A stretch of DNA of 64,000 nt from Planctomycetota bacterium. Its GTDB lineage: Bacteria; Planctomycetota; SZUA-567; JAKLDR01. How positions within the stretch are numbered: position 1 is the first letter of the stretch; every line of letters starts with the position of its first letter. The stretch spans positions 107,846 to 171,845 of the forward strand of contig JAKLDR010000001.1 in NCBI GenBank assembly GCA_022703445.1, read 5' to 3'. A program made the position numbers and the translations under genes. Of the stretch, positions 1 to 64,000 are shown in pieces. The notes beneath the pieces are model-generated. The model was not told the origin of the DNA. It saw nothing but the letters and a program-made list of their open reading frames with translations, and did no database searches.

Positions 1-995
1 GGCAGGACGCAGGCGTCGGCGGCGCGCAGCCACTCCGACGGCGCGGGGCTGTTCCAGTCGTAGCCGCCCGTCCAGGCCACGCGCCCGGCGATGCCCAGCC
101 CGGCGGCCAGCTCGCGCATGGCCCCGAGGTGGGCCGGCCCCGCGGTGGGGTGCACGCCTCCGGCCACGGCCAGGCGGGCCTCGGGGCGGTCCGCGGTCAG
201 CAGCTTCATGGCCCGCAGGAGCGTCTCCAGGCCCTTGCCGGGATAGACGAAGCCGAAGTGGACGAAGAGGAAGTCGCCGGGGCCGGCTCCCAGGCTCTCG
301 CGCCAGCGGCGGCGCTCGTCGGGCGTAGGGGCGGGGAGCGCGCGGACGGCCGGGCCCGGCGGCACGATCGCCAGCCGGCCGGCCGCGCCCGGCGCGTAGG
401 CGGCGAAGGCCGCGCGCTGCGCCTCGGACATGACCACGATCCGGTCGCTGGCTTCGAGGATCGACCCGAACCGGCCGTCGAGCCGCCCGAGGCTCAGCGC
501 GCGCATCAGCCGGGGGATCCGGCCTCCGCCGTGGACCGCGTCCGTCCGGCGGACGGGTCCGGCTCCGGCCGCCGCTCCGGCCGCGGGGAGCTTCCGGGTC
601 CTCGTCCCCGCCGGCCGCAGCCAGGAGTAGAGGCTCGCGCCGCTGCACCCGGTGAGGCAGGTGACCGTGCGCACCCCGGGCACGAGCGCGCGGGCCAGGG
701 CCGGCGCCATGGTGACCATGGGGTGCTCGCCGTAGACCCACCCCAGGTAGTGGAGCAGCAGGGCATCCGGCCGGGACTTCCGCAGGAAGGAGGCCAGGCG
801 GGGCAGATCCCGCCAGGTCCAGTCGCGCATCCGCGGCTCGACGGTCAGCCCGGGGATGCCGGGGTCGGCGCACCCGCGGCCGGACAGCGCCCGGACCTCG
901 GCGCCGCCGGCGGCCAGGGCCTCGGCCAGGCGCAGGGCGTGCTCCGACTCGGGCTCGCAGCCCGGCGGCAGCGCGGCGATCAGGGCGAGCTTCAT
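1..995 (-). CDS. Probable glycosyltransferase (GT4/group 1-like). Partial: start codon at 995, C-terminus runs off the window start.
   Basis: Reverse-strand translation from the ATG at 993-995 gives MKLALIAALPPGCEPESEHALRLAEALAAGGAEV... The in-frame continuation reads ...DRIVVMSEAQRAAF...FGFVYPGKGLETLL. Composition is normal. The plus-strand ORF 129..1370 is an R/G-rich artefact. It is absent from the ORF track because no stop lies in the window. Confidence 0.5.
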   Translation of the reverse strand, partial: MKLALIAALPPGCEPESEHALRLAEALAAGGAEVRALSGRGCADPGIPGLTVEPRMRDWTWRDLPRLASFLRKSRPDALLLHYLGWVYGEHPMVTMAPALARALVPGVRTVTCLTGCSGASLYSWLRPAGTRTRKLPAAGAAAGAGPVRRTDAVHGGGRIPRLMRALSLGRLDGRFGSILEASDRIVVMSEAQRAAFAAYAPGAAGRLAIVPPGPAVRALPAPTPDERRRWRESLGAGPGDFLFVHFGFVYPGKGLETLLRAMKLLTADRPEARLAVAGGVHPTAGPAHLGAMRELAAGLGIAGRVAWTGGYDWNSPAPSEWLRAADACVL

Positions 996-1042
996 CGGCC
1001 TGTCTCCAGGGCTCATCCGCGGACACCGGCGACGGCGAGCGG

Positions 1043-2008
1043 TTACCTGCCAGTACCTGGCGCCAGTTCCGGCATGCTGGGTATCTCCGGGAGCGTATTG
1101 TACCTGGGGTCCTTGGAGTTTTCCGACCACCATGCCTTGGCCTTCACGGCCGCCGCCTCGACGAACTCCTCGGGCTTCTTGGCGGCATCGGCCCCAAAGT
1201 CCTGCTTGACGAGTTTCTGCAGAGCAACGAGGGCCAGCGCCAGCGTCTCGCGGTGGGCCTTTTGGGCATGCTCGATGTCCTGGGGCGTCATTTCCCGACC
1301 GGGGGCAACGGGCTGCGGGGAGGGCCGGGACTTGATCACATCCATCAGCAGTCTGGCGGACCAAGCGTAACCCAGGTCGGCAGTGAGAAGCGCCTCGCGG
1401 GGAAAGTTGGCGCGCATCTTGTAGATCCGGGCAACCCAGGCCTTGCAGAAGGGCTCGGCCATTAGGGGGTCGATGGGAAAGCCAAGACGGCGCCGTTCCT
1501 GAGCAAAATTCATCACACGCCCCCCCAGGGCGTCCGTCTCGGCATTCTTCTCGGCGAAGATGCGCTTGAGCAACTCGTCGTCGTTCGTGCGCACCAGAGC
1601 CTTCATGAGAGCAGGGAACAGCTTCTCATTGTCAAGCAGCGGGCGGATGACTTTTTCGTCGGCGGGGGTCTCTACCAGCCTGACAATTTCCATGGAAAGG
1701 TTGCCCCATAGCTCGGTGCCATTGCGTGTCTTGGCCAGCTCAACAAAGAACGCAAGCTGGTCGGGACGGCCTGCTTGCCCCAAGACCGTCCAAGCCTTTG
1801 TTTGTAGCAGGCCGGACTTGGGAGCAGATGCAACCCTCCGCAATAATTCCACGTCCAGCGCAGGAAGCGTCTTCTCAGCGCGGAAGAAATAAGCCTGCCA
1901 CATGGCCTCCACGTACTGCTCGTCCTGCGGCGAGACGCCGGCAGGTTCCCCGGCGACAGCAACTGCCATCACCAGTACCCCCGCTACCGAGACGACGATG
2001 CGATGCAT
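1043..2008 (-). CDS. Hypothetical secreted all-alpha protein with a signal peptide, in a lower-GC patch.
   Basis: 321 aa with a balanced K/E/F/Y composition. N-terminal hydrophobic signal MHRIVVSVAGVLVMAVAVAG. Local GC is about 55% against a background of about 70%. Confidence 0.55.
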   Translation of the reverse strand: MHRIVVSVAGVLVMAVAVAGEPAGVSPQDEQYVEAMWQAYFFRAEKTLPALDVELLRRVASAPKSGLLQTKAWTVLGQAGRPDQLAFFVELAKTRNGTELWGNLSMEIVRLVETPADEKVIRPLLDNEKLFPALMKALVRTNDDELLKRIFAEKNAETDALGGRVMNFAQERRRLGFPIDPLMAEPFCKAWVARIYKMRANFPREALLTADLGYAWSARLLMDVIKSRPSPQPVAPGREMTPQDIEHAQKAHRETLALALVALQKLVKQDFGADAAKKPEEFVEAAAVKAKAWWSENSKDPRYNTLPEIPSMPELAPGTGR

Positions 2009-2232
2009 GGTCCTTCCCCTATGGCTTCGTGGTTGTCTCCAGCGAGAAGCGCCTGGCCGCCTCTGCGCCGCGAGTCGCCAGGCTCTCGATGGAGCTTTCC
2101 ATGTCCGTGCCCTTCAGGCTGGAGAGAGTTTCGCGGTTCATGGCCGCGTCCTCCGAGAAGCAGGCGCCGGCCACCAGCCAGTCGAGAACCGCGCTCCGTT
2201 CGGACGCCGGCCGGCTGGCCAGCCAGTCATCA

Positions 2233-3162
2233 CTATGGGCGGTCGGAAAGCAACGTGGTCTCAAAGTGGACGCATGCATCCTTCAGACGAGCGTTATTCC
2301 AGCGACCATCCCGCAGGAGTCTAGCCATTCCTTCCTCGGCGCCCCTTAGAGCTCGTAGTTCCTCGGAGTATCTATGCAGTCCGTCTACACCCGTCGTATC
2401 AATCACGCCCGCCGACAGCAGCCTGGCGGTTACACACTGAAACGCGACGGAGAGCGGCCTCTTGCTCCCCCAGGCCGTCCACAAGGATTTGGGATCGGAA
2501 GACTCTGCGAGCATCGTGCACGTTTCAACACCGATCATCGTACTCGTTGGCCCCGGCATTCGGTACAACGCGTTTCGCCCCCCTGTAGCCGGCGATGCGT
2601 TCTGAGCCAGGCCCGTAAAGTCCTCCGGCTCAAGAGAAAACAGCATCTTCTCGCGCACCTCAGGCCGGAACGAGCGCAGCCAGTTCCAGTATGCGTTCAG
2701 GATCGCGTCCTCCGGCTGGGCGTCATCCGGAAGGCGCCCGCGATCCCAAAAGAAGCACCGCGGGGCCGCCCAGCGGAAGTGTGCGATTGCGGCATCGTCG
2801 CTTATGGTCGGGTGCTTCCCATCCACGATCTGCACAAGGAGGAGAAGGTCTGGCGACACCTTGGTGGATTGCACCCCGCACAACACGCGCGATCCCTTCC
2901 TCCACGCGAATCTGTTGATGCCAAACGCATAGGAAATCAGAACCCCCTGCTTGGACAGATCCGATTGCCGGTCAACTGCCTCCAGGAACATCCTCGGACC
3001 GTATCCGGGACGGGAGAGCAATCCCACGTATGCGTTGACGTCCTCGTCGGAGGGCCGCAACGACAGGAGAATGGCCGGGTAGAGATACCACCCAGCCAGC
3101 GCCAGGATCACAGCCAGCACGCCGGACACGGCACACCAACGCACGGTACGCCCTGATGTCAT
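2233..3162 (-). CDS. Hypothetical membrane-anchored protein. The internal Met start is preferred over the ORF-track start at 3447.
   Basis: From MTSGRTVRWCAVSGVLAVILALAGWYLYP... there is an N-terminal TM helix and normal composition. The upstream 95 codons are R/G-rich and overlap the radical SAM gene. Lower-GC patch. Confidence 0.5.
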   Translation of the reverse strand: MTSGRTVRWCAVSGVLAVILALAGWYLYPAILLSLRPSDEDVNAYVGLLSRPGYGPRMFLEAVDRQSDLSKQGVLISYAFGINRFAWRKGSRVLCGVQSTKVSPDLLLLVQIVDGKHPTISDDAAIAHFRWAAPRCFFWDRGRLPDDAQPEDAILNAYWNWLRSFRPEVREKMLFSLEPEDFTGLAQNASPATGGRNALYRMPGPTSTMIGVETCTMLAESSDPKSLWTAWGSKRPLSVAFQCVTARLLSAGVIDTTGVDGLHRYSEELRALRGAEEGMARLLRDGRWNNARLKDACVHFETTLLSDRP

Positions 3163-3227
3163 GGCTTGGCCTTCTTGGCGTAGGGTAGCAGCAACGGGCG
3201 CCGATACTATCCCAGCCCGCCGCGTGG

Positions 3228-4292
3228 TCAAGAGCGCCGGCTCCAATAAGTCCGCCCCGAGCGCTCCGCTGGGACGGCGCGGCCCGCGGCGGCCAGTTCG
3301 GCGAGCAGTCGCCGGGCCTCGGCGGCCGGAATGGCCAGCCCGGCGGCCACGTCGTCCTCGGTGGACGGGTGGCGGCCGATCAGCGCCAGGACCTCCTCCA
3401 GCGCCGAGGACGACCGGTCTTGCCGCAAAGAGGCGCAAGAAGCACAAGGGGCTTGGGTTGACGGCTCCTCCAGTCCCTTTTGCGCCCCTTGCCCTTCGGC
3501 CTTGCTCAGGGCTTGGGCCGTGAGCTTGTCGAACGGCGCCTCTCTGCGGCCGCCCCCGTCTCCGGCCCGCGGCGTCTCGGCGATGACCTCGGCCGGCGGG
3601 TCGAAGAGCCGGGCCAGCTCGGCCAGACGCTCCGGCGGCACGGGGCGCACCGAGCTCTCCGCCGGCGGGCGGACCGCGGTGTTGAGCTGGACGCGGTCGG
3701 GACGGATGCGCCCGGCGAGCGCGGCGATGCGCCGGACCTCGTCCTCGGAGTCGTTGACCCCGGCCACGAGCATCACCTCGAGCCAGAGCTGTCCGCGGAA
3801 CCGGCCCCGGAAGGCGACCAGCCCGTCGACCATCCGCCGGAAGTCCAGCGACCCGTGCGGCCGGTTGACCCGCCGCCAGACCTCCTCGGACCCGGCCACC
3901 AGCGTGGGCGAAACCAGGTCGGCGCCCGCGCAGGCCGCGGCCGTCTCCTCGCGCCAGAGCAGCGAGCCGTTGGTGATCACCGCGACGGGCACGCCGAACT
4001 GCCGCAGCCCGGCCAGCACCTCGCCCAGGCGCGGGTGCAGCGTGGGCTCGCCGGAGCCGGCCAGGGTGATCCAGTCGGGGCGCGGCCCGGAGGCCAGCCG
4101 CTCGCGGACCTCGGCGACGATCGTCTCGGGAGCCACGGCCTCCGGGGCGGCGGAGCAGTGCAGCGAGGTGCGGCCCAGCTGGCAGTAGACGCAGTCGTAG
4201 CTGCAGGTCTTGAAGTCGATCAGGTCGACGCCCAGGGACGCGCCCAGGCGCCGGGAAGGCACGGGGCCGAAGACGTGGCGGTCGGGGGACAC
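3228..4292 (-). CDS. Radical SAM protein with a C-terminal winged-helix-like tail.
   Basis: CxxxCxxC motif in CSYDCVYCQ near the N-terminus (MSPDRHVFGPVPSRRLGASLGVDLIDFKTCSYDCVYC). 354 aa. Confidence 0.8.
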   Translation of the reverse strand: MSPDRHVFGPVPSRRLGASLGVDLIDFKTCSYDCVYCQLGRTSLHCSAAPEAVAPETIVAEVRERLASGPRPDWITLAGSGEPTLHPRLGEVLAGLRQFGVPVAVITNGSLLWREETAAACAGADLVSPTLVAGSEEVWRRVNRPHGSLDFRRMVDGLVAFRGRFRGQLWLEVMLVAGVNDSEDEVRRIAALAGRIRPDRVQLNTAVRPPAESSVRPVPPERLAELARLFDPPAEVIAETPRAGDGGGRREAPFDKLTAQALSKAEGQGAQKGLEEPSTQAPCASCASLRQDRSSSALEEVLALIGRHPSTEDDVAAGLAIPAAEARRLLAELAAAGRAVPAERSGRTYWSRRS

Positions 4293-4302
4293 TGCCGCGG
4301 AC

Positions 4303-4553
4303 TCAGCCCCGTCCGGCGTTCGGGTCGCGAGGCGGGGGTTTCCTGCCGGGCGTCGCCGCCGACCGGGAGCGCAGGATCGTCCGGCGCGCTCCGGCCTTGT
4401 TGGCGGACCGGGCGGAGATCATCTGATAGCCGCCCCAGAGGCATAGGATCAGGCCCAGCCCGGCCAGGGCCAGGCTGCTGCCGGTGCCGCGCAGGGCCAG
4501 GCTGCCGCTGAGCCCGCCGATGATGAAGACAATCCCGATGATCAGGTTCCACA
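4303..4553 (-). CDS. Small membrane protein of about 83 aa (internal start of ORF 4303..4950).
   Basis: MWNLIIGIVFIIGGLSGSLALRGTGSSLALAGLGLILCLWGGYQMI has two TM helices. The upstream part of the ORF is R/G/P-rich artefact. Confidence 0.4.
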
Positions 4554-4663
4554 TCCGGCACGCTCCATTCCATCCGAACGGCCGGGACAACCACCGGCCG
4601 CCGACGGTTCCGATTCTAGCGGCAGGCCGCGAAAGCGCCAGGGGTCCCCGGAGCTGAATCGCC

Positions 4664-4747
4664 ATCGTTCTCGTTCTCAGCGAGGCGGAGCCGAGCGGTC
4701 CTCGTTCTCGGACTCCGAGTTCACCCGGGGGCGAGAACGAGAACGAT
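4664..4747. repeat. 15-bp perfect inverted repeat (atcgttctcgttctc / gagaacgagaacgat) with a 54-nt spacer, inside a 740-bp non-coding divergent intergenic region.
   Basis: Arms at 4664-4678 and 4733-4747. A third direct copy of cgttctcg lies at about 4702. No credible ORF on either strand across 4555-5292. Confidence 0.6.
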
Positions 4748-5292
4748 AGCCAGAAGACGGCGCCGAAGGACTGAAAAGCCCCGGTGAGCTGCCGGTGGGA
4801 AATCAGTTGACTCATCCCCACCTTCAGTGGTGTTGGGATGGCGGCCCGGTCCAGCGCGGGGGGCAGCCCAGGGCTACCGTTCGCGGGCATCCCTGCCCGC
4901 TCACTGCGTGGGAAAACGCCTTCGGCCTCCTCGCCTTCGTCGTTTTCCAACGCCGCCCCGGGCTGCCCCCCCGCACTGGACCTCCGTCATCCGGCCGTCG
5001 TGGGTCCGGTGTACGGGGTGGCCGGGCTCGGCGTCGAAGATGCCCGGAGCCAGGGAAGGCGGCAGGGCAGCTTCGTCGCAGCTCGGAGGGCAGGATGCCC
5101 TCCGAGCGGTAGAGACCGGTCCACCCCGTGCGCCGGACCCTCCCCATACAGCCACTCCTCGGAAAGTGGGGATGATTCAAAGAAATCATCCCTTGCGCCA
5201 TCCGCCGCAGGGGGGAGAATCCGGCCGTCCGGGTGGGAGCGCCGGCTTTGCCCCGGTTCTCCGCCCGGCAAGGCGCCGGGAGGGTATCTGTC

Positions 5293-6240
5293 ATGTGGCG
5301 AATCTGGCTGGGCATGGCCGTGGTCGGCGTGATTGTCCTGGTCTACGGGTTCAACGAGGCGCGGGTCAGCTTCGGAGCCTCCTCCAAGCCGCAGGAGGTG
5401 GCCCTGGCCGACCTCGAGGCCGGCAAGGCCGTCGACAACACCCACCTGCTGATCGGCAAGCACGTGGCCATCTTCACCGAGACCATCTTCCAGTACGAAG
5501 TCCGCAAGCACGGCCCCAGTACCGTCACCCCGAGCACCAGGGTCGACTTCGCCTACTACCCGATCATCTCCCCGGACCATCCCTATGTCCGCAAGTGCGA
5601 CGAGGTGCTCAAGAAGTACGGCGGCCCGGACAAGGTCCCCGAGAAGGAGTGGCCCTCGATCGGCAGCTTCGCGGTGCTGGTCAAGACCTCCGGCTTTGCC
5701 ACGGTCGGGAACATCCCGACCTCCGACGCGAAGTACGATCGGGTCCAGGGAACGGTCATCAACCGCATCAAGAAGCTCGAGGGCCAGGAGGCCGAGCTGC
5801 TTCACGGCAGCTTCCCGCAGGTCAACCTCGACAAAGTCCTGATCCTGGAGAGCGGCCGCACTCCCACCTCGATACTGCTGGCGCTGATGATCATGATCGT
5901 CGGCCTGGGCATCACCGGGGCGGCCGGGGCTATCCCCTGGTATCTGGCCAGGTCGAAGCGCGAGGAGGAACGGCGCTCCGCCGAGCGTCGGCAGGCCAGG
6001 CTGGACCAGGCCCGGGCCAGGGCACGCGAGGTGGCCGCGGCCGGTCAGGAGCCGGCGGCGGCCGGCGAGGAAGCCGGCGAGCCGCCGGCTGACGGGCCCG
6101 AGGTCTCCGGCGGCGCTGCCGCCCAGCCCGGCGCCCAGGTCCGGCGCGGGGTCATCCGGCCGATGGGCGGCGCCGGGGCCGCCGGCGGGGCCAAACCGCC
6201 ATTCCGCCCGGGCCAGATCCGCCGCCGCCCGCCGACCTAG
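5293..6240 (+). CDS. Hypothetical membrane protein with N-terminal and central TM helices and an Ala/Gly/Pro-rich C-terminal tail.
   Basis: MWRIWLGMAVVGVIVLVYGF... has balanced composition (K, E, I, Y, F). A second TM helix is ILLALMIMIVGLGITGAAGAIPWYL. Confidence 0.6.
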   Translation: MWRIWLGMAVVGVIVLVYGFNEARVSFGASSKPQEVALADLEAGKAVDNTHLLIGKHVAIFTETIFQYEVRKHGPSTVTPSTRVDFAYYPIISPDHPYVRKCDEVLKKYGGPDKVPEKEWPSIGSFAVLVKTSGFATVGNIPTSDAKYDRVQGTVINRIKKLEGQEAELLHGSFPQVNLDKVLILESGRTPTSILLALMIMIVGLGITGAAGAIPWYLARSKREEERRSAERRQARLDQARARAREVAAAGQEPAAAGEEAGEPPADGPEVSGGAAAQPGAQVRRGVIRPMGGAGAAGGAKPPFRPGQIRRRPPT

Positions 6241-6279
6241 GATGTGGGAGCTCGCCCGGAGAGCCGGGCGGCGACGTGG

Positions 6280-6693
6280 TCAGGCGCGGAACTGCGCGGA
6301 AGACAGATACGCCGCATAGCCGAGCACGCAGGCGCTGGCCGTGGCCATGGCCCGCGAAAGCAGAAAGCGCCCGGTGAAGGCCCGGGGCGCCCGCATCCTG
6401 ACCAGCCGGCGCCGCACAAGCCAATAGAGGAGCGACAAGGCGGCGAAGCTGACGGCGGTGATGATGCCGTGCTCAGCCGCCACCGGCAGTCCGGCAAAGG
6501 GCAGAAGCCCCATCAGGGCCAGCATCCCCAGAGGCAGCGGCAGGCTGGTGACCTTCCTCATGTCGGCGAAACCGGCGATTATGCGCCGTGCCTCGTCTTC
6601 GGAGAGAGCCGCGAAGGCGCGCCTGCGGACGATCCTGCCGATCAGCCAGAGCCCGAGATAGAGCGCCGCTGCCGCCGCCAGCCCTTCAGGCAT
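6280..6693 (-). CDS. Hypothetical polytopic small membrane protein.
   Basis: 137 aa with three or four hydrophobic helices (LYLGLWLIGRIV, LPLPLGMLALMGLLPFAGLPV, ITAVSFAALSLLYWLV). Confidence 0.5.
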   Translation of the reverse strand: MPEGLAAAAALYLGLWLIGRIVRRRAFAALSEDEARRIIAGFADMRKVTSLPLPLGMLALMGLLPFAGLPVAAEHGIITAVSFAALSLLYWLVRRRLVRMRAPRAFTGRFLLSRAMATASACVLGYAAYLSSAQFRA

Positions 6694-7600
6694 CGGGGCC
6701 GGCCGGCTCCCAGAAGTCCCCCGGCTCCAGCCCGGCGGCCTCGGCCAGGGCGCGGACCGTGACGAAGCGCCCCAGCTGCGGGCCGCGGTGCGCGTCGGAC
6801 CCGGCCGCGAAGCGCACCCCGCACTCCCGGGCCAGGCGCACGAGCTCGGCGTAGCCCACGGCCTCCTCCGTCGACAGGCGGTTGACGGCCGCCTCGTTGA
6901 GCTCGAAGGCCACCGCGCACTCGGCCATGGCCTCGGCCACCGGCGCGAACCGGCGCAGGAAGCCCGGGCCGAAACCCTCGGCCAGCCGGCAGGCGGCCAT
7001 CTCGCAGGCCGGGTGGGCCAGGGCGTCGACCGCGGGGTTGCGGACCACCCGCTCCATCCACCCCAGCCAGCGGTCCTGGGCGGCCGGGCGCTCGTCCTCC
7101 GGGATCAGCGGCCGGTCGAACCAGAACTCCGCGCCTCCGGGCAGGACGTGGGTGGCGGCCAGCACGTACTCGATCCCGGAGAGGTCGGGGAGCATCAGCG
7201 AGCCGTCCAGCGCCACCGGGTCGGCGTCGACCTCGGCGCCCAGCAGGAAGCGGGTGCCGGGGTGGATGGGCCGGCGCGGGTCGAGCTCGCCGGCCACCGC
7301 GGCGACCGTCGAGCGGTCCCCGCGGGCCGAGAGCCAGCGGCCGGGCCGGAGGTAGGCCTCGCTGTCCAGGACCGGCACGTGCTCGAGGATGACCGCCCGG
7401 CGCAGCCCCAGGGCGGCGGCGTGGTGCATCAGCGCCGGCACGAACATCTCCGGGCCGGAGTGGCCGCTGTAGATGGTGTGGATGTGGTGGTCGCAGTCGA
7501 AGGGCGGCTCGGGCGGCGGCGCGCCGGGGTCCGGCTCCGGGAAGCCGCCGGGCGCGGTCCGGGGCGGCACTTCGGGGACCTGCGGGGGCAGATGGCTCAA
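6686..7600 (-). CDS. PHP-domain metal-dependent phosphoesterase.
   Basis: DCDHHIHTIYSGHS (DxHxH) PHP signature, plus later H and D residues. The 34-aa Pro-rich N-terminal extension is doubtful; an in-frame GTG is an alternative start. Confidence 0.75.
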   Translation of the reverse strand: MSHLPPQVPEVPPRTAPGGFPEPDPGAPPPEPPFDCDHHIHTIYSGHSGPEMFVPALMHHAAALGLRRAVILEHVPVLDSEAYLRPGRWLSARGDRSTVAAVAGELDPRRPIHPGTRFLLGAEVDADPVALDGSLMLPDLSGIEYVLAATHVLPGGAEFWFDRPLIPEDERPAAQDRWLGWMERVVRNPAVDALAHPACEMAACRLAEGFGPGFLRRFAPVAEAMAECAVAFELNEAAVNRLSTEEAVGYAELVRLARECGVRFAAGSDAHRGPQLGRFVTVRALAEAAGLEPGDFWEPAGPDA

Positions 7601-7616
7601 GGGGCCGGCCGCACTC

Positions 7617-8780
<1,164 letters not shown>

Positions 8781-9060
8781 CGCCGGCCATTATGCGCGGC
8801 CCCCGCCGGGGGTCAAGGAGACGGGCCCGGGGCATTGACAGACCGGCGCGGGCGCGGCAAGTTGTAGGCGAGCCCCGGGGCGGCGCGAAGCCCGGGGCGC
8901 TTCCTCTCCGGAACGTCCTCTTCCAGACTTATCGGCAGTCGGCCCGGCACTCCGGCGTCGGGGCGCATCGTGCGCCCCGGGCGGGGTCGCGGGGCAGCTT
9001 GCGGTCCGGGGGCCGGGCGGCGGATCGCCGGCCGGTCTCCGGAAGGCGGAGGCGCGGACG

Positions 9061-9678
9061 ATGGCGGCGGGGAAGGCGGGACCGATCGCCCTGCTCGTGG
9101 CCCTGGCGGCCGCCGGCGCCTTCGTCGCCGGCCGGCAGTCGGCCTCCGTCCCGGGCCCGGCGCCGTCGCCGGGAGCCCCGCGGCTGGCCGCGCCGGCCGC
9201 TCCCGCCGCGCCGGTCGCCGTCGAGGCCGCGAACATCCGCGTCTGCTTCTCGCCGCGCGGCGGCTGCACCGACGCGATCGTGGCCGAGCTGGACAAGGCC
9301 CGGGAGTCGGTCCTGATCCAGGCCTACAGCTTCACCAGCGACCGGATCGCCAAGGCCGCCGTCGAGGCCCAGCGGCGCGGCGTCAAGGTCCGGGCGGTGC
9401 TCGACAAGAGCCAGCGCTCCGAGAAGTTCAGCGAGCTCGACTTCCTGGCCCGCGCCGGGATTCCCACCCGGGTCGACAGCCGGCACGCCATCGCCCACAA
9501 CAAGGTCATGGTCATCGACGGCGAGACCGTCATCACCGGCAGCTTCAACTTCACCAAGGCGGCCGAGGAGAGGAACGCCGAGAACCTCCTCATCATCCGC
9601 GACAAGAAGCTGGCGGAGCTCTATGCGGCCAGCTGGCGCGAGCACGAGGAGCACTCCGAAGCCTACGCGGCGAAGTGA
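9061..9678 (+). CDS. Secreted phospholipase D-family endonuclease (Nuc-like).
   Basis: HKD motif HNKVMVIDGETVITGSFNFT. N-terminal signal peptide MAAGKAGPIALLVALAAAGAFVAG. 205 aa with a GGAGG RBS. Confidence 0.85.
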   Translation: MAAGKAGPIALLVALAAAGAFVAGRQSASVPGPAPSPGAPRLAAPAAPAAPVAVEAANIRVCFSPRGGCTDAIVAELDKARESVLIQAYSFTSDRIAKAAVEAQRRGVKVRAVLDKSQRSEKFSELDFLARAGIPTRVDSRHAIAHNKVMVIDGETVITGSFNFTKAAEERNAENLLIIRDKKLAELYAASWREHEEHSEAYAAK

Positions 9679-9850
9679 CGCCGGGGGCGGCGCGAAGATC
9701 GGCTATCGGCTTTCGGCCTTCGGAACAACGCTGACTTAACGTGCCGAAAGCCCAAAGCCGAATGCCGAAAGCCGGCCACGCCGTCCTTTCCGGAAGTATG
9801 GCTTGCACCACTTCCGGGTCCGGCGAGAATGCCGCCCGGAGGATCGCGCC

Positions 9851-10660
9851 ATGCGCCGGACGCTTTCAACCCTCATCCCCCTTGCCGCCGCCTTCGCCCT
9901 GACCTTCTCAGCCGCCGGGTGCCGGAGCCAGCCGTCCGGGCCGGAGCGGGCCGGGCCGCAGCCCCCGCCGACTGGCCAGGCGAACCGGCCGGAGCCGGAC
10001 CGCGCCCCGCCCTACGTCGCGGAAGAGGTGGTGACCCGGGCCCTGACCTCTCCGGGCCGGGCCGCGACCGGCCAGGAGTGCCGGGACTGGATCGCCGGCC
10101 TGGGCGGCAGCAAGGCGGCGGCCGGCAGGCTCGCCGAGCACCTGCGCCGCGGCGGCCCTTCGGTCGACGAGCGGCGGAGGATCGCCGACATCCTGGAGCG
10201 CTGCGACCGGGGCGACGCGGTGCCCGGCCTGGCGCTGCTGGCCGGGGACCTCGAGATGGGCCGGCTATTCCGCAGCGGCATGCTCCACCTGCTGAGCGAC
10301 GCGCACGGCTGCCGCGAGGCCGTGGCCCCGCTGGCGAACGCTCTCAAGACCGACGTGGTGCCGGACGTGCGCGTCCGGGCCGCGTCCGAACTGGCCGCCA
10401 TGTACCTCGACGGGCACGTGAGCGACTCCGGCCCGATCGTCGAGGCCCTGATCGGCGCCCTGGCCGACAAGGACGAGCCGGTGCGCGACTCGGCCGCCTG
10501 GAGCCTGGGCTGCCTGGCCGAGCGCGACCCGGGGCTGATCCCCCGCCTGGAGAAGCTCAAGGAGGGCTCCGACGCCCAGGTCCGCGCCGGCGCCGCCGAG
10601 GCGCTCCGGAACGTGCACGCCGGCAAGGTCCGGCGGCCGGCGGAGGGACAGGAGAAGTAG
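9851..10660 (+). CDS. HEAT-repeat (PBS-lyase-like) lipoprotein.
   Basis: MRRTLSTLIPLAAAFALTFSAAGC is a signal peptide with a lipobox. Repeated DxxVRxxAAxAL units (DVRVRAASELA, DEPVRDSAAWSLG, DAQVRAGAAEAL). Confidence 0.65.
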   Translation: MRRTLSTLIPLAAAFALTFSAAGCRSQPSGPERAGPQPPPTGQANRPEPDRAPPYVAEEVVTRALTSPGRAATGQECRDWIAGLGGSKAAAGRLAEHLRRGGPSVDERRRIADILERCDRGDAVPGLALLAGDLEMGRLFRSGMLHLLSDAHGCREAVAPLANALKTDVVPDVRVRAASELAAMYLDGHVSDSGPIVEALIGALADKDEPVRDSAAWSLGCLAERDPGLIPRLEKLKEGSDAQVRAGAAEALRNVHAGKVRRPAEGQEK

Positions 10661-10722
10661 GATAGGGGGCAGCGGCGTGCCGGATATGGGGACGAAACAG
10701 GTTAGCCCACAAGGAGGCGGTC

Positions 10723-11832
10723 GTGTTGTCAAGAAGGCTGAGGATGTGTGGGATCACGCTGCTCTGTGTAGCAGCCTGTCGGTCCAGTGGGGCCGCTTCG
10801 GAGCAGGCGCAGTCAGCGCATGAAGCCTTAAGTGTAGACGCAGCCAAGCAGATTCTGGCGCTTGGGAAGACTGACGACATCAATGAAGTCTGCATAGCAG
10901 TGAGAACGGTGGTAAGCGCCAAGAATGTATCGGCGGATAAGCTTCTTCTGGATTTCCTGAATGCAGAAGAGGTTGTAGAGAAACTGGAAACGAATGCGAA
11001 TGGGAAACCCAATGTGGTCCCCGGTTGGAGGGGCGAGTCGTTTGACGTAGTGGATCGCAAATACCGAGGACGATGGAAGCCATATCTGTGGCATCCAAAT
11101 CAAGGATCCGATCTGTACGCTGTATTGCGTGCTATCATTAGAGGCAATCCTGCGTTCGGAGAAGAGTTCGTTGTGAAGACTCTCGACGATGCGAGAGTCT
11201 TTGACCGCCTACTAGCGCGGCAGGGGGGCGAGGAGTCAGGTGCTTCGGAGTTGAGACGTCTGCGTAATGAATGTCGTGTGGAAGTGCTCGGCGTCTTGAT
11301 GGAACCGAGCAAAGATACCATGTCGTTCTTGCGGGCACAGGTCCTGGATAGAAACGCCCCGTATTGCGGAGCAGCCACCCGAGTTGTGCTGACTCTTTTG
11401 GGGTCACAAGTTGATGAATTGGCCAAAGGCATATTGTGGGAACGACTCCTTGCTGACTACAGGGAGGCGAAGAATCTTGGTTTGATCTTGTCGTTACAGG
11501 AAAGGCGGCACCTGCCTGGGGCTTTCGAATTATTGTGTGACGCATACGAGAAGTGGGGCAAAAAGGAAGCCCCCTTTCCAGAGGGGGTGGACCTGTTAGA
11601 TGTGATCACAAAGCCAAAGGGAGTGCGTACTAATATTGAGCGAGAAAGAGAGGCGTCATCGTATGATCTTGTGGAAGCGAAGTCCGTTCCTCGGTTTCTT
11701 GCTGCCATGGATAAGTTGTTGAAGGTAAGCGGGGACAACAAGCTCAAAGACTCGGACAGGAATGAGCTTGATGCTGTTCGAGCAGCCTTGTCCAAGAAGA
11801 CTATTAAGCCACAGACCCAGGCGGCTCAGTAA
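10723..11832 (+). CDS. Hypothetical alpha-helical lipoprotein in a markedly lower-GC (~50-55%) segment adjacent to tRNA-Leu.
   Basis: Probable start at 10744 (MCGITLLCVAAC, lipobox). Composition is rich in K/E/N/D/L and coding is compositionally atypical for the window. Antisense ORFs 10828..11103, 11100..11432 and 11457..11795 are rejected. Confidence 0.6.
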   Translation: MLSRRLRMCGITLLCVAACRSSGAASEQAQSAHEALSVDAAKQILALGKTDDINEVCIAVRTVVSAKNVSADKLLLDFLNAEEVVEKLETNANGKPNVVPGWRGESFDVVDRKYRGRWKPYLWHPNQGSDLYAVLRAIIRGNPAFGEEFVVKTLDDARVFDRLLARQGGEESGASELRRLRNECRVEVLGVLMEPSKDTMSFLRAQVLDRNAPYCGAATRVVLTLLGSQVDELAKGILWERLLADYREAKNLGLILSLQERRHLPGAFELLCDAYEKWGKKEAPFPEGVDLLDVITKPKGVRTNIEREREASSYDLVEAKSVPRFLAAMDKLLKVSGDNKLKDSDRNELDAVRAALSKKTIKPQTQAAQ

Positions 11833-11942
11833 TAGGCGATGCTGAGGTCGTACGTGAACTGAGAACTTGCATTGTCATAGCCCTTGCGGGGGCGTTGCTT
11901 GGAGTCGCAGCGTGCGTTGCTGCCACGTCCAGTGTCATATAC

Positions 11943-12025
11943 TGCCCGGGGCGGGGATCGAACCCGCATGAGGTTGCCCTCACCGGTTTTTGAAACCGGC
12001 GCGTCTGCCGTTCCGCCACCCGGGC
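11943..12025 (-). tRNA. tRNA-Leu (anticodon CAA), type II with a long variable arm.
   Basis: Reverse-complement reads GCCCGGGTGGCGGAACGGCAGACGCGCCGGTTTCAAAAACCGGTGAGGGCAACCTCATGCGGGTTCGATCCCCGCCCCGGGCA. 7-bp acceptor stem, anticodon loop TTCAAAA, T-arm GCGGG/TTCGATC/CCCGC. Confidence 0.9.
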
Positions 12026-12087
12026 GACGCCGGCGGCTATCGTAAGCGGTGCGCGCACCGGCGCAAGTCGATTGGGAGCCCGATGCC

Positions 12088-12399
12088 TCGCGCCAAGCCG
12101 CCAAGACGCCAAGACGCCAAGAACGGCAGGGCTTTCACCGCGGAGGGCGCAGAGTCCCGCGGAGGACGGCAGGGAACGGAGAGGTGGCGCTGCTCTGCCG
12201 CTTCAGCTCCGAGCCGGCTCGGTCTGAAGCAGCAGTGCAGCTCCTCCGGGAGCCTGCGGCTCCCTGCGCGGCCACGGCCGCGCGCTTCCTCTCAACCCGA
12301 GGAAGCGCGAGCCCGGCGCAGCTGGGCTCTGGACTCTGCACCCTCCGCGGTGAAGAATCCCGGCCGTTGTTCTTGGCGCACTTGGCGGCTTGGCGCGAG
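12088..12399. repeat. Long-range inverted repeat built from tandem 'cgccaaga' octamers (12088-12126 versus 12365-12399), enclosing about 240 bp.
   Basis: Left arm is ctcgcgccaagccgccaagacgccaagacgccaagaacgg. Right arm reverse-complement is ctcgcgccaagccgccaagtgcgccaagaacaacgg. 19 nt are identical at the arm ends. Confidence 0.6.
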
Positions 12400-12422
12400 A
12401 ATCCCCGTTGTGGGCTCTCCGG

Positions 12423-12450
12423 TTGCCCCGGCCCTCGGACGGCCTATAAT
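12423..12450 (+). promoter_or_regulatory. Sigma-70-like promoter candidate for alaS (TTGCCC-N16-TATAAT).
   Basis: -35 at 12423-12428 and -10 TATAAT at 12445-12450, about 40 bp upstream of the alaS ATG. A/T-rich hexamers are rare in this GC-rich DNA. Confidence 0.5.
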
Positions 12451-12489
12451 GCCGGCTCCGGTTCTTTCTGCGCTTTTGGGAGCCATGAG

Positions 12490-15357
12490 ATGAGACGCCT
12501 GACCGTCGACGAGCTGCGCCAGTCCTACCTCGACTTCTTCGTCCAGCGGGGCCACACGCTGGTCGCGTCGGACTCGCTGGTGCCCACCTACGACCCCTCG
12601 CTGCTCTTCACCGGCGCGGGCATGAACCAGTTCAAGGACGAGTTCCTGGGCAAGGGCAAGCGGCCCCTGAAGCGCGGGTGCTCCAGCCAGAAGTGCATCC
12701 GCACCGGCGACATCGGCAACGTCGGCGTGACCGCCGCCCACCACACCTTCTTCGAGATGCTCGGCAACTTCTCCTTCGGCGACTACTTCAAGCGCGAGGC
12801 CATCAAGTGGGCCTGGGAGTTCTACACCAAGGTCCTGGAGATGCCCGAGGAGAAGCTGAGCATCTCGGTCTACAAGGACGACCAGGAAGCCTACGACATC
12901 TGGGCCAGGGAGGTGGGCATCCCCGCCTCCAAGATCTACCGCTTCGACGCCCACGACAACTTCTGGCCGGCCGACGCGCCGACCGAGAGCCCCAAGGGCA
13001 CGCTCTGCGGGCCGTGCAGCGAAATCTTCTTCGACCTGGGCCCCAACGACTGCCGGAACGCGAACTGCTCGCCGGCCTGCGACTGCCGCCGGCACGTGGA
13101 GATCTGGAACCTGGTCTTCCAGCAGTTCGAGAAGGGCGCCGCCGCCAACGAGCTCGTGCCGCTCCCCCAGAAGAACATCGACACCGGCGCGGGCCTGGAG
13201 AGGAACGCCGCCGTGCTCCAGGGCGCCGCCACCAACTTCGAGATCGACAGCCTGCTGCCGCTGGTCGAGGAGGCCCTGCGCCTGGCCGACGCCGCCGCCG
13301 GGCAGAAGTACGTCGGGCGCTACGCCGAGCTGAGGAAGGCCAAGGCCCCGGCCGGCGAGCTGCTGCCCGTGCTCCGCCGCGCCCGGCGCATCGCCGACCA
13401 CGCCCGGGCGGTGACCTTCTGCCTGTCCGACGGCGTGCTGCCCTCCAACGAGGGCCGCGGCTACGTGGTGCGGCGGCTGCTGCGCCGGGCGGTCCTCGAT
13501 GGCCGGGCGCTGGGCGTGAAGGAGAGCTTTGTCCACACGCTGGTCGCGCCGGTCGCGCGGCTGATGGCCCGGGCCTACCCGGAGGTCGGCGAGCGCGCCG
13601 GCAACCTCGCTCGCCTGGTCCGGGCCGAGGAGGAGAGCTTCGAGGCCACGCTGGAGCGGGGCCTGGGCATCCTCCGCGAGAAGATCGCCGGGGCCGCCGG
13701 CGGCACCCTAGGCGGCCGCGACGCCTTCACCCTGTACGACACCTACGGATTCCCGGTCGAGATCACCGAGGAGATCCTCGCCGAGCAGGGCATGAAGCTC
13801 GACCGCGCCGGCTTCGAGAAGGCCATGGAGGAGCAGCGCGAGCGCGCCCGGGCCGGCTCCAAGATGGTCGGCGTCGACATCTTCGGCGGGGTGATGGCCA
13901 AGGTGAAGGGTATCACCAAGGGCACCAGGTTCGAGCGCGGGTGGCCGGCGGGCCAGACGGCCAAGGTCCTGGCCATCATCAAGGGCAACGATCTGCTCGC
14001 TGAGGCCCGCAGCGGCGGCGAGGTGCAGGTCGTTCTCGACCGGACGCCCTTCTACGGCGAGTCCGGCGGGCAGGTGGGCGACACCGGAGCGCTCCGGGCC
14101 TCAGGCGGCAAGGCCTTGGTGCTGAATGCCACCAAGGTGGACGAGATCGTCCTGCATCACGTGCGGGTCGAGGGCGGCGTGCTCCGCCCCGGTGACGGGG
14201 TCGAACCCGTTCTGGACCCCGCCCGCCGCGCGGCCATAGAGGCCAACCACACCGCCACCCACATCCTGCACCACTACCTGCGGCAGGTGCTGGGCCAGCA
14301 CGTCGAGCAGTCCGGCTCGCTGGTCGACGGCGAGCGCCTGCGCCTCGACTTCACGCACTTTGAGGGCACCAAGCCCGAGGAGCTCCGGCGGGTCGAGGAG
14401 CTCGTAAACAAGGCCATCCGCTCGGGCGGCGCGGTCAGGACCACCGAGACCACCGTCGACCAGGCGCGCAAGGCCGGGGCCATGGCGCTCTTCGGCGAGA
14501 AGTACGGCGAGCGCGTCCGCATGGTCGAGACCGATCTGGGCGGCGGCGAGCGCTCGGTCGAGCTCTGCGGCGGCACGCACCTCGAGCGGGCGGCCGACGC
14601 CCGGCTCTTCCGCATCGAGAAGGAGGAGTCGGTGGCCGCCGGCATCCGGCGCATCACCGCGACGACCGGGGCGGTGGCCGAGGCCAACGCCGAGGCGGAT
14701 CGGCGGACTCTGGGCGAGATCGGCGCCCTGCTCGGGCTCCCCGGCGGCTTCGACGCCGCCGGCGACCCCGCCGGCGCGGCCAGCCGCGACCGGCTTGGCG
14801 AGCTGTGTGCTCTGGTGAAGTGCCAGCGCGAGGCGCTCAAGGACCGCGTCACCGAGCTGGTCAAGCGCTCTGGCGCCGACGCCAAGGCCCTGGCTGCGCT
14901 GCCGGCGGATGCCATCGAGCGCGTCAAGGCGCTCCAGAAGCTCGCCAAGGAGGCGGAGAAGAAGCAGCAGGCCTCCCGCGCCTCGGATCTGGCCGGCCGC
15001 GGCAAGGAGATCGCCGCGGCCGCCGAGAAGCTGCCCTCCGGCGCGCTCTTCGCCTCGGCGGCGCTCGAGGGCATCGGCCCCGACGACCTGCGGCGGCTGT
15101 CCGACGAGGTCCGCACGGCGCTGCCGTCCGGGGTCGTCTTCCTCGCCTCGAGCTTCGACGGCAAGGCTCTGCTGGTCGCCTCGGTCTCGGACGACCTGGT
15201 CAAGGCCGGCAAGAAGGCCGGCGACATCGTCAAGGCCGCGGCCAAGGAGGTCGGCGGCGGTGGCGGCGGCAAGCCCAACATGGCCCAGGCCGGCGGCCCG
15301 AACGCGGCGAACATCCCTGCGGCGGTCGCCGCGGCGCGGAAGCTGGCGGGAGGCTAG
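12490..15357 (+). CDS. alaS: Alanine--tRNA ligase.
   Basis: MRRLTVDELRQSYLDFFVQRGHTLVASDSLVPTYDPSLLFTGAGMNQF..., class II motifs, editing-domain HxxxH (HTATHILHH) and a C-terminal DHHA1-like GGGGGGKPNMAQAGG. The ORF-track start 12049 is an upstream non-coding extension. Confidence 0.95.
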   Translation: MRRLTVDELRQSYLDFFVQRGHTLVASDSLVPTYDPSLLFTGAGMNQFKDEFLGKGKRPLKRGCSSQKCIRTGDIGNVGVTAAHHTFFEMLGNFSFGDYFKREAIKWAWEFYTKVLEMPEEKLSISVYKDDQEAYDIWAREVGIPASKIYRFDAHDNFWPADAPTESPKGTLCGPCSEIFFDLGPNDCRNANCSPACDCRRHVEIWNLVFQQFEKGAAANELVPLPQKNIDTGAGLERNAAVLQGAATNFEIDSLLPLVEEALRLADAAAGQKYVGRYAELRKAKAPAGELLPVLRRARRIADHARAVTFCLSDGVLPSNEGRGYVVRRLLRRAVLDGRALGVKESFVHTLVAPVARLMARAYPEVGERAGNLARLVRAEEESFEATLERGLGILREKIAGAAGGTLGGRDAFTLYDTYGFPVEITEEILAEQGMKLDRAGFEKAMEEQRERARAGSKMVGVDIFGGVMAKVKGITKGTRFERGWPAGQTAKVLAIIKGNDLLAEARSGGEVQVVLDRTPFYGESGGQVGDTGALRASGGKALVLNATKVDEIVLHHVRVEGGVLRPGDGVEPVLDPARRAAIEANHTATHILHHYLRQVLGQHVEQSGSLVDGERLRLDFTHFEGTKPEELRRVEELVNKAIRSGGAVRTTETTVDQARKAGAMALFGEKYGERVRMVETDLGGGERSVELCGGTHLERAADARLFRIEKEESVAAGIRRITATTGAVAEANAEADRRTLGEIGALLGLPGGFDAAGDPAGAASRDRLGELCALVKCQREALKDRVTELVKRSGADAKALAALPADAIERVKALQKLAKEAEKKQQASRASDLAGRGKEIAAAAEKLPSGALFASAALEGIGPDDLRRLSDEVRTALPSGVVFLASSFDGKALLVASVSDDLVKAGKKAGDIVKAAAKEVGGGGGGKPNMAQAGGPNAANIPAAVAAARKLAGG

Positions 15358-15363
15358 CGGGTC

Positions 15364-15789
15364 ATGTTCGGCGGCCGGGCCGTACCGGGGACCGACTGGC
15401 TGGGGCTGGCCGTGGGCGGCTTCTTCCTGGTCATGGCCCTGGCCGCGGCGGTGCTGACCACCCGCTTCTTCTTCCGGCGCTGGGGCTCGCTGGCCGCCCT
15501 GGGCTACGTGGCCGCCTTCTGGGCGCTGATCGGCGGAGCGCTGGCGCTGGTCGCCGGCGGGCGGCCCAACTGGCAGTCGCTGATGGCCGTGGGCATCTGC
15601 GTCCTGGCGAACGCCGGCTACGGGGTCTACCTGGAAGTCCGCCGCAAGGACCTGCGCATCACCCCTGAGCAGAAGGCGGCTGCCTCCGCCCCCAAAGCTT
15701 CCATGCGCAGCTGCCCGCAGTGCGGCCTGAGCATCGATGCCAGGATGAAGAAGTGTCCGATGTGCGGGAGCTCGGCTGAGAAGGCCTGA
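15364..15789 (+). CDS. Membrane protein with a C-terminal zinc-ribbon (CPQCG...CPMCG).
   Basis: Three TM helices followed by SCPQCGLSIDARMKKCPMCGS. Confidence 0.6.
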   Translation: MFGGRAVPGTDWLGLAVGGFFLVMALAAAVLTTRFFFRRWGSLAALGYVAAFWALIGGALALVAGGRPNWQSLMAVGICVLANAGYGVYLEVRRKDLRITPEQKAAASAPKASMRSCPQCGLSIDARMKKCPMCGSSAEKA

Positions 15790-15961
15790 ATCCGGGACCA
15801 GAGGCAGTTGCTGTAATGCGACTTATGTGGCTCTACTGCGCGGTTTAAGTATCGTCATTGGCCGCGTGTTCAGCGTTCCATGATTTTTCCAGGAAAGTCC
15901 CCAACCGAATTGCGCCAAGAGTGTACTATGCCACTAGAAAACCAGTCAGGAGACCAATCGC

Positions 15962-17044
15962 ATGCCAGTCGAGCAGGAGTCCGGAGCAGCCCTGACCGCC
16001 GAAGTGGCCGGCATAATCCGCAAGAAGCACCTGGCCGGCGCGGACGCTGCCGTCAAGTTTCTCCCCAGCGAGCGGGACCTCGCCAAGAAGCTGGGCGTAT
16101 CCCGCACCACCGTGCGCCACGCTCTGGGCTTGCTCGAAACCGAGGGCCTGATCCGCGCCGAGCACGGCCGCGGTTACCGCCGGCTGCCGAAGTCGTCGGC
16201 GCTGGCGGCCGGCAGCCGCATCGCCATCCTGCGGCCGCTGGGCTCGGGCGGCATCAGCGACCAGTTGGCCGCCTCGCTGCAGCGCGTGGCCCTCGGCCAG
16301 GGCGCGCAGGTGCTGTCGCTCGGGCCGGCCGAGCTATCCGCCCGCAGCGTGAGCGACTCGCTGGTGGAGGCCAAGGTCTGGGGCGTGGTCCTGACCCTGG
16401 ACGATCCGGAGATGCACCGGGCCATCCAGGAGGCCGGCCTGCCCTGCGTCGCGGTGGACTGCGCCAGCCGCGCCCTGGACATCGACTACGTGAACCAGGA
16501 CAACTTCGGCGGCGCCGCCCAGGCCGCCGAACACCTGCTCTCCAAAGGACACCGGCGGATCGCCTGGTTCGGGCCGGTGGCTGAGACCCCGCAGAGCCTG
16601 GAGCGCTTCGCCGGCGCGGGTTCGGCCTTCACCCGGCACGGCGCCGAGCTGCCCCGCGGGCTGATCGTCCCGCCGGCCGGCGACCGGGAGGCGGCCGCGC
16701 GGGAGATGCTCTCCAGGCCGGACCGGCCGACGGCCGTGCTGGCCATGTGGTTGGGCGAGGTCCAGGCGGTATGCCGCGCGGCGCGCAGCCTGAAGCTGGT
16801 CCCGGGCCGGGACCTGGACGTCGTCGGCTGGAGCAACGAGGAGGTGTACCGGGAACAGATCGTCCGCGAGTTCGGGGCGGCCGGCGCTCCTCCCATGGTG
16901 GTCTGGAGCACCGACGAGATGGCCCGCGTCGCCGTGGCCCGCCTGGAGTGGCGGCTGCGCGACCGGGAGCTCCGGCCGCTGCGCATCTCCATCCCCACGC
17001 GGCTGGTCCTGCCGGCCGAGGGCATCAAGGAGGAGCGGGCATGA
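15962..17044 (+). CDS. AraR-like chimeric regulator: GntR-type N-terminal HTH plus a LacI/periplasmic-binding-protein-type sugar-binding domain.
   Basis: N-terminal [39 protein letters not shown] is GntR-like. The C-terminal Rossmann-like repeats (RIAILRP..., [31 protein letters not shown]) are LacI-type. Confidence 0.75.
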
Positions 17045-18375
17045 TCACCACGACAATCCGCAGCTGCGTGCCGGCCAGGCCTCACGACCGCTCGCCGCGG
17101 CTCTCGACGGCTCTTCGCCGCTGGCAGGCCTCGCGCTGGGGGCACCGTGGCGACGCGCTGCGCGCGGCGGTGTGCCGTGGCCGGTCCGGCGCCGGGGCTC
17201 TGGTGCTCAGGACCCTGGCCCTCTCCCTCGCCCTGGCCGCGCTGGTCGGCTGCGTCGCCTGGGCGGAGGCGGGGGAAGGGGCCACGGCCGGGCAGGGGCC
17301 CTTCCGCGGGAAGATCGTCGAGATGACCGCCGAGGACCCCCCGGTGAAGGTCTGGGGCGCCGACGGCCAGCCGGTGCTCACGTTCACCGGCAGCTTCGAC
17401 CGGAAAGGCCTGGCGCTCCTGACTAGCGACTACGGGATGCGGCTGGAGGGCGGCTGCTTCTTCAGCGGGGCGGTCGAGGACCACCTCGGGCCGAGCCTGA
17501 AGAACGCCGGGGGCGAACTGACCTTCTCGGCCCACATCCAGCCGGCGACGGCCAGCCAGGATGGCACCGGCTGCCTCCTCGGCTACGCGCCGCCCAAGGG
17601 CGAGCTGCTCTTCGCCGTGACGCAGGAGAAGGACGCCCTGACCTTCCGGGCGAGCCCGAGCGGCGCCGAGCCGGTCAAGGTCGAGCTCTGCCGGCTGAAG
17701 GACGCCAAGCCCTTCCACCTGACAGTTACCGTCGCGAAGGGCGCCGTGCTCTGCTACCGCGATGGGGTGAAGGCCGCGGCGCTGCCGGGCATCAAGGGCG
17801 ACTTCTCCGGCTGGGCCAACGGCATCCTCTACTTCGGAAACGACCGCGCCGGCAAGCTCCCCTGGCGCGGGGTTGTCGAGCAGGCCGCGCTCTACAACCG
17901 GGCCCTGAGCGCGGACGAGGTCGCCAAGGCGGCTGCGTCCGTCCTGGAGGAGGTCCGCAAGCGCGCCCCCGTGGCGCGCGTCGAGTTCGAGGGCAAGCTG
18001 CTCTCGCGCCCCACGTACCCCATGCCCTGGAAGGAGGGCTTCACCTACCGCGAGGTGCTGGCGATCTGCGAGTACCAGGTAGACAAGGTCATCGCCGGCG
18101 ACTGCAAGGAGCCGAAGATCTACGTGACCGAGTGGATGTACGTGGACAAGATCTTCCTGGCCGGCAGCCGGAGGGAGATCGGCTCGAAGCGGCGCCTGAG
18201 CGTGGAGCTGTTCAGCACCCATCCGCAGTTCAACAAGGTCGAGCGGGCTTTGCCCGTCGACCTGGACCCCGAACGCGGCCTCGACCGGGACGTCTACTAC
18301 GACCACGGCCCGCTCCAGGCGCTGCCGGAAGCCGAGCAGCCCAAGCCCCCGGCCGGCGCGGAAATCAGGGAGTAA
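17041..18375 (+). CDS. Secreted protein with a concanavalin-A/LamG-like jelly-roll domain.
   Basis: ATG at 17041 overlaps the regulator stop (ATGA). Signal-like [22 protein letters not shown]. LamG-like core ...[34 protein letters not shown]. The ORF-track N-terminal extension from 16747 is R/G-rich. Confidence 0.6.
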
Positions 18376-18387
18376 AGGAGGACCATC

Positions 18388-20064
18388 ATGACGAGTGCGA
18401 CCTTGAAGTTCCTGCTGCTGGCGGTCGGGGTGGCCCTGTGCCTGGGCGGCGCCGACGCCTCGGCCGGTGTCCGCGGGCGGGCGCTGCTGACCGACGGCCC
18501 CAGCCGGGTCAAGCCCGGCAACCTGGTGCTCTGCACCATCAGCGGCGACGAGCGCAAGCTCGAGAAACTGGTCGAGGGTCCGGTGGTCGACGCGCGCTTC
18601 TCGCCGGACGGCAAGCAGGCCGTCTACGGGATGGGCGGCAAGATCTTCATCCTCGACCTGGCCACCAGGAAGTCCCGGGAGATCGGCCAGTACACCGCCG
18701 AGTTCACCTATTTCAACTGGTGCCAGGGGGACCGGATCTGCTGGTCGGACGGCGAGAAGGAGCTCCGCGAAATCTTCAGCATGGACATCGAGGGCAAGGA
18801 CAAGAAGAGCGTCTACAAGGGCAACGCCGGGCGCACGACCATGTCGCTCGACGGCAAGCGCGTCGCCTGGGTCATGCCCCCGGTCTGCGCGGCCGTCGGC
18901 GGCAAGACCTACGGCATCATGGGCGGTTGCGGCGGGGCGGTATCGCCCAGCGGCAGGTACCTGACCAGCAACCTGACCACCAATCACAACCTGATGGGGA
19001 TCTTCACCTTCGGCGACAACGGTCCGTCGCCCAAACCCATCGTCAACGTGGCGGCCCTCGGGGACCACGCCATCAACGGATTCTTCTTCGGGCGGACCGA
19101 CGAGTGGGTCTGCTACACGGTCGAGGGTCCCGAGAAGGTCGCCCCCATCGCCTACATCGCCTACTGGCGGACCGACGAGCACATCGAGATCGCCAAGAAG
19201 CACTGCATCAAGGACTACTTCGACGAGACCGACGTCCTGCCGGCCGGCGCGGAGCTCGAGAAGATCACGATCTGCGGGGAGGGGCCGGCCAACAAGCCCC
19301 TGGCCCAGGAGGTGATCAACGCGGGAGCCGCCCGGACGCTCAAGGTTGTGGGCCACTACCGCACCAAGGAAGGCGTCTGCACCCCGCAGATCCGCGAAGG
19401 GGTGACCTGGAAGGTCGACGCCGCCAAGGTGGCGCTCACCGCCACCGAGTTCAAGGGCGTGGCCGAGGCCGCCAAGGTCACCGCCACTGCCGAGTACCAG
19501 GGCAAGACCGCATCGTTCGACGTGGCCGTGCTGCCGGCCCTGACCGGCGACGGGTTCAAGGGCGAGTACTTCTCGGACTACGCCTGCACCAACAAGGTCC
19601 TGAGCCGGGTCGACCGCTGCGTCGACTTCCGCTGGGAGGGCGGCCGCGCGCCGGACCCGGCCATCAACAAGGGCCGCGCGCCCTACGCCGTGGTGTGGAC
19701 CGGGATGCTCGAGATCCAGACCGACGGCGACTACGTCTTCTCCTTCCTGCAGGGCGAGGGCAACGACCGCTGGGTCAAGGCCGCCGACGGCACCAAGAGC
19801 GCCGGCTGGGGCGTGTGGGTCGACGGCAAGGTCGTGGTCACGATTACCGACAAGTGGAATTACCCCTGGTCCAAGCCCAAGGCCGGCGCGCCGGTGGCGC
19901 TCAAGAAGGGGATGCACGCCATCAAGGTGATGAGCGTCGGCGACCCGGGCCAGCCGGTGATCTGCCAGCTCTTCTGGTCCGGGCCGGGCATCAAGCAGTC
20001 GCTGCTCGGCGGCGGGTACGTCCACTCCGGCGCGGGCGAGGCGGCCAAGGAGCAGAAGCCGTGA
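18388..20064 (+). CDS. Secreted beta-propeller protein (TolB-like) with a C-terminal PA14 domain.
   Basis: Signal peptide MTSATLKFLLLAVGVALCLGGADA. Propeller units FSPDGKQAVY and MSLDGKRVAW. PA14-like GEYFSDYACTNKVL...VDFRWEGG...YAVVWTGMLEIQTDGDYVFS. Confidence 0.7.
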   Translation: MTSATLKFLLLAVGVALCLGGADASAGVRGRALLTDGPSRVKPGNLVLCTISGDERKLEKLVEGPVVDARFSPDGKQAVYGMGGKIFILDLATRKSREIGQYTAEFTYFNWCQGDRICWSDGEKELREIFSMDIEGKDKKSVYKGNAGRTTMSLDGKRVAWVMPPVCAAVGGKTYGIMGGCGGAVSPSGRYLTSNLTTNHNLMGIFTFGDNGPSPKPIVNVAALGDHAINGFFFGRTDEWVCYTVEGPEKVAPIAYIAYWRTDEHIEIAKKHCIKDYFDETDVLPAGAELEKITICGEGPANKPLAQEVINAGAARTLKVVGHYRTKEGVCTPQIREGVTWKVDAAKVALTATEFKGVAEAAKVTATAEYQGKTASFDVAVLPALTGDGFKGEYFSDYACTNKVLSRVDRCVDFRWEGGRAPDPAINKGRAPYAVVWTGMLEIQTDGDYVFSFLQGEGNDRWVKAADGTKSAGWGVWVDGKVVVTITDKWNYPWSKPKAGAPVALKKGMHAIKVMSVGDPGQPVICQLFWSGPGIKQSLLGGGYVHSGAGEAAKEQKP

Positions 20065-22178
20065 GCGCTCGGAGGAAGCTTGCCGGCTGCCTCTGTGCCC
20101 TGTTGCTGGCCGGGGCGGCCGCCCGGGCTGGAGACGCATCCTTCTCGGCGAAGCCCACCGCGGCCAAAGCCGGCGACGGGGTGAAGATCGCCTTCACCCT
20201 GGCCGTGCCGGCCGACGTGGAGGTCGCCGTGCTCGGAGCCGACGGCAAGGTGGTCCGCCACCTGGCCGCCGGCGTCCTCGGGGCGAAGAACCCGCCGCCC
20301 GCGCCCCTCAAGGAGGGCCTGGCCCAGGAGCTGGCCTGGGATGGCAAGGACGACTTCGGCAAGCCCGCCGCCGGCGGGCCCTTCAAGGTGCGCGTCCGCG
20401 CCGGCTTTGGGGCCAGGTTCGGCCGGTTCATAGGCGCCGATCCCTGCAACTTCGGCGACACGGCCGCCTGGCCGGCGTCGCACAGCATGGCCACCGACGA
20501 GGACGGCAACCTCTACCTGGCCTCCGGCCGGTCCATGGGCAACCAGGGGACGATGACCGTGCGGGTCTTCGACTCCGAGGGCCGCTACCTCCGCGAAGTC
20601 GCCCCCTTCCCGGCGGACCTGCCGCCGGGGGCCGTCAAGGACTTCGCCCGCTGGGACGAAGAGCGAAAGACCTTCTTCCTGCGCAACCAGCGCAACCTCA
20701 ACCCCGACTTCTACGGCGTCTACAACGCCAAGGGCTACTTCGACGCCGGCCCGCTGCGGCTGCTCAAGGCCTCCAAGAAGGACGGCCTGCTCTTCACCAA
20801 CGGCAAGAAGTGCTTCAAGCTGGATGTCTCCGGGGCGGTATCCGGCGCCTCCTTTGCCGCGGCCGATGCGGCCGCTGACAACCCCGCGCCGTGTGCGTGG
20901 TCCCTGGCCCCGGACAAGAAGGGCTTCCAGCGCGCCGACGGCAAGGCCATCCGCCTGGCCGCCGACCTGCCCACCGACTGGAACCGGATGGCCGTGGACT
21001 TCGCCCGCGACGAGGTCTACGCCAACGACGGCGGCGGCGGAACCTGGCGGTTCGACGGCCTGACCGGCGCCGGCGGGCGGCTCAAGAAGGACGGCAAGGT
21101 CTTTCCGGCCACCGACGTGGCCGTGGGCTACGACGGCCTGCTCTACGTGCGGACCCGCAACGACTACAGCGGGCCGCTGGAACGCTACACCCGCGACCTG
21201 GCGCCGGCGCCGTTCCCGGCCACCGGCACGCACGTGCTCAGCCCCTACGTCTACGGCCGGATGGGCGTGGCCTACGACGGGCGCGGCCACGGCGTGGGCC
21301 CCGACGGCAAGTGCTACGTCTCCTTCATGTTCTTCTTCGGGGCCTACTGCATCGGCGGCTTCAACGGCGACGGCACGCCGCTCAACGGCAAGTACGACCT
21401 GGGCGGCGACTTCCCGGTGAAGCACGAGAAGGACGCGGCGAACGCCAAGGTCGCCGACGAGGTCCGCAAGAAGTACCCGGCGGGCTGGACAGCCGCGGTC
21501 ATCGGGCCGGTGCCGCAGTGCAACAGCGGCATCCGCGTGGACCTGGCCGGCAACCTCTACGTGGGCATGATCTGCAGCGAGAAGGGCCTCGCCGCCGTGC
21601 CGCCCAAGGGCTTCGAGAAGGACCAGGCCTACCGCGTCTCGGTGGGCAGCGTGGTCAAGTTCGGGCCCGAGGGCGGGACCATGAGCGGGCGCGGCGGCCG
21701 CGGCGCCCAATTCGCCGAGAAGATGGAGGGCGCCCTCCGGGCCTACCCGGGCCTGGCGCCCTACAGCAGCGCGGCCGAGGCCTTCGGCGGCAACTCCTGC
21801 TGCGTCTGCCGCGCGCCGCGCTTCGACCTCGACCGCTACGGGCGGGTGGTCCTGCCCAACGCCATCACCAGTTCGGTGCTGCTCTACGACAACGCCGGGA
21901 ACCTCATCGCCGAGTTCGGCAAGTACGGCAACTTCGACTCCCAGTACGTGAACCCCAACACCGAGGCGGGCGGTTCGACAGGCTCACCGCCTGAGGCCCT
22001 GAGCTCGTCGAAGGGCAAGGCCGGAAAGCCGACGGTCGCGGTTCCGGAGATCCCGCTGGCCTGGCCCACCGGCGCCGGCTTCAGCGAGGAGCACATTTAC
22101 GTCAACGACACCCAGCACCGCCGCGCCCTGCGCCTGGACATGGCCTGGGCGGCCGAGGCGGTTGTGCCCGCACAGTGA
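20061..22178 (+). CDS. Secreted NHL/SMP-30-like beta-propeller protein with a GTG start.
   Basis: GTG at 20061 overlaps the previous stop. VSARRKLAGCLCALLLAGAAARA is a signal peptide. Repeated DGNLYLA, DGLLYV, DGKCYVS, AGNLYVG, AGNLIAEFG blades. The 5' extension to 18132 is artefact. Confidence 0.65.
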   Translation: MSARRKLAGCLCALLLAGAAARAGDASFSAKPTAAKAGDGVKIAFTLAVPADVEVAVLGADGKVVRHLAAGVLGAKNPPPAPLKEGLAQELAWDGKDDFGKPAAGGPFKVRVRAGFGARFGRFIGADPCNFGDTAAWPASHSMATDEDGNLYLASGRSMGNQGTMTVRVFDSEGRYLREVAPFPADLPPGAVKDFARWDEERKTFFLRNQRNLNPDFYGVYNAKGYFDAGPLRLLKASKKDGLLFTNGKKCFKLDVSGAVSGASFAAADAAADNPAPCAWSLAPDKKGFQRADGKAIRLAADLPTDWNRMAVDFARDEVYANDGGGGTWRFDGLTGAGGRLKKDGKVFPATDVAVGYDGLLYVRTRNDYSGPLERYTRDLAPAPFPATGTHVLSPYVYGRMGVAYDGRGHGVGPDGKCYVSFMFFFGAYCIGGFNGDGTPLNGKYDLGGDFPVKHEKDAANAKVADEVRKKYPAGWTAAVIGPVPQCNSGIRVDLAGNLYVGMICSEKGLAAVPPKGFEKDQAYRVSVGSVVKFGPEGGTMSGRGGRGAQFAEKMEGALRAYPGLAPYSSAAEAFGGNSCCVCRAPRFDLDRYGRVVLPNAITSSVLLYDNAGNLIAEFGKYGNFDSQYVNPNTEAGGSTGSPPEALSSSKGKAGKPTVAVPEIPLAWPTGAGFSEEHIYVNDTQHRRALRLDMAWAAEAVVPAQ

Positions 22179-22194
22179 CCGGAGAGGAACGGCC

Positions 22195-23277
22195 ATGGCT
22201 ACGATCAGACTGCTCCTGGTGACGGCAGGGCTCCTGGCGGCGGCTGCGCCCGGCGCGCGCGGCGGCGAGGAACCGGCGGCCCCCGCCCCGGCCCGGGCCT
22301 TCCTGGAGGACTGCGCCACGAAGGCGGCCAACGCCAAGACCATGACCGTGGCCGGCAAGGACGGCTGGCTCTTCCTGAAGGGCGAGCTCAAGCACCTGGG
22401 CCTCGGCGAGTTCTGGGGCCCGGCCGCCGAGAAGACCTCCTCCTCGGCCCAGGCCGACGCCCGGGACCCGCTCGCCGCCATCCTCCACTACAAGGAGCAG
22501 CTCGACAAGGCGGGCATCGAGCTCGTCCTCGTGCCCGTGCCGCCCAAGGCGGTCGTCTACCCGGAGATGATCTCCGACGCGGCCGGCGCCAAGCCGCCGC
22601 GGCTCGACGTCCACCACCAGGAGTTCTACCGATTGCTCGGCGAGAAGGGCGTCAAGGTGATCGACCTGGTCCCGGCCTTGGCCGCCGAGCGCGCCAAGGG
22701 CCAGGGGCCGCTCTACTGCCAGACCGACACCCACTGGTCGGGGCTGGCCACGGTCATCGCCGCCCGGGCGGTGGCCGCGGAGCTCGGGGCCCGGCCCTGG
22801 TTCAAGGACCCCCCCAAGACGAAGTTCGAGGGCGAGGAGCGGGCCGTCGCCTTCCGCGGCGACCTGGTCGAGGCCCTCAAGGCCGCCGGCGGCGCCGAAC
22901 CGCCCGAGGAGAAGCTGGCGCTGCGCTTCGTGGGAACCAAGGATGGCCCGGCGCTCAAACCGGTCAAGACCGATCCGAAGAGCCCGGTGCTGCTGGTCTC
23001 CGACAGCCACGGGCTGGTCTTCAGCATCGGCGAGGACCTCTTCGCCCGAGGCGCGGGGCTGCCCGACCAGCTGGCGTTCGAGCTCGGCTTCGCCGTCGAC
23101 ACCGTCTCCTCGCGCGGCGACGGGGTCACCAAGGTGCGCATCGACCTCTACCAGCGCGCCAAGGCCGACCCGGCCTGGCTCGCCGGCAAGAAGGTCATGA
23201 TCTGGTGCTTCAGCGCCCGCAACTTCACCGAGTGCACCAACGGGTGGCGCAAGCTCCCCGTGAAGAAGGGCGGGTGA
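22195..23277 (+). CDS. AlgX/AlgJ-like SGNH-hydrolase-type polysaccharide O-acyltransferase component (periplasmic).
   Basis: Signal peptide MATIRLLLVTAGLLAAAAPGARG. Conserved DxHW block (QTDTHWSG). RBS GGAGAGG. Confidence 0.7.
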   Translation: MATIRLLLVTAGLLAAAAPGARGGEEPAAPAPARAFLEDCATKAANAKTMTVAGKDGWLFLKGELKHLGLGEFWGPAAEKTSSSAQADARDPLAAILHYKEQLDKAGIELVLVPVPPKAVVYPEMISDAAGAKPPRLDVHHQEFYRLLGEKGVKVIDLVPALAAERAKGQGPLYCQTDTHWSGLATVIAARAVAAELGARPWFKDPPKTKFEGEERAVAFRGDLVEALKAAGGAEPPEEKLALRFVGTKDGPALKPVKTDPKSPVLLVSDSHGLVFSIGEDLFARGAGLPDQLAFELGFAVDTVSSRGDGVTKVRIDLYQRAKADPAWLAGKKVMIWCFSARNFTECTNGWRKLPVKKGG

Positions 23278-23284
23278 GCGGGCC

Positions 23285-24769
23285 ATGGTCTTCAGCTCGC
23301 ACATCTTCGTCTACTACTTCCTGCCGGCGGCGCTGGCGCTCTACTACGCCCTCTACCGGGCGCCGCAGCGCTGGCGCAACGCCTCGCTGATCCTGATGGG
23401 CTACGTCTTCTACGGCTGGGCCAACCCCAAGTTCATCTTCCTGATGTTCGGGACCACCTTCCTGGACTGGCTGCTCTCCCTGGTGGTCGCCTACGACTCC
23501 TGGCGCTTCTGGCGGGACTGGGGCGGCGAGTGCCGCCCGCTGCCCCGCGGCGCGCGCACCCGGACCCAGCGCTGGGCGGTGATCGGCTCGGTGGTCTCGA
23601 ACCTGGCCATGCTCGGATTCTTCAAGTACTTCAACTTCGGGGTGGACAGCTACAACGCCCTGGTCGAGGGGCTCGGCCTGGGCGCGGCCCGCTGGGACAC
23701 TTTCTTCCGGGTGGTCCTGCCGCTGGGCATCAGCTTCTACACCTTCCAGTCGATGAGCTACATCATCGACGTCTACCGCGGCGAGGCCAAGGCCATGCGC
23801 AACTTCGCCGACTTCTCCTGCTTCGTCTCGATGTTCCCGCACCTGGTGGCCGGGCCGATCCTGAAGTTCTCCTACCTGGCCGACCAGATCGAGAACCGCC
23901 GGCTGACCCTCGACAAGTTCGCCCGCGGGGTGGCCTTCTTCGGCCTGGGCATGGCCAAGAAGATCCTGCTGGCCAACCCCTGCGGCAAGATCGCCGACCT
24001 GGCCTTCGACTCCGGCAGCGTGGGCACCCTCGACTCCTGGTTCGGGGCGGTGGCCTACGCCTTCCAGATCTACTTCGACTTCAGCGGCTATTCGGACATG
24101 GCCATCGGCCTGGGCCTGATGCTCGGCTTCGTCTTCGCGCGGAACTTCAACTGCCCCTACCGCTCGCAGAACATCACCGAGTTCTGGCGGCGCTGGCACA
24201 TGTCCCTGTCGTCCTGGTTCCGCGGCTACCTCTTCACGCCGCTGGAGGTGGCCACCCGCTACCGCATGACGCCGGCCTGGCGCACCCCGGTCAACCTCAT
24301 GATCACCATGCTGCTGGTCGGGCTCTGGCACGGGGCCAGCTGGAACTACGTCATCTGGGGCGGGATCCAGGGCGCCATGATGGCCGCGGAGCAGATCCGC
24401 GGAAAGAAGGGCTTCTACAACTGGCTGCCGGTGCCGCTGCGCGTCGCGGTGACCTTCCTAATCGTGATCGTCAGCTGGGTCTTCTTCCGCGGAGGCGACC
24501 TCAGCCACATCATGGGCTACCTCGGCACCATGTTCGGCCTGGGCCAGGCCGCTCCGGGGGCTGGACTGCTCGGCGGGATCATCTACCAGCCCTACTACCT
24601 GGCCAGCTTCATCATCGCCGGCTACGTGGTCTGGCGGGTGCCGGACACCTGGGAGGCGACCCAGAAGCTCTCCTGGTGGAAGGTGGCGCTGGTGCTGGGA
24701 CTGTTCCTGCTCGCGCTGGTGGTGCTGCGCACGCAGGAGTACAACCCGTTCATCTACTTCATCTTCTGA
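23285..24769 (+). CDS. MBOAT-family membrane-bound O-acyltransferase (AlgI/DltB/PatA-like).
   Basis: Polytopic. MVFSSHIFVYYFLPAALALYY..., conserved ...FWRRWHMSLSSWFRGYLFTPL... histidine region. 494 aa. Confidence 0.85.
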   Translation: MVFSSHIFVYYFLPAALALYYALYRAPQRWRNASLILMGYVFYGWANPKFIFLMFGTTFLDWLLSLVVAYDSWRFWRDWGGECRPLPRGARTRTQRWAVIGSVVSNLAMLGFFKYFNFGVDSYNALVEGLGLGAARWDTFFRVVLPLGISFYTFQSMSYIIDVYRGEAKAMRNFADFSCFVSMFPHLVAGPILKFSYLADQIENRRLTLDKFARGVAFFGLGMAKKILLANPCGKIADLAFDSGSVGTLDSWFGAVAYAFQIYFDFSGYSDMAIGLGLMLGFVFARNFNCPYRSQNITEFWRRWHMSLSSWFRGYLFTPLEVATRYRMTPAWRTPVNLMITMLLVGLWHGASWNYVIWGGIQGAMMAAEQIRGKKGFYNWLPVPLRVAVTFLIVIVSWVFFRGGDLSHIMGYLGTMFGLGQAAPGAGLLGGIIYQPYYLASFIIAGYVVWRVPDTWEATQKLSWWKVALVLGLFLLALVVLRTQEYNPFIYFIF

Positions 24770-24777
24770 GGTGAGCC

Positions 24778-26526
24778 ATGCCTGAGACGCCGCAGATCGC
24801 GCTCTACGACAAGCACAGCCGGGAGGAGGAGGCGGAGCTCTCCCTCAAGCACACCGTGCTCACGCCGGCGGTCGCCTGGACGCTGGTCGCCGCGCTGCTC
24901 CTGGTGATCCTCGGCGAACCGCTGCTCCAGGCGGCGCTCGACCTCCGCGGCCGGCCGGCCGCCGACGGCTCGCGCATGCCCCAGGCCCTGGAGGTCTTCC
25001 GCCTGTGCCCCGGGCCGGCTTGGGCGGACCGGGCCGGGACTCCCGCGGGCGAGGCCCCGCGCGGCCTGCGCCGCCTGTGGGCCATGCTCCCGCCGGTCCG
25101 GGAGATCGAGGGCTTCGACGACGCCCTGGAGCGCAACTCCGCGGTGGGCAGGGCGCTCCTGCCGCGGATGCAGTACCTCATGACCCGCTTCGGCGGCGTG
25201 GGCAACGAACAGGCCTACGCGGGGCGCGACGGCTGGCTCTTCTACCGGCCGGAGGTCGACGCGCTGACCGCCCCGGGCTTCCTCGATCCGCGACAGCTAC
25301 AGCGGCGCGCCCGGAGCGGAGACTCGAGCTCCGAGGCGGTCCAGCCCGACCCGGTCAGGGCCCTGTTGGAGTTCGACCGGGAGCTGCGCGAGCGGGGCAT
25401 TGCCCTGGTGGTCATGCCCGCGCCGATGAAGCCCTCGGTCCACCCCGGACGGCTCTCACGGCGCTACGGCCCGGAGGACGGGCCGATCTACAACCCCTCC
25501 TATGCCAAGTTCCTGGCGGAGATGGAGCGCCACGGCATCCCGGTGCTGGACGTCTCCGCAGACCTGGCCGCGGCCGGGCGCGCGGCCGGCCGGGAGCAGT
25601 TCCTGGCGACCGACACCCACTGGACGCCGGAGGCCATGGAGTTCGCCGCCGGGAAGCTCGCCGAGCTCATCAGGGCCCGGGGCTGGCTGCCGGCGCGCGA
25701 GCCGGCCGGCTACGCCGCGCGCGAAGCCGAGGCGACGAACCGCGGCGACATCGAGGAGATGCTCAAGCTCCCCGCCGAGAGCGGCCTCTTCCCGGCGCAG
25801 AGGGTCGCGATCCGCCCGGTGGTCCGCGCCGACGGGAGCCCCTGGGAGCCGGAGCGCTCCGCGGACGTGCTGGTGCTCGGCGACAGCTTCTTCAACATCT
25901 ACTCGCTCCAGGCCATGAACTGGGGCGCTGGCGCCGGCTTCGTCGAGCAGCTCGCTCTCCGCCTGCAGCGGCCGCTCGACCGGATCACCATCAACGCCGG
26001 CGGCTCCTACACCACCCGCCAGGAGCTGGCCAAGGCATCCCAGCGCGACCGCCTGGTCGGCAAGCGCCTGGTGGTCTACGAGTTCGCCATGCGCGACCTG
26101 AGCGTCGGCGACTGGAAGCTCCTGCCGCTGCCGGCACCGTCGGCGGGAGGCGCCAAGCCGGTGGCTCCGGCGCCCCCGGCCATCGAGGCCGAGATCGAGA
26201 TCGAGGGCCGGATCCAGGCGATCGGGGCCACGCCCCGGCCGGGCACGGTCCCCTACAAGGACTGCTTCGTGGGCATCCATCTGAAGGATGCCAAGGCGAC
26301 CAAGGGCAGCCTGCCGGCCGGGGAGATCCTGGTCTACGCCTGGGGCATGCGCAACAACCAGTGGACGCCCGCGGCGACGGCCAAGCCCGGCCAGACCCTG
26401 CGCTTCGGCCTCGTGCCCTGGTCGAAGGTCGAGGCCAAGTACGGCTCCTTCAACCGCGCGGAGCCGCCGGGCGACGCGGAGGTCCTGCTCGGGCTGGACT
26501 CCTTCTGCGGCGAAGAGAGGAAGTAG
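24778..26526 (+). CDS. Second AlgJ/AlgX-like SGNH-type O-acyltransferase component, membrane-anchored periplasmic.
   Basis: N-terminal TM TLVAALLLVILG. DxHW block (LATDTHWTPEAM). 582 aa. Confidence 0.65.
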   Translation: MPETPQIALYDKHSREEEAELSLKHTVLTPAVAWTLVAALLLVILGEPLLQAALDLRGRPAADGSRMPQALEVFRLCPGPAWADRAGTPAGEAPRGLRRLWAMLPPVREIEGFDDALERNSAVGRALLPRMQYLMTRFGGVGNEQAYAGRDGWLFYRPEVDALTAPGFLDPRQLQRRARSGDSSSEAVQPDPVRALLEFDRELRERGIALVVMPAPMKPSVHPGRLSRRYGPEDGPIYNPSYAKFLAEMERHGIPVLDVSADLAAAGRAAGREQFLATDTHWTPEAMEFAAGKLAELIRARGWLPAREPAGYAAREAEATNRGDIEEMLKLPAESGLFPAQRVAIRPVVRADGSPWEPERSADVLVLGDSFFNIYSLQAMNWGAGAGFVEQLALRLQRPLDRITINAGGSYTTRQELAKASQRDRLVGKRLVVYEFAMRDLSVGDWKLLPLPAPSAGGAKPVAPAPPAIEAEIEIEGRIQAIGATPRPGTVPYKDCFVGIHLKDAKATKGSLPAGEILVYAWGMRNNQWTPAATAKPGQTLRFGLVPWSKVEAKYGSFNRAEPPGDAEVLLGLDSFCGEERK

Positions 26527-26529
26527 AAG

Positions 26530-28187
<1,658 letters not shown>

Positions 28188-28191
<4 letters not shown>

Positions 28192-28424
28192 CCACCCTCG
28201 AGAAGCTCAACGGCATCTTCCGGACGGTCTTCGACAACGAGGAGCTCAACATCGGCCCGGAGACCACCGCCAACGACGTCGACGGCTGGGACTCCATCTC
28301 CCACGTCAACCTGATCCTGGCGGTGGAGATGGGCTTCAAGACCCGCTTCAGCCCCGACGAGATCATGGCCTTCCGGAACGTCGGCGACCTGGTCGCGGCG
28401 CTGGAGGAGCGCAAGGCGGGGTAG
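28188..28424 (+). CDS. Acyl/peptidyl carrier protein.
   Basis: 78 aa. DVDGWDSISHVNLILAVE is a phosphopantetheine-Ser motif (DS). ATG at 28188 overlaps the ligase TGA. Confidence 0.8.
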
Positions 28425-28438
28425 GGGGCAGTTGAAGC

Positions 28439-28462
28439 GGTGCCCGGGGCGTCCCGGGCACC
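28439..28462 (+). terminator. GC-rich hairpin (10-bp stem ggtgcccggg/cccgggcacc, loop gcgt) after the carrier-protein gene.
   Basis: Perfect stem 15 nt after the stop codon. There is no U-tract, which is typical for high-GC genomes. Confidence 0.4.
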
Positions 28463-28682
28463 GTCGCGGCGCACGAGATGGCGACGCGGCGCGCTATGGA
28501 TAGTCCCGGATAATGGCGCTTGGGATCTTGAGCCATCCCCGGTTCTCCTCGGCGCTGCGGAGAACTGGGAGTGATTCAACTGATTGCGCCCTTGCACCCG
28601 TCCGGCGGGATCTTAGACTTACCGCTCATCCATCACCCGGAACCAGCGGCGGGCCCAGCACCCGCAAAGGAGAAAAGACCCC

Positions 28683-29993
28683 GTGCTCGAGAAGGAATTC
28701 GAAGCCCTGATCCAGGCCTCCGCCAAGTCCGGCGGCGGCGCCAAGGTCTCCGGCACCATGACCTCCCGTGAGCGCTTCCTGCGCTGCATGCACTTCCAGT
28801 CGGTCGACCGCATCCCGCACTGGGAGTTCGGCTACTGGGACGAGACCATCCGGCGCTTCCAGGCCGAGGGCCTGCCCGCCAAGTACAACGACAACTGGTC
28901 GGTCGAGGAGTACTTCGGCTGCGAGCACCCCACCTACGTGCCGCTCAAGCTCGGGACCATCAACACCCGCAAGCAGGTGGTGGTCGAGGAGCGCGGCAAC
29001 ACCAAGATCGTCCGCGACGGGCTGGGCACGCTCCAGGAGGTGATCAGCCAGGGTGCCGGGACCATCCCGCACTACCTGGAGTTCCCGGTGAAAGACCGGG
29101 CCAGCTGGCAGGCCTTCCGCGACGAGTTCCTGACCCTGGACCTGGACAAGCGCCTGCCCGCGGCCAATGCCGAGGCCGCCAAGGACGCGGCCCGCTCGCT
29201 GACTACGCCTGAGGCCCAGAAGTCGGCCAAGGCCGGGAAGCAGTCCGCCGCGGCTGACTCCGCCGGCTCCGGGCTGCCGGCGCTGGGCGCGAAGCTGCTG
29301 CGCTCGGAGGTGCCGGTGGGCGTGTCCATCGGCTCGTACCTGGGCTGGATCCGCAACTGGGTGGGCTTCGAGAACATCGCCCTGATGTTCTACGACGACC
29401 CGGAGCTGGTCGAGGAGATGGTGGCGCACTGCTCCGGCATCACCCTGAAGGTGCTCGAGCGCGCCCTGCCCCACGTCTCCGCCGACTTCGCCGCCGGCTG
29501 GGAGGACGTCTGCTACAACAGCGGGCCGATCTGCTCGCCGGAGATGTTCAACTCGATCGTCATGCCCCACCTCCGGCCGGTGCTGAAGCTGCTCCGGACT
29601 CACGGCGTGGACGTGATCTGGACGGACTGCGACGGGGACATCACCAAGCTGGTGCCCCTCTGGCTCGAGGCCGGGCAGAACTGCATGTTCCCCATCGAGG
29701 TCCGCGGCGGCACCGACCCGGTGGCGCTCCGCAAGCAGTACGGGCACGACATTCTGCTGGTGGGCGGCTTCGACAAGATGGCGCTCCTCAAGGGCAAGCC
29801 GGCGATCCTGGCCGAGCTCAAGCGCCTGGAACCCACGGTGGCCGACGGCGGCTTCATCCCGCACGTCGACCACCGCGTCCAGGCCGACGTGGGCTACGAC
29901 ACCTACCGCTACTTCGTCCGCGAGAAGCTGGCCATGTGCGGATGGAAGAAGGAGGACGTCGAGGCCATCGAGCCGCTCCGCGGCGTCAAGTAG
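28683..29993 (+). CDS. Uroporphyrinogen-decarboxylase (URO-D)-family protein, MtaA/CmuA-like.
   Basis: ...SRERFLRCMHFQSVDRIPHWEF... is an N-terminal URO-D signature. GTG start with an AAGGAGA RBS. Alternative ATG at 28758. Confidence 0.7.
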   Translation: MLEKEFEALIQASAKSGGGAKVSGTMTSRERFLRCMHFQSVDRIPHWEFGYWDETIRRFQAEGLPAKYNDNWSVEEYFGCEHPTYVPLKLGTINTRKQVVVEERGNTKIVRDGLGTLQEVISQGAGTIPHYLEFPVKDRASWQAFRDEFLTLDLDKRLPAANAEAAKDAARSLTTPEAQKSAKAGKQSAAADSAGSGLPALGAKLLRSEVPVGVSIGSYLGWIRNWVGFENIALMFYDDPELVEEMVAHCSGITLKVLERALPHVSADFAAGWEDVCYNSGPICSPEMFNSIVMPHLRPVLKLLRTHGVDVIWTDCDGDITKLVPLWLEAGQNCMFPIEVRGGTDPVALRKQYGHDILLVGGFDKMALLKGKPAILAELKRLEPTVADGGFIPHVDHRVQADVGYDTYRYFVREKLAMCGWKKEDVEAIEPLRGVK

Positions 29994-30007
29994 CGCCGGG
30001 TCCGGCC

Positions 30008-31813
30008 ATGAGCAAGCGCCCTCCCCCGTTCTACCAGGCCCTCGACCCCCAGCGCCCGCCGGCGGTGCCGGCCGGGCGGATGCCGGCTTTCGGCCACGGC
30101 CGCGAGCGGGTCAGCCTCGACGGCGCGTGGCGGCTGCAGATCGACCCGATGCGCACCGGCTACGTCTCCCGCTACTGGGTCGAGCGCCGGCAGGAGGTCT
30201 GGGGCCCGCCGGTCGAGTTCGAGCACGACCACTGGACGCCGGTGCGGGTGCCCGGCGACTGGAACACCCAGGTGCGGGAGCTGGCCCACTACGACGGGCC
30301 GGCCTGGTACGCGCGGCGCTTCGCCTTCCGGCCGCGCCGGGGCGAGCGCTGCTTCCTGCGCTTCGGCGCCGCCAACTACATCGCCGAGGTCTTCCTGAAC
30401 GGCGAGCCGCTCGGCGCCCACGAGGGCGGCTTCACCCCCTTCGAGTTCGAGGTCACCGGCAAGCTCCGGGCGAAGAACCTGCTCGTGGTCATGGTCGACG
30501 CCACCGTGCGCCTCGACGGCGCGCCCACCCGCAACTACGACTGGTTCAACTACGGCGGCCTGACCCGGTCGGTGGAGATCCTGCGCGTGCCGCGGACCTT
30601 CATCCGCGGTTTCAGGATCGCGCTCGCCGAGGAGCGCGGCCGGTCTTTTGTCCATGCCGAGGTCGAGACCGACGGGCCGGGGAGTCCGAAGTCGGCCCGG
30701 CTCCGCATCCGCGAACTGGGCGTCGACGCGCGGATCGCGCTCAAGGGCGGGCGCGGTGCAGTGCGGATCCCGGCCGATCCGGAGCGCTGGAGCCCGGAGA
30801 ATCCCAAGCTCTACGCCGTCGAGGTCTCGGCCGGCGCCGACCGGGTCTCCGACCGGGTCGGCTTCCGGACGGTGGCGCGGCGCGGGCGCGAGCTGCTCGT
30901 GAACGGCCTGCCCGTCTACGTGCGCGGCATCTGCATGCACGAGGAGCGGCCCGTCCCCGGCGGCGGCCGGGCGCTGCGGCCCGCCGACATGGACCGGCTG
31001 CTCGGCGAGGCCAAGGCCCTGGGCTGCAACTTCGTCCGCCTGGCCCACTACCCCCACACCGAGGAGATGGCCCGCCGGGCCGACCGGCTGGGGCTCCTGG
31101 TCTGGGAGGAGATCCCGGTCTACTGGGGCATCCAGTTCCGGAACCCGGCGACGCTGGCCAACTGCCGGCAGCAGCTGGCCGAGCTGATCCGGCGCGACTA
31201 CAACCGGGCCTCGGTGGTCGCCTGGTCGGTGGGCAACGAGACGCCCAACGTCCCGGAGCGCGACCGCTTCTTCGCGAACCTCGCCGCCCTGGCCCGGCGG
31301 CTCGACCCGACCCGGCTGACCGCGGCCGCCTTCTACTCCGACCGCAAGCCCGGCTCCGACCCGAACGACCCGCGCCGGCTGCGCGGCGTCTTCGGGCCGG
31401 TGCTCCGCAAGCTCGACCTCATCGGCATCAACCAGTACATGGGCTGGTACAGCGCCCCCGGCCGCGGGGAGCTCGAGCGGGTCCGCTGGGAGCCGCCCGT
31501 CGAGCGCCCGGTGATCTTCAGCGAGCTCGGCGCCGAGGCCCTGGCCGGGCGCCACGGCCGGCCGGGGGAGCGCTGGACCGAGGAGGACCAGGCCGACGTC
31601 TACCGCCGGCAGCTCGCCATGATCCGGAAGCTCGATTGGTGCCGGGGGCTGGCCCCCTGGATCCTCTGCGACTTCCGGTCGCTGCGCCGCGCCAACCGCT
31701 GGCAGAAGGGCTGGAACCAGAAGGGGCTCATCGCGCCCGGCGGGCGGCGCAAGCTGGCCTTCGGTGTGCTGCGGGACTTCTATAAGGATAGGCGCAGGAA
31801 CCCTCACGACTGA
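30008..31813 (+). CDS. Glycoside hydrolase family 2 (beta-glucuronidase/beta-galactosidase-like).
   Basis: Sugar-binding jelly-roll (WRLQID..., GPAWYARRF), TIM-barrel motifs NFVRLAHYPH, WSVGNE (acid/base) and EIP...W. Start at MSKRPPPF. Confidence 0.8.
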   Translation: MSKRPPPFYQALDPQRPPAVPAGRMPAFGHGRERVSLDGAWRLQIDPMRTGYVSRYWVERRQEVWGPPVEFEHDHWTPVRVPGDWNTQVRELAHYDGPAWYARRFAFRPRRGERCFLRFGAANYIAEVFLNGEPLGAHEGGFTPFEFEVTGKLRAKNLLVVMVDATVRLDGAPTRNYDWFNYGGLTRSVEILRVPRTFIRGFRIALAEERGRSFVHAEVETDGPGSPKSARLRIRELGVDARIALKGGRGAVRIPADPERWSPENPKLYAVEVSAGADRVSDRVGFRTVARRGRELLVNGLPVYVRGICMHEERPVPGGGRALRPADMDRLLGEAKALGCNFVRLAHYPHTEEMARRADRLGLLVWEEIPVYWGIQFRNPATLANCRQQLAELIRRDYNRASVVAWSVGNETPNVPERDRFFANLAALARRLDPTRLTAAAFYSDRKPGSDPNDPRRLRGVFGPVLRKLDLIGINQYMGWYSAPGRGELERVRWEPPVERPVIFSELGAEALAGRHGRPGERWTEEDQADVYRRQLAMIRKLDWCRGLAPWILCDFRSLRRANRWQKGWNQKGLIAPGGRRKLAFGVLRDFYKDRRRNPHD

Positions 31814-31852
31814 GCGGCGGCCGCGGCTGCGGGCCTTCAAGCTCCCGCCCGC

Positions 31853-31900
31853 TTTTGACGATATTTAAACACACCTGAGTATACCTGGATACACTCAGGC
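31853..31900 (+). promoter_or_regulatory. AT-rich promoter-like patch with an imperfect palindrome (cctgagtataCCtggATacactcagg) upstream of the HTH gene.
   Basis: ttgacgatatttaaacacacctgagtatacc: TTGACG followed by TATACC, with a palindromic operator-like element. It is the only AT-rich stretch in the region. Confidence 0.4.
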
Positions 31901-31932
31901 CGGTGCCAACCCCCAAGGGAGGTTCTCGAGCC

Positions 31933-32166
31933 ATGAGACTGAGCACCCGCGAGGCCGCCGAGCGCATCGGGGTATCCCGCAATACCCTGCTGCGCTGGTT
32001 TCGGGAGGGCCGCGTCTCCGACGTGCGCCGCGACCGGAACGGCTGGCGCTTCTTCTCCCCCGAGGACATCGGCCGGATCAAGGCCTTCGCCGAGCGGCAG
32101 TCGCCCCCGCCCGAGCGCTCCTCGGCGGCCGCGGGGCAGGCCCCGGCCCAGCAGGTGGCGGTATGA
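31933..32166 (+). CDS. Small HTH DNA-binding protein (excisionase/MerR-type HTH).
   Basis: MRLSTREAAERIGVSRNTLLRWFREGRV..., AAGGGAGG RBS 10 nt upstream. The ORF-track GTG at 31903 is less likely. Confidence 0.6.
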   Translation: MRLSTREAAERIGVSRNTLLRWFREGRVSDVRRDRNGWRFFSPEDIGRIKAFAERQSPPPERSSAAAGQAPAQQVAV

Positions 32167-32846
32167 GCGGCTCGAGCTTTCTGCCGCGCCCCCGGTGGCC
32201 GCGGCTGCTGGTCTGCCTGGCGAGCGCCCTGCCGGCGCTGGGCTGCATCGGCTCTGACTCCCGCTACCGGCAGGTCCGTCCGGACACCGTTCCGAGCGAG
32301 CAGGGCAAGCGGATCCTGGCCAGCTACACCGCCGAGAGACGCCCCGAGCCGACCGTGCGCCGGCCGGTCGTGACCACCCTGCCCGTCGATGCGCCGCCGG
32401 CCGTCAGCCTGCCCGGGAAGCCCGACCGTCCCTGGGACGGTCCGCCGCGGTCGCTGGGCAGAGACGAGGTCGCGCCGGCCCCGATCCCGGCGCCGCTGCC
32501 GGCTCCGACGCCCGTTCCGGCGCCGCCGAAGCCGCTGGACCCGCCGGTCGCCGGGCATCGTCCCCAGACCGGGCTGCTGCCGGGAGACACCATCGACGTG
32601 CAGGTCGAGCGCCACCCCGAGTTCAGCGGCCGCTGGCGGGTGCGGTCCGACGGCCTGCTGGATATCCCGGAGGGCGGAGCGTTCGTGGCCGATCTGCTGC
32701 CCGGCAGCGCCTTCGCCCGGCGGGTCGGGGCGGTCGACAGGCTCGATCCGGAGCAGGCCGGCAAGAGCATCGCCGGGGCGCTGCGGTCCTACCTGGTCAG
32801 CGATCCGGTCGTCAAAGTCACCCAGTTGACCAGGCGGGGGGACTGA
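32163..32846 (+). CDS. Polysaccharide export lipoprotein (Wza/KpsD/EpsE-like Poly_export domain).
   Basis: Lipobox LPALGC. Poly_export core LLPGDTIDVQVERHPEFSGRWRVRSDGLLDIPEGG. Pro-rich linker. Confidence 0.7.
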   Translation: MSGSSFLPRPRWPRLLVCLASALPALGCIGSDSRYRQVRPDTVPSEQGKRILASYTAERRPEPTVRRPVVTTLPVDAPPAVSLPGKPDRPWDGPPRSLGRDEVAPAPIPAPLPAPTPVPAPPKPLDPPVAGHRPQTGLLPGDTIDVQVERHPEFSGRWRVRSDGLLDIPEGGAFVADLLPGSAFARRVGAVDRLDPEQAGKSIAGALRSYLVSDPVVKVTQLTRRGD

Positions 32847-32849
32847 GCC

Positions 32850-34190
32850 ATGCCGGCCACGGGAGTCTTTCGCGCCGTCCGGCGCTCGCTGAAGAAGCGC
32901 GGCGTGGGCACCGGCCAGATCCTGTCCGCGGCGGCGCTGGTCTCGGGAATCCTGGCCGGGGCGCTGACCTGGACCGTCATCAAGGGCGCGGTCCTCGAGT
33001 ACCGCGCCGAGACCGGCCTGCGGTTCGGTCCGGCGGCCCGCGCCGAGGAGGCCGCGGCGGCCCTGTCCGACCGCGTCGGCAATGCGGAGTTCCAGTCCGC
33101 CTGGCGCCGCAGCGCCGAGGCGGGGGAAGGGCTCTCCGGCAGCGGCCGGCTCGAAGTCGACATCGTGGACGCCTCGGCCGGAGAGGCCCGCCTGGTCTGT
33201 CACGGCCGCCCGCGCATAGCCGCCATCCGCGCCCTGGCCTGGGCCCGCGACAGACTGACCGACCCCCGGACCTCGGGCATCGCCCCGCTGCAGCCCGAGG
33301 GCCACGCCAGGCGTCTGGGCGACGCCAGGAAGCGGCTGGCCGAGTACCAGGCGGCCCTGAAGGCGGCCAGGGACGCGGAAGCGGCTCTGCCCGCCGCCCG
33401 CAAGGACTGGCCGGGGCGCAAGGCCGCCGCGGACGCGGATCTCGCCAAGGCGCAGGTCGAGGTCGGGCTGCGCCGCGCGGAGATGGAGCGCGCCCGGACC
33501 GCGGTCGGTGAGGAGCGGCGCCTTGCGCTGCGCGGCGAGATCGACAAGCTGGCCGCCGTGGTTGGCAAGGCCGCCCCGCCGACTCCGGCCGAGGAGCTGA
33601 AGCTGGCTGGCGAGCGCAGCCGCCTGGAGCGGCTCATGACCGGCGCCGCACGCGAAGACTGCACCCCGGACCATCCCGTGGTGCGCCGGCTCGACGAGAT
33701 CGCCGCCCGGCTCAAACAGGCGGACCTCGCCCGGCAGCTGGCCGAGTGTGACGGCCGGCAGGAGCAGCTCAAGTTCGTGCAGTCCCAGCTGGAGGCCGCC
33801 CAGGCCAGGCGGGACGCGGCCGGCCGCGAGGCCGACAAGTTCGAGCAGGAGCGCAAGGCCGCCGACGCGGCCTCCAACGAAGCCGCGCGCATCGCCGTGG
33901 ACGTGAAGACCGCCGGGACGGAGGTCGACCGGCTCGCGGCCGTGCCGGCGATCCCGGTCACGGTCACGATGGCCGGGGGGATATCCGAGGATCTGGAGCG
34001 CTCCTGGCTGATCTGGCCGTGCCTGGGCGGCGGGCTGGCCGCCGGGCTGGTGCTCATGGTCCTGGTCCGGCGCTACCACTTCTTGCGCCACTCGCGGCTC
34101 GACAGCCGTTCGGGGCTCGCGCGCTGCCTGCACCTGCCGGTGCTCGGCGTGATCCCCGACCTGCCCGACCTGGCCGCCAAGCAGGAATAG
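32850..34190 (+). CDS. Polysaccharide chain-length determinant (Wzz/PCP, GumC/EpsF-like) with N- and C-terminal TM helices and a coiled-coil periplasmic region.
   Basis: TM1 ILSAAALVSGILAGALTWTVI, TM2 LIWPCLGGGLAAGLVLMVLV. Long Ala/Arg/Glu-rich coiled coil in between. Confidence 0.7.
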   Translation: MPATGVFRAVRRSLKKRGVGTGQILSAAALVSGILAGALTWTVIKGAVLEYRAETGLRFGPAARAEEAAAALSDRVGNAEFQSAWRRSAEAGEGLSGSGRLEVDIVDASAGEARLVCHGRPRIAAIRALAWARDRLTDPRTSGIAPLQPEGHARRLGDARKRLAEYQAALKAARDAEAALPAARKDWPGRKAAADADLAKAQVEVGLRRAEMERARTAVGEERRLALRGEIDKLAAVVGKAAPPTPAEELKLAGERSRLERLMTGAAREDCTPDHPVVRRLDEIAARLKQADLARQLAECDGRQEQLKFVQSQLEAAQARRDAAGREADKFEQERKAADAASNEAARIAVDVKTAGTEVDRLAAVPAIPVTVTMAGGISEDLERSWLIWPCLGGGLAAGLVLMVLVRRYHFLRHSRLDSRSGLARCLHLPVLGVIPDLPDLAAKQE

Positions 34191-34204
34191 GAGGCCACAG
34201 ACAA

Positions 34205-35476
34205 ATGCCAGGCCTGGGAGACGCCCTCAGCAAGGCGATGGACGATTCGCGCCGCGGGTTGGACGACCTGGTCCGCCGCGCCGCGCAGAACGAGACCGAG
34301 CAGGACGGAGCGGAGCCGCCCCCCGCTGCGGACCGGCCGGCCGCTGCCGGCCCGGTCAGCCCGGAGGAGCGCGAGTTCCTGGTGGTGCCGCTGGACGGGG
34401 CCCGACAGGCCGCGGCCCCGGAGGGGTCGGGAGGCCCGGATCCGGCCAAGACCGCACAACTGCCCCGGCCCGACCTGTTCGCCGAACTTGCGGACGACCC
34501 GGCGGGAGCGCCGCCGGAGCCGGCTCCCGACCCGGTCCCGGCCCGGGCTCCCGAGAGGCCGCGGGCTGCGGCCCCTGCCCCTGCTCCGGCGCCGGCGGCC
34601 GCCAGCCCGTCTCCCGCCAATACCCGGGAGAGTCGCGCTGCGGCTGGCCGGTCGGGTGGCCTGGAGCCGATCGCTCCGTTCGCGCCCAGCGGAGTCATCC
34701 GTCGCCAGCTGCGCGCGCCGGCTAAGGGTGCGGACAGGGGCGCGGTCCGAACTCCCGACGCGCTGCTGGTCAACCGGCCCGAGCGGCGCCCGCTCGCCGA
34801 GGAGATCACCGACTCGCGCCGCCTGCCATCGCTACCGGGCGCGGAGGCCTACCGCCACCCCGAACTGGTTCGCGGCGTCGGCGGCGTGGTTCAGGCCCTG
34901 CTCTCCGGGCGGGCCGGCACGCCGGCGGTGCTGGCGGTCTGCGGCGCCGGGGTCGGGGCGGGCTGCACCACGGTGGCCGCGGCCACGGCCATGGAACTGG
35001 CCGCGAAGTCCGGCATCCGCGTGCTGCTGGTCGACGCCGACCTCCGCGCGCCGGGGCTCGACGCGCTGGCTGGCGAGGGCGGCGGTCCGGGCTTCGCCGA
35101 CGTACTGGCCGGCGGGGCCAGCCTGCAGGACGCGCTGGTCTGCTCCGGAAGCGAAAGCCTGGCGGTGCTGCCCATGGGCGACAGCCGGGTGGCCGCCGAC
35201 GACCAGTCCGGCATGCTCCGGCTGCTGGAGGGCGCCGCGCCCGGCCGGCTGCTCGGGGCCTGCCGCGGGCTGTTCGATGCCGTCATCCTCGATGCCGGCG
35301 ACGGCGCCTGGCGGGGCACGGCCATGCTGGCCGGCGCGGCTGGCGCGGCGGTGCTGGTGGTCCGCTCCGGCCTGGGCAGCGCCAGCGAGGTGCGCCGAAC
35401 CGGACGGGATCTCGAGCACTTCGGGACCAGGCTGATCGGCACCGTCCTCAACCGCGTTCCGGGCCGGGAGAAGTGA
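34205..35476 (+). CDS. BY-kinase/ParA-MinD-fold protein (EpsG/CpsD-like) with a degenerate Walker A and no C-terminal Tyr cluster. Likely a non-kinase partner.
   Basis: GAGVGAGCTTVAAATAMELA stands in place of GEGKSTT (the Lys is missing). Walker A' VLLVDADLRAP is retained. Ends ...NRVPGREK with no YYY cluster. Disordered Pro/Ala-rich N-terminal half. Confidence 0.65.
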   Translation: MPGLGDALSKAMDDSRRGLDDLVRRAAQNETEQDGAEPPPAADRPAAAGPVSPEEREFLVVPLDGARQAAAPEGSGGPDPAKTAQLPRPDLFAELADDPAGAPPEPAPDPVPARAPERPRAAAPAPAPAPAAASPSPANTRESRAAAGRSGGLEPIAPFAPSGVIRRQLRAPAKGADRGAVRTPDALLVNRPERRPLAEEITDSRRLPSLPGAEAYRHPELVRGVGGVVQALLSGRAGTPAVLAVCGAGVGAGCTTVAAATAMELAAKSGIRVLLVDADLRAPGLDALAGEGGGPGFADVLAGGASLQDALVCSGSESLAVLPMGDSRVAADDQSGMLRLLEGAAPGRLLGACRGLFDAVILDAGDGAWRGTAMLAGAAGAAVLVVRSGLGSASEVRRTGRDLEHFGTRLIGTVLNRVPGREK

Positions 35477-35477
35477 A

Positions 35478-36323
35478 GTGTACCTGGACCACTGGAAGCT
35501 GCGCCTGAGGCCGTTCCGGGACGCCCCGGACACCCGCTTCTTCTTCCATTCCGGGACGCACGACGCGGCCCTGGCCGAGCTGCTCTATGCCGTTGACGAG
35601 CGCCTGGCGGTGGCGCTGCTGACCGGGCCGTTCGGCTCCGGCAAAACCCTGGTGCTGCGCGCGCTGCTCGGCGGCCTCTCCGGGGCGGGCGGCTACCGCA
35701 CGGCGGTACTGACCGGACGGCTGACCGATCCGGCCGAGACGGTTCTGGCCGCCGCCCGGGCCCTGGGCGTCGAGGACCTCGCCGACGGGGTCTCCGAGGA
35801 AAGGCTGCGGGGGCGGCTGGAGGAGCACCTCGGGGCGCTGGCCGCGGAATCGACGCGTCCGGTGCTGGTGATCGACGACGCCCAAGCCGTGGACTCCCCG
35901 GCGGTCTGGGAGGCGCTCAGGGGCATGCTGGCCATCCCCGGCGCCGACGGGCCCGCGCTCACGCTGATCCTGTCCGGCGGCCCCCAGCTGCTCGAGCGGG
36001 TTGCGGCCGTCCCGGGCTTCGGCGAGCGGGTGCGGGTGTGCACCACGCTGGTGCCCCTGTCCGACGAGGAGAGCCTCGACTACATCCTCCACCGGCTGGC
36101 CTGCGCCGGCTCGGCCAGCGGCATCTTCACCCGCCGGGCCGCGGAGGACATCGCCCGGCTCTCCGGCGGCCTGCCCTCCCGCATCAACCACCTGGCCGAC
36201 CTGGCCCTGGCCGCGGCCTTCGGGCTGGGGTTGAAGGCGGTCGGGCCCGAGGTCGTGGCCATGGCTGCCAAGGAGGCCACGGCGGTCTGGTCCGGAGCCG
36301 CCCGGGGGGCGCCGGCGGGCTGA
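35478..36323 (+). CDS. ExeA/GspA-like AAA ATPase (EPS/PEP-CTERM-locus-associated ATPase family).
   Basis: MYLDHWKLRLRPFRDAPDTRFFFHSGTHDAALAELLYAV...LLTGPFGSGKT (Walker A), Walker B VLVIDDAQ. GTG start one codon after the upstream stop. Confidence 0.8.
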   Translation: MYLDHWKLRLRPFRDAPDTRFFFHSGTHDAALAELLYAVDERLAVALLTGPFGSGKTLVLRALLGGLSGAGGYRTAVLTGRLTDPAETVLAAARALGVEDLADGVSEERLRGRLEEHLGALAAESTRPVLVIDDAQAVDSPAVWEALRGMLAIPGADGPALTLILSGGPQLLERVAAVPGFGERVRVCTTLVPLSDEESLDYILHRLACAGSASGIFTRRAAEDIARLSGGLPSRINHLADLALAAAFGLGLKAVGPEVVAMAAKEATAVWSGAARGAPAG

Positions 36324-36345
36324 GCGCCGCCGGAGGCAGCGAGCC

Positions 36346-37920
36346 ATGACCGCCCTCTTCCGCTCGGGCAAGCCGAAGGAGCCGGAGCCGCCCGATCCTC
36401 CCAAGGAGCGGGAGCTCACTCCCGAAGAGCAGCTTCTGGCCGAGAAGGCCCGGGCCGCCGCCGCCAAGCGTGAGGAGGAGCGGCGCGCGCAGACCAACGA
36501 CGTCTCCAACTTCCTGGACGACATTCTCGGGACCGTCGACGAGGAGGGCGAGGCTGGCGAGGCTGGCACGGCTGAGCCGGCCCCCGGGTCGGCGTCCGAG
36601 GACGCGCTGGAATCAGGGGCCTCCGGCCCTTCGGGGGCCCTCCCGGTCGAGCCGGAGCCGGAGCCGCCTGGGGCATCGGAGTCCCCGGAGCCGCCGGCCC
36701 CCTTCGCCTCCGGCGAGGGCGGCTCGGAGGTCCGTTCGGGGGCCGACTGGGTCGAGCCGGAGCAGACCTTCCGGGCTGGTGTCTACGACCCGCACTCTCC
36801 TGCCGCCGAGGCCGGCCGGCGCACGCTGTCCCTGCCCATGGCCGAGGCCTGGTCGCGGATCGTGGCCATGGGCATGCCCGGCGACCCGGGGGCTCGGCCG
36901 GCCTTCGAGCCCGAGCCGGCCGAGGGGTCCTTCGCCCGCACGCTCGAGTCCCTGGGCCGGCGGCGGCACCGCGGCGGTCCCGCGCTGGACTTCGAGCCGG
37001 AGGAATCCGTAGCCGGTCAGGAGCCGCAGTCCGCCCGCCGGACGATCATCCTGCCGGCCAGGCTGGCGCACCAGGACTATTCACTCGAGGACCTGCCCGA
37101 CCGGCCCCCCGAGGGCCTGTCCGTCGGGGACGAGGCGCTCGATCGCGGTTCCGATGCCGAGCCGCCGCTGCCGGAGGACCGCCTCGATGACACCGCCCTG
37201 AGCGAGGCACTGGCCGCCGCCGAGGTCGCTTCGCGCCGGGCCCCGGCGGCCGCCGAGGCGCCGCCGGCCGCTCCTCCGCCGGCGCAGCCCGTTCCCGCGC
37301 CCGCGCCAGAGCCCCAGAGGCAGTATTCGCTGGATGACCTGCCGCCAGCGCCGGCCGGTCCGGGCGGCCCGGCGGCCGATCCCTCCGGACGCACCGACCG
37401 CTCCGCCCAGGCCGACGGGGACCGGCTCGCCGAGGAGCAGCTCCCCGCCCTTCCCTCCAGCACGGCGCCGGCAGCGGCCGCGGCCGGGCCCGGGCCGGGC
37501 AATCTAGTCACCCTGGAGCGGGCCGTGGACCGCTCCGTTGAGCCGGGCCGGAGCGCTCAGCCGCCGTCTGCGGCGGATGGCGCGGTGCCCATGGCCGCCG
37601 CGGAGAACGCGGCCGACCTGTCCGTTCAGCAGCTCGCCGAGATGGAACGCTACATCGAGAACCAGGTGGATCCTTCGGATCCGACTAGGCAGATCAGCCG
37701 CAAGGCTCCGGAGCGTCCCGGCATGACGCTCGGAGATCTGCTGGCCTCCGCCCGCCGGGCGCTGGCCGGGCTGGCGGTCAAGACGCTCAAGACCGCCGAC
37801 CGGCTGCTGGCTCCGTACTGCCTAGACTGCAAGCGCCTGCTGGGGATCGTCGGCATCCTCCTGTGGGCCGGTCTGATAGCATTCATCATCAAGACCTGGT
37901 TCATGCCCGCGGGCGAGTAG
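36346..37920 (+). CDS. Acidic Pro/Ala/Glu-rich low-complexity protein with a single C-terminal TM helix (tail-anchored).
   Basis: 524 aa, mostly disordered. C-terminal LLGIVGILLWAGLIAFIIKTWF. Co-directional and 22 bp downstream of the ExeA-like ATPase. Confidence 0.5.
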   Translation: MTALFRSGKPKEPEPPDPPKERELTPEEQLLAEKARAAAAKREEERRAQTNDVSNFLDDILGTVDEEGEAGEAGTAEPAPGSASEDALESGASGPSGALPVEPEPEPPGASESPEPPAPFASGEGGSEVRSGADWVEPEQTFRAGVYDPHSPAAEAGRRTLSLPMAEAWSRIVAMGMPGDPGARPAFEPEPAEGSFARTLESLGRRRHRGGPALDFEPEESVAGQEPQSARRTIILPARLAHQDYSLEDLPDRPPEGLSVGDEALDRGSDAEPPLPEDRLDDTALSEALAAAEVASRRAPAAAEAPPAAPPPAQPVPAPAPEPQRQYSLDDLPPAPAGPGGPAADPSGRTDRSAQADGDRLAEEQLPALPSSTAPAAAAAGPGPGNLVTLERAVDRSVEPGRSAQPPSAADGAVPMAAAENAADLSVQQLAEMERYIENQVDPSDPTRQISRKAPERPGMTLGDLLASARRALAGLAVKTLKTADRLLAPYCLDCKRLLGIVGILLWAGLIAFIIKTWFMPAGE

Positions 37921-37964
37921 CGCGGTCCGCTCTCCGGAAGGCGCTCTCATCACGACCCTTGCGG

Positions 37965-37982
37965 GATTGCACATGTGCAATC
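37965..37982. promoter_or_regulatory. 18-bp perfect palindrome GATTGCACATGTGCAATC, a candidate operator upstream of glgC.
   Basis: Perfect dyad. A TTGCAG-N16-TATACT promoter-like pair lies at 38003-38030 and the glgC ATG at 38048. Confidence 0.55.
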
Positions 37983-38002
37983 GCAAAAGACGTGGATTTC
38001 CA

Positions 38003-38030
38003 TTGCAGCGCCGACTGCACCGGGTATACT
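38003..38030 (+). promoter_or_regulatory. Sigma-70-like promoter candidate for the glgC operon (TTGCAG-N16-TATACT).
   Basis: Hexamers at 38003-38008 and 38025-38030. RBS GGGGAGG before the ATG. Confidence 0.45.
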
Positions 38031-38047
38031 GAAGGGCCGGGGGGAGG

Positions 38048-39316
<1,269 letters not shown>

Positions 39317-39317
39317 A

Positions 39318-40277
39318 ATGGCCAGGAAGCCCAGGGGTCCGGAGGAATACACCCGCGAGGAGCTGATGCTCATGGCCGAGCGGGTGAACCTCAAGTACCG
39401 CAGCCGGAAGAGCAAGGAACAGCTTTACGAGGAGCTCGGCCTGGGTGCCAAGCCCGGGCGCTCCCGCCGGCCGTCCAGCCGCAAGATTCCGGCCTCGCCG
39501 CCCGCGCGGCGCCCTGCGCCCGCCCGCGAGTCCCGCGCCGTCCGCGCCGCCAACGCCCCCGTCGGTCTGCCCGAGGGCGCGCTGCCGGAGCTGACCTCGT
39601 CGTCTTCCGGCATCCCGCTGCCCTCGCTCTTCGCGCCGGCCGCCCAGCGGACCGGCCCGTACATCGACCGCGGCCCGGACCTGCCCGCCGGCTACGGCGA
39701 CGATGTCCTGGAGGCGCTGGTCCGCGACCCGCGGGCCATCTACGTCTACTGGGAGCTGGCCGGCGGCGCCCACGCCCGGGCCTGCGCGAACCGGAGCGAG
39801 GCGGAACTGGCCGGCGCGGTCTGGGTGCTGCGCGTCAGCCGCCTGGAGGATGACAACTTCTTCGACATCCCGGTCGACCCGGGCGTCGGCAACTGGTACC
39901 TGCACGTCGACCCGGACGGCTCCTACCAGGTGCGGATCGGCCTGGTGCTGGCCTCGGGCTCGTTCATCGAGCTGGCCGCCAGCCGGGTGGTGCGCACTCC
40001 GCCCGACTCGGTCAGCGAGCGCCAGGACGAGCAGTGGATGCTGGTCAGCGAGGAGTTCGACCGGCTGGTCGACTACACCGTCAGCCTGCACGGCCGCGCG
40101 CCGGGCTCGGCCCAGATGGGCGAGCTGCGCCGGCGACGCGAGGCCCTGCGCCGCAAGGTGGCCGAGTTCCCCTGGAACATCTCCAGCTGCATCAGCTCGG
40201 CGGCGGTCTCCAGTTGGATGACCTCGCCCAGGGGCGGCGGTCCGGGCGCCGGCGCGGCCGGCAAGCAGGGGCGGTAG
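39318..40277 (+). CDS. GH57-associated protein of unknown function (DUF4912-like) with a Rho_N-like N-terminal motif.
   Basis: EELMLMAERVNLKYRSRKSKEQLYEEL is Rho-N-like. Core ...PRAIYVYWELAGG...WVLRVSRLEDDNFFDIPVD...WYLHVDPDGSYQVRIGL. Wedged between glgC and the GH57 gene. The domain name is recalled from memory, not searched. Confidence 0.55.
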   Translation: MARKPRGPEEYTREELMLMAERVNLKYRSRKSKEQLYEELGLGAKPGRSRRPSSRKIPASPPARRPAPARESRAVRAANAPVGLPEGALPELTSSSSGIPLPSLFAPAAQRTGPYIDRGPDLPAGYGDDVLEALVRDPRAIYVYWELAGGAHARACANRSEAELAGAVWVLRVSRLEDDNFFDIPVDPGVGNWYLHVDPDGSYQVRIGLVLASGSFIELAASRVVRTPPDSVSERQDEQWMLVSEEFDRLVDYTVSLHGRAPGSAQMGELRRRREALRRKVAEFPWNISSCISSAAVSSWMTSPRGGGPGAGAAGKQGR

Positions 40278-40282
40278 CGCCC

Positions 40283-41860
40283 GTGCCTGCCGGATACTTC
40301 GCGCTGGTCCTGCACGCCCACCTGCCCTTCGTCCGCCACCCCGAGCACAAGGAGTTCCTGGAGGAGGGGTGGTTCTACGAGGCTCTGACCGAGACCTACC
40401 TGCCGCTGCTGCTGGCCTACGAGCGGATGGCCAACGACGGCGTCAGGTTCCGGATCACCATGAGCCTGACCCCGCCGCTGTGCGAGATGATGTGCGACCC
40501 GCTGCTGCAGGGCCGCTACATCCAGAACCTGGACAAGCTCGAGCACCTGGCCGAGCGCGAGGCCGCCGCCTGGAAGCCGGAGACGCCCATCGGCACCATG
40601 GCCCGGATGTACCTGGACAACTTCCGGGCCTGCCGCGCGCGCTTCGAGGCGGCCGGCCGGAACATCATCGGCGGCTTCCGCGCGCTCCAGGACGCCGGCT
40701 ATCTCGAGATCATCACCTGCGGAGCGACCCACGGGATGCTCCCGCTGATGCGCACCGAGGAGGCCATCCGCGCGCAGATCGAGGTGGCCAAGGCCAACTA
40801 CCGGAAGCACTTCGGGCGCGACCCGCGGGGCATCTGGCTGCCGGAGTGCGCCTACCGCCCGGGCATCGAGACCCACCTCAAGGCCGCCGGCATCCGCTTC
40901 TTCATCATGGACGCCCACGGCCTGCTCTTCGCCACCCCGCGCCCGAAGTACGGCGTCTTCCGGCCGGCCTACGCGCCGGGCGGAGTGGCCGCCTTCGCGC
41001 GCGACCTCGAGAGCGCCAAGCAGGTCTGGAGCCGCGAGGAGGGCTACCCCGGCGACTACGACTACCGGGAGTTCTACCGCGACCTCGGCCACGACGGCGA
41101 GCAGACCTACGTCGGGCCCTACCTGCCCTCGGGCATCCGCACGAACCTGGGCATCAAGTACCACCGCATCACCGGCCAGGTCCAGCTGCACGAGAAGGCC
41201 TTCTACGACCCGCGCGCGGCGCGCGAGAAGGCCGCCAGCCACGCCGGCAACTTCCTGTTCAACCGCCAGCACCAGCTCAGGTACCTGCGCGACCTGCTGG
41301 GCACCGAGCCGGTGATCACCAGCCCCTACGACGCCGAGCTCTTCGGCCACTGGTGGTACGAGGGGCCGCAGTTCCTGGAGTTCCTCTACCGCAAGATGCA
41401 CTTCGACCAGAAGGACATCGAGTCGACCACCCCGGCCGAGTTCCTGGACCGCTTCCAGACCCACCAGACCCTGCAGCCGGCGGCCTCCACCTGGGGCGAC
41501 AAGGGCTACTTCGAGGTCTGGCTCAACGGCACCAACGACTGGATCTACCGCCACCTGCACAAGGCCGAGGAGCGCATGGTCGAGCTGGCCCGCACCCGCC
41601 CGGCGAGTTCCGGCTGGGAGGAGCGGGCCCTGAAGCAGGCGGCGCGCGAGCTGCTGCTCGCCCAGAGCTCCGACTGGGCCTTCATCATGACCACCGGCAC
41701 GATGGCCGCCTACGCCGAGCGCCGCACCCGCGACCACGTGGCCCGCTTCACCCGGCTCTACGAGGAGATCAAGGCCGGGCGGATCGACCAGGGCTGGCTG
41801 GCCGACATCGAGGGCAAGGACACCATCTTCCAGGAGATCGACTACCGGGTCTACCGGTAG
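40283..41860 (+). CDS. GH57-family 1,4-alpha-glucan branching enzyme.
   Basis: GTG start. VPAGYFALVLHAHLPFVRHPEHKEFLEEGWFYEALTETYLPLL is the GH57 N-terminus. ...ITCGATHGMLPL..., 525 aa. Confidence 0.85.
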   Translation: MPAGYFALVLHAHLPFVRHPEHKEFLEEGWFYEALTETYLPLLLAYERMANDGVRFRITMSLTPPLCEMMCDPLLQGRYIQNLDKLEHLAEREAAAWKPETPIGTMARMYLDNFRACRARFEAAGRNIIGGFRALQDAGYLEIITCGATHGMLPLMRTEEAIRAQIEVAKANYRKHFGRDPRGIWLPECAYRPGIETHLKAAGIRFFIMDAHGLLFATPRPKYGVFRPAYAPGGVAAFARDLESAKQVWSREEGYPGDYDYREFYRDLGHDGEQTYVGPYLPSGIRTNLGIKYHRITGQVQLHEKAFYDPRAAREKAASHAGNFLFNRQHQLRYLRDLLGTEPVITSPYDAELFGHWWYEGPQFLEFLYRKMHFDQKDIESTTPAEFLDRFQTHQTLQPAASTWGDKGYFEVWLNGTNDWIYRHLHKAEERMVELARTRPASSGWEERALKQAARELLLAQSSDWAFIMTTGTMAAYAERRTRDHVARFTRLYEEIKAGRIDQGWLADIEGKDTIFQEIDYRVYR

Positions 41861-41896
41861 GGGCGGGACGGGGCCGGCGCGACCGGATCACGAATC

Positions 41897-43231
<1,335 letters not shown>

Positions 43232-43273
43232 GGCGCGCTCTCAGTCCCTTGTTAGATGAAGAGGGGCAGCGGC

Positions 43274-43654
43274 ATGGAACTGATCCTGGTCGTCATTGGG
43301 TTTATAGTCCTGGTCGTCGTGATCCGGCTGTTGGCCGGCTCGCTCGACGGCGGACGCATCGAGAGTTACGTGAAGGAGAACGGCTGGGAGCTCATTGACC
43401 GCAGCTGGGATCCTCTCGGGCCGGGCTGGTTCGGCGAGAAGGACTCGCGCATCTACCAAGTGGTATACAAGGACCGCCAGGGCAACGTGCACCGGGCGCA
43501 TGTAAAGACCTCGATGCTCAGCGGCGTGTACTTCACCAACGACGAGATTGTGCAGAGGGCTCCAGCTCCGGAAGGCGGGCGCGGGGAGTCATTGGCCGAG
43601 GAGAACGCCCGGCTCAAGGCCCGCATCAAGGAACTCGAGGATGGCCGGGGCTGA
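43274..43654 (+). CDS. Small N-terminally anchored membrane protein.
   Basis: MELILVVIGFIVLVVVIRLLAG TM helix, then a soluble domain and a coiled-coil tail. Confidence 0.45.
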   Translation: MELILVVIGFIVLVVVIRLLAGSLDGGRIESYVKENGWELIDRSWDPLGPGWFGEKDSRIYQVVYKDRQGNVHRAHVKTSMLSGVYFTNDEIVQRAPAPEGGRGESLAEENARLKARIKELEDGRG

Positions 43655-43693
43655 CCCGGGACCGCGCAAAACCAGGACGGAGAAGGTCGCCCC

Positions 43694-44092
43694 ATGACCA
43701 ACGCAGACCTCATCAAGCACGCCCAGTCGGTGGTCAAACCCCGGCGGATCGCCCACGACTACGGCGTCGGCGACGTCGGCTGCGCGCTGCTCTCGGGCAG
43801 CGGCAAGGTCTATCTCGGCGTCTGCATGGACACGAGCTGCGGAATCGGCTTCTGCGCCGAGCACGCGGCCATCGCCGCCATGGTCACGGCCGGCGAGGAG
43901 CGCATCAAGAAGATCGTCGCCGTGCTCGGCGACGGCAAGGTGCTGTCGCCCTGCGGCCGCTGCCGGGAGTTCATGCACCAGATCGACCACCGCAACCTCG
44001 ACGAGACCGAGGTGGTCCTGGCCCCCGACCGCGCAGTGAAGCTCCGCGAGCTCCTGCCCCACCCCTGGGACGAGGTGTGGGCGAAGAAGTAG
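43694..44092 (+). CDS. cdd: Cytidine deaminase.
   Basis: CAEHAAI and SPCGRCREF zinc-binding motifs. 132 aa. Confidence 0.8.
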   Translation: MTNADLIKHAQSVVKPRRIAHDYGVGDVGCALLSGSGKVYLGVCMDTSCGIGFCAEHAAIAAMVTAGEERIKKIVAVLGDGKVLSPCGRCREFMHQIDHRNLDETEVVLAPDRAVKLRELLPHPWDEVWAKK

Positions 44093-44096
44093 CCCG

Positions 44097-44127
44097 CGAG
44101 GCCGGCCGCGGCCGGGGCTCAGCCTCG
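44097..44127 (+). terminator. GC-rich palindromic hairpin after cdd (cgaggc-ccggccgcggccgg-...-gcctcg).
   Basis: Begins 5 nt after the stop codon. Contains the palindrome ccggccgcggccgg. Confidence 0.35.
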
Positions 44128-44142
44128 ACCGTGGTTCGGGCT

Positions 44143-44171
44143 TTGACAGTCCCGCCCGTCCGGCATATTCT
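44143..44171 (+). promoter_or_regulatory. Strong sigma-70-like promoter candidate (TTGACA-N17-TATTCT) for the large HEAT-repeat gene.
   Basis: Consensus -35 with 17-nt spacing. The ATG at 44226 lies 55 nt downstream. Confidence 0.55.
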
Positions 44172-44225
44172 GCCGTCGCGGCCGCCTTGGGCGGCCTGAT
44201 CTGGCAGTTTCCGCGGAGGCTGCGC

Positions 44226-47200
44226 ATGGCCGGACGTGCCCCTATGGCGGTTCCGTTCCCCTTCCTGCTCCTGGTGCTGACCTGGGCCGGCCCCGGTCTC
44301 GGGGCCGAGGAGGCTACCGCCCCTCGGGTTCCCGACTTGGTCAGACTGCTCACGAACGGCTCGGAGGACGAGCGTGCCCGGGCGGAGGAGGGACTGGCGC
44401 TGGCGGGGGGAGAGGCCGTCGGGCCGCTGGCCGCGGAGCTCTCCAGGCCCGGCGCGCCGGGCCTGCCGTCCGCGGTGGTGGTGCGCGCGGTCGCCCAGGA
44501 CCGGCTGCAGCCAGCCGAGGCGGTCGTGCGGCTGGGCGGAGACCGGCGCGCTGCGACGCGGCTCCGGCTCCACATCCGCCTGTCCGACGCCCTGGCCCCC
44601 GACAAGCCTGCCGCGGCCGCGATCCTCGGCTGCTGCGGCGCGCCGGGCATCGAGCCGCTGATCGAGCTGCTCGGGCGTGGCGACGAGCGGCTGGCCGCGG
44701 CGGCGGAGGAGGCCCTCGCGCGGATCGGCCCGGAGGCGGTCGGGCCGGTCGGCCGGCTGCTGGCGTCGAAGCACGCCCCGCGCCTCCCCCTGGAGGTTCT
44801 GCTGACCGACGACGACCCCGCCAGGCGCGAGGACGTCGAGAAGCAGCTGGCCCGCGCCGAGACCGCCGCCAGGCTGCGCTTCTACCTGCTGCTCCCCGGC
44901 CGTCCCCCGGAGCTTCGCCGGCAGGCACTGGGCGCGCTGACCTCCGGCGACGGCCAGAAGGACTGGACCCTGGGGCTCTTCCTGCTGAAGTTCCTGGCCG
45001 ACGAGGATCCCGGCGTGCGTTCCGCGGCGACGGCGGCCGTCAACAGGCTGCCTCCTCCGCCGCCCCCCGACGGGCCGGTCAGGCTGGTAGCGGCGCTGGC
45101 CGACGGCAGCGCGGAGGTGCGCTCCGGCGCCGTGAAGCTGCTGGAGGCGTACGGGGCCAGGAACGCCGCCGCCCGCGAGGCGGTGCTGACGGGGTTGGAC
45201 TCGAAGGACGCGCGCGTCCGGGCCGGCTGCGCCGGCGTGCTGACCCGCTACGCCTTCGAGCTCGGCGTCGCCCTCGGCTTCATGTGGGGCGTGCCCTCGG
45301 GCCAGAAGCCGACCAAGGAGGAGCGGGCCTGGCTGGAGTCGCTGGGCCCGCGGGCCGGCGAACTGCTTCAGAAGGACCCCGAGCCCGGGGTGCGCGCCGC
45401 CGCCCTGCGGATGGCCTGCTGGTCGACGGACACCAAGGCCGTTCCCCTGGTCGAGGCCTGCCTCCGCAAGGAGGCGCCCGAGGTGCGAACCGCGGCGCTG
45501 CACATGGCGCGGGGCGACGGCTTCTGCACGCCGGCGATCCTGGCCGCCGTCATCGCCGTGCTGGACGAAGGCGACGACGGCCTGCGGCTGGAGGCCGTCT
45601 CCGTGCTGGGCGGTTGGGAGAAGAAGGCCGGAAAGGCCGCCCCCCGGCTGACGGATCTGCTGGAGTCCGACAAGGCCGCCCTGCGCAAGGCGGCGGCCGA
45701 GGCGCTGTCCCGCATCGGCCCCAAGGCGGCGATGGCCGTGCCCCGGCTCATCGCCTGCGCGGACGACCCCAACGCCGAGGCGGCCCAGGCCGCCGTCAGG
45801 GCGCTGGGCCTGATCGGTGCCGATCCGGAGCGCAGCGTGCCGGCGCTGGTCAGGACGCTGGAGGGCGGGCGCAAGGGGCTGCCGGAAGCGGCGGCCTTCT
45901 CGCTGGGCCGTTTCAAGGCACGCTCCGCGCCCGCCGTGCCGGCGCTGGTGAAGATGGCCGCTCGCCAGGATGAGCGCGAGCGGCTCTGCGCCCTGTGGGC
46001 GCTTGCCGAGATCGCCTGTGCCATGGGCCCGGAGAGCGAGGCGGCCGGTCCCGTCGTCCGGGGCCTCGACGACCGGGGCGAAGGCCGCCCGGGCGCGAAG
46101 CTGCTCGACTACGTGGGCGGCATCGACAGGAAGTCGGCGATGCCCGTCCTCCTGCGGGCGCTCCGGGAGTGCCGGCCGGAAGCCCAGGCGGCGCTGATCG
46201 GCAGGTTGACTCCGGAGAGCAAGATGAGCGGCGAGGTCCTGGCCGCCGATCCATGCGTCAAGGCCATCCCCGCCGTCCGGGAGGCGGCCGCCAGCAAGGA
46301 CCCGGCGGTGCGCGCGGCCGCGGCGGCCTTCCTGGCCAGGGTCGAGGCCGAGCCGCAGACGGTCCTGGCCGTCATGATGGAGCGCCTCGCCGACCCGGAT
46401 CCATGGGCGGTCGTGGGGGCCTGCCACTCGCTGGGGGAGATCAAGGGCGAGGGCAAGCCGGCGCTGCCCAGGCTGGTCGAGCTGCTCCGGCACGAGCGCA
46501 AGGAGGTACGCATGGAGGCCGCCGTGGCCATCGGCAAGATCGGCGCCGATGCGGAGGCCACGGTCCTGGCCGTCGCCGGGCTGCTGGAGGACAAGGAGTC
46601 CTCGGTCCGCTTCTCGGCCATGACCGCCCTGCTCCTGCTCGACAAGGCGGCGCGGCCGGCGGTCCCCAGGATCCTGGAACTCGTGGGCAAGGACCGCCAG
46701 ATGCGCAGGGGCCCGTGGACCTGGGAGGTCCTCTACAGGTGCAGGCCCCTGCCGGCCTCGGCCCTGCCGGTCTTGCGCAAGCTGCTGGACGACGAGGAGG
46801 CCTCGACGCGATCGGCCGTCGCCTCGCAGCTGGGGACGATGGGCGCGGCGGCCAGGGAGGCCGGGGCGGAGATGCTCGCCAGGCTGGCGGTCGAGGAATC
46901 CCCCCGGGTGCGCGCCAGCATAGTGGGCGCCCTGGGGCAGATGGATCCGGCCAACGCGGACACCATCGCCAGGTCCCTGGAGGACAAGGCGGAGGAGGTG
47001 CGCAACGCCGCCGCCGCGGCCCTGGTGGGCCTCAAGGACCGCAGGATGATCCCGAGGCTGGTGGCGGCGCTGGCCGACGAAAATGCCAACGTGCGGGGCA
47101 AGGCGGTGGACGATCTGGAGCGCTACGGCCCCGAAGCCGCCGAGGCGGTCGCGACGCTGGAGAAGGTCGCCGCCAATGATCCGGCCAACTGGGTGCGCGG

Positions 47201-47294
47201 GTCGGCCGCCCGGGCCCTGAAGAAGATGCGCGGCAAGCAGCCCGGCCCCCAGCCTCTGCCCCAGCCCGTGCCCCCGACGCCTGAAGTGTTCTGA
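44226..47294 (+). CDS. Large secreted HEAT-repeat (PBS-lyase-like) protein of about 1020 aa.
   Basis: Signal MAGRAPMAVPFPFLLLVLTWAGPGLGA. More than 20 repeats of the DPxVRxxAAxALGxIG type (DPEPGVRAAAL, DPAVRAAAAAFL, SPRVRASIVGALG, NANVRGKAVDDLERYG, ANWVRGSAARALKKM). Confidence 0.7.
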   Translation: MAGRAPMAVPFPFLLLVLTWAGPGLGAEEATAPRVPDLVRLLTNGSEDERARAEEGLALAGGEAVGPLAAELSRPGAPGLPSAVVVRAVAQDRLQPAEAVVRLGGDRRAATRLRLHIRLSDALAPDKPAAAAILGCCGAPGIEPLIELLGRGDERLAAAAEEALARIGPEAVGPVGRLLASKHAPRLPLEVLLTDDDPARREDVEKQLARAETAARLRFYLLLPGRPPELRRQALGALTSGDGQKDWTLGLFLLKFLADEDPGVRSAATAAVNRLPPPPPPDGPVRLVAALADGSAEVRSGAVKLLEAYGARNAAAREAVLTGLDSKDARVRAGCAGVLTRYAFELGVALGFMWGVPSGQKPTKEERAWLESLGPRAGELLQKDPEPGVRAAALRMACWSTDTKAVPLVEACLRKEAPEVRTAALHMARGDGFCTPAILAAVIAVLDEGDDGLRLEAVSVLGGWEKKAGKAAPRLTDLLESDKAALRKAAAEALSRIGPKAAMAVPRLIACADDPNAEAAQAAVRALGLIGADPERSVPALVRTLEGGRKGLPEAAAFSLGRFKARSAPAVPALVKMAARQDERERLCALWALAEIACAMGPESEAAGPVVRGLDDRGEGRPGAKLLDYVGGIDRKSAMPVLLRALRECRPEAQAALIGRLTPESKMSGEVLAADPCVKAIPAVREAAASKDPAVRAAAAAFLARVEAEPQTVLAVMMERLADPDPWAVVGACHSLGEIKGEGKPALPRLVELLRHERKEVRMEAAVAIGKIGADAEATVLAVAGLLEDKESSVRFSAMTALLLLDKAARPAVPRILELVGKDRQMRRGPWTWEVLYRCRPLPASALPVLRKLLDDEEASTRSAVASQLGTMGAAAREAGAEMLARLAVEESPRVRASIVGALGQMDPANADTIARSLEDKAEEVRNAAAAALVGLKDRRMIPRLVAALADENANVRGKAVDDLERYGPEAAEAVATLEKVAANDPANWVRGSAARALKKMRGKQPGPQPLPQPVPPTPEVF

Positions 47295-47386
47295 GCAACC
47301 CGGACACTGCGCAGAGCCCTGGGGCCGCCACGCGCTGACCCGAGCCTGGCCCCGACCGGTCCCGGGCTTCCCCGGCCTCGCGCCGG

Positions 47387-48370
47387 CTACGCGATCGGCA
47401 GGCCGCTGTCCGCCCTGGCCAGCTCGTCGTGGACCCTGCGCACGGCCTCGGCCTTGGCGTCCACCGTCATGGCGCTGCCCAGCGCCTCGACGAAGCGGCA
47501 CGCCGCGTAGCCGCGGGCGGCCTGCTCGTACCCCTCGATCCACCTGGCGCGGTCCGGCATGCGCTCGGGGCTCACCGGCCAGATGCCGGGCCGGGGTTTC
47601 ATGTGCGCGGCGATGCCGATCCGCCAGGGCTTGGGCCCGAGGCGGGCGCGGAAGCAGTGCTGCCTGATGCACATCCGGACGTAGACGGGGTCGGTGTCCA
47701 GGGCCCGGAAGAGCTCGGCGGCCTCCTGGTCGTCCGGCCGGAAGGTGCGGTGCATGGCCAGCACCCGGAAGCCGGCCGGGGTCCGGTAGAGGCGCAGGAG
47801 CCACCCGGGGTGCCCGGCCACGAAGGCCTCGACCCGGCGGCGGGTCTGGCGCTCGGCGCCGCCGGCCAGGAGCAGCCTCAGGCGGTGCAGCCCGACGGCG
47901 GCCGCGTACCCGAGCGGCAGCCCCGCGACGGCCGCCGCGGCCGTCAGCCCCCAGGAGAGCCCCGCCGCCCGGCAGACGACGCCGGCGCAGACCGGCAGGG
48001 CCAGCACCAGGAGGCAGGTGAGGGCCGTCGCCGGTTCCTGGCGGAAGTCGACGTCGGCGAAGAGCACGTCCGGCGTGTTCAGGCAGCGCGCGCCGTAGGA
48101 GTTGCGGGTGACCAGCGCGTCGCCGTGGCGGCCGACGACCTCCTCGCGGATGGGCACGCCCTCGGCGCCGTTGTAGGCCACCTTGGGCTCGCGCCAGGGC
48201 AGGCGCTGGCCGGAGGACACCCGCTCGAAGGCCTCCCTGGCCCGCGCGTCGGCCATGGCCTGCGCGGCCTCCGGGCTCTCGTCGGACCAGCCCCAGCGCC
48301 GCACGGTCCGGAGCCGGCCCTTCACCCGGTCCTGCACCTGGCTCTCGGCCCAGAACTGCGGGACGATCAT
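47387..48370 (-). CDS. Hypothetical protein with a central hydrophobic segment.
   Basis: 327 aa, normal composition (MIVPQFWAESQVQDRVKGRL...). Hydrophobic segment LTCLLVLALPVCAGVVCRAAGLSWGLTAAAAVAGLPLGYAAAVGL. No recognised motifs. Confidence 0.5.
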   Translation of the reverse strand: MIVPQFWAESQVQDRVKGRLRTVRRWGWSDESPEAAQAMADARAREAFERVSSGQRLPWREPKVAYNGAEGVPIREEVVGRHGDALVTRNSYGARCLNTPDVLFADVDFRQEPATALTCLLVLALPVCAGVVCRAAGLSWGLTAAAAVAGLPLGYAAAVGLHRLRLLLAGGAERQTRRRVEAFVAGHPGWLLRLYRTPAGFRVLAMHRTFRPDDQEAAELFRALDTDPVYVRMCIRQHCFRARLGPKPWRIGIAAHMKPRPGIWPVSPERMPDRARWIEGYEQAARGYAACRFVEALGSAMTVDAKAEAVRRVHDELARADSGLPIA

Positions 48371-48508
48371 TGGCGTTCCCCCTGGTTGTCGGAACCCGGA
48401 GAGAGTTCTGAGATCAGTTCTTCGACATCCACGATCAACGGCGCCGGGTAAGTCCGGTCCAGCTCAGAGACCCGGGGCCCGGACCGGTTTCTGACTGGAA
48501 TCTATCCT

Positions 48509-48538
48509 TGAAAATCCCTCAGTCAATGGGGGATTTTC
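48509..48538. repeat. 10-bp perfect hairpin (tgaaaatccc / gggattttca, 10-nt loop) overlapping the stop codon of the low-GC gene.
   Basis: Arms at 48509-48518 and 48529-48538. The gene's stop codon lies in the loop at 48523-48525. Confidence 0.5.
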
Positions 48539-49095
48539 AGGGATGGCTCAGAGTCGACAAGGCTGCTCTTGCCCAAGGTTGCCTGTCGGGACGCGCCTGT
48601 TCTCGCTTCCGCGGTCTTGGCCGCACAGGCATCCAGCTTCTCCTGGTGCTCCAGCGATACGAGCATATTCACATACTGCGTGCCCAAGTCTGACTCGGTG
48701 ATCTCGAATTTTACCTCGTTCTGATTGATGCCAGCATCGCCAATTTGGCGGAGGAGACTCGCCATCACGACAAGCATGCATTGGACGTGGTATTTCTTGC
48801 TCTTCGGCTTACACAGCTGTGAGGAGATTATGTGGACCAGCCCCTGGGGATGCTTCTCGATCGTGTAGACGAAACGAATAGTGTCTTCGACGCAGATGGT
48901 TAGGTCCTGCATGGCATCAGGGTTGAACCCGCGGATCTCCTCGCCAGGAGTGTAGGGGAAGATGTTCTTCGCCGCGCGCAGCTGCAGCTTTGATACGGCA
49001 TCACCGATCTTGCCGAACATCGCCACGGATGGCGTCCGCCCAAAATCCATCAAAGACAGGAGCCAACTGACAATTGCTCGGAGCCATGATCGCAT
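48523..49095 (-). CDS. Hypothetical protein in a low-GC (~53%) island adjacent to aspS.
   Basis: Preferred start MRSWLRAIVSWLL at 49095, with GGGGG 7 nt upstream. Balanced K/E/I/Q composition (…IRFVYTIEKHPQGLVHIISSQLCKPKSKKYHVQCMLVV…). No recognised domain. The longer ORF-track N-terminus is R/G-rich. Confidence 0.5.
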   Translation of the reverse strand: MRSWLRAIVSWLLSLMDFGRTPSVAMFGKIGDAVSKLQLRAAKNIFPYTPGEEIRGFNPDAMQDLTICVEDTIRFVYTIEKHPQGLVHIISSQLCKPKSKKYHVQCMLVVMASLLRQIGDAGINQNEVKFEITESDLGTQYVNMLVSLEHQEKLDACAAKTAEARTGASRQATLGKSSLVDSEPSLKIPH

Positions 49096-49297
49096 GCAAT
49101 TGCCCCCAACGTCCATGCAAGGTCTCTCGAATCTACCCATGCGGACTCTCCCGTCAAGCCCATTCAGACGTGGCGCCCCCGCTGCCCCCCAACTATACTC
49201 TTTCCCCGTCCTCCGGCCGGCCGCCGGGGGCCGTGACGCGCCGCCCCCGCCGCCGGTTTGGACCGCCTGGCCGGGCCGCAGAGAAAGGTGCTCTTCC

Positions 49298-51133
<1,836 letters not shown>

Positions 51134-51136
51134 CCG

Positions 51137-52492
51137 ATGATGCGGGTTGGCCCGCTCGCCGTCCTACTGGTCCTGGCCGGGCTGGCCGCCGGCTCGCCGC
51201 GGGCGCGGGCCGGCGACGAGGCCCGCAGGCCCGAGACCGGCACGCCGGCGCCGGCCGGGAATGGCGGCGCGCCGGAGCCGGGCAACCTGCCGCCCGGGAG
51301 GCAGCCGGCGCAGGGCTTCCCCTCGGGGCCGGTCTCCGCGCCGGTCCACGAACCGCGCCCCCCGGCCTCTGAGCCGCGGCGGCCTCCGCCCCCGCCCCGC
51401 GAGGCGCTCTGCCTGATCGCCGACTATCTGCCGCCCTTCGTCTACGTGGACACCCGCACCGGCCGGACCGAGCAGCTGGCCTGTTCCTTCCGGGTCGAGA
51501 AGCACCCCGCCCTGGAGGAGCAGCCGGAGTTCACGGTCCGGTGGCGGCTGCTCGACGGGGCCGGCCGGGAGCTGGCCAAGGGCGAGGAGCCCGGTGCCGC
51601 GCGCGAGCGTTTCGCCATCGTCCGCGCCTTCATCGACCTGCCCGACGCCGCCCGGCGGCTGGAGTTCACCCTGCAGTCGGGCGGGCTTGAGCTCGGCTCG
51701 GGCCGGGCGGAGATAGTCGGCGAGGACGATCCCTGGCCGGCCGGCGCCGCCGCGGCCCTGACCGGCATGGTCGGCGCCGGCGGCGAGCGCCTGATCCTGC
51801 GCCTCCCGGAGCGCGTGGCCGAGGTGGACGAGCGCTGGAAGCCGATCAAGGCCGTCTTCAGCCGCAGCCGGCCCAGGCCCGAGCGCGTCGTGGTGGTCGG
51901 CCCGCGCATGGCCGGCGAGGGGGAGAGGAGCTACCTCGAGGTCCTCGGCGGCCCGAAGGACGCCCGGCTGCAGGCCCTGGACCTCTTCGCGCCGCCGCCG
52001 GCCGGCGAGGCCCCCGCCGCGCCCGCCGGCAGGGCGCCGGCGGCGGCGGTCCCCGCGTCGGGCGCGACGCGCGGGATCTTCGCGCTGGTCGAGGCCGTGG
52101 AGACGCGCGTCACCGCGGCGGCCAAGGGCGCCGACCTGGTCGTGCTGGTCATGCCCCAGTCGGACCCGGAGATGGGCACGGACCGGCGGGCCTACCGGCA
52201 GGGGCTGGACTGGGCCGTCTCGCGGCTGCTGCGCGCCGGCGCCAAGGGGGTGGCGGTGGTCCCGCCGCTCTCCCGCAGCGTCTCCGACAAGCAGCTGGCG
52301 GCCTACGCCGCCGCCTGCGCCGACTCCGCCCGGGTCTACGGGGAGCGCGGCGCCGCGCTGGTGAAATCGGAGAGCCTGCTGGCCGACAAGTACTGGACGC
52401 CGAAGGGCGCGACCGGGCGGGTCACGGGGCGCTTCCCCAACGAGGCCGGCCAGGAAGCCCTGGCCGAGCTGATCCGCGGGGCGTGCCGGTGA
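51137..52492 (+). CDS. Secreted hypothetical protein with a C-terminal SGNH/GDSL-like region.
   Basis: Signal MMRVGPLAVLLVLAGLAAGSPRARA. Pro-rich linker. C-terminal LVVLVMPQSD...GLDWAVSRLLRAGAKGVAVVPP. Confidence 0.55.
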   Translation: MMRVGPLAVLLVLAGLAAGSPRARAGDEARRPETGTPAPAGNGGAPEPGNLPPGRQPAQGFPSGPVSAPVHEPRPPASEPRRPPPPPREALCLIADYLPPFVYVDTRTGRTEQLACSFRVEKHPALEEQPEFTVRWRLLDGAGRELAKGEEPGAARERFAIVRAFIDLPDAARRLEFTLQSGGLELGSGRAEIVGEDDPWPAGAAAALTGMVGAGGERLILRLPERVAEVDERWKPIKAVFSRSRPRPERVVVVGPRMAGEGERSYLEVLGGPKDARLQALDLFAPPPAGEAPAAPAGRAPAAAVPASGATRGIFALVEAVETRVTAAAKGADLVVLVMPQSDPEMGTDRRAYRQGLDWAVSRLLRAGAKGVAVVPPLSRSVSDKQLAAYAAACADSARVYGERGAALVKSESLLADKYWTPKGATGRVTGRFPNEAGQEALAELIRGACR

Positions 52493-53187
52493 GTAACCGG
52501 GCCGTGTCGCCAGGATGCGGGCAGGGGCGGAAGGACCTGTTCCTCGCCGCCGGGGTCGCGCTCGGGCTGCACGTCCTGCTCTTCGTGACCATCCCCGTCG
52601 CCCTGATCCTCGCCCCGGCCCAGGCCGGCCAGAGCCCGGGCGTGACTTCCCTGGAGATCGCCCTCTCCGCGCCGGCCCCGGCCGCCGCCCCGCAGCCGGT
52701 TCCGGTCGCGGACCCCGCGCCTGTGCCCGCGCCGGCGCCAGCGCCCGTTCCGGAAGAGCCGGCGGTCGAGCCCGCGGTGGAGCCCGAACCCGAACTTGCG
52801 CCGGAGCCGCTGCCGCTGGCCCTGCCGGTTCCGCCCTCCCCCCGCCCGGACCCGGAACCCGGAACCAGGAACCAGGAACCGTCGATTCCCGACGCCGGCG
52901 CCCGGGCCGCGGCCTGGAGCCGCCACAACATCCGCTATCCGGAGAGCGCCCTCCGCGAGGGCCGCACCGGCGGGGTGACCGTGCGCGTGGAGGTGCTGGC
53001 CTCCGGCCGGGCCGGCCGGGTGGAGCTGGCGGAATCCTCGGGACACGCCGACCTGGACGAGGCCGCGGTCAACGGCCTCAGGACCGCCTGGTATCTTCCG
53101 GCAACCGACGGCCGTAAGGCGGTGACCGCCACCCAGCTCTTCCGCGCCAGATTCGAGATCGTCAACGGCAGGGCGACGGTGCGGTAG
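52483..53187 (+). CDS. TonB-family energy transducer (TM anchor, Pro-rich spacer, TonB_C domain).
   Basis: TM LFLAAGVALGLHVLLFVTIPV. (AP)n/(EP)n spacer. TonB_C YPESALREGRTGGVTVRVEVLASGRAGRVELAESSGHADLDEAAVNGL. Confidence 0.75.
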   Translation: MPVSNRAVSPGCGQGRKDLFLAAGVALGLHVLLFVTIPVALILAPAQAGQSPGVTSLEIALSAPAPAAAPQPVPVADPAPVPAPAPAPVPEEPAVEPAVEPEPELAPEPLPLALPVPPSPRPDPEPGTRNQEPSIPDAGARAAAWSRHNIRYPESALREGRTGGVTVRVEVLASGRAGRVELAESSGHADLDEAAVNGLRTAWYLPATDGRKAVTATQLFRARFEIVNGRATVR

Positions 53188-53193
53188 CCCCGC

Positions 53194-53787
53194 TCAGGGG
53201 TTCTTCGACTTCCGGGCCTGGCTCTGCAGGTCTTCGCGGATCTTCTTGAGCGCGGCGTGCATCCGGCTCTTGACCGTCCCCTCGGGGATCTCCAGGATGT
53301 CGCCGATCTGCTTGTAGCGCAGGCCCTCGACCTGGCTGAGGATGAAGACCACCTTGTGCTCGGTGGGCAGGTTGTCGATGGCCCCCACCAGGCCCTTGAC
53401 GAACTCCTCCTTGCGGGCGGTCTCCTCGGGCTGCTCGATGAGCATGCTGAGCACGTCGCCCAGCGACGCGCCGGTGGCCTCGTCGGCGGCCTCGATGGAG
53501 CGCTCCAGGCGCCGGCTCTTGGTCTGGCGGTGCTGGTCGATCCAGCAGTTCCGGGCGATGCGGAAGAGGTAGCTGGTGAAGGGCGCGGTCGGCTGGTAGC
53601 CGGCGGCGCTGGTGTACAGGCGGACGAAGACCTCCTGGGCCAGGTCCTCGGCGGTGTGCCGGTCCCAGACCAGGGGGAAGAAGAAGTTGATGAGCTGCAG
53701 CTGATAGCGCCGGACCAGCTCCTCGAAAGCCCCCTCGTCGCCGCGTCCCACGGCGATCAGGAGCTCCTCGCTGGTCCGTTCGGCCAT
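53194..53787 (-). CDS. ECF-type RNA polymerase sigma factor (sigma-70 regions 2 and 4).
   Basis: Region 2 FEELVRRYQLQLINFFFPLVWDRHTAEDLAQEVFVRLY and region 4 LPTEHKVVFILSQVEGLRYKQIGDILEIPEGTVKSRMHAALKKI. Confidence 0.85.
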   Translation of the reverse strand: MAERTSEELLIAVGRGDEGAFEELVRRYQLQLINFFFPLVWDRHTAEDLAQEVFVRLYTSAAGYQPTAPFTSYLFRIARNCWIDQHRQTKSRRLERSIEAADEATGASLGDVLSMLIEQPEETARKEEFVKGLVGAIDNLPTEHKVVFILSQVEGLRYKQIGDILEIPEGTVKSRMHAALKKIREDLQSQARKSKNP

Positions 53788-53793
53788 GTCCGG

Positions 53794-54729
53794 CTACCTC
53801 GGCCTGAGTTCTTCGTCGAAGAGGAGTTCGTTGGAGTAGTAGTCCGGCCAGGCCAGGGCCTTGCGGTTCAGGGCCTCCAGGCGCTGGGCCTCCTTCATCC
53901 GGACCGGGTCAACCGGGTCGATCCGCCAGGGGTAGGAGTACCGGTCCTGCTCCCAGACGAAGTAGTTGCCGATGGCCGCGGCCTCGCGCGGGTTGAAGTA
54001 GCAGTCGCGGAAGCGGGCCATCCAGTAGGACAGGTTGCGCGCGGAGCGCAGCTCCGGGCCGAAGGCCGAGCGCGGCGGACGGAGGTCGTCCCAGACGCTC
54101 TTCGGCTGGCGCTCGAAGAGCCGCGGGTCGGAGAGCAGCTCCCAGGCACCCGCCGGCCGGCCGTCGTCCAGCACCGGGGCCAGCCCGAAGAGCGGGTCGA
54201 CCCAGGCCCACTTGCCGTCGGCGAAGACCTCGGCCATCATGTGCCCGGAGATGTGCGAGGAAAAGACCCGCGCCGGCATCCCGGCCACCTGGCAGAGGCA
54301 GATGAAGACGCGGGAGATCTCGTTGCACATGATCGCCCCGCGCTTGAGGAGCTCCTCCTCGGTGCCGCCGCAGAAGAGGTCCGGGCGGGCCAGGCCGCGG
54401 TCGCGGTTGTCGCGGCAGCGGCGCATGATGGCCAGGGACTTCTCCCGGCCGCTCATGCCCGGCCGGACGACCTCGGCGACGGCGGCCTCGAGCATCGGCC
54501 GCGAGCCGCGGACGTAGCGGATCTCGGGCGGCGTGAACCGGGAGTAGAGGAACTCGGCGGTCCTGGCGCACAGGCCCAGCTGGCCGTCGATGATCTGCAC
54601 GTCGACGCCGCCGGTCCCGCGCTCGCCGTAGTAGCCCAGCACGCGCTCGAGCCACAACTCGCAGCCGCGGACCGTGAGCGGGTCGGCGAAGATCCGCCCC
54701 TGGTTCCGGCCCATGAATTCGTCGAACAA
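53794..54729 (-). CDS. Transglutaminase-like cysteine-protease-fold protein.
   Basis: C...H...D core ICLCQVAGMPARVFSSHISGHMMAEVFADGKWAWVDP. Confidence 0.65.
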   Translation of the reverse strand: MFDEFMGRNQGRIFADPLTVRGCELWLERVLGYYGERGTGGVDVQIIDGQLGLCARTAEFLYSRFTPPEIRYVRGSRPMLEAAVAEVVRPGMSGREKSLAIMRRCRDNRDRGLARPDLFCGGTEEELLKRGAIMCNEISRVFICLCQVAGMPARVFSSHISGHMMAEVFADGKWAWVDPLFGLAPVLDDGRPAGAWELLSDPRLFERQPKSVWDDLRPPRSAFGPELRSARNLSYWMARFRDCYFNPREAAAIGNYFVWEQDRYSYPWRIDPVDPVRMKEAQRLEALNRKALAWPDYYSNELLFDEELRPR

Positions 54730-54742
54730 GGTCGAACCTCCG

Positions 54743-57577
54743 TCACTTGCCGCCGGCCACCCGCAGGCGCGCCGCGGCCCTGCGGCCGGTGACCGCGTCG
54801 CGGAGCTCCAGGCGCCAGGCGCCCGGGCGGTCGCTCTCGGCGAAGGGGATCTCCAGTTCGCCGCGGCCGCCTGCGGTGACCACGTTCTTCGAGTAGTGGC
54901 CGCACCACCGCCCCCGCGGGTCGTAGACGTCGACCCGCACCACGTGCCGGCCGGCGGCCGCGGCCGGGGCGGAGCCGAGCAGCACCTCCACCCGGGCGGT
55001 CGAGCGCGTCCGGGCCGGGCCCAGCGGCCGGGCGGTCAGCGCCGTCACCCGGTAGGGCAGCAGCGCCCAGAGGTTGGCGTCGTTCGGGTCGAAGCGCCCG
55101 GGGAAGGTGCGGACCAGCCCGTGGTAGCGGCCGGTCCGGGACTCGTAGACGTGCGCCGGAGCGGACAGCTCCACGGTCAGGGCCGACGGGCGGTTCATGG
55201 TGCGCAGGCCGATGGCCATCTCCTCGCCCACCCCGGTGGTCCGGCGCATGAAGTTGGCCACCGCCCCGACCAGCTGGACCGGGCCGGAGCCGAAGCGCAC
55301 CACCTCGGCGCCGGGCACCTGGCGGCGTCCGGTGCCGGAGCGGCCGTCGGCGGTCCAGAGGCTGACCCGGCGGCTGACCCCGCCCAGGGCGAGCGCGGCG
55401 GCGGCCAGCGTACGGGGGTGGTCGCCCCGGGGGGTGCCCGGGAAGCAGCGGCCCTGGAAGTAGTCGCGGAGCTCGGCGTTGAGGTAGACGGCCATGCCCC
55501 GCCCCACCAGCCGGACGACCAGCGCGGCGGCCTTTCCGGCCCGGCCGCAGGCGATGGCGTCCCCGGTCGCCCGCAGGGTCGGCTCGCAGCAGCGGACCGC
55601 CAGCCGGCCCTTGGGCAGACCCAGCGGGCCGCCGTCGCCGGGCACGTCGATGGCCGCCCCGGAGACGCGGTAGTCGAAGCGCTTCCGGCTGACTCCGAAG
55701 AAGTCGTCGAGCTGTCCCTCGGGCAGCATCCGGCAGTGCTCGTCCATCACCGCCGGGAGGGCGTCGGCGATGACCGTGCCGCCGGCCTCGGCGAAGGCGC
55801 GGACCGCGGCGCACTCCGCGGGGCTCATGGCCAGGGCGTGCGGCAGGACCAGGACCTTGAAGCCGTCCTTCTGCAGGGCGCCGGCGGCCAGCGCGTCGTA
55901 GGCCAGGAAGCGATACTGCAGCCCGAGGTCCTCGATCAGCTTGACGGTCGAGTCGCGCAGGTGGAAGAGGATGTCGTTCTCCTCGTTCTCGGTGTTGCCC
56001 GAGCTGCGGTCCACCCACTTCTCGCCCTCGGCCAGCGCCCCCATGAACCAGTGGGCCCGGACCGAGGCCTGGGAGTGGAGCACGGCGATCTCTCCGTCGA
56101 GCGCCTCCATGCCCAGGATCTGCTTGCCGATCCCGCCGGTGAGCTCGCGGAGCACCTTCCCGACCAGCCGCCCGGGGGCGGTGGGCCGCCCGCCCTTGCC
56201 GACGTAGGCCAGGTCCGGGTCCCAGTGGATCTGGCCGCAGTCGCCGTGGAAGAGTTGCTGCCACATCCGGGGGATGAGCACCTCGCGCATGGTCCGGACG
56301 TCGGCGCCGCCGAAGTACGGGGCCATCTTGAGGACCCGCGGCCGGAAGGAGCGGAGCATCTCGTCGTTCTGGTAGATGTTGTAGGGCACGTGCAGGTCGA
56401 CGGACCTGGCGATCTTGGCGAAGTCGAAGCCGCCGTGGGCCAGCGGGCCCTGGCCGCCGGTGGTGGCGTAGAGCGCGTTGGGGTCGGCGGCCCGGCCGAA
56501 CTCGCGCATCAGTGCGTACGTGCCGGTGACCACGTCGTCCATGAACTCGCGGTGATCGGCCCAGCTGGAGAGGTTGAAGTCCTTCTCGTGGGCCTGGCGG
56601 CGCAGGGTGTCGTCGGTGGTCCGGGGCACGACCTCGTGCCAGTGGCGGAACGCGGTGGCCCACTGGCGGTTCAGGGCAGCGAGCGTCCCGTAGCGCCTCT
56701 CCAGCCAGACCCGGAAGCGCTCCAGGCAGTGCTTGCAGTAGCAGAAGTCGAAGGGCGCGCCCTGGTCGCCGGTGCCGGCCTCGTCGGCCAGGTTGTAGAA
56801 GGCCGGGCGCACCGCCTTGTGCTGGAGCACGGTGTTGAGGATGCGCTCGCGCATCTTCTCCTGCACGCCGCGGTCCGAGGGGCAGCTGGCCCGCCAGAGG
56901 GTCTTGATGGCCTCGGCGTCGGAGGTCACCGACGCCCCGCCCAGGCGCTCGCGGGCGCGCTTGTAGCGCTGGCGGACCATGTCCCAGCAGAGCTGGAACC
57001 ATTTCTGGTTGGGGTTCTTGCTCGTCAGCTTCTCCGGCTTCTCCCAGTAGATCCAGTAGGGCCGGTGGTAGAGCGAGATCTCGTCGGGCGAGACCTGGTC
57101 GACGTAGCACTCGAAGTCGTTCTCGAGGACGTGGTCGAAGGGCTGGCGCTTGTAGACCATCATCCCGCCGATGCCCAGTTCGCGCAGCGTCCCGTAGCTG
57201 CCGTAGGGGTAGCGCGCCCAGGGGAAGACCAGGAACTCGTCCCAGGGCCCGACCGGCCGGGCCACCACGAAGCGCTCGCGGCAGGAGCGCTCCCCGGCGA
57301 GGTCGACCTCCAGCCAGTTGGCCATGGCCACCTGGCCTTCCGGCGCGAACTCGAACTCGAGCCAGCCCTTCTCGGCGCTCCAGCGGCCGGCGGTCGTGCG
57401 CACCGTGCGCCCGTAGCTGTCGGTCCAGACCACCCGGGCCGCGGCCGGCGGGCGGACGCCCGGCGGGTCGAACTCCACGTGGCCGGAGACGGTCTCGCCG
57501 CGGCGGAGGAAATCGCGATCCTGCTCCCAGCGGTAGAACCTGGGCTGCGTGTCGATGACCAGTTTCAGGGCCTTCAT
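54743..57577 (-). CDS. Glycoside hydrolase family 42-like beta-galactosidase, large multi-domain.
   Basis: Start MKALKLVIDTQ at 57577 with GGGAGA upstream. TIM-barrel and trimerisation-like regions (...GFKVLVLPHALAMSPAECAAVRAFAEAGGTVIAD...). The competing ORF 54453..57110 in another frame is R/G/P-rich. Confidence 0.75.
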   Translation of the reverse strand: MKALKLVIDTQPRFYRWEQDRDFLRRGETVSGHVEFDPPGVRPPAAARVVWTDSYGRTVRTTAGRWSAEKGWLEFEFAPEGQVAMANWLEVDLAGERSCRERFVVARPVGPWDEFLVFPWARYPYGSYGTLRELGIGGMMVYKRQPFDHVLENDFECYVDQVSPDEISLYHRPYWIYWEKPEKLTSKNPNQKWFQLCWDMVRQRYKRARERLGGASVTSDAEAIKTLWRASCPSDRGVQEKMRERILNTVLQHKAVRPAFYNLADEAGTGDQGAPFDFCYCKHCLERFRVWLERRYGTLAALNRQWATAFRHWHEVVPRTTDDTLRRQAHEKDFNLSSWADHREFMDDVVTGTYALMREFGRAADPNALYATTGGQGPLAHGGFDFAKIARSVDLHVPYNIYQNDEMLRSFRPRVLKMAPYFGGADVRTMREVLIPRMWQQLFHGDCGQIHWDPDLAYVGKGGRPTAPGRLVGKVLRELTGGIGKQILGMEALDGEIAVLHSQASVRAHWFMGALAEGEKWVDRSSGNTENEENDILFHLRDSTVKLIEDLGLQYRFLAYDALAAGALQKDGFKVLVLPHALAMSPAECAAVRAFAEAGGTVIADALPAVMDEHCRMLPEGQLDDFFGVSRKRFDYRVSGAAIDVPGDGGPLGLPKGRLAVRCCEPTLRATGDAIACGRAGKAAALVVRLVGRGMAVYLNAELRDYFQGRCFPGTPRGDHPRTLAAAALALGGVSRRVSLWTADGRSGTGRRQVPGAEVVRFGSGPVQLVGAVANFMRRTTGVGEEMAIGLRTMNRPSALTVELSAPAHVYESRTGRYHGLVRTFPGRFDPNDANLWALLPYRVTALTARPLGPARTRSTARVEVLLGSAPAAAAGRHVVRVDVYDPRGRWCGHYSKNVVTAGGRGELEIPFAESDRPGAWRLELRDAVTGRRAAARLRVAGGK

Positions 57578-57593
57578 CGGGTCTCCCTTCACG

Positions 57594-57725
57594 GGCTCAA
57601 CGCAGAGGACGCGGAGGCGCGCAGAGTGCGCAGAGGGCGACAACCGCAGGGGATCTTCCATGACAACAGGAAGAACGCCGTTTCCCCGCGGCCTCTGCGG
57701 ACCTCCGCGTCCTCTGCGTTGAGCC
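57594..57725. repeat. Palindromic element with 24-bp perfect terminal inverted repeats (ggctcaacgcagaggacgcggagg / cctccgcgtcctctgcgttgagcc) flanking an 84-nt partly self-complementary core. MITE-like or large RNA hairpin.
   Basis: Arms at 57594-57617 and 57702-57725. It fills the intergenic gap between the GH42 start (57577) and the nnr stop (57734). Shares a tcaacgcagag motif with the repeats at 58751-58795. Confidence 0.7.
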
Positions 57726-57733
57726 GTTCCTGA

Positions 57734-58684
57734 TCATTCGGGTTTTCGGTTCGCCGGACGCCGGGCTGGCAGCACCGACGTCGTGCGGTAGTTCTCGAAG
57801 GCCGCCGGGAGGCTCTCCACCAGGTCCCCGGCGATCATCGAGATCTGCCCGAACCTGCGGGCCGCCAGGTCGCCGGCCAGCCCATGGATGTGCGCGCCGA
57901 GCGCCCCGGCCTCGAAGTGGTCCAGGCGCTGGCCGACCAGGGCGGCCGAGACCCCGGTGAGCACGTCGCCGGAGCCGCCGGTGGCCATGCCCGGGTTGCC
58001 GGTGGCGTTGACGAACAGGCGGTCCTTCTCGGCCACCAGCGTGCCGGCGCCCTTCAGGAGCACCGCGAAGGCCTCGAAGCGCGCGGCGAACTCGGCCGCG
58101 ACGCCCTCGCGGTTCATCTGGACCTCGGCGGCGGTCTTGCCGACGAGCCGGCCCATCTCGCCGGGGTGCGGGGTGATCAGGGTCGGCCCCTTGCGCCCGG
58201 CGAAGTCCTTGGCCCGCCCGGAGAAGGCGTTCAGGCCGTCGGCGTCGACGATCAGCACGTGGTCGACCCGCTCGGCCAGCCCCCGGACGAAGGCGGCGGT
58301 CTCCTCGCCCTGGCCCAGGCCCGGCCCGACGGCCACCACGGTGCATTTCTCGGCGAACTTGAGGGCCGGCTCCAGGGCGCGCTCGGCCAGCGCCCCCCCG
58401 GAGGTCTCCGGAAGCGGCAGGGTCATGGCCTCGGTGAGCTTGCCGGCCATGATGGGGTAGAGGCTCTCCGGACAGCCGACGGTGACCAGCCCCGCTCCGG
58501 AGCGCAGCGCGCCCATGGCTGCCAGGCACCCGGCCCCGGCCATCCCGCGCGAGCCGGCGATGATGAAGACGTGCCCGAAGTCGCCCTTGTGGGCGTCCGG
58601 GCGGCGCTTGGGGAGCCGGGGCAGGTCGCGGACTTCCAGGCGGTTCACCCCGGCGATTGTATGAGGGGCCGGCGCGGGGCGCAA
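57734..58684 (-). CDS. nnr: ADP-dependent NAD(P)H-hydrate dehydratase (YjeF C-terminal / Nnr2 domain).
   Basis: GPGLGQG, TPHPGE and GSGDVLTG signature blocks. 316 aa. Confidence 0.8.
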   Translation of the reverse strand: MRPAPAPHTIAGVNRLEVRDLPRLPKRRPDAHKGDFGHVFIIAGSRGMAGAGCLAAMGALRSGAGLVTVGCPESLYPIMAGKLTEAMTLPLPETSGGALAERALEPALKFAEKCTVVAVGPGLGQGEETAAFVRGLAERVDHVLIVDADGLNAFSGRAKDFAGRKGPTLITPHPGEMGRLVGKTAAEVQMNREGVAAEFAARFEAFAVLLKGAGTLVAEKDRLFVNATGNPGMATGGSGDVLTGVSAALVGQRLDHFEAGALGAHIHGLAGDLAARRFGQISMIAGDLVESLPAAFENYRTTSVLPARRPANRKPE

Positions 58685-58750
58685 GTAAGGCGGGCGGAGG
58701 GCACGGCCATTGCAGGAATCGTCACGTGCTCCGTCTGCGGGTGCGCACTT

Positions 58751-58795
58751 TCAACGCAGAGACGCAGAGAGCGCAGAGAAGACGCAGAGAACAAC
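58751..58795. repeat. Tandem array of about four 'cgcagaga' octamers (tcaacgcagagacgcagagagcgcagagaagacgcagagaac) in an intergenic region.
   Basis: Direct repeats with a period of 8-9 nt. The leading tcaacgcagag is identical to the arm of the 57594 element. Confidence 0.6.
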
Positions 58796-58856
58796 GGCCC
58801 CGATCACCCATGGCCGCTTCGCACGCGGAGCGGACGGGTGTCCGGAAATGACCGCG

Positions 58857-58880
58857 GGCGGAGGGGTCGCCTCCGCCCGC
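58857..58880 (-). terminator. Hairpin gggcggagg-ggtcg-cctccgccc downstream of the CE7 esterase gene.
   Basis: 9-bp perfect stem about 25 nt after the minus-strand stop at 58901. No U-tract. Confidence 0.35.
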
Positions 58881-58900
58881 GATGACGCCGGGATGGGCTG

Positions 58901-59869
58901 CTAGCGCGTCAGCTCGCTCATGAACTCGAAGACCCGGTCGGACTGCCCGGGCAGGCCCTCGTGGCCGTAGTCCGGGTAGATGACCATCTCCTTCTTCGAG
59001 GCGATCTTGTTGTAGGCCGCGAACTGGGTGGACGGCGGGCAGATCGCGTCCATCAGCCCGGTGTGCATCTGGATGCGGGCCTGGATCCGCGGGGCCAGGT
59101 GCTGGCAGTCGATGTAGCCCAGGCGCGTGAAGATCTCGTCCTCGCGCTCGTGGAGCGGGTCGAACAGCCGGAAGAAGGCCCGCAGCTCCTCGTAGGCGTC
59201 CTTGGCCAGGTCCATCTCCCAGACCCGGCGGTAGTCGCACAGGAACGGGAAGACCGGCGCGGCGAGCTTCACCCGCGGCTCGAGCGCGGCGCAGGCCAGG
59301 GTCAGGCCCCCGCCCTGCGAACCGCCGGTGGCGCCCAGCCGCTGCGGGTCGACCTCGGGCATCTTCAGGACGATGTCGGCCAGCTCCGCGGTGTCCAGGT
59401 AGATCTGCCGGAAGAGCAGCTTCTCGGGCGAGTCGGCCAGCCCGCGGACGATGTGCCCGCGCAGGGTGTTGCCGACCACTCCGCCGACGTCCTCGCTCTT
59501 GCCGCCCTGTCCGCGGCAGTCCAGCGCCGCGACGGCGAAGCCCTGGGCCACCCAGCCGAGCTTGCTGCTCCACTCGCCGGCGTTCCCGGAGTAGCCGTGG
59601 AACATGAGCAGCGCCGGGCAGGAGCGCTTCTTCGCGCCCTTCGGCCGCATGAACTGGGCGTGCACCCGGGCCCCGCCCACGCCGGTGAAGTAGAGGTTGA
59701 AGCACTCGGCGAAGCCGGTCGGCAGCTTGTGGGGCACCAACTCCACCTGGGGGTCGACCGCGCGCATCTCGGCCAGCGAGTTGTCCCAGAAGGCGTCGAA
59801 GTCCTTGGGGCGGGGGTTCGTGCCCTTGTATTCCTTGAGCTTGGCCAGGGGCATGTCCAGGACGGGCAT
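58901..59869 (-). CDS. Acetyl xylan esterase / cephalosporin-C deacetylase (CE7 family).
   Basis: Catalytic GGSQGGGL (GxSxG) and a C-terminal ...YPDYGHEG His. N-terminus MPVLDMPLAKLKEYKGTNPRPKDFDAFW is typical of CE7. Confidence 0.85.
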   Translation of the reverse strand: MPVLDMPLAKLKEYKGTNPRPKDFDAFWDNSLAEMRAVDPQVELVPHKLPTGFAECFNLYFTGVGGARVHAQFMRPKGAKKRSCPALLMFHGYSGNAGEWSSKLGWVAQGFAVAALDCRGQGGKSEDVGGVVGNTLRGHIVRGLADSPEKLLFRQIYLDTAELADIVLKMPEVDPQRLGATGGSQGGGLTLACAALEPRVKLAAPVFPFLCDYRRVWEMDLAKDAYEELRAFFRLFDPLHEREDEIFTRLGYIDCQHLAPRIQARIQMHTGLMDAICPPSTQFAAYNKIASKKEMVIYPDYGHEGLPGQSDRVFEFMSELTR

Positions 59870-59957
59870 CGGCGTTCTCCCGTGAGGTGCTCCGCAGACT
59901 GTGCGGATGCGATGGGCGTCATTCTACGACGCGGGCGAAACCTTGCCAGGAAGAACG

Positions 59958-60030
59958 GGTGGGAGGTTGGAGGTTGGGGGTTGGGGGTGGAGGGGCGAGG
60001 GGGTGGGTTCGTCGGGGTTCCTGGGGGCTC
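59958..60030 (+). repeat. G-tract-rich segment (gggaggttggaggttgggggttgggggtggaggggcgagggggtgggttcgtcgggg) with G-quadruplex potential.
   Basis: More than eight runs of G3-5 on the plus strand, about 90-160 bp upstream of the minus-strand CE7 start. Confidence 0.55.
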
Positions 60031-60037
60031 CAGCCTC

Positions 60038-60098
60038 CGGCCTGCAGCCTACAGCCTACAGCCTACAGCCTGCAGTCTCCCGCCTACAGCCTGCCGTC
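60038..60098. repeat. Tandem heptanucleotide repeat (cagccta/cagcctg, about 6 units) in the CE7 esterase upstream region.
   Basis: cctgcagcctacagcctacagcctacagcctgcagtctcccgcctacagcctgcc. Confidence 0.65.
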
Positions 60099-60154
60099 CC
60101 CGGAAGAACCCTGCGCGGATTCTGATGGTCCCTGCATTCGGCGCAACAGCTTGG

Positions 60155-61798
60155 TCAGAACGCCTCTCCGCGTGACGGGTTCGGTTGGGGGCTACGCTTG
60201 GGCGGCGCTGGTGCCACTTTCTTCAGCGCGTCCAGGACCAGAGGATCCTTGGGATAGTGAGCGCGCAATTCGTCGGTTACCGTCTTAAGTACGGACTTGT
60301 CATCCTCGACCGAGAGGCGCGCCAACAGCAGGTCCCGGGCCTTCTCGCCGCCGAAATCGCCCAGCGCACGCGATGCCCGGTTACGCACCTCCTTGTCGAC
60401 GTCGGCGGCGCACTTTCCCAACAACGTCAGCGCCTTCTCTTGGCGGATAGAGCCCAAGGAACTGGCTACGCTCTGCCGCACTCCGGCGTCCCCGTCGCCG
60501 ACCAAGGTTTCCAAGTGGGCCAGGCATCTGTCCGCCAAGGGTTTCTCGGCCCCTAAGACCGCCAGCGCGGAGACGGCGCTGCTGCGCACCATGGGGCTGG
60601 GGTCGGCCACGTGCTTCGCCACCAGCTCCAAGGCCTTCTCCCCGCCGACGGTGCGTACGGCATGGACTGCGCCGCGGCGGGCCTTGGGGTCCGGATCTTC
60701 GGCTAGCTGCGCCACCAGCGCCAGGGCCCGCTCGCTGCGGTCCAGGCATAGCGCATAGGCAGCGTCGTTGCGAACCTTGGCGTCTTTTTCCTTGGCCAGC
60801 TTCTCCAGCAGCGCGAAGGACTTATCGGTCCTCAAGTAACCGAGGGAGATGATGACGTCGGCTTCGTTGCGCTTATCGACACCGGCCAGCAACTTCTCCA
60901 GTAGGGGCAGGACCTTGTCGCTCAACTCCCCACCTTCTCCTCCGATGCGGCCTAACGCCCTGGCCAGGGCGCCATCGAGGAATCTCCTGTTGTACGGGCC
61001 TGTCTGAACCTTTGTCAGGATATCCAGGCATCTCTGTGCGTACGCCTTTTCCTTACCCAGACGGCCCAAGGACTTGACGGCTGCCTCTACTACCGTATCC
61101 TCCTTGTCGGCTGCAGCCTTCTCCAGCAACGCCAACGATCTGTCGTCATTCACGTCGCCCAAAGCTGTGGCAATATGCCTGCGATATCCGATGCCCACTT
61201 TCCTTTGGTACTCGCGTTCCGCCAGCGTCCACGCCTCCGGGGCTATGATCAGCACCGCTGCCCAATTGAGCACAGACAGCTCTTCCACGGCGGCAAGCTC
61301 GACCTTGAGGTCCTTGGTGCCAGAGGCCATCGCCACCACTGGCGGGATCACCCTGGTGTCTGATAAGAGGTGGGCTGTGTTCACGTCGTCGATGCCCAAT
61401 CCCGCTTTGAACTTGGCAACTTCCTCGTTCTTCGCCCCCCTCTGGAATATGGCGTAGTGGTCACCCTCGGCCCAGACCACTTTGAGGCCAACGGTCGCGG
61501 CCGATGCCTCGACCAACTGCCGCGCATCCACGGGCCGGAACCGCATGTCCTCCGGGATGCGCGGGCTCGACGAGCCCCACTCCCCCCAGTCCCCCAACAT
61601 GAGCACACGGATTCCTATCCTGGGAAGCAGGTCGGAGAAGACGTCCGGGGCATACTCCGTGCGCACCGTAACTGTGCCCTTCGGGTCGGCCTTCGGCTGG
61701 GCCTCAGCCGGCCGCGCCAATTTGGGCACCGCGGCCAGGAGCAGTCCAACGATTCCGGCAGACATCAACATCGAGGCTCTCTTCCCAACCATGTCCAC
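60155..61798 (-). CDS. Secreted HEAT-repeat (PBS-lyase-like) protein of moderately lower GC (~58-60%).
   Basis: Signal MLMSAGIVGLLLAAVPKLARPAEA. Repeats DKEVRNRASRALGDFG, DAGVRQSVASSLGSI, SPMVRSSAVSALAVLG, DPKARRGAVHAVRTVG, DAKVRNDAAYAL. Confidence 0.7.
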   Translation of the reverse strand: MDMVGKRASMLMSAGIVGLLLAAVPKLARPAEAQPKADPKGTVTVRTEYAPDVFSDLLPRIGIRVLMLGDWGEWGSSSPRIPEDMRFRPVDARQLVEASAATVGLKVVWAEGDHYAIFQRGAKNEEVAKFKAGLGIDDVNTAHLLSDTRVIPPVVAMASGTKDLKVELAAVEELSVLNWAAVLIIAPEAWTLAEREYQRKVGIGYRRHIATALGDVNDDRSLALLEKAAADKEDTVVEAAVKSLGRLGKEKAYAQRCLDILTKVQTGPYNRRFLDGALARALGRIGGEGGELSDKVLPLLEKLLAGVDKRNEADVIISLGYLRTDKSFALLEKLAKEKDAKVRNDAAYALCLDRSERALALVAQLAEDPDPKARRGAVHAVRTVGGEKALELVAKHVADPSPMVRSSAVSALAVLGAEKPLADRCLAHLETLVGDGDAGVRQSVASSLGSIRQEKALTLLGKCAADVDKEVRNRASRALGDFGGEKARDLLLARLSVEDDKSVLKTVTDELRAHYPKDPLVLDALKKVAPAPPKRSPQPNPSRGEAF

Positions 61799-61846
61799 CG
61801 CCTCCTTCGTGAGATCTCCGGCGCGCGTCTGCCGGTCGACCGCCGA

Positions 61847-63985
61847 CTACTTGCCTTTGAACTCGGCCCGGATTACCTCCACGGGGATGGCGAAACTGAC
61901 GTTCTCCAGCCTGGCCTTGAGCGTGACCAACCCCACCACGTGGCCCTTGTCGTTGAGCAGCGGGCCGCCGGAGTTGCCGGGGTTGACGGCCGCGGTGTGC
62001 TGCAGGTAGGTCTGCTCATCGAGCTTCCGGGCCGGCGCACTAACTATTCCTTCGGAGATGCTCTGCTCCAGGATCTTGTCGCCCAGGCCAGGGCTGCCGA
62101 TGGCGAAGACCTTGGTGCCCGCCGCCGGGGTCTCGCTGGCGACCGGCAGGGGATCGAGGGGATCCGAGCCGGCGGCCAGCCGGAGGACGGCGAGGTCCGC
62201 GTCGCGGGACTTGAACAGCACCTTGGCGCGCATCTCCGGCAGCTTCACCGGTCGCCCCTTGCGGACCACGAACGGGACCACCGTGACTTCCTCACTGTTC
62301 CCGACCACGTGAGCATTGGTCAGGATGTGCTGGCCCGAGCCCACGCAGAAGCCCGAGCCGTTGCCCTGGGCGGTGGTGATCAGCACCACCGATTCGGCCG
62401 CCTGGCCGTACAAGTCGGCGGCGGCCAGCGCCTTGGCGTTGGGGTCGGCCTTGGGCAGCTCCGGCAGCCCGGAGGCAGTTGCCGGCGTCCCGGTGCCTGG
62501 TCCGCTGCCCGCCGTGGCCAGCGCCCGGAGGGCTTTGGCCTCCTCGGCCAGGGCCGGGCTCTTCTCGAGCAGGGGCATGACCTCCTCCCGGGCTGCCGGA
62601 TCGGCCACGTCGGCCTGCAGCGAGAGAGCCAGGCAGTACAGCGCGGCGCCGGCATCGTTTTTCTTCTTGTAGAGCTGGGCGAGGCTGCCCAGGGCCAGCG
62701 GAGTCAGGTCAGAGCGGCCGGCATCGGCGCGGACCACCTGGACCAGGACCGGCTCGGCCTCCTCGCCCTGGCCGCTCCGGCTCAGTCCCTCGGCCAGGTA
62801 GAAGTTCAGCGGCGGGCTGGCCTTGTCCTTCTCCAGCGCCTTGCGGAGCTTGTAGATGGCCAGCCCGGCGCCGTCCGGCTCGGTGAAGTCCTTGCGGACC
62901 GCCGCGACCACGCTGTTCACCTCGGGGTCCTTCACGTAGGGAGCGTAGCCGGTCCAGTGGGCCGGCTTGGCGGTGCGGACGGCGCGCAGCGCGGCGGCCA
63001 GCGCGGCGCGCACCGCCGCGTCGGTGCGCTGGACCTGGAACTCGGCGAAGCCGGGCAACGTTTCGAACTTCGCCAATGTCGGGCCGCTGCGGGCGACGAA
63101 GACCGGCCGCGACAACGACTTCACCCAGTTCCCGGCCGCGGCCTGCTCCTCGGCAGTCAGTGGGTTGCGGTAGGCCGTGACCCCGGCGCCGACTCGGGCA
63201 AGGAAGAGCCACGCCCCATCACCACTCCAGGCCGCCGGGCCCAGGAATTGGCCCTTGAGCTTCACCGACGACTTGGGGTCGGTGATGTGGAAGACGTAGG
63301 CGTCGTTCTCGGTGAAGGCCACCAGCTGACCAGTGACCGGGTTGAAGCTGACTCCACGAGGATACGCCCCCGTGTGGTAGTAGCCAATCTGCTTCTCGAA
63401 GTCTCCTCCGGCGAACACGGCCACTCCGTAGCCGCCGCCGCCGGCGCCGCCCGGTGGTCGCCAGCCGCCGCCGCCGGCCGCGGACACCCAGCGCCCGTCG
63501 GGACTCACCCCCAGTTGGAGGCCGTTGGTGGCGGCGTTGCCGCGCAGGTCGGAGATCACCAGCTTGTCGCCAACCACCACCGCGCGCCAGAGCAGCGTCT
63601 GGTTCCAGAGGAATATCGGTTCGCCGTCGCCCCCCAGGGTCCACCTGCTTTCTCTGTTACGGTCTTCTTTGTAGTAACCGTACAGGAAGCTGCCGCCGGT
63701 GTCTGCCGCCACCGCCCAAGCGGCCAGGTCGGTGTCGAAGGACTTGCCGCTGGACAGGTTCAAACCCCGGACGCGCTTCTCGGCGACGCAGAAGGCCACG
63801 CCCAGGCGAGGGAAGACGGCCAGCGAAGTCGGAGTGCCCTGGAGCGGCCAGCGCTGATGGACCTTACCGGTGGTCGGCTCGGTCCGGCAGAGCTCCGGCG
63901 GGGCCCCACAGGCCAGGAACAAGCTGCCCTCGGCCAAAGCGGCGGCATGGATCGCTCCGGGGGCTTCCCGTGCCGTGACCGGCAA
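61847..63985 (-). CDS. Trypsin-like serine protease (S1C/DegP-like catalytic domain at the C-terminus) fused to a large N-terminal beta-propeller/TPR-like region. The N-terminus may continue beyond the window.
   Basis: Catalytic triad context ILTNAHVV (His), DLAVLRL (Asp), GNSGGPLLN (Ser). Upstream repeats GVSPDGRWVSAAGGGGW and a TPR-like helical segment. Confidence 0.75.
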   Translation of the reverse strand: MPVTAREAPGAIHAAALAEGSLFLACGAPPELCRTEPTTGKVHQRWPLQGTPTSLAVFPRLGVAFCVAEKRVRGLNLSSGKSFDTDLAAWAVAADTGGSFLYGYYKEDRNRESRWTLGGDGEPIFLWNQTLLWRAVVVGDKLVISDLRGNAATNGLQLGVSPDGRWVSAAGGGGWRPPGGAGGGGYGVAVFAGGDFEKQIGYYHTGAYPRGVSFNPVTGQLVAFTENDAYVFHITDPKSSVKLKGQFLGPAAWSGDGAWLFLARVGAGVTAYRNPLTAEEQAAAGNWVKSLSRPVFVARSGPTLAKFETLPGFAEFQVQRTDAAVRAALAAALRAVRTAKPAHWTGYAPYVKDPEVNSVVAAVRKDFTEPDGAGLAIYKLRKALEKDKASPPLNFYLAEGLSRSGQGEEAEPVLVQVVRADAGRSDLTPLALGSLAQLYKKKNDAGAALYCLALSLQADVADPAAREEVMPLLEKSPALAEEAKALRALATAGSGPGTGTPATASGLPELPKADPNAKALAAADLYGQAAESVVLITTAQGNGSGFCVGSGQHILTNAHVVGNSEEVTVVPFVVRKGRPVKLPEMRAKVLFKSRDADLAVLRLAAGSDPLDPLPVASETPAAGTKVFAIGSPGLGDKILEQSISEGIVSAPARKLDEQTYLQHTAAVNPGNSGGPLLNDKGHVVGLVTLKARLENVSFAIPVEVIRAEFKGK

Positions 63986-64000
63986 CTTGGCCTCAGTGCC

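What the first reader, a model, noticed from the sequence alone, without database searches (positions are those of the whole stretch)
31853..37920. Polysaccharide export module with a degenerate (Lys-less) BY-kinase-like protein, an ExeA-type ATPase and a tail-anchored acidic protein
The gene order is HTH, Wza-like lipoprotein, Wzz-like co-polymerase, ParA/MinD-fold BY-kinase homologue, ExeA/GspA-like AAA ATPase. This mirrors the EpsE-F-G-I organisation of PEP-CTERM/exosortase-type EPS loci, yet no exosortase or PEP-CTERM protein is visible in the window. The kinase-like protein has GAGVGAGCTT where the Walker A GxGKS/T belongs, so the lysine is missing. It has no C-terminal tyrosine cluster but retains Walker A' DxD, which suggests a pseudo-kinase or ATP-binding scaffold. 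The last gene encodes a 524-aa Pro/Glu/Ala-rich disordered protein with a single C-terminal TM helix. That is an unusual tail-anchored architecture, placed where a GspB/ExeB-like partner of ExeA would be expected.
Basis: partly seen in the sequence, partly recalled or inferred. Interest (0 to 1): 0.6.

Follow-up and report, generated by a model that had tools for sequence, protein, structure and literature searches.

The report
Stripped-down polysaccharide-export cassette with dead kinase
An uncultured planctomycete carries a conserved six-gene operon that looks like a cut-down sugar-polymer export machine, with an inactive kinase-like scaffold, a very short outer-membrane part, an intact helper ATPase and an unknown acidic membrane-anchored protein; it is a new variant of a known kind of system, not a new kind.

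Summary
Six co-directional, tightly packed genes lie at 31933-37920:
- a MerR-type HTH;
- a small Poly_export lipoprotein;
- a two-TM protein shaped like a polysaccharide co-polymerase (PCP);
- a BY-kinase-fold protein whose Walker A lysine is Cys;
- an intact ExeA/TIGR03015-like AAA ATPase;
- a 524-aa acidic, disordered, tail-anchored protein.

The whole cassette recurs in four other metagenomic loci from Planctomycetota-type MAGs, with different flanks. The lysine is absent in every ortholog (C/S/T/A), so the loss is fixed in the family.

No exosortase, PEP-CTERM tail, glycosyltransferase or Wzx/Wzy is present in the 64 kb. None is seen next to the cassette in the other loci.

Lys-less BY pseudokinases paired with stand-alone PCP-2 proteins are already described (EcpK/EpsV, HfsB/HfsA), so the headline feature is not new.

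Four things look unusual:
- the outer-membrane polysaccharide export (OPX) protein has only the Poly_export domain, with no SLBB and no pore helix;
- the pseudokinase carries a ~190-residue disordered arm with conserved motifs;
- the tail-anchored partner is an orphan family with repeated Y-S-L-D-D-L-P motifs;
- the cassette stands alone, away from glycan-synthesis genes.

Most likely it is a phosphorylation-independent envelope-spanning export or assembly scaffold. This function is inferred from homology only.

The parts
31933..32166 (+). Small MerR-type HTH protein (77 aa from the conserved Met; the ORF opens at GTG 31903). First gene of the cassette; its stop overlaps the next start by 4 nt.
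   Evidence: Pfam MerR_1 2e-8, 34.6 bits vs 21.6. TIGR01764 excisionase-type HTH 27.5 bits, just under its cutoff. Near-identical HTH genes precede the cassette in L001, L005 and L008/L009.
32163..32846 (+). Minimal OPX-like outer-membrane lipoprotein (227 aa). It has a signal peptide with lipobox LGC (Cys28, 32238-32246), a ~110-aa Pro-rich linker, and one Poly_export (PES, Wza D1) domain from about residue 135 to 222 (32565-32828). The protein then ends. There is no SLBB and no Wza_C.
   Evidence: Pfam PF02563 3.4e-7, 30.8 bits vs 28. The only NCBIfam hit is TIGR03027 at 18 bits. In the PDB profile search all relevant hits are OPX proteins: 9n9a at 4e-7 and Wza at 0.01. The second half of the PES domain aligns to the very C-terminus. 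G27-C28 and the PES core are invariant in 5 orthologs.
32850..34190 (+). PCP-2-like inner-membrane protein without a kinase domain (446 aa). TM1 is residues 24-44, followed by a ~340-aa periplasmic helical region, TM2 at 386-406, and a cytoplasmic tail with LPVLGVIPD (34134-34160).
   Evidence: Hydropathy. hhalign against true PCP-2a proteins matches only TM2 plus the tail, with probability 56 % and E 1e-4. TIGR03007 E 0.28 at the same place. No Pfam hit. The single-sequence AF2 model (pLDDT 57.6) gives TM, a beta-alpha-alpha-beta-beta-alpha base, two long helices and TM. Foldseek top hits are Wzc and WzzB but are not significant, E 4e-3 to 4e-2.
34205..35476 (+). BY-kinase-fold pseudokinase (423 aa). 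Conserved N-terminal helix MPGLGDALSKAM... (34205-34240); disordered Pro/Ala-rich arm, about residues 33-190; conserved IAPFAPSGVIRR (34670-34705); P-loop domain at 190-420. Degenerate Walker A GAGVGAGCTT (34943-34972) with Cys254 in place of Lys (34964-34966). Walker A' VDADLR (35030-35047). Walker B-like ILDAGD (35285-35302). No Tyr cluster.
   Evidence: NCBIfam TIGR01005/03029/01007/03018 at 1e-12 to 6e-16, all below cutoffs. PDB profile search: BceF, VpsO, Etk, CapB and Wzc at 1e-19 to 1e-12, ahead of MinD. AF2 domain pLDDT 70-89. Foldseek ranks 1-45 are all BY-kinases. The Lys position is C/T/S/T/A/A/S/C in 8 orthologs.
35478..36323 (+). Soluble ExeA/GspA-type AAA ATPase (281 aa) with intact Walker A GPFGSGKT (35625-35648) and Walker B VIDDAQ (35868-35885). 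No TM segment and no peptidoglycan-binding domain.
   Evidence: TIGR03015 3.4e-35, 121.8 bits (cutoff 324.5), aligned 1-260 to 1-259 of 269. Pfam AAA_22 1e-15. G50, G53, G55, K56 and D133 are invariant in 20 homologues down to 31 % identity. It is the best conserved cassette gene, 57-76 % identity.
36346..37920 (+). Orphan acidic tail-anchored protein (524 aa, net charge -38). N-terminal charged helix (36424-36486); disordered Pro/Glu/Ala-rich body with two Y-S-L-[DE]-D-L-P motifs (37078-37098 and 37324-37344); conserved helix AAENAADLSVQQLAEMERYIENQVD (37597-37671); PYCLDCK (37813-37833); C-terminal TM helix (37837-37890). Only about 9 residues follow the TM helix.
   Evidence: No Pfam or NCBIfam family. 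Composition and hydropathy. Alignment of 4 orthologs. An exhaustive phmmer search of 1.84 billion representatives finds only 20 proteins, all apparently of this one family. The motif and the tail anchor recur in them.

Best explanation
This is a self-contained six-gene operon of an uncultured Planctomycetota lineage. It encodes a reduced, phosphorylation-independent relative of the Wza-Wzc type (OPX / PCP-2 / BY-kinase) envelope-spanning polysaccharide export module.

Inferred mechanism:
- The two-TM PCP-like protein oligomerises in the inner membrane.
- Its cytoplasmic juxtamembrane tail (PVLGxIP) docks a ring of the BY-fold pseudokinase. This is how CapA docks CapB and how EpsV is proposed to dock EcpK.
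- The pseudokinase cannot phosphorylate: it has no Walker A Lys, no Tyr tail, and a Walker A' that is eroding across the family. It therefore acts as a scaffold.
- On the periplasmic side, the outer-membrane lipoprotein contributes only the Poly_export (D1) ring, the part of Wza that meets the co-polymerase. It hangs on a long Pro-rich tether.
- Assembly and disassembly are normally driven by Tyr phosphorylation cycles. Here they are proposed to be driven or licensed by the one intact NTPase of the operon, the ExeA/TIGR03015-like AAA ATPase, together with the acidic tail-anchored protein. That protein would hold the ATPase and/or the pseudokinase at the membrane through its short linear motifs (Y-S-L-D-D-L-P).
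- The MerR-type HTH probably regulates the operon.
- The polymer, its synthesis genes and an outer-membrane conduit must be encoded elsewhere.

Shown: gene content, motif states, folds and conservation of the unit. Inferred: all interactions, the role of the ATPase, and export as the function.
For: - Family and fold of each part.
- Lys-less state fixed in 8 orthologs, and Walker A' decays in the distant ones.
- ATPase catalytic motifs invariant.
- PCP-like topology, and its C-terminal tail matching the PCP-2a juxtamembrane segment.
- The same six genes in the same order appear in the window, L001, L005 and L008/L009, and the last three genes in L003, with unrelated flanks.
- Tight spacing suggests one transcript.
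- The order OPX-PCP-BYK equals that of a true exosortase locus, L011.
- Published precedent that a BY pseudokinase can serve a kinase-less PCP-2 as a scaffold (EcpK/EpsV, HfsB/HfsA): PMC12004946.
- A more degenerate IDR-plus-BYK-like protein again sits directly upstream of a homologous ATPase in L014. The pseudokinase-ATPase pair therefore recurs outside the cassette.
Against: - No glycosyltransferase, flippase, polymerase, synthase or beta-barrel porin lies beside the cassette in any of the five loci, and none is found anywhere in the 64-kb window.
- The OPX protein lacks the SLBB domain that all three described OPX classes possess (PMC9603273). It has no pore-forming part, so it cannot be the conduit.
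- The PCP assignment has no significant family or fold hit.
- No interaction was tested.
- The role proposed for the ATPase has no experimental precedent that I could find.
Confidence: 0.55

Rival explanations
1. It is the export arm of a genuine XrtA/PEP-CTERM exosortase EPS system (the TIGR03027 / 03007 / 03018 / 03015 set). The exosortase, the PEP-CTERM proteins and the glycosyltransferases would be encoded elsewhere in the genome.
For: The only NCBIfam hit of the OPX is TIGR03027. The only significant hit of the ATPase is TIGR03015, over its full length. TIGR03018 and TIGR03007 are among the hits of the other two proteins. The gene order matches that of a real exosortase locus. The N-terminal 'M..l.dAl.KA' start is shared with stand-alone BYK proteins P0008 and P0019.
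Against: All four scores are far below the curated cutoffs. No Exosortase_EpsH or EpsI, and no PEP-CTERM-like tail, is found in 64 kb or beside the cassette in L001, L003, L005 or L008. The true locus L011 carries an SLBB-containing OPX, a BBP2_2 barrel, GTs and a flippase, all of which are missing here.
Confidence: 0.15
2. The parts came from a polysaccharide exporter, but the cassette no longer moves a polymer. It would be a trans-envelope tether or signalling scaffold: an OM lipoprotein on a Pro-rich leash, a periplasmic helical spacer, and cytoplasmic disordered hubs, remodelled by the AAA ATPase. It might organise the unusual planctomycete envelope or recruit other proteins.
For: The loss of channel and catalytic features is fixed in the family: a D1-only OPX and a dead kinase. 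There are two long conserved disordered regions with short linear motifs. The cassette is consistently isolated from glycan genes. Homologous AAA_22 ATPases are used in non-glycan contexts, namely CheA-CheW in L013 and a secretin locus in L010.
Against: No positive evidence exists for any alternative cargo or function. Gene clustering is said to be loose in planctomycetes (from my own knowledge), so the absence of neighbouring GT genes is weak evidence. The PES domain and the PCP tail, which are the contact elements of exporters, are the conserved parts.
Confidence: 0.2
3. The two NTPase-fold proteins belong to unrelated systems. One would be a MinD/ParA positioning ATPase. The other would be part of a GspA-GspB type secretin-assembly factor for a type II secretion system or type IV pilus.
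For: MinD models hit the P-loop domain at 1e-13 and 1e-11. Relatives of the ATPase carry PG_binding or SPOR domains, or sit beside a secretin.
Against: BY-kinases outrank MinD in HMM, PDB-profile and fold searches; the first MinD appears at rank 46. The deviant Walker A lysines of MinD/ParA are absent. The gene sits after an OPX and a PCP-like gene. No secretin, pilin or GspB lies in the window. The downstream protein has no periplasmic domain.
Confidence: 0.05
4. The cassette is a decaying remnant of an exporter, with genes on the way to pseudogenisation and no function.
For: Catalytic and channel features have been lost.
Against: All six reading frames are intact and syntenic in loci whose proteins have diverged to 28-60 % identity. 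Motifs in the disordered regions are conserved. GC3 is strongly coding (0.85-0.93) for four of the six frames; the OPX-like and BY-kinase-like frames did not pass my GC3 filter. The ATPase motifs are invariant.
Confidence: 0.03

Closest known systems
BY pseudokinase / kinase-less PCP-2 pairs: EcpK-EpsV (Myxococcus xanthus) and HfsB-HfsA (Caulobacter crescentus), as described in PMC12004946
   Same: A stand-alone protein with the BY-kinase fold, lacking catalytic residues and the Tyr tail, is encoded next to a PCP-2-type membrane protein that has no kinase domain. An OPX gene precedes both. The expected role is a phosphorylation-independent scaffold.
   Different: - Here the P-loop glycines, the Walker B Asp and (in close members) the Walker A' DxD survive. 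EcpK is reported to have lost all three motifs.
- A ~190-residue disordered N-terminal arm with two conserved motifs is added.
- The cassette is not inside a Wzx/Wzy cluster.
- It is coupled to an AAA ATPase and a tail-anchored protein.
- Direct sequence comparison with EcpK or HfsB was not possible with the tools.
XrtA/PEP-CTERM-associated EPS export set (NCBIfam TIGR03027 OPX, TIGR03007 chain-length determinant, TIGR03018 tyrosine autokinase, TIGR03015 ATPase)
   Same: The same four protein types occur. The first three are in the order seen in a true exosortase locus (L011). The best or only NCBIfam hits of the OPX and the ATPase are to this set.
   Different: - All scores are far below the cutoffs.
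- No exosortase or PEP-CTERM proteins are nearby.
- The kinase is dead.
- The OPX lacks SLBB.
- There is no TIGR03016/BBP2_2-type barrel.
- An HTH gene and an orphan tail-anchored protein are added.
Class-3 OPX proteins (Poly_export-SLBB(1-n), no Wza_C; PMC9603273) and the solved 186-aa 'polysaccharide export protein' 9n9a
   Same: It is a short lipoprotein with an N-terminal Poly_export domain and no outer-membrane-spanning helix. It would need a separate porin.
   Different: There is no SLBB domain at all. The protein ends with the Poly_export domain, so it falls outside the published three-class scheme. No beta-barrel partner gene is adjacent.
ExeA/GspA-ExeB/GspB secretin-assembly factor of type II secretion (PMC4098917) and MshM of MSHA pili
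   Same: The AAA_22 ATPase domain is homologous and has intact Walker motifs. It is followed by a gene for a single-pass membrane protein.
   Different: - The ATPase has no TM segment and no peptidoglycan-binding domain.
- The partner is tail-anchored with essentially no periplasmic part, so it cannot reach the peptidoglycan or a secretin.
- No secretin gene is present.
E. coli Wza-Wzc (e.g. PDB 9r64, 7nhr)
   Same: The overall logic is shared: an OM lipoprotein with a PES domain, an inner-membrane two-TM co-polymerase with a long helical periplasmic domain, and a cytoplasmic BY-kinase-fold ring.
   Different: - The system is split into separate polypeptides.
- The kinase is inactive.
- Wza domains D2-D4 are missing.
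- No Wzb phosphatase is present.

Membership tests
Catalytic BY-kinase (Wzc/Etk/CapB type) | Walker A GxxxxGK[ST] with the catalytic lysine | tested here: not met
   Cys254 aligns with the Lys of BceF, VpsO and true BY-kinases. The position is C/T/S/T/A/A/S/C in 8 orthologs.
Catalytic BY-kinase (Wzc/Etk/CapB type) | C-terminal tyrosine cluster | tested here: not met
   There is one Tyr in the whole protein (Y216). The C-terminus is ...NRVPGREK. Orthologs also end without Tyr.
Catalytic BY-kinase (Wzc/Etk/CapB type) | Walker A' (hhhhDxDxR) and Walker B (hhhhDxxP) motifs | tested here: inconclusive
   VDADLR and ILDAGD are present in the window. The Walker B Asp is invariant. Walker A' becomes DAN (L005) and EAN (L008), and the Pro of Walker B is absent.
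Catalytic BY-kinase (Wzc/Etk/CapB type) | BY-kinase P-loop fold rather than MinD/ParA | tested here: met
   The PDB profile search ranks BceF, VpsO, Etk, CapB and Wzc at 1e-19 to 1e-12, ahead of MinD at 1e-11. Foldseek ranks 1-45 are all BY-kinases.
BY pseudokinase + bipartite PCP-2 subfamily (EcpK/HfsB type, PMC12004946) | Stand-alone BYK-fold protein lacking catalytic and Tyr-tail features, encoded beside a PCP-2 that has no kinase domain | tested here: met
   for the pseudokinase. for the adjacent two-TM kinase-less PCP-like protein.
BY pseudokinase + bipartite PCP-2 subfamily (EcpK/HfsB type, PMC12004946) | Direct interaction with the cytoplasmic base of the PCP, and a requirement for polysaccharide synthesis | not testable with these tools
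   This needs AF-multimer, two-hybrid assays or genetics.
BY pseudokinase + bipartite PCP-2 subfamily (EcpK/HfsB type, PMC12004946) | Part of a Wzx/Wzy-dependent gene cluster | tested here: not met
   No Polysacc_synt (Wzx), Wzy or GT domain is found in about 40 window ORFs or in the flanks of L001, L003 or L008.
OPX (Wza/KpsD) proteins, classes 1-3 | N-terminal Poly_export (PF02563) domain | tested here: met
   30.8 bits vs the gathering score of 28. The PDB profile search hits OPX proteins only.
OPX (Wza/KpsD) proteins, classes 1-3 | At least one SLBB domain after Poly_export (PMC9603273) | tested here: not met
   No SLBB hit. The PES domain runs to within 5 residues of the C-terminus in all 5 orthologs.
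OPX (Wza/KpsD) proteins, classes 1-3 | Outer-membrane pore element (Wza_C) or an adjacent beta-barrel partner | tested here: not met
   No Wza_C or GfcC is present. No barrel gene lies next to the cassette in any locus.
PCP-2 polysaccharide co-polymerase | Two TM helices flanking a large periplasmic domain | tested here: met
   The TM segments are at 24-44 and 386-406.
PCP-2 polysaccharide co-polymerase | Wzz (PF02706) / GNVR (PF13807) sequence signature, or the Wzz fold | tested here: inconclusive
   No Pfam hit. TIGR03007 E 0.28. hhalign matches only the TM2-tail region, probability 56 %. The low-confidence AF2 model has a PCP-like layout, and its top Foldseek hits are Wzc and WzzB, but at E 4e-3 or worse.
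XrtA/PEP-CTERM exosortase EPS system | Exosortase (EpsH/XrtA) and PEP-CTERM proteins in the genome, usually in the locus | tested here: not met
   Neither is found in the 64-kb window, and no exosortase is found in the flanks of four other loci. The rest of the genome could not be searched.
XrtA/PEP-CTERM exosortase EPS system | Scores above the curated cutoffs of TIGR03027, TIGR03007, TIGR03018 and TIGR03015 | tested here: not met
   The scores are 18.3 vs 180, 9.3 vs 278.9, 46.2 vs 230.7 and 121.8 vs 324.5 bits.
ExeA/GspA assembly ATPase | AAA_22 ATPase domain with intact Walker A and B | tested here: met
   AAA_22 1e-15. GxxGxGK and the Walker B Asp are invariant.
ExeA/GspA assembly ATPase | TM segment plus a periplasmic peptidoglycan-binding domain, a GspB partner, and a secretin client | tested here: not met
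   There is no TM segment and no PG_binding or SPOR domain. No secretin lies in the window. Relatives P0054 and P0056 do carry such domains.

The most novel reading that the evidence does not exclude
The dead BY-kinase has kept its peptide-binding cleft. It has lost its own Tyr tail, so it instead binds the invariant-Tyr motifs (Y-S-L-D-D-L-P, 1-3 copies) of the orphan tail-anchored protein. The AAA ATPase remodels this multivalent, disordered membrane-bound assembly. Together with a channel-less D1-only OPX on a long tether, this would make a repurposed trans-envelope scaffold rather than an exporter. That would be a new use of Wza/Wzc parts in planctomycetes.
Probability: 0.12. Interest if true: 0.7.

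Novelty: new variant of a known kind. Interest (0 to 1): 0.4.

Why it matters
It adds a third, phylogenetically distant lineage to the recently recognised phosphorylation-independent PCP-2 / BY-pseudokinase systems. It also shows an extreme reduction: an OPX with only its Poly_export domain.

It ties the so far uncharacterised TIGR03015-type ATPase to a pseudokinase as a recurring pair. That suggests where the energy or timing input could come from once tyrosine phosphorylation is lost.

It defines an orphan tail-anchored protein family with a clear short linear motif that can be tested for binding.

All carriers found are uncultured MAGs and the function is inferred. The immediate impact is therefore modest.

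Tried and rejected
- Lysine shifted by a few residues: rejected. The nearest Lys is 17 residues downstream, in the helix after the P-loop. The profile alignment puts Cys/Ser on the Lys.
- Sequencing error: rejected. The identical protein occurs in other assemblies and all orthologs lack Lys.
- MinD identity: rejected.
- The longer ORF start at 34019 for the kinase-like gene: rejected in favour of 34205.
- A concatenated OPX+PCP query was used to save a capped search. It returned only the self hit and wasted the last homologous-protein run.
- Genome and metagenome scans with the pseudokinase motifs gave only 3 and 1 loci.
- The consensus promoter/terminator scan and the DNA repeat scan of the cassette gave nothing beyond GC-rich low-complexity matches.
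- Rfam found only one tRNA in the window.
- The literature search for an ExeA-type ATPase in polysaccharide export found nothing relevant.
- The Haft 2006 PEP-CTERM paper does not discuss the ATPase or the kinase.
- A link between the cassette and the downstream glycogen genes was considered. The adjacency holds in 3 loci but is lost in L005 and L008, so it was not adopted.

Full report
**What is there**

The window is about 70 % G+C. Between 31903 and 37920 six genes lie on the + strand with overlaps or gaps of -4 to 22 nt.

1. An HTH protein (31933-32166 from the conserved Met) matches MerR_1 at 2e-8.

2. A 227-aa protein (32163-32846) has a lipobox (LGC, Cys28), a Pro-rich linker and one Poly_export domain.
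   - The Pfam hit is 30.8 bits against a gathering score of 28.
   - A profile of five orthologs hits only OPX proteins in the PDB: 9n9a at 4e-7 and Wza at 0.01. The second half of the domain aligns to the extreme C-terminus.
   - There is therefore no room for an SLBB domain or a Wza_C helix.

3. A 446-aa protein (32850-34190) has TM helices at 24-44 and 386-406 around a ~340-residue helical region.
   - It has no Pfam hit.
   - Only its TM2 plus the tail 'LPVLGVIPD' matches true PCP-2a proteins (hhalign probability 56 %, E 1e-4; TIGR03007 E 0.28).
   - A single-sequence AF2 model (pLDDT 57.6) shows the PCP layout: TM, an alpha/beta base, two long helices, then TM. Its best Foldseek hits are Wzc and WzzB, but none is significant.

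4. A 423-aa protein (34205-35476) has an N-terminal helix, a ~160-residue disordered Pro/Ala-rich arm and a P-loop domain.
   - BY-kinase models hit the domain at 1e-12 to 6e-16, all below their cutoffs.
   - A family profile ranks BceF, VpsO, Etk, CapB and Wzc at 1e-19 to 1e-12, ahead of MinD.
   - The AF2 model has domain pLDDT 70-89. It retrieves BY-kinases at ranks 1-45, and the first MinD appears at rank 46.

5. A 281-aa ATPase (35478-36323) matches AAA_22 at 1e-15.
   - It aligns end to end with TIGR03015 at 3.4e-35, 121.8 bits against a cutoff of 324.5.

6. A 524-aa protein (36346-37920) matches no family.
   - It has net charge -38 and is Ala/Pro/Glu-rich.
   - It has one TM helix ending about 9 residues before the stop.

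**The missing lysine**

GAGVGAGCTT occupies residues 247-256, and Cys254 aligns with the Walker A lysine. There is no nearby lysine. The identical protein occurs in other assemblies.

In eight orthologs the position is C, T, S, T, A, A, S, C. The loss is therefore fixed in the family.

- The P-loop glycines and the Walker B Asp are invariant.
- Walker A' DxD is kept in the close orthologs but becomes DAN or EAN in the distant ones.
- The protein has a single Tyr and no C-terminal Tyr cluster.

In contrast, the Walker A and B residues of the ATPase are invariant in 20 homologues down to 31 % identity. The operon thus holds one probably active NTPase and one pseudo-NTPase.

**Conservation and context**

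The same six genes in the same order occur in four other loci:
- L001 (identical to L004, a 158-kb MAG contig);
- L005;
- L008/L009;
- L003, which holds the last three genes only.

The identical ATPase is annotated 'Planctomycetota bacterium'.

Identity to the window differs by gene:
- ATPase: 57-76 %;
- pseudokinase: 41-61 %;
- tail-anchored protein: 42-56 %;
- OPX-like: 40-44 %;
- PCP-like: 28-38 %.

The flanks differ. glgC-DUF4912-GH57 follows the cassette in the window, L001 and L003. TPR/RDD genes or other genes follow in L008 and L005.

In none of the loci, and nowhere in the 64-kb window, is there an exosortase, glycosyltransferase, Wzx/Wzy or porin gene. No PEP-CTERM-like tail was found in the window ORFs.

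A genuine exosortase locus fetched for comparison (L011) reads as follows: exosortase, TPR, OPX with SLBB, PCP with GNVR, a Lys-containing BYK, a BBP2_2 barrel, GTs, then a flippase.

**The tail-anchored protein**

An exhaustive phmmer search of 1.84 billion cluster representatives finds only 20 proteins. They share this protein's motifs and tail anchor.

The family signature has four elements:
- an N-terminal charged helix;
- one to three copies of Y-[SG]-L-[DE]-D-L-P in the disordered body;
- a conserved amphipathic helix;
- a very conserved 'PY(C/S)LSCKxLLGIxGI' tail anchor.

A related 'LLSLDDLDVAP' occurs in the disordered arm of the L008 pseudokinase.

**Comparison with what is known**

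BY-kinase-like proteins without catalytic residues or Tyr tails, working with kinase-less PCP-2 proteins, are described for Myxococcus (EcpK/EpsV) and Caulobacter (HfsB/HfsA). They are said to be widespread and are proposed to act as scaffolds (PMC12004946).

Lys-less BYK domains also turned up in unrelated hits of my own search: P0007 has Ala, P0008 has Cys and P0009 has Arg at that position.

Published OPX classes all contain Poly_export plus at least one SLBB (PMC9603273). The protein here does not.

ExeA/GspA proteins carry a TM segment and a peptidoglycan-binding domain and serve a secretin (PMC4098917; relatives P0054 and P0056; secretin context in L010). Here the ATPase is soluble, and the next protein has no periplasmic part.

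A more degenerate disordered-arm-plus-BYK-like protein (GSRRGTGATAAA; VDGHL) again sits directly upstream of a homologous ATPase in L014. There the ATPase is followed by a multi-TM protein rather than a tail-anchored one. The pseudokinase-ATPase pair is thus the recurrent core.

**Interpretation**

The best reading (confidence 0.55) is a reduced, phosphorylation-independent Wza/Wzc-type envelope module.
- The PCP-like oligomer sits in the inner membrane.
- The pseudokinase ring docks on its cytoplasmic tail.
- The PES-only lipoprotein caps it from the outer membrane on a long tether.
- The intact AAA ATPase, with the tail-anchored acidic protein, supplies the regulated assembly input that Tyr phosphorylation gives elsewhere.

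The polymer, its synthesis genes and an outer-membrane conduit would be encoded elsewhere. Every interaction, and the export function itself, is inferred.

The rivals are:
- a true exosortase-system arm (0.15);
- a repurposed non-export scaffold (0.2);
- unrelated MinD or GspA roles (0.05);
- a decaying relic (0.03).

**Verdict**

This is a new variant of a known kind and is moderately interesting. The unusual elements are the D1-only OPX, the disordered arm on the pseudokinase, the orphan Tyr-motif tail-anchored partner and the stand-alone nature of the cassette. The loss of the lysine itself is not new.

Noticed in passing
window 22003-28191 (+): An operon of AlgX-like SGNH (2e-30), MBOAT (DltB-like, TIGR04091 at 165 bits, below cutoff), a second AlgX-like protein (7e-29) and an AMP-binding enzyme. 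It looks like a polymer O-acylation module. It is the only other glycan-modification set in the window, about 4 kb upstream of the cassette.
   Followed up: partly
window 38048-41860 (+); L001 14204-18022; L003 3926-7697: glgC, a DUF4912 protein and a GH57 branching enzyme directly follow the cassette in three loci, but not in L005 or L008. This is either conserved synteny among closer relatives or a hint of a link to alpha-glucan.
   Followed up: partly
L014 1785-6831: A distant version of the core pair. A 435-aa protein has an 'MSQLDQAF' start, a Pro-rich disordered arm and an even more degenerate BYK-like P-loop (GSRRGTGATAAA; VDGHL). It sits directly upstream of an AAA_22 ATPase that is 36 % identical to the window's. 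A multi-TM protein follows, which from its sequence I judge to be ArnT/PMT-like.
   Followed up: partly
L013 2714-6509: A 35 %-identical AAA_22 ATPase (P0052, Vicinamibacteria) sits between CheA and CheW genes. This ATPase family is also used in a chemotaxis-type operon.
   Followed up: no
L010 10001-16993: In an Omnitrophica MAG two AAA_22 ATPases flank an HD-domain protein. They are followed by a secretin and a TPR protein, an MshM/MshN/secretin-like arrangement.
   Followed up: no
proteins P0007, P0008, P0009; L012: Other BY-kinase-domain proteins from unrelated contigs also lack the Walker A lysine: Ala in a Wzz-fused 493-aa protein, Cys in a 265-aa stand-alone protein next to a weak-Wzz PCP (L012), and Arg in a 505-aa protein. 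Lys-less BYK domains are therefore not rare.
   Followed up: partly
L008 2808-4250, residue 69 of the pseudokinase: The disordered arm of this ortholog contains 'LLSLDDLDVAP'. This resembles the Y-S-L-D-D-L-P motif of the tail-anchored protein.
   Followed up: no
window 6686-8161 (-) and 7617-8789 (-): Two long high-GC3 reading frames overlap by about 540 nt in different frames. One has a PHP_C fragment and the other an ABC_tran + TOBE_2 ATPase. This could be a frameshift, a mis-called start or a shadow frame.
   Followed up: no
window 44040-47294 (+) and 9740-10660 (+): There is a 1084-aa protein made almost entirely of HEAT repeats (HEAT_2 6.6e-65) and a second, smaller HEAT-repeat protein. 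HEAT-repeat genes also flank the cassette in L001, and one lies upstream in L005.
   Followed up: no
window 11943-12025 (-): A single tRNA gene is the only Rfam match in the window.
   Followed up: no

Follow-up and report, generated by a model that had tools for sequence, protein, structure and literature searches.

REP, BIME and REPIN sequences are small non-coding palindromes. Most lie a short way past the end of a coding region, where the neighbouring genes are unidirectional or convergent, and a REP is recognised as a palindrome of 20-40 bp that has an unpaired GTAG or CGTC tag on one side (Di Nocera et al. 2013, PMC3733652). They are probable RNA hairpins, are found as inverted pairs, and differ between relatives through gain and loss. 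Bacterial MITEs (Correia/NEMIS, ERIC, Nezha) are likewise small, non-coding and intergenic, have terminal inverted repeats and are polymorphic in their presence and absence. The intervening sequences of 23S rRNA carry a small ORF ('S23p', a four-helix bundle) between inverted repeats inside rRNA genes, and the long stem of their transcript would be a natural substrate of RNase III. The attC sites of integrons are imperfect palindromes directly past ORFs, with the core sites R'' and R' (RYYYAAC/GTTRRRY). Intergenic tandem arrays of short units, such as the cyanobacterial STRR, the GGGAATC repeats of Xanthomonas and the GGGGAYT repeats of Nostoc, often form convergent inverted pairs able to fold into stem-loops and lie near the 3' end of the upstream ORF; both the length and the sequence of these arrays change from one related species to the next (PMC4692102).

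Most of these are traits in which each system resembles the subject of this study, a 132-bp palindrome (E3) in a 64-kb stretch of Planctomycetota DNA (64,000 nucleotides, hereafter the window), and the relatives of this element. In the literature searched, no description of an E3-type element was found and the array sequences were not found in any paper; searches on repeats in general returned REP and heptamer-repeat papers only. We consider it probable (about 0.6) that E3 is a copy, lacking the ORF, of a palindromic cassette of the GxxExxY type that is widespread in bacteria, and that it acts in a REP-like manner in the nnr-GH42 transcript.

Structure of E3 and its gene context

The features of the locus are as follows.

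57734-58648, minus strand: nnr, NAD(P)H-hydrate dehydratase (Carb_kinase, 304 aa), upstream of E3
57594-57725, no strand assigned: E3, 132-bp palindromic element, 8 nt past the nnr stop codon (57734-57736) and 16 nt ahead of the GH42 start (57577)
57594-57631, plus strand: left arm of E3, head GGCTCAA, then CGCAGAG-GA-CGCGGAG-GCG-CGCAGAG-TG-CGC; match to the partner perfect at 57594-57617
57632-57687, no strand assigned: interior of E3, with a small secondary hairpin (GGGGATCTTCC...GGAAGA...CCCC)
57688-57725, minus strand: right arm of E3, read on the minus strand as GGCTCAA-CGCAGAG-GA-CGCGGAG-GTC-CGCAGAG
54743-57577, minus strand: GH42 beta-galactosidase-family gene (944 aa), downstream of E3, with the Shine-Dalgarno sequence AAGGGAGA at 57583-57590

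A first-pass annotation of the window had reported a non-coding palindromic element of 132 bp, with a perfect 24-bp terminal inverted repeat, between the GH42 start and the nnr stop, and all of these points held. The window has exactly two copies of the 24-mer GGCTCAACGCAGAGGACGCGGAGG, one at 57594-57617 on the plus strand and one at 57702-57725 on the minus strand (0 expected from 100 shuffles, even at 3 mismatches), and no further copy of the arm was found in the window when 3 mismatches were permitted. The inverted repeat extends over 38 nt at 89% complementarity, and 56 nt separate the arms. Each arm is built of tandem units of ca. 9 nt (CGCAGAGGA, CGCGGAGGCG, CGCAGAGTG and CGCAGAGGG) with the common form CGCRGAG, three to four of which follow a TCAA head. 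The motif next to the arms in the interior, which is lineage-specific, is GACAACCGC / GCGGTTGTC, and the flanks read ...CTTCACGG/GCTCAAC and GTTGAGCC/GTTCCTG. From an in-frame ATG at 57661, a longer GH42 ORF would run through half of E3; the start chosen by gene callers is 57577, which is preceded by AAGGGAGA and lies outside E3. The boundaries of nnr and GH42 agree with the gene calls on six public contigs. Since the region is 99.96-100% identical on these contigs, there is no strain polymorphism to read.

Folding of both strands gave very stable RNA structures (-94.9 kcal/mol, z -9.0, for the plus strand and -99.2 kcal/mol, z -8.8, for the minus strand), and the DNA fold reached -60.7 kcal/mol (z -9.9). 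In RNA and DNA alike, the stem is predicted to start at its base as a perfect duplex of 24 bp, and it ends 5 nt ahead of the GH42 Shine-Dalgarno sequence. Past the stem, the sense (minus) strand reads CGUGAAGGGAGACCCGAUG and has no U-tract, and a terminator scan was silent at E3. When the window was searched with the Rfam 15 covariance models at gathering score, one tRNA passed and E3 had no match; relaxing the cut-off to E = 10 added nothing but sub-threshold hits that resemble miRNA precursor hairpins.

A related solo arm near E3

The seed TCAACGCAGAG is found exactly three times in the window, in both arms of E3 and at 58751, where it opens a second element.

58751-58800, plus strand: E4, solo arm, TCAA followed by four CGCAGAGA-type units and AACAACGGCC

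The units of this four-unit array (58751-58790) begin at 58755, 58763, 58772 and 58783, and just two more copies of the octamer CGCAGAGA exist in the 64 kb. Read on the nnr-sense strand, E4 is GGCCGTTGTT(CTCTGCG)4TTGA. Its head is exactly TTCAA, that of E3 being CTCAA. E3 has a facing complementary arm whereas E4 has none, and E4 alone shows no fold. At the equivalent site, two relatives (L127 and L128) have a complete hairpin consisting of CACAGATG units, with the inner motif GCCGTTGT as at E4. The first-pass annotation had listed E4, ca. 1.1 kb from E3, as a related tandem array. The seed, the four units and the relation to E3 were borne out; judged against L127 and L128, E4 is best read as the single surviving arm of a former hairpin.

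Gain of E3 between nnr and GH42

E3 is present in L127, whose NnrD is 84% identical, and is homologous over its entire length (L127:5425-5558). It is absent from the syntenic relatives L128, L130, L371 and L373, in which the nnr-GH42 spacers are 44, 57, 61 and 32 nt, respectively. E3 thus arose in the lineage leading to the studied organism and the relative with 84% NnrD identity, and the ancestral spacer was 32-61 nt long. The stem in L127 contains A.C mismatches on the sense strand and G.U pairs solely on the antisense strand. The unit sequence differs in concert between genomes, being CATCTGTG in L127 and L128 versus CTCTGCG in the studied genome. How evolution switches the units of both arms in concert calls for a mechanism.

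A family of tandem-unit palindromes in most bacterial phyla

We defined a class-A arm as at least three CRCNRAK units at 8-10-nt spacing. The window contains six such arrays, belonging to three elements, versus 0.05 in shuffles; the arrays of E3 lie at 57601-57635 (plus strand) and 57693-57718 (minus strand), and the E4 units at 58755-58789 also satisfy the pattern. In GTDB species genomes, a three-unit pattern had at least 120 matches, and the matches listed include Acidobacteriota, Planctomycetota, Verrucomicrobiota, Cyanobacteria, Chloroflexota, Bacteroidota, Proteobacteria, Firmicutes, Gemmatimonadota, Nitrospirota and Elusimicrobia. At least 120 matches were also obtained in viral contigs of IMG/VR. 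A 26-nt pattern of the E3 arm with its head (23 fixed bases, one R and two N) was found on at least 120 unrelated metagenome contigs of 40-75% GC, and hundreds of unrelated contigs, representing most bacterial phyla, carry the arm sequence. The earlier suggestion of a dispersed family of extragenic elements is correct in its essence, except that the family is not specific to this genome.

The family has a defined anatomy, in which a short head (consensus TTNAC) precedes 3-5 CRCNRAK units and two arms face each other. The consensus of 128 arrays showed that the head is conserved across phyla. Among 601 arrays TTCAA was the commonest head; its count is inflated because the metagenome pattern demanded AA ahead of the first unit. 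Other heads include TTCAC, CTCAC and TCTCG. A facing complementary array was present in 45-59% of cases, and about half of the arrays were solo. The similarity of arms within one element was barely above that between elements (0.73 vs 0.69, a weak excess), so the hairpin as such may be less important than the tandem units. An inner motif, ACAACGG/CCGTTGT, was considered as a further family feature and was ruled out, since its occurrence in only 26 of the 601 arrays marks it as lineage-specific.

Class-A elements stand singly between housekeeping genes, next to varied and unrelated neighbours. According to crude ORF-based gene calls, on which these positional statistics rest, 33 of 47 intergenic hairpins lay between tandem, 11 between convergent and 3 between divergent gene pairs (background spacers, 59%, 20% and 21%), at a median distance of 16 nt from the upstream stop codon. 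In phyla for which no REP-like punctuation of operons has been described, e.g. Planctomycetota and Acidobacteriota, the family would supply such a layer. It behaves as a DNA-level palindrome, with neither target-site duplication nor strand bias. A flanking direct repeat of at least 3 bp was found in 0 of 91 elements, and 2-bp repeats were found in 9 (6 expected); the empty sites of E3 itself are too diverged for its boundaries to be placed. Sense and antisense folds were equal in stability (24 vs 22, p = 0.67).

The GxxExxY gene between the arms

Full-length relatives hold a gene of ca. 120 aa between the arms, encoding a GxxExxY protein (PF13366), whereas short forms like E3 have only a loop. 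This gene was present in eight of nine arm pairs that were 379-513 nt apart (the exception is L101) and likewise in three further pairs. Among the enclosed ORFs, three matched TIGR04256 (E 7e-40 to 9e-36) and two matched PF13366 (E 2.5e-40 and 1e-38), the rest being recognised by tblastn. Arrays bracketed every one of the 12 GxxExxY genes at the loci retrieved. In a sample of 120 GxxExxY homologues chosen by protein only, 98 open with MNRRGAENAE, MNRQDAKNAK, MNREDAKDAK or MNHEDTKDTK, which are in-frame readings of AAC plus CGCAGAG, CGCCAAG, CGCGAAG or CACGAAG arrays. One locus selected in this way was read directly and has the structure TGAAC(CGCCAAG)3...ORF...(CTTGGCG)3GTTCA. Class-A arrays, which adjoin genes in most bacterial phyla, are thus routinely mis-read as protein N-termini. 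The unit type follows the protein tree: the nearest neighbour in an alignment-based comparison was of like type for 77 of the 98 proteins versus 26% by chance, an ungapped comparison being uninformative.

No GxxExxY gene was detected by tblastn in the window or in the loci of the relatives, so a trans-acting helper would be hypothetical for this genome. Since its interior is only 56 nt long and the window has no such gene, E3 is the ORF-less form, as are most class-A members. In Fischerella, all 24 contigs read had one exact GxxExxY protein at one and the same locus, so there is no direct sign of recent movement. Cyanobacterial cassettes have a conserved promoter-like stretch beyond the left arm, so the inherited unit may reach past the arms. 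By description, the cassettes differ from the 23S rRNA intervening sequences in that the latter hold the S23p ORF inside rRNA genes, in place of GxxExxY. No relative of the GxxExxY protein was found in the PDB by sequence. An AlphaFold2 model had a pLDDT of 68, and Foldseek of this model against the PDB returned nothing under E = 2. The literature searched on GxxExxY and PDDEXK_3 contained incidental mentions only, and one paper places PF13366/TIGR04256 under 'unknown, multiple transfers' (PMC3424549). For this large orphan family, a named and modelled class-A family would provide a context in which function can be tested.

Alternative explanations for E3

The first-pass annotation had proposed that E3 is a MITE, REP-like, or a large RNA hairpin that serves as a bidirectional terminator or a 5'-UTR regulator of the GH42 operon; in the strict sense, the present data favour none of these. 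If E3 were a classical MITE, it would be a deletion derivative of an IS, and a DDE transposase acting in trans would move it by binding to the tandem subterminal units. The terminal inverted repeats, the small size, the lack of an ORF and the presence or absence of E3 at orthologous sites agree with this. Multiple short repeated motifs serve as binding sites in other transposons, and the tandem arm units recall such motifs at transposon ends. However, no target-site duplication accompanied the 91 elements; no transposase partner or transposase-sized ORF was seen in the interiors read, between arms 180-520 nt apart; and these interiors were empty or contained a GxxExxY ORF, with no transposase-bearing parent seen among them. 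The sole recurrent cargo is a 120-aa PD-(D/E)XK-like protein (GxxExxY/PDDEXK_3). In addition, class-A inverted repeats differ from those of bacterial MITEs in being internally tandem-repetitive, and one unit shared by most phyla would be unusual for an IS-dependent MITE. These observations make a MITE quite unlikely. One arm pair (L197), with arms 1,740 nt apart, encloses a 357-aa ORF, a length compatible with a transposase. A hairpin of purely local origin, produced by slippage and inverted duplication and retained to terminate or stabilise the nnr transcript, with convergent likeness across genomes, also appears unlikely. Its attraction lies in the position directly past stop codons, in the concerted unit change between L127/L128 and the studied genome, in strict heptamer arrays with other units that form similar hairpins in the window (9695-9775 and 59950-60098), and in the inverted heptamer arrays near ORF 3' ends in Xanthomonas and Nostoc (PMC4692102). 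The latter, however, have a strict 7-nt period and up to 14-26 units and are G-rich, quadruplex-prone and lineage-specific, whereas E3-type arrays have 8-10-nt spacing, a conserved head and a pan-bacterial, gene-associated distribution. The recurrence of the 26-nt arm pattern with its head on unrelated contigs, the conservation of the head across phyla and the consistent tie to one gene family (GxxExxY) argue against convergence, and the restriction to 3-5 units differs from the variable lengths expected of slippage. The missing U-tract speaks against a canonical intrinsic terminator.

The very stable fold and the 5-nt distance between the stem and the GH42 Shine-Dalgarno sequence would suit a dedicated cis-regulatory RNA, for instance a switch or attenuator in the 5' UTR that controls the GH42 gene or its operon. 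A GH42-dedicated regulator is nonetheless very unlikely, because four relatives have the nnr-GH42 pair and lack E3. Moreover, the stem of L127 has A.C mismatches on the very strand that would be transcribed with GH42, the family has no strand bias, its members adjoin unrelated genes everywhere, and nothing in Rfam matched above noise. Least credible is that E3 is a REP/REPIN mobilised by RAYT or an integron attC site. E3 does resemble REPs as an extragenic palindrome downstream of an ORF, and class-A hairpins lie between tandem or convergent genes, as described for REPs (PMC3733652). Nevertheless, the unpaired GTAG or CGTC tag that defines REPs (PMC3733652) is absent beside the E3 stem, and its 132 bp is far above 20-40 bp, so that E3 is not REP-like in the strict sense. 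Its arms consist of 3-5 tandem units of 8-10 nt and in gene-bearing copies are up to ca. 500 bp apart. The class-A family is present in most phyla with the GxxExxY/PDDEXK_3 gene as a recurrent cargo, whereas REP families are mostly lineage-specific. As to attC, the ends of E3 (GCTCAAC...GTTGAGC) happen to fit the R''/R' consensus; most class-A heads (TTCAC, CTCAC and TCTCG) fall outside RYYYAAC, the perfect 24-bp duplex has no extrahelical bases or central unpaired spacer, and class-A elements are absent from cassette arrays.

Possible role and spread of the cassette

Returning to E3 as an ORF-less cassette with REP-like action, its place between two co-directional genes indicates that it is probably transcribed. 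The transcript would contain a very stable, long and near-perfect RNA duplex (ca. -95 to -99 kcal/mol as predicted) that begins 8 nt past the nnr stop codon. By analogy with REP elements, this hairpin may form a barrier to 3' exonucleases, would be a likely substrate for RNase III and may hinder the terminating ribosome. Any such role would uncouple the expression of nnr and GH42 and would not amount to control of GH42 in particular. Seen for this locus by itself, the effect would be modest, E3 being, on the same analogy, a probable post-transcriptional uncoupler of the two genes.

With regard to spread, we would guess that arms recombine or undergo gene conversion with one another, perhaps with the GxxExxY nuclease as promoter of the process, and that the element does not move by cut-and-paste transposition. 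A broader proposal, which we advance only tentatively and regard as rather doubtful, is that class-A arms and the GxxExxY (PDDEXK_3) gene together constitute an undescribed pan-bacterial selfish cassette, present also in viral contigs. It would spread, and its copies would be homogenised, by nuclease-promoted recombination or gene conversion between hairpins and not by transposition, and it would leave thousands of ORF-less hairpins like E3 after stop codons in operon transcripts.

Other palindromes in the window

Two further palindromic features were found in the window.

12087-12399, no strand assigned: E2, a related nested palindrome with outer arms (CGCCAAGN)4 and inner arms TTCACCGCGGAGGGCGCAGAGTCC at 12134-12157 / 12331-12354
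58853-58881, no strand assigned: a perfect 12-bp GC hairpin, ca. 20 nt past the AXE1 stop codon and distinct from E4

The E3 palindrome and its neighbourhood

The 24-mer GGCTCAACGCAGAGGACGCGGAGG was found at two sites in the window, 57594-57617 (+) and 57702-57725 (-), so the perfect 24-bp terminal inverted repeat claimed in the first-pass annotation was exact. The locus is carried by six public contigs from digester-type metagenomes at 99.96-100% identity, and their gene calls were used.

58901-59869, minus strand: AXE1 esterase gene
58853-58881: perfect 12-bp GC hairpin, distinct from E4
58751-58800: array related to E3 (E4)
57734-58648, minus strand: nnr (Carb_kinase) gene, 304 aa
57594-57725: palindromic element (E3); both arms read head GGCTCAA + CGCAGAG-GA-CGCGGAG-GNN-CGCAGAG
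54743-57577, minus strand: GH42 gene, 944 aa

AXE1, nnr and GH42 form a single minus-strand row in that order. The name on its NnrD protein entry identifies the organism (GC ca. 70%) as an uncultured Planctomycetota MAG. Gaps of 8 nt and 5 nt separate E3 from the nnr stop codon before it and the GH42 Shine-Dalgarno sequence after it. Its inverted repeat reaches 38 nt with 89% complementarity, the arms being separated by 56 nt. When folded, each strand formed a single long hairpin (RNA, -94.9 and -99.2 kcal/mol for the two strands, z about -9; DNA, -60.7 kcal/mol, z -9.9).

The AXE1-nnr spacer (252 nt) houses E4, downstream of the 12-bp hairpin. The claimed array of four octamers about 1.1 kb from E3 was confirmed: the seed TCAACGCAGAG recurs at 58751 ahead of four CGCAGAGA units, and the head and unit of E4 are those of E3. 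A promoter-like motif, CTTGCG...CATACAAT, conserved in relatives, lies downstream of E4. This motif (CTTGCG, ca. 17 nt, CATACAAT/TAGAAT; 58650-58700) abuts the nnr GTG start, has counterparts in the NnrD relatives (L127:4455-4500, L128:4455-4500, L371:960-1000 and L373:1460-1500), and is kept in all relatives with or without an upstream hairpin.

Gain and loss at the nnr-GH42 locus

Six relatives found through NnrD were compared. In L127 (84% identity), the nnr-GH42 order is kept and a copy of E3 aligns end to end. Its arms have drifted (CGCAGAG twice on the left, CTCCGCG twice on the right), which leaves A.C mispairs in the sense strand. No E3 counterpart was present in the nnr-GH42 spacers of L128 (85%; 44 nt), L373 (73%; 32 nt), L130 (71%; 57 nt) and L371 (69%; 61 nt). 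The simplest reading is that E3 was gained once, in an ancestral spacer that was short.

A complete hairpin of CACAGATG-type units with the inner motif GCCGTTGT lies upstream of nnr in L127 and L128; none was found there in the more distant relatives. At the matching site and in the same orientation, the window has GCCGTTGTT(CTCTGCG)4TTGA without a left arm, which makes E4 look like a solo arm. The units of CACAGATG type in L127 and L128 versus CTCTGCG in the window thus indicate a concerted unit change within the array. An additional hairpin with arms of tandem CRCNRAK-type units behind a short head (class-A), made of CGCCGAGG/CGCGGAGG/CGCAGAG, lies upstream of a PEP-utilising enzyme gene at L127:302-411, which shows that the family is multi-copy in this lineage.

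Breadth and anatomy of the family

No further copy of GGCTCAACGCAGAGGACGCGGAGG with up to three mismatches was found in the 64-kb window, where none was expected by chance. A 26-nt pattern derived from the E3 arm (23 fixed bases, one R and two N) had at least 120 metagenome matches on contigs of 40-75% GC. The three-unit pattern CGCAGAG N1-3 CGCRGAG N1-3 CGCAGAG had at least 120 matches each in GTDB species genomes and IMG/VR viral contigs. The GTDB matches listed cover Acidobacteriota, Planctomycetota, Verrucomicrobiota/Kiritimatiellia, Cyanobacteria, Chloroflexota, Bacteroidota, all major proteobacterial classes, Firmicutes, Gemmatimonadota, Nitrospirota, Elusimicrobia, Cloacimonadota and others; the array family is pan-bacterial.

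Among the matches, a head T-T-N-A-C is conserved ahead of the first unit, most commonly as TTCAA and TTCAC; the metagenome pattern demanded AA directly before that unit, which inflates the TTCAA count. Arrays contain only three to five units followed by an A/G-rich tail. About half face a complementary array, and their loops fall into two clusters, of 5-53 nt and 63-121 nt. The units CGCAAAG, CGCCAAG, CACGAAG, CACAGAG, CACAGAT and CACGGAG also occur at these loci behind a similar head. Arms were only slightly more similar to their own partner (0.73) than to arms of other elements (0.69), and it is the unit that the family conserves; E3 is atypical in having a perfect 24-bp stem.

Several loci carry amplified or nested forms. 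Tandem repeats of 124-130 nt with one class-A array or hairpin per repeat (L120:3133-3560, L215:1340-1700 and L246) are a satellite-like amplification of the element. A common GC-rich sequence of ca. 70 nt, GCGAGCGGAGCGGGATTCACTCCCGCGGAGCGAGCGGGG...GCACCCCCCAG, lies in or next to class-A arms in three soil metagenome loci (L165, L178 and L200) and may be another dispersed repeat nesting in these hairpins. Among array-rich IMG/VR contigs classed as viral, L252 and L281 have hairpins spaced ca. 3.3 kb apart, L313 has a single long array of 24-nt period at the contig end, and L317 has six arrays on the same strand within 13 kb.

Link to the GxxExxY gene

Eight of nine arm pairs spaced 379-513 nt (the exception being L101), and three further pairs, enclose an ORF of the GxxExxY family (ca. 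120 aa). Three of these ORFs matched TIGR04256 (E 7e-40 to 9e-36) and two matched PF13366 PDDEXK_3 (E 2.5e-40 and 1e-38); the remainder were identified by tblastn. PMC3424549 gives the function of PDDEXK_3 as unknown and records multiple transfers between divisions. A PDB search by sequence gave no relative of the GxxExxY protein, and its AlphaFold2 model (pLDDT only 68) had no Foldseek match in PDB below E = 2. All 12 GxxExxY genes in ca. 1.5 Mb of fetched loci were bracketed by arrays, one by CGCGGATGAA units. Since these loci were array-selected, the test was redone from the protein side. Among the best homologues of one GxxExxY protein, 98 of 120 carry the N-terminal extension MNRRGAENAE, MNRQDAKNAK, MNREDAKDAK or MNHEDTKDTK, which are exactly AAC plus in-frame CGCAGAG, CGCCAAG, CGCGAAG or CACGAAG arrays. 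A protein-selected locus, when read directly, was TGAAC(CGCCAAG)3 - ORF - (CTTGGCG)3GTTCA. The unit type tracks the protein tree (same type in the nearest neighbour in 77/98, against 26% by chance), although it differs between some proteins ca. 80% identical. No GxxExxY gene is present in the 64-kb window, and E3 is therefore an ORF-less form, like most members.

Cyanobacterial GxxExxY cassettes (L093:3210-3330 and L374:2455-2500) share GGAAGGACTTTWATAAATTTTGCCACA ca. 40-60 nt outside the left arm; this conserved, promoter-like stretch suggests an inherited unit that extends beyond the palindrome. At L205 (545-665 and 1150-1260), the arms of a GxxExxY cassette are nested, with (GGCGGAACTACGGAAAG)n on the outside and (CGCAGAG)3 on the inside, in the same logic as window 12087-12399.

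Classification, placement and possible function

The MITE identity proposed earlier was not upheld in the classical sense: none of 91 elements had flanking direct repeats of 3 bp or more, and no transposase-sized ORF occurred in the interiors read, those of arm pairs 180-520 nt apart. A wider pair, in L197 (1,740 nt), encloses a 357-aa ORF that is long enough to be a candidate transposase. Nor is E3, which had been suggested to be REP-like, a REP in the strict sense: it has no GTAG/CGTC tag, its length far exceeds 20-40 bp and it belongs to a family that crosses phyla. It is not an attC site either. Its ends match the attC consensus RYYYAAC/GTTRRRY, but its stem pairs perfectly, with no extrahelical bases, and the heads of most family members are off consensus. 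The suggested bidirectional terminator failed in its canonical intrinsic form for want of a U-tract, and E3 has no Rfam family. In a set of 46 hairpins flanked by co-directional genes, the sense fold was no more stable than the antisense fold, nor less (24 vs 22, p = 0.67), and on this basis the family behaves as a DNA-level palindrome. The literature searched, with few subscription journals, held no description of the arrays or the GxxExxY link, and database curators may already know the array pattern. The element was therefore rated among the known small extragenic palindromic repeats, not as categorically new.

According to crude ORF-based gene calls, 33 of 47 intergenic hairpins lie between tandem, 11 between convergent and three between divergent genes (background spacers, 59%, 20% and 21%), at a median of 16 nt from the upstream stop codon. 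E3 (8 nt) conforms to this post-stop placement, as does a heptamer hairpin at 9695 (17 nt). In placement, class-A hairpins resemble REPs (PMC3733652) and the Xanthomonas/Nostoc heptamer arrays (PMC4692102).

E3 is probably co-transcribed with nnr and GH42, and its RNA would form a long near-perfect duplex immediately past the nnr stop codon. By analogy with REP-type intercistronic hairpins, this duplex would act as a barrier to 3'-exonucleases; it would also probably be cut by RNase III and obstruct the terminating ribosome, so that nnr and GH42 would be uncoupled. At a guess, the elements might spread and homogenise when arms recombine or undergo gene conversion with one another, perhaps with help from the GxxExxY nuclease. 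One GxxExxY copy occupies the same locus on 24/24 Fischerella contigs read, which counts against recent mobility.

Other arrays in the window

A generic pattern of at least three CRCNRAK units gave six arrays in the window versus 0.05 in shuffles. A cluster search gave a third element, E2.

12087-12399: E2, 313-nt nested palindrome; outer arms (CGCCAAGN)4, inner arms TTCACCGCGGAGGGCGCAGAGTCC (CGCGGAG/CGCAGAG type); -237 kcal/mol, z -13.5

Its centre holds three small hairpins. E2 is flanked by a tRNA (11943-12025, minus strand) and by a plus-strand gene; the TATAAT box of that gene, at 12446, comes after the element.

Adjoining heptamer runs, (CCAGTTC)4 and (GAACCYT)4, at 7848-7920 lie within a probable coding region (7617-8789, minus strand); their fold was not significant (z -0.5 and -0.9). 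True heptamer hairpins were found at 59950-60098 and 9695-9775. In the former, G-rich GGTTGGR heptamers oppose C-rich CAGCCTA heptamers and pair solely by G.U on the plus strand (-78 vs -47 kcal/mol), despite minus-strand genes on both sides; this could reflect antisense RNA, G-quadruplex-prone DNA or chance. The latter has inverted arrays of ATCGGCT/TTCGGCC versus four GCCGAAA (z -3.3 and -4.6), and belongs to a second class of tandem-unit hairpins, with a strict 7-nt unit.
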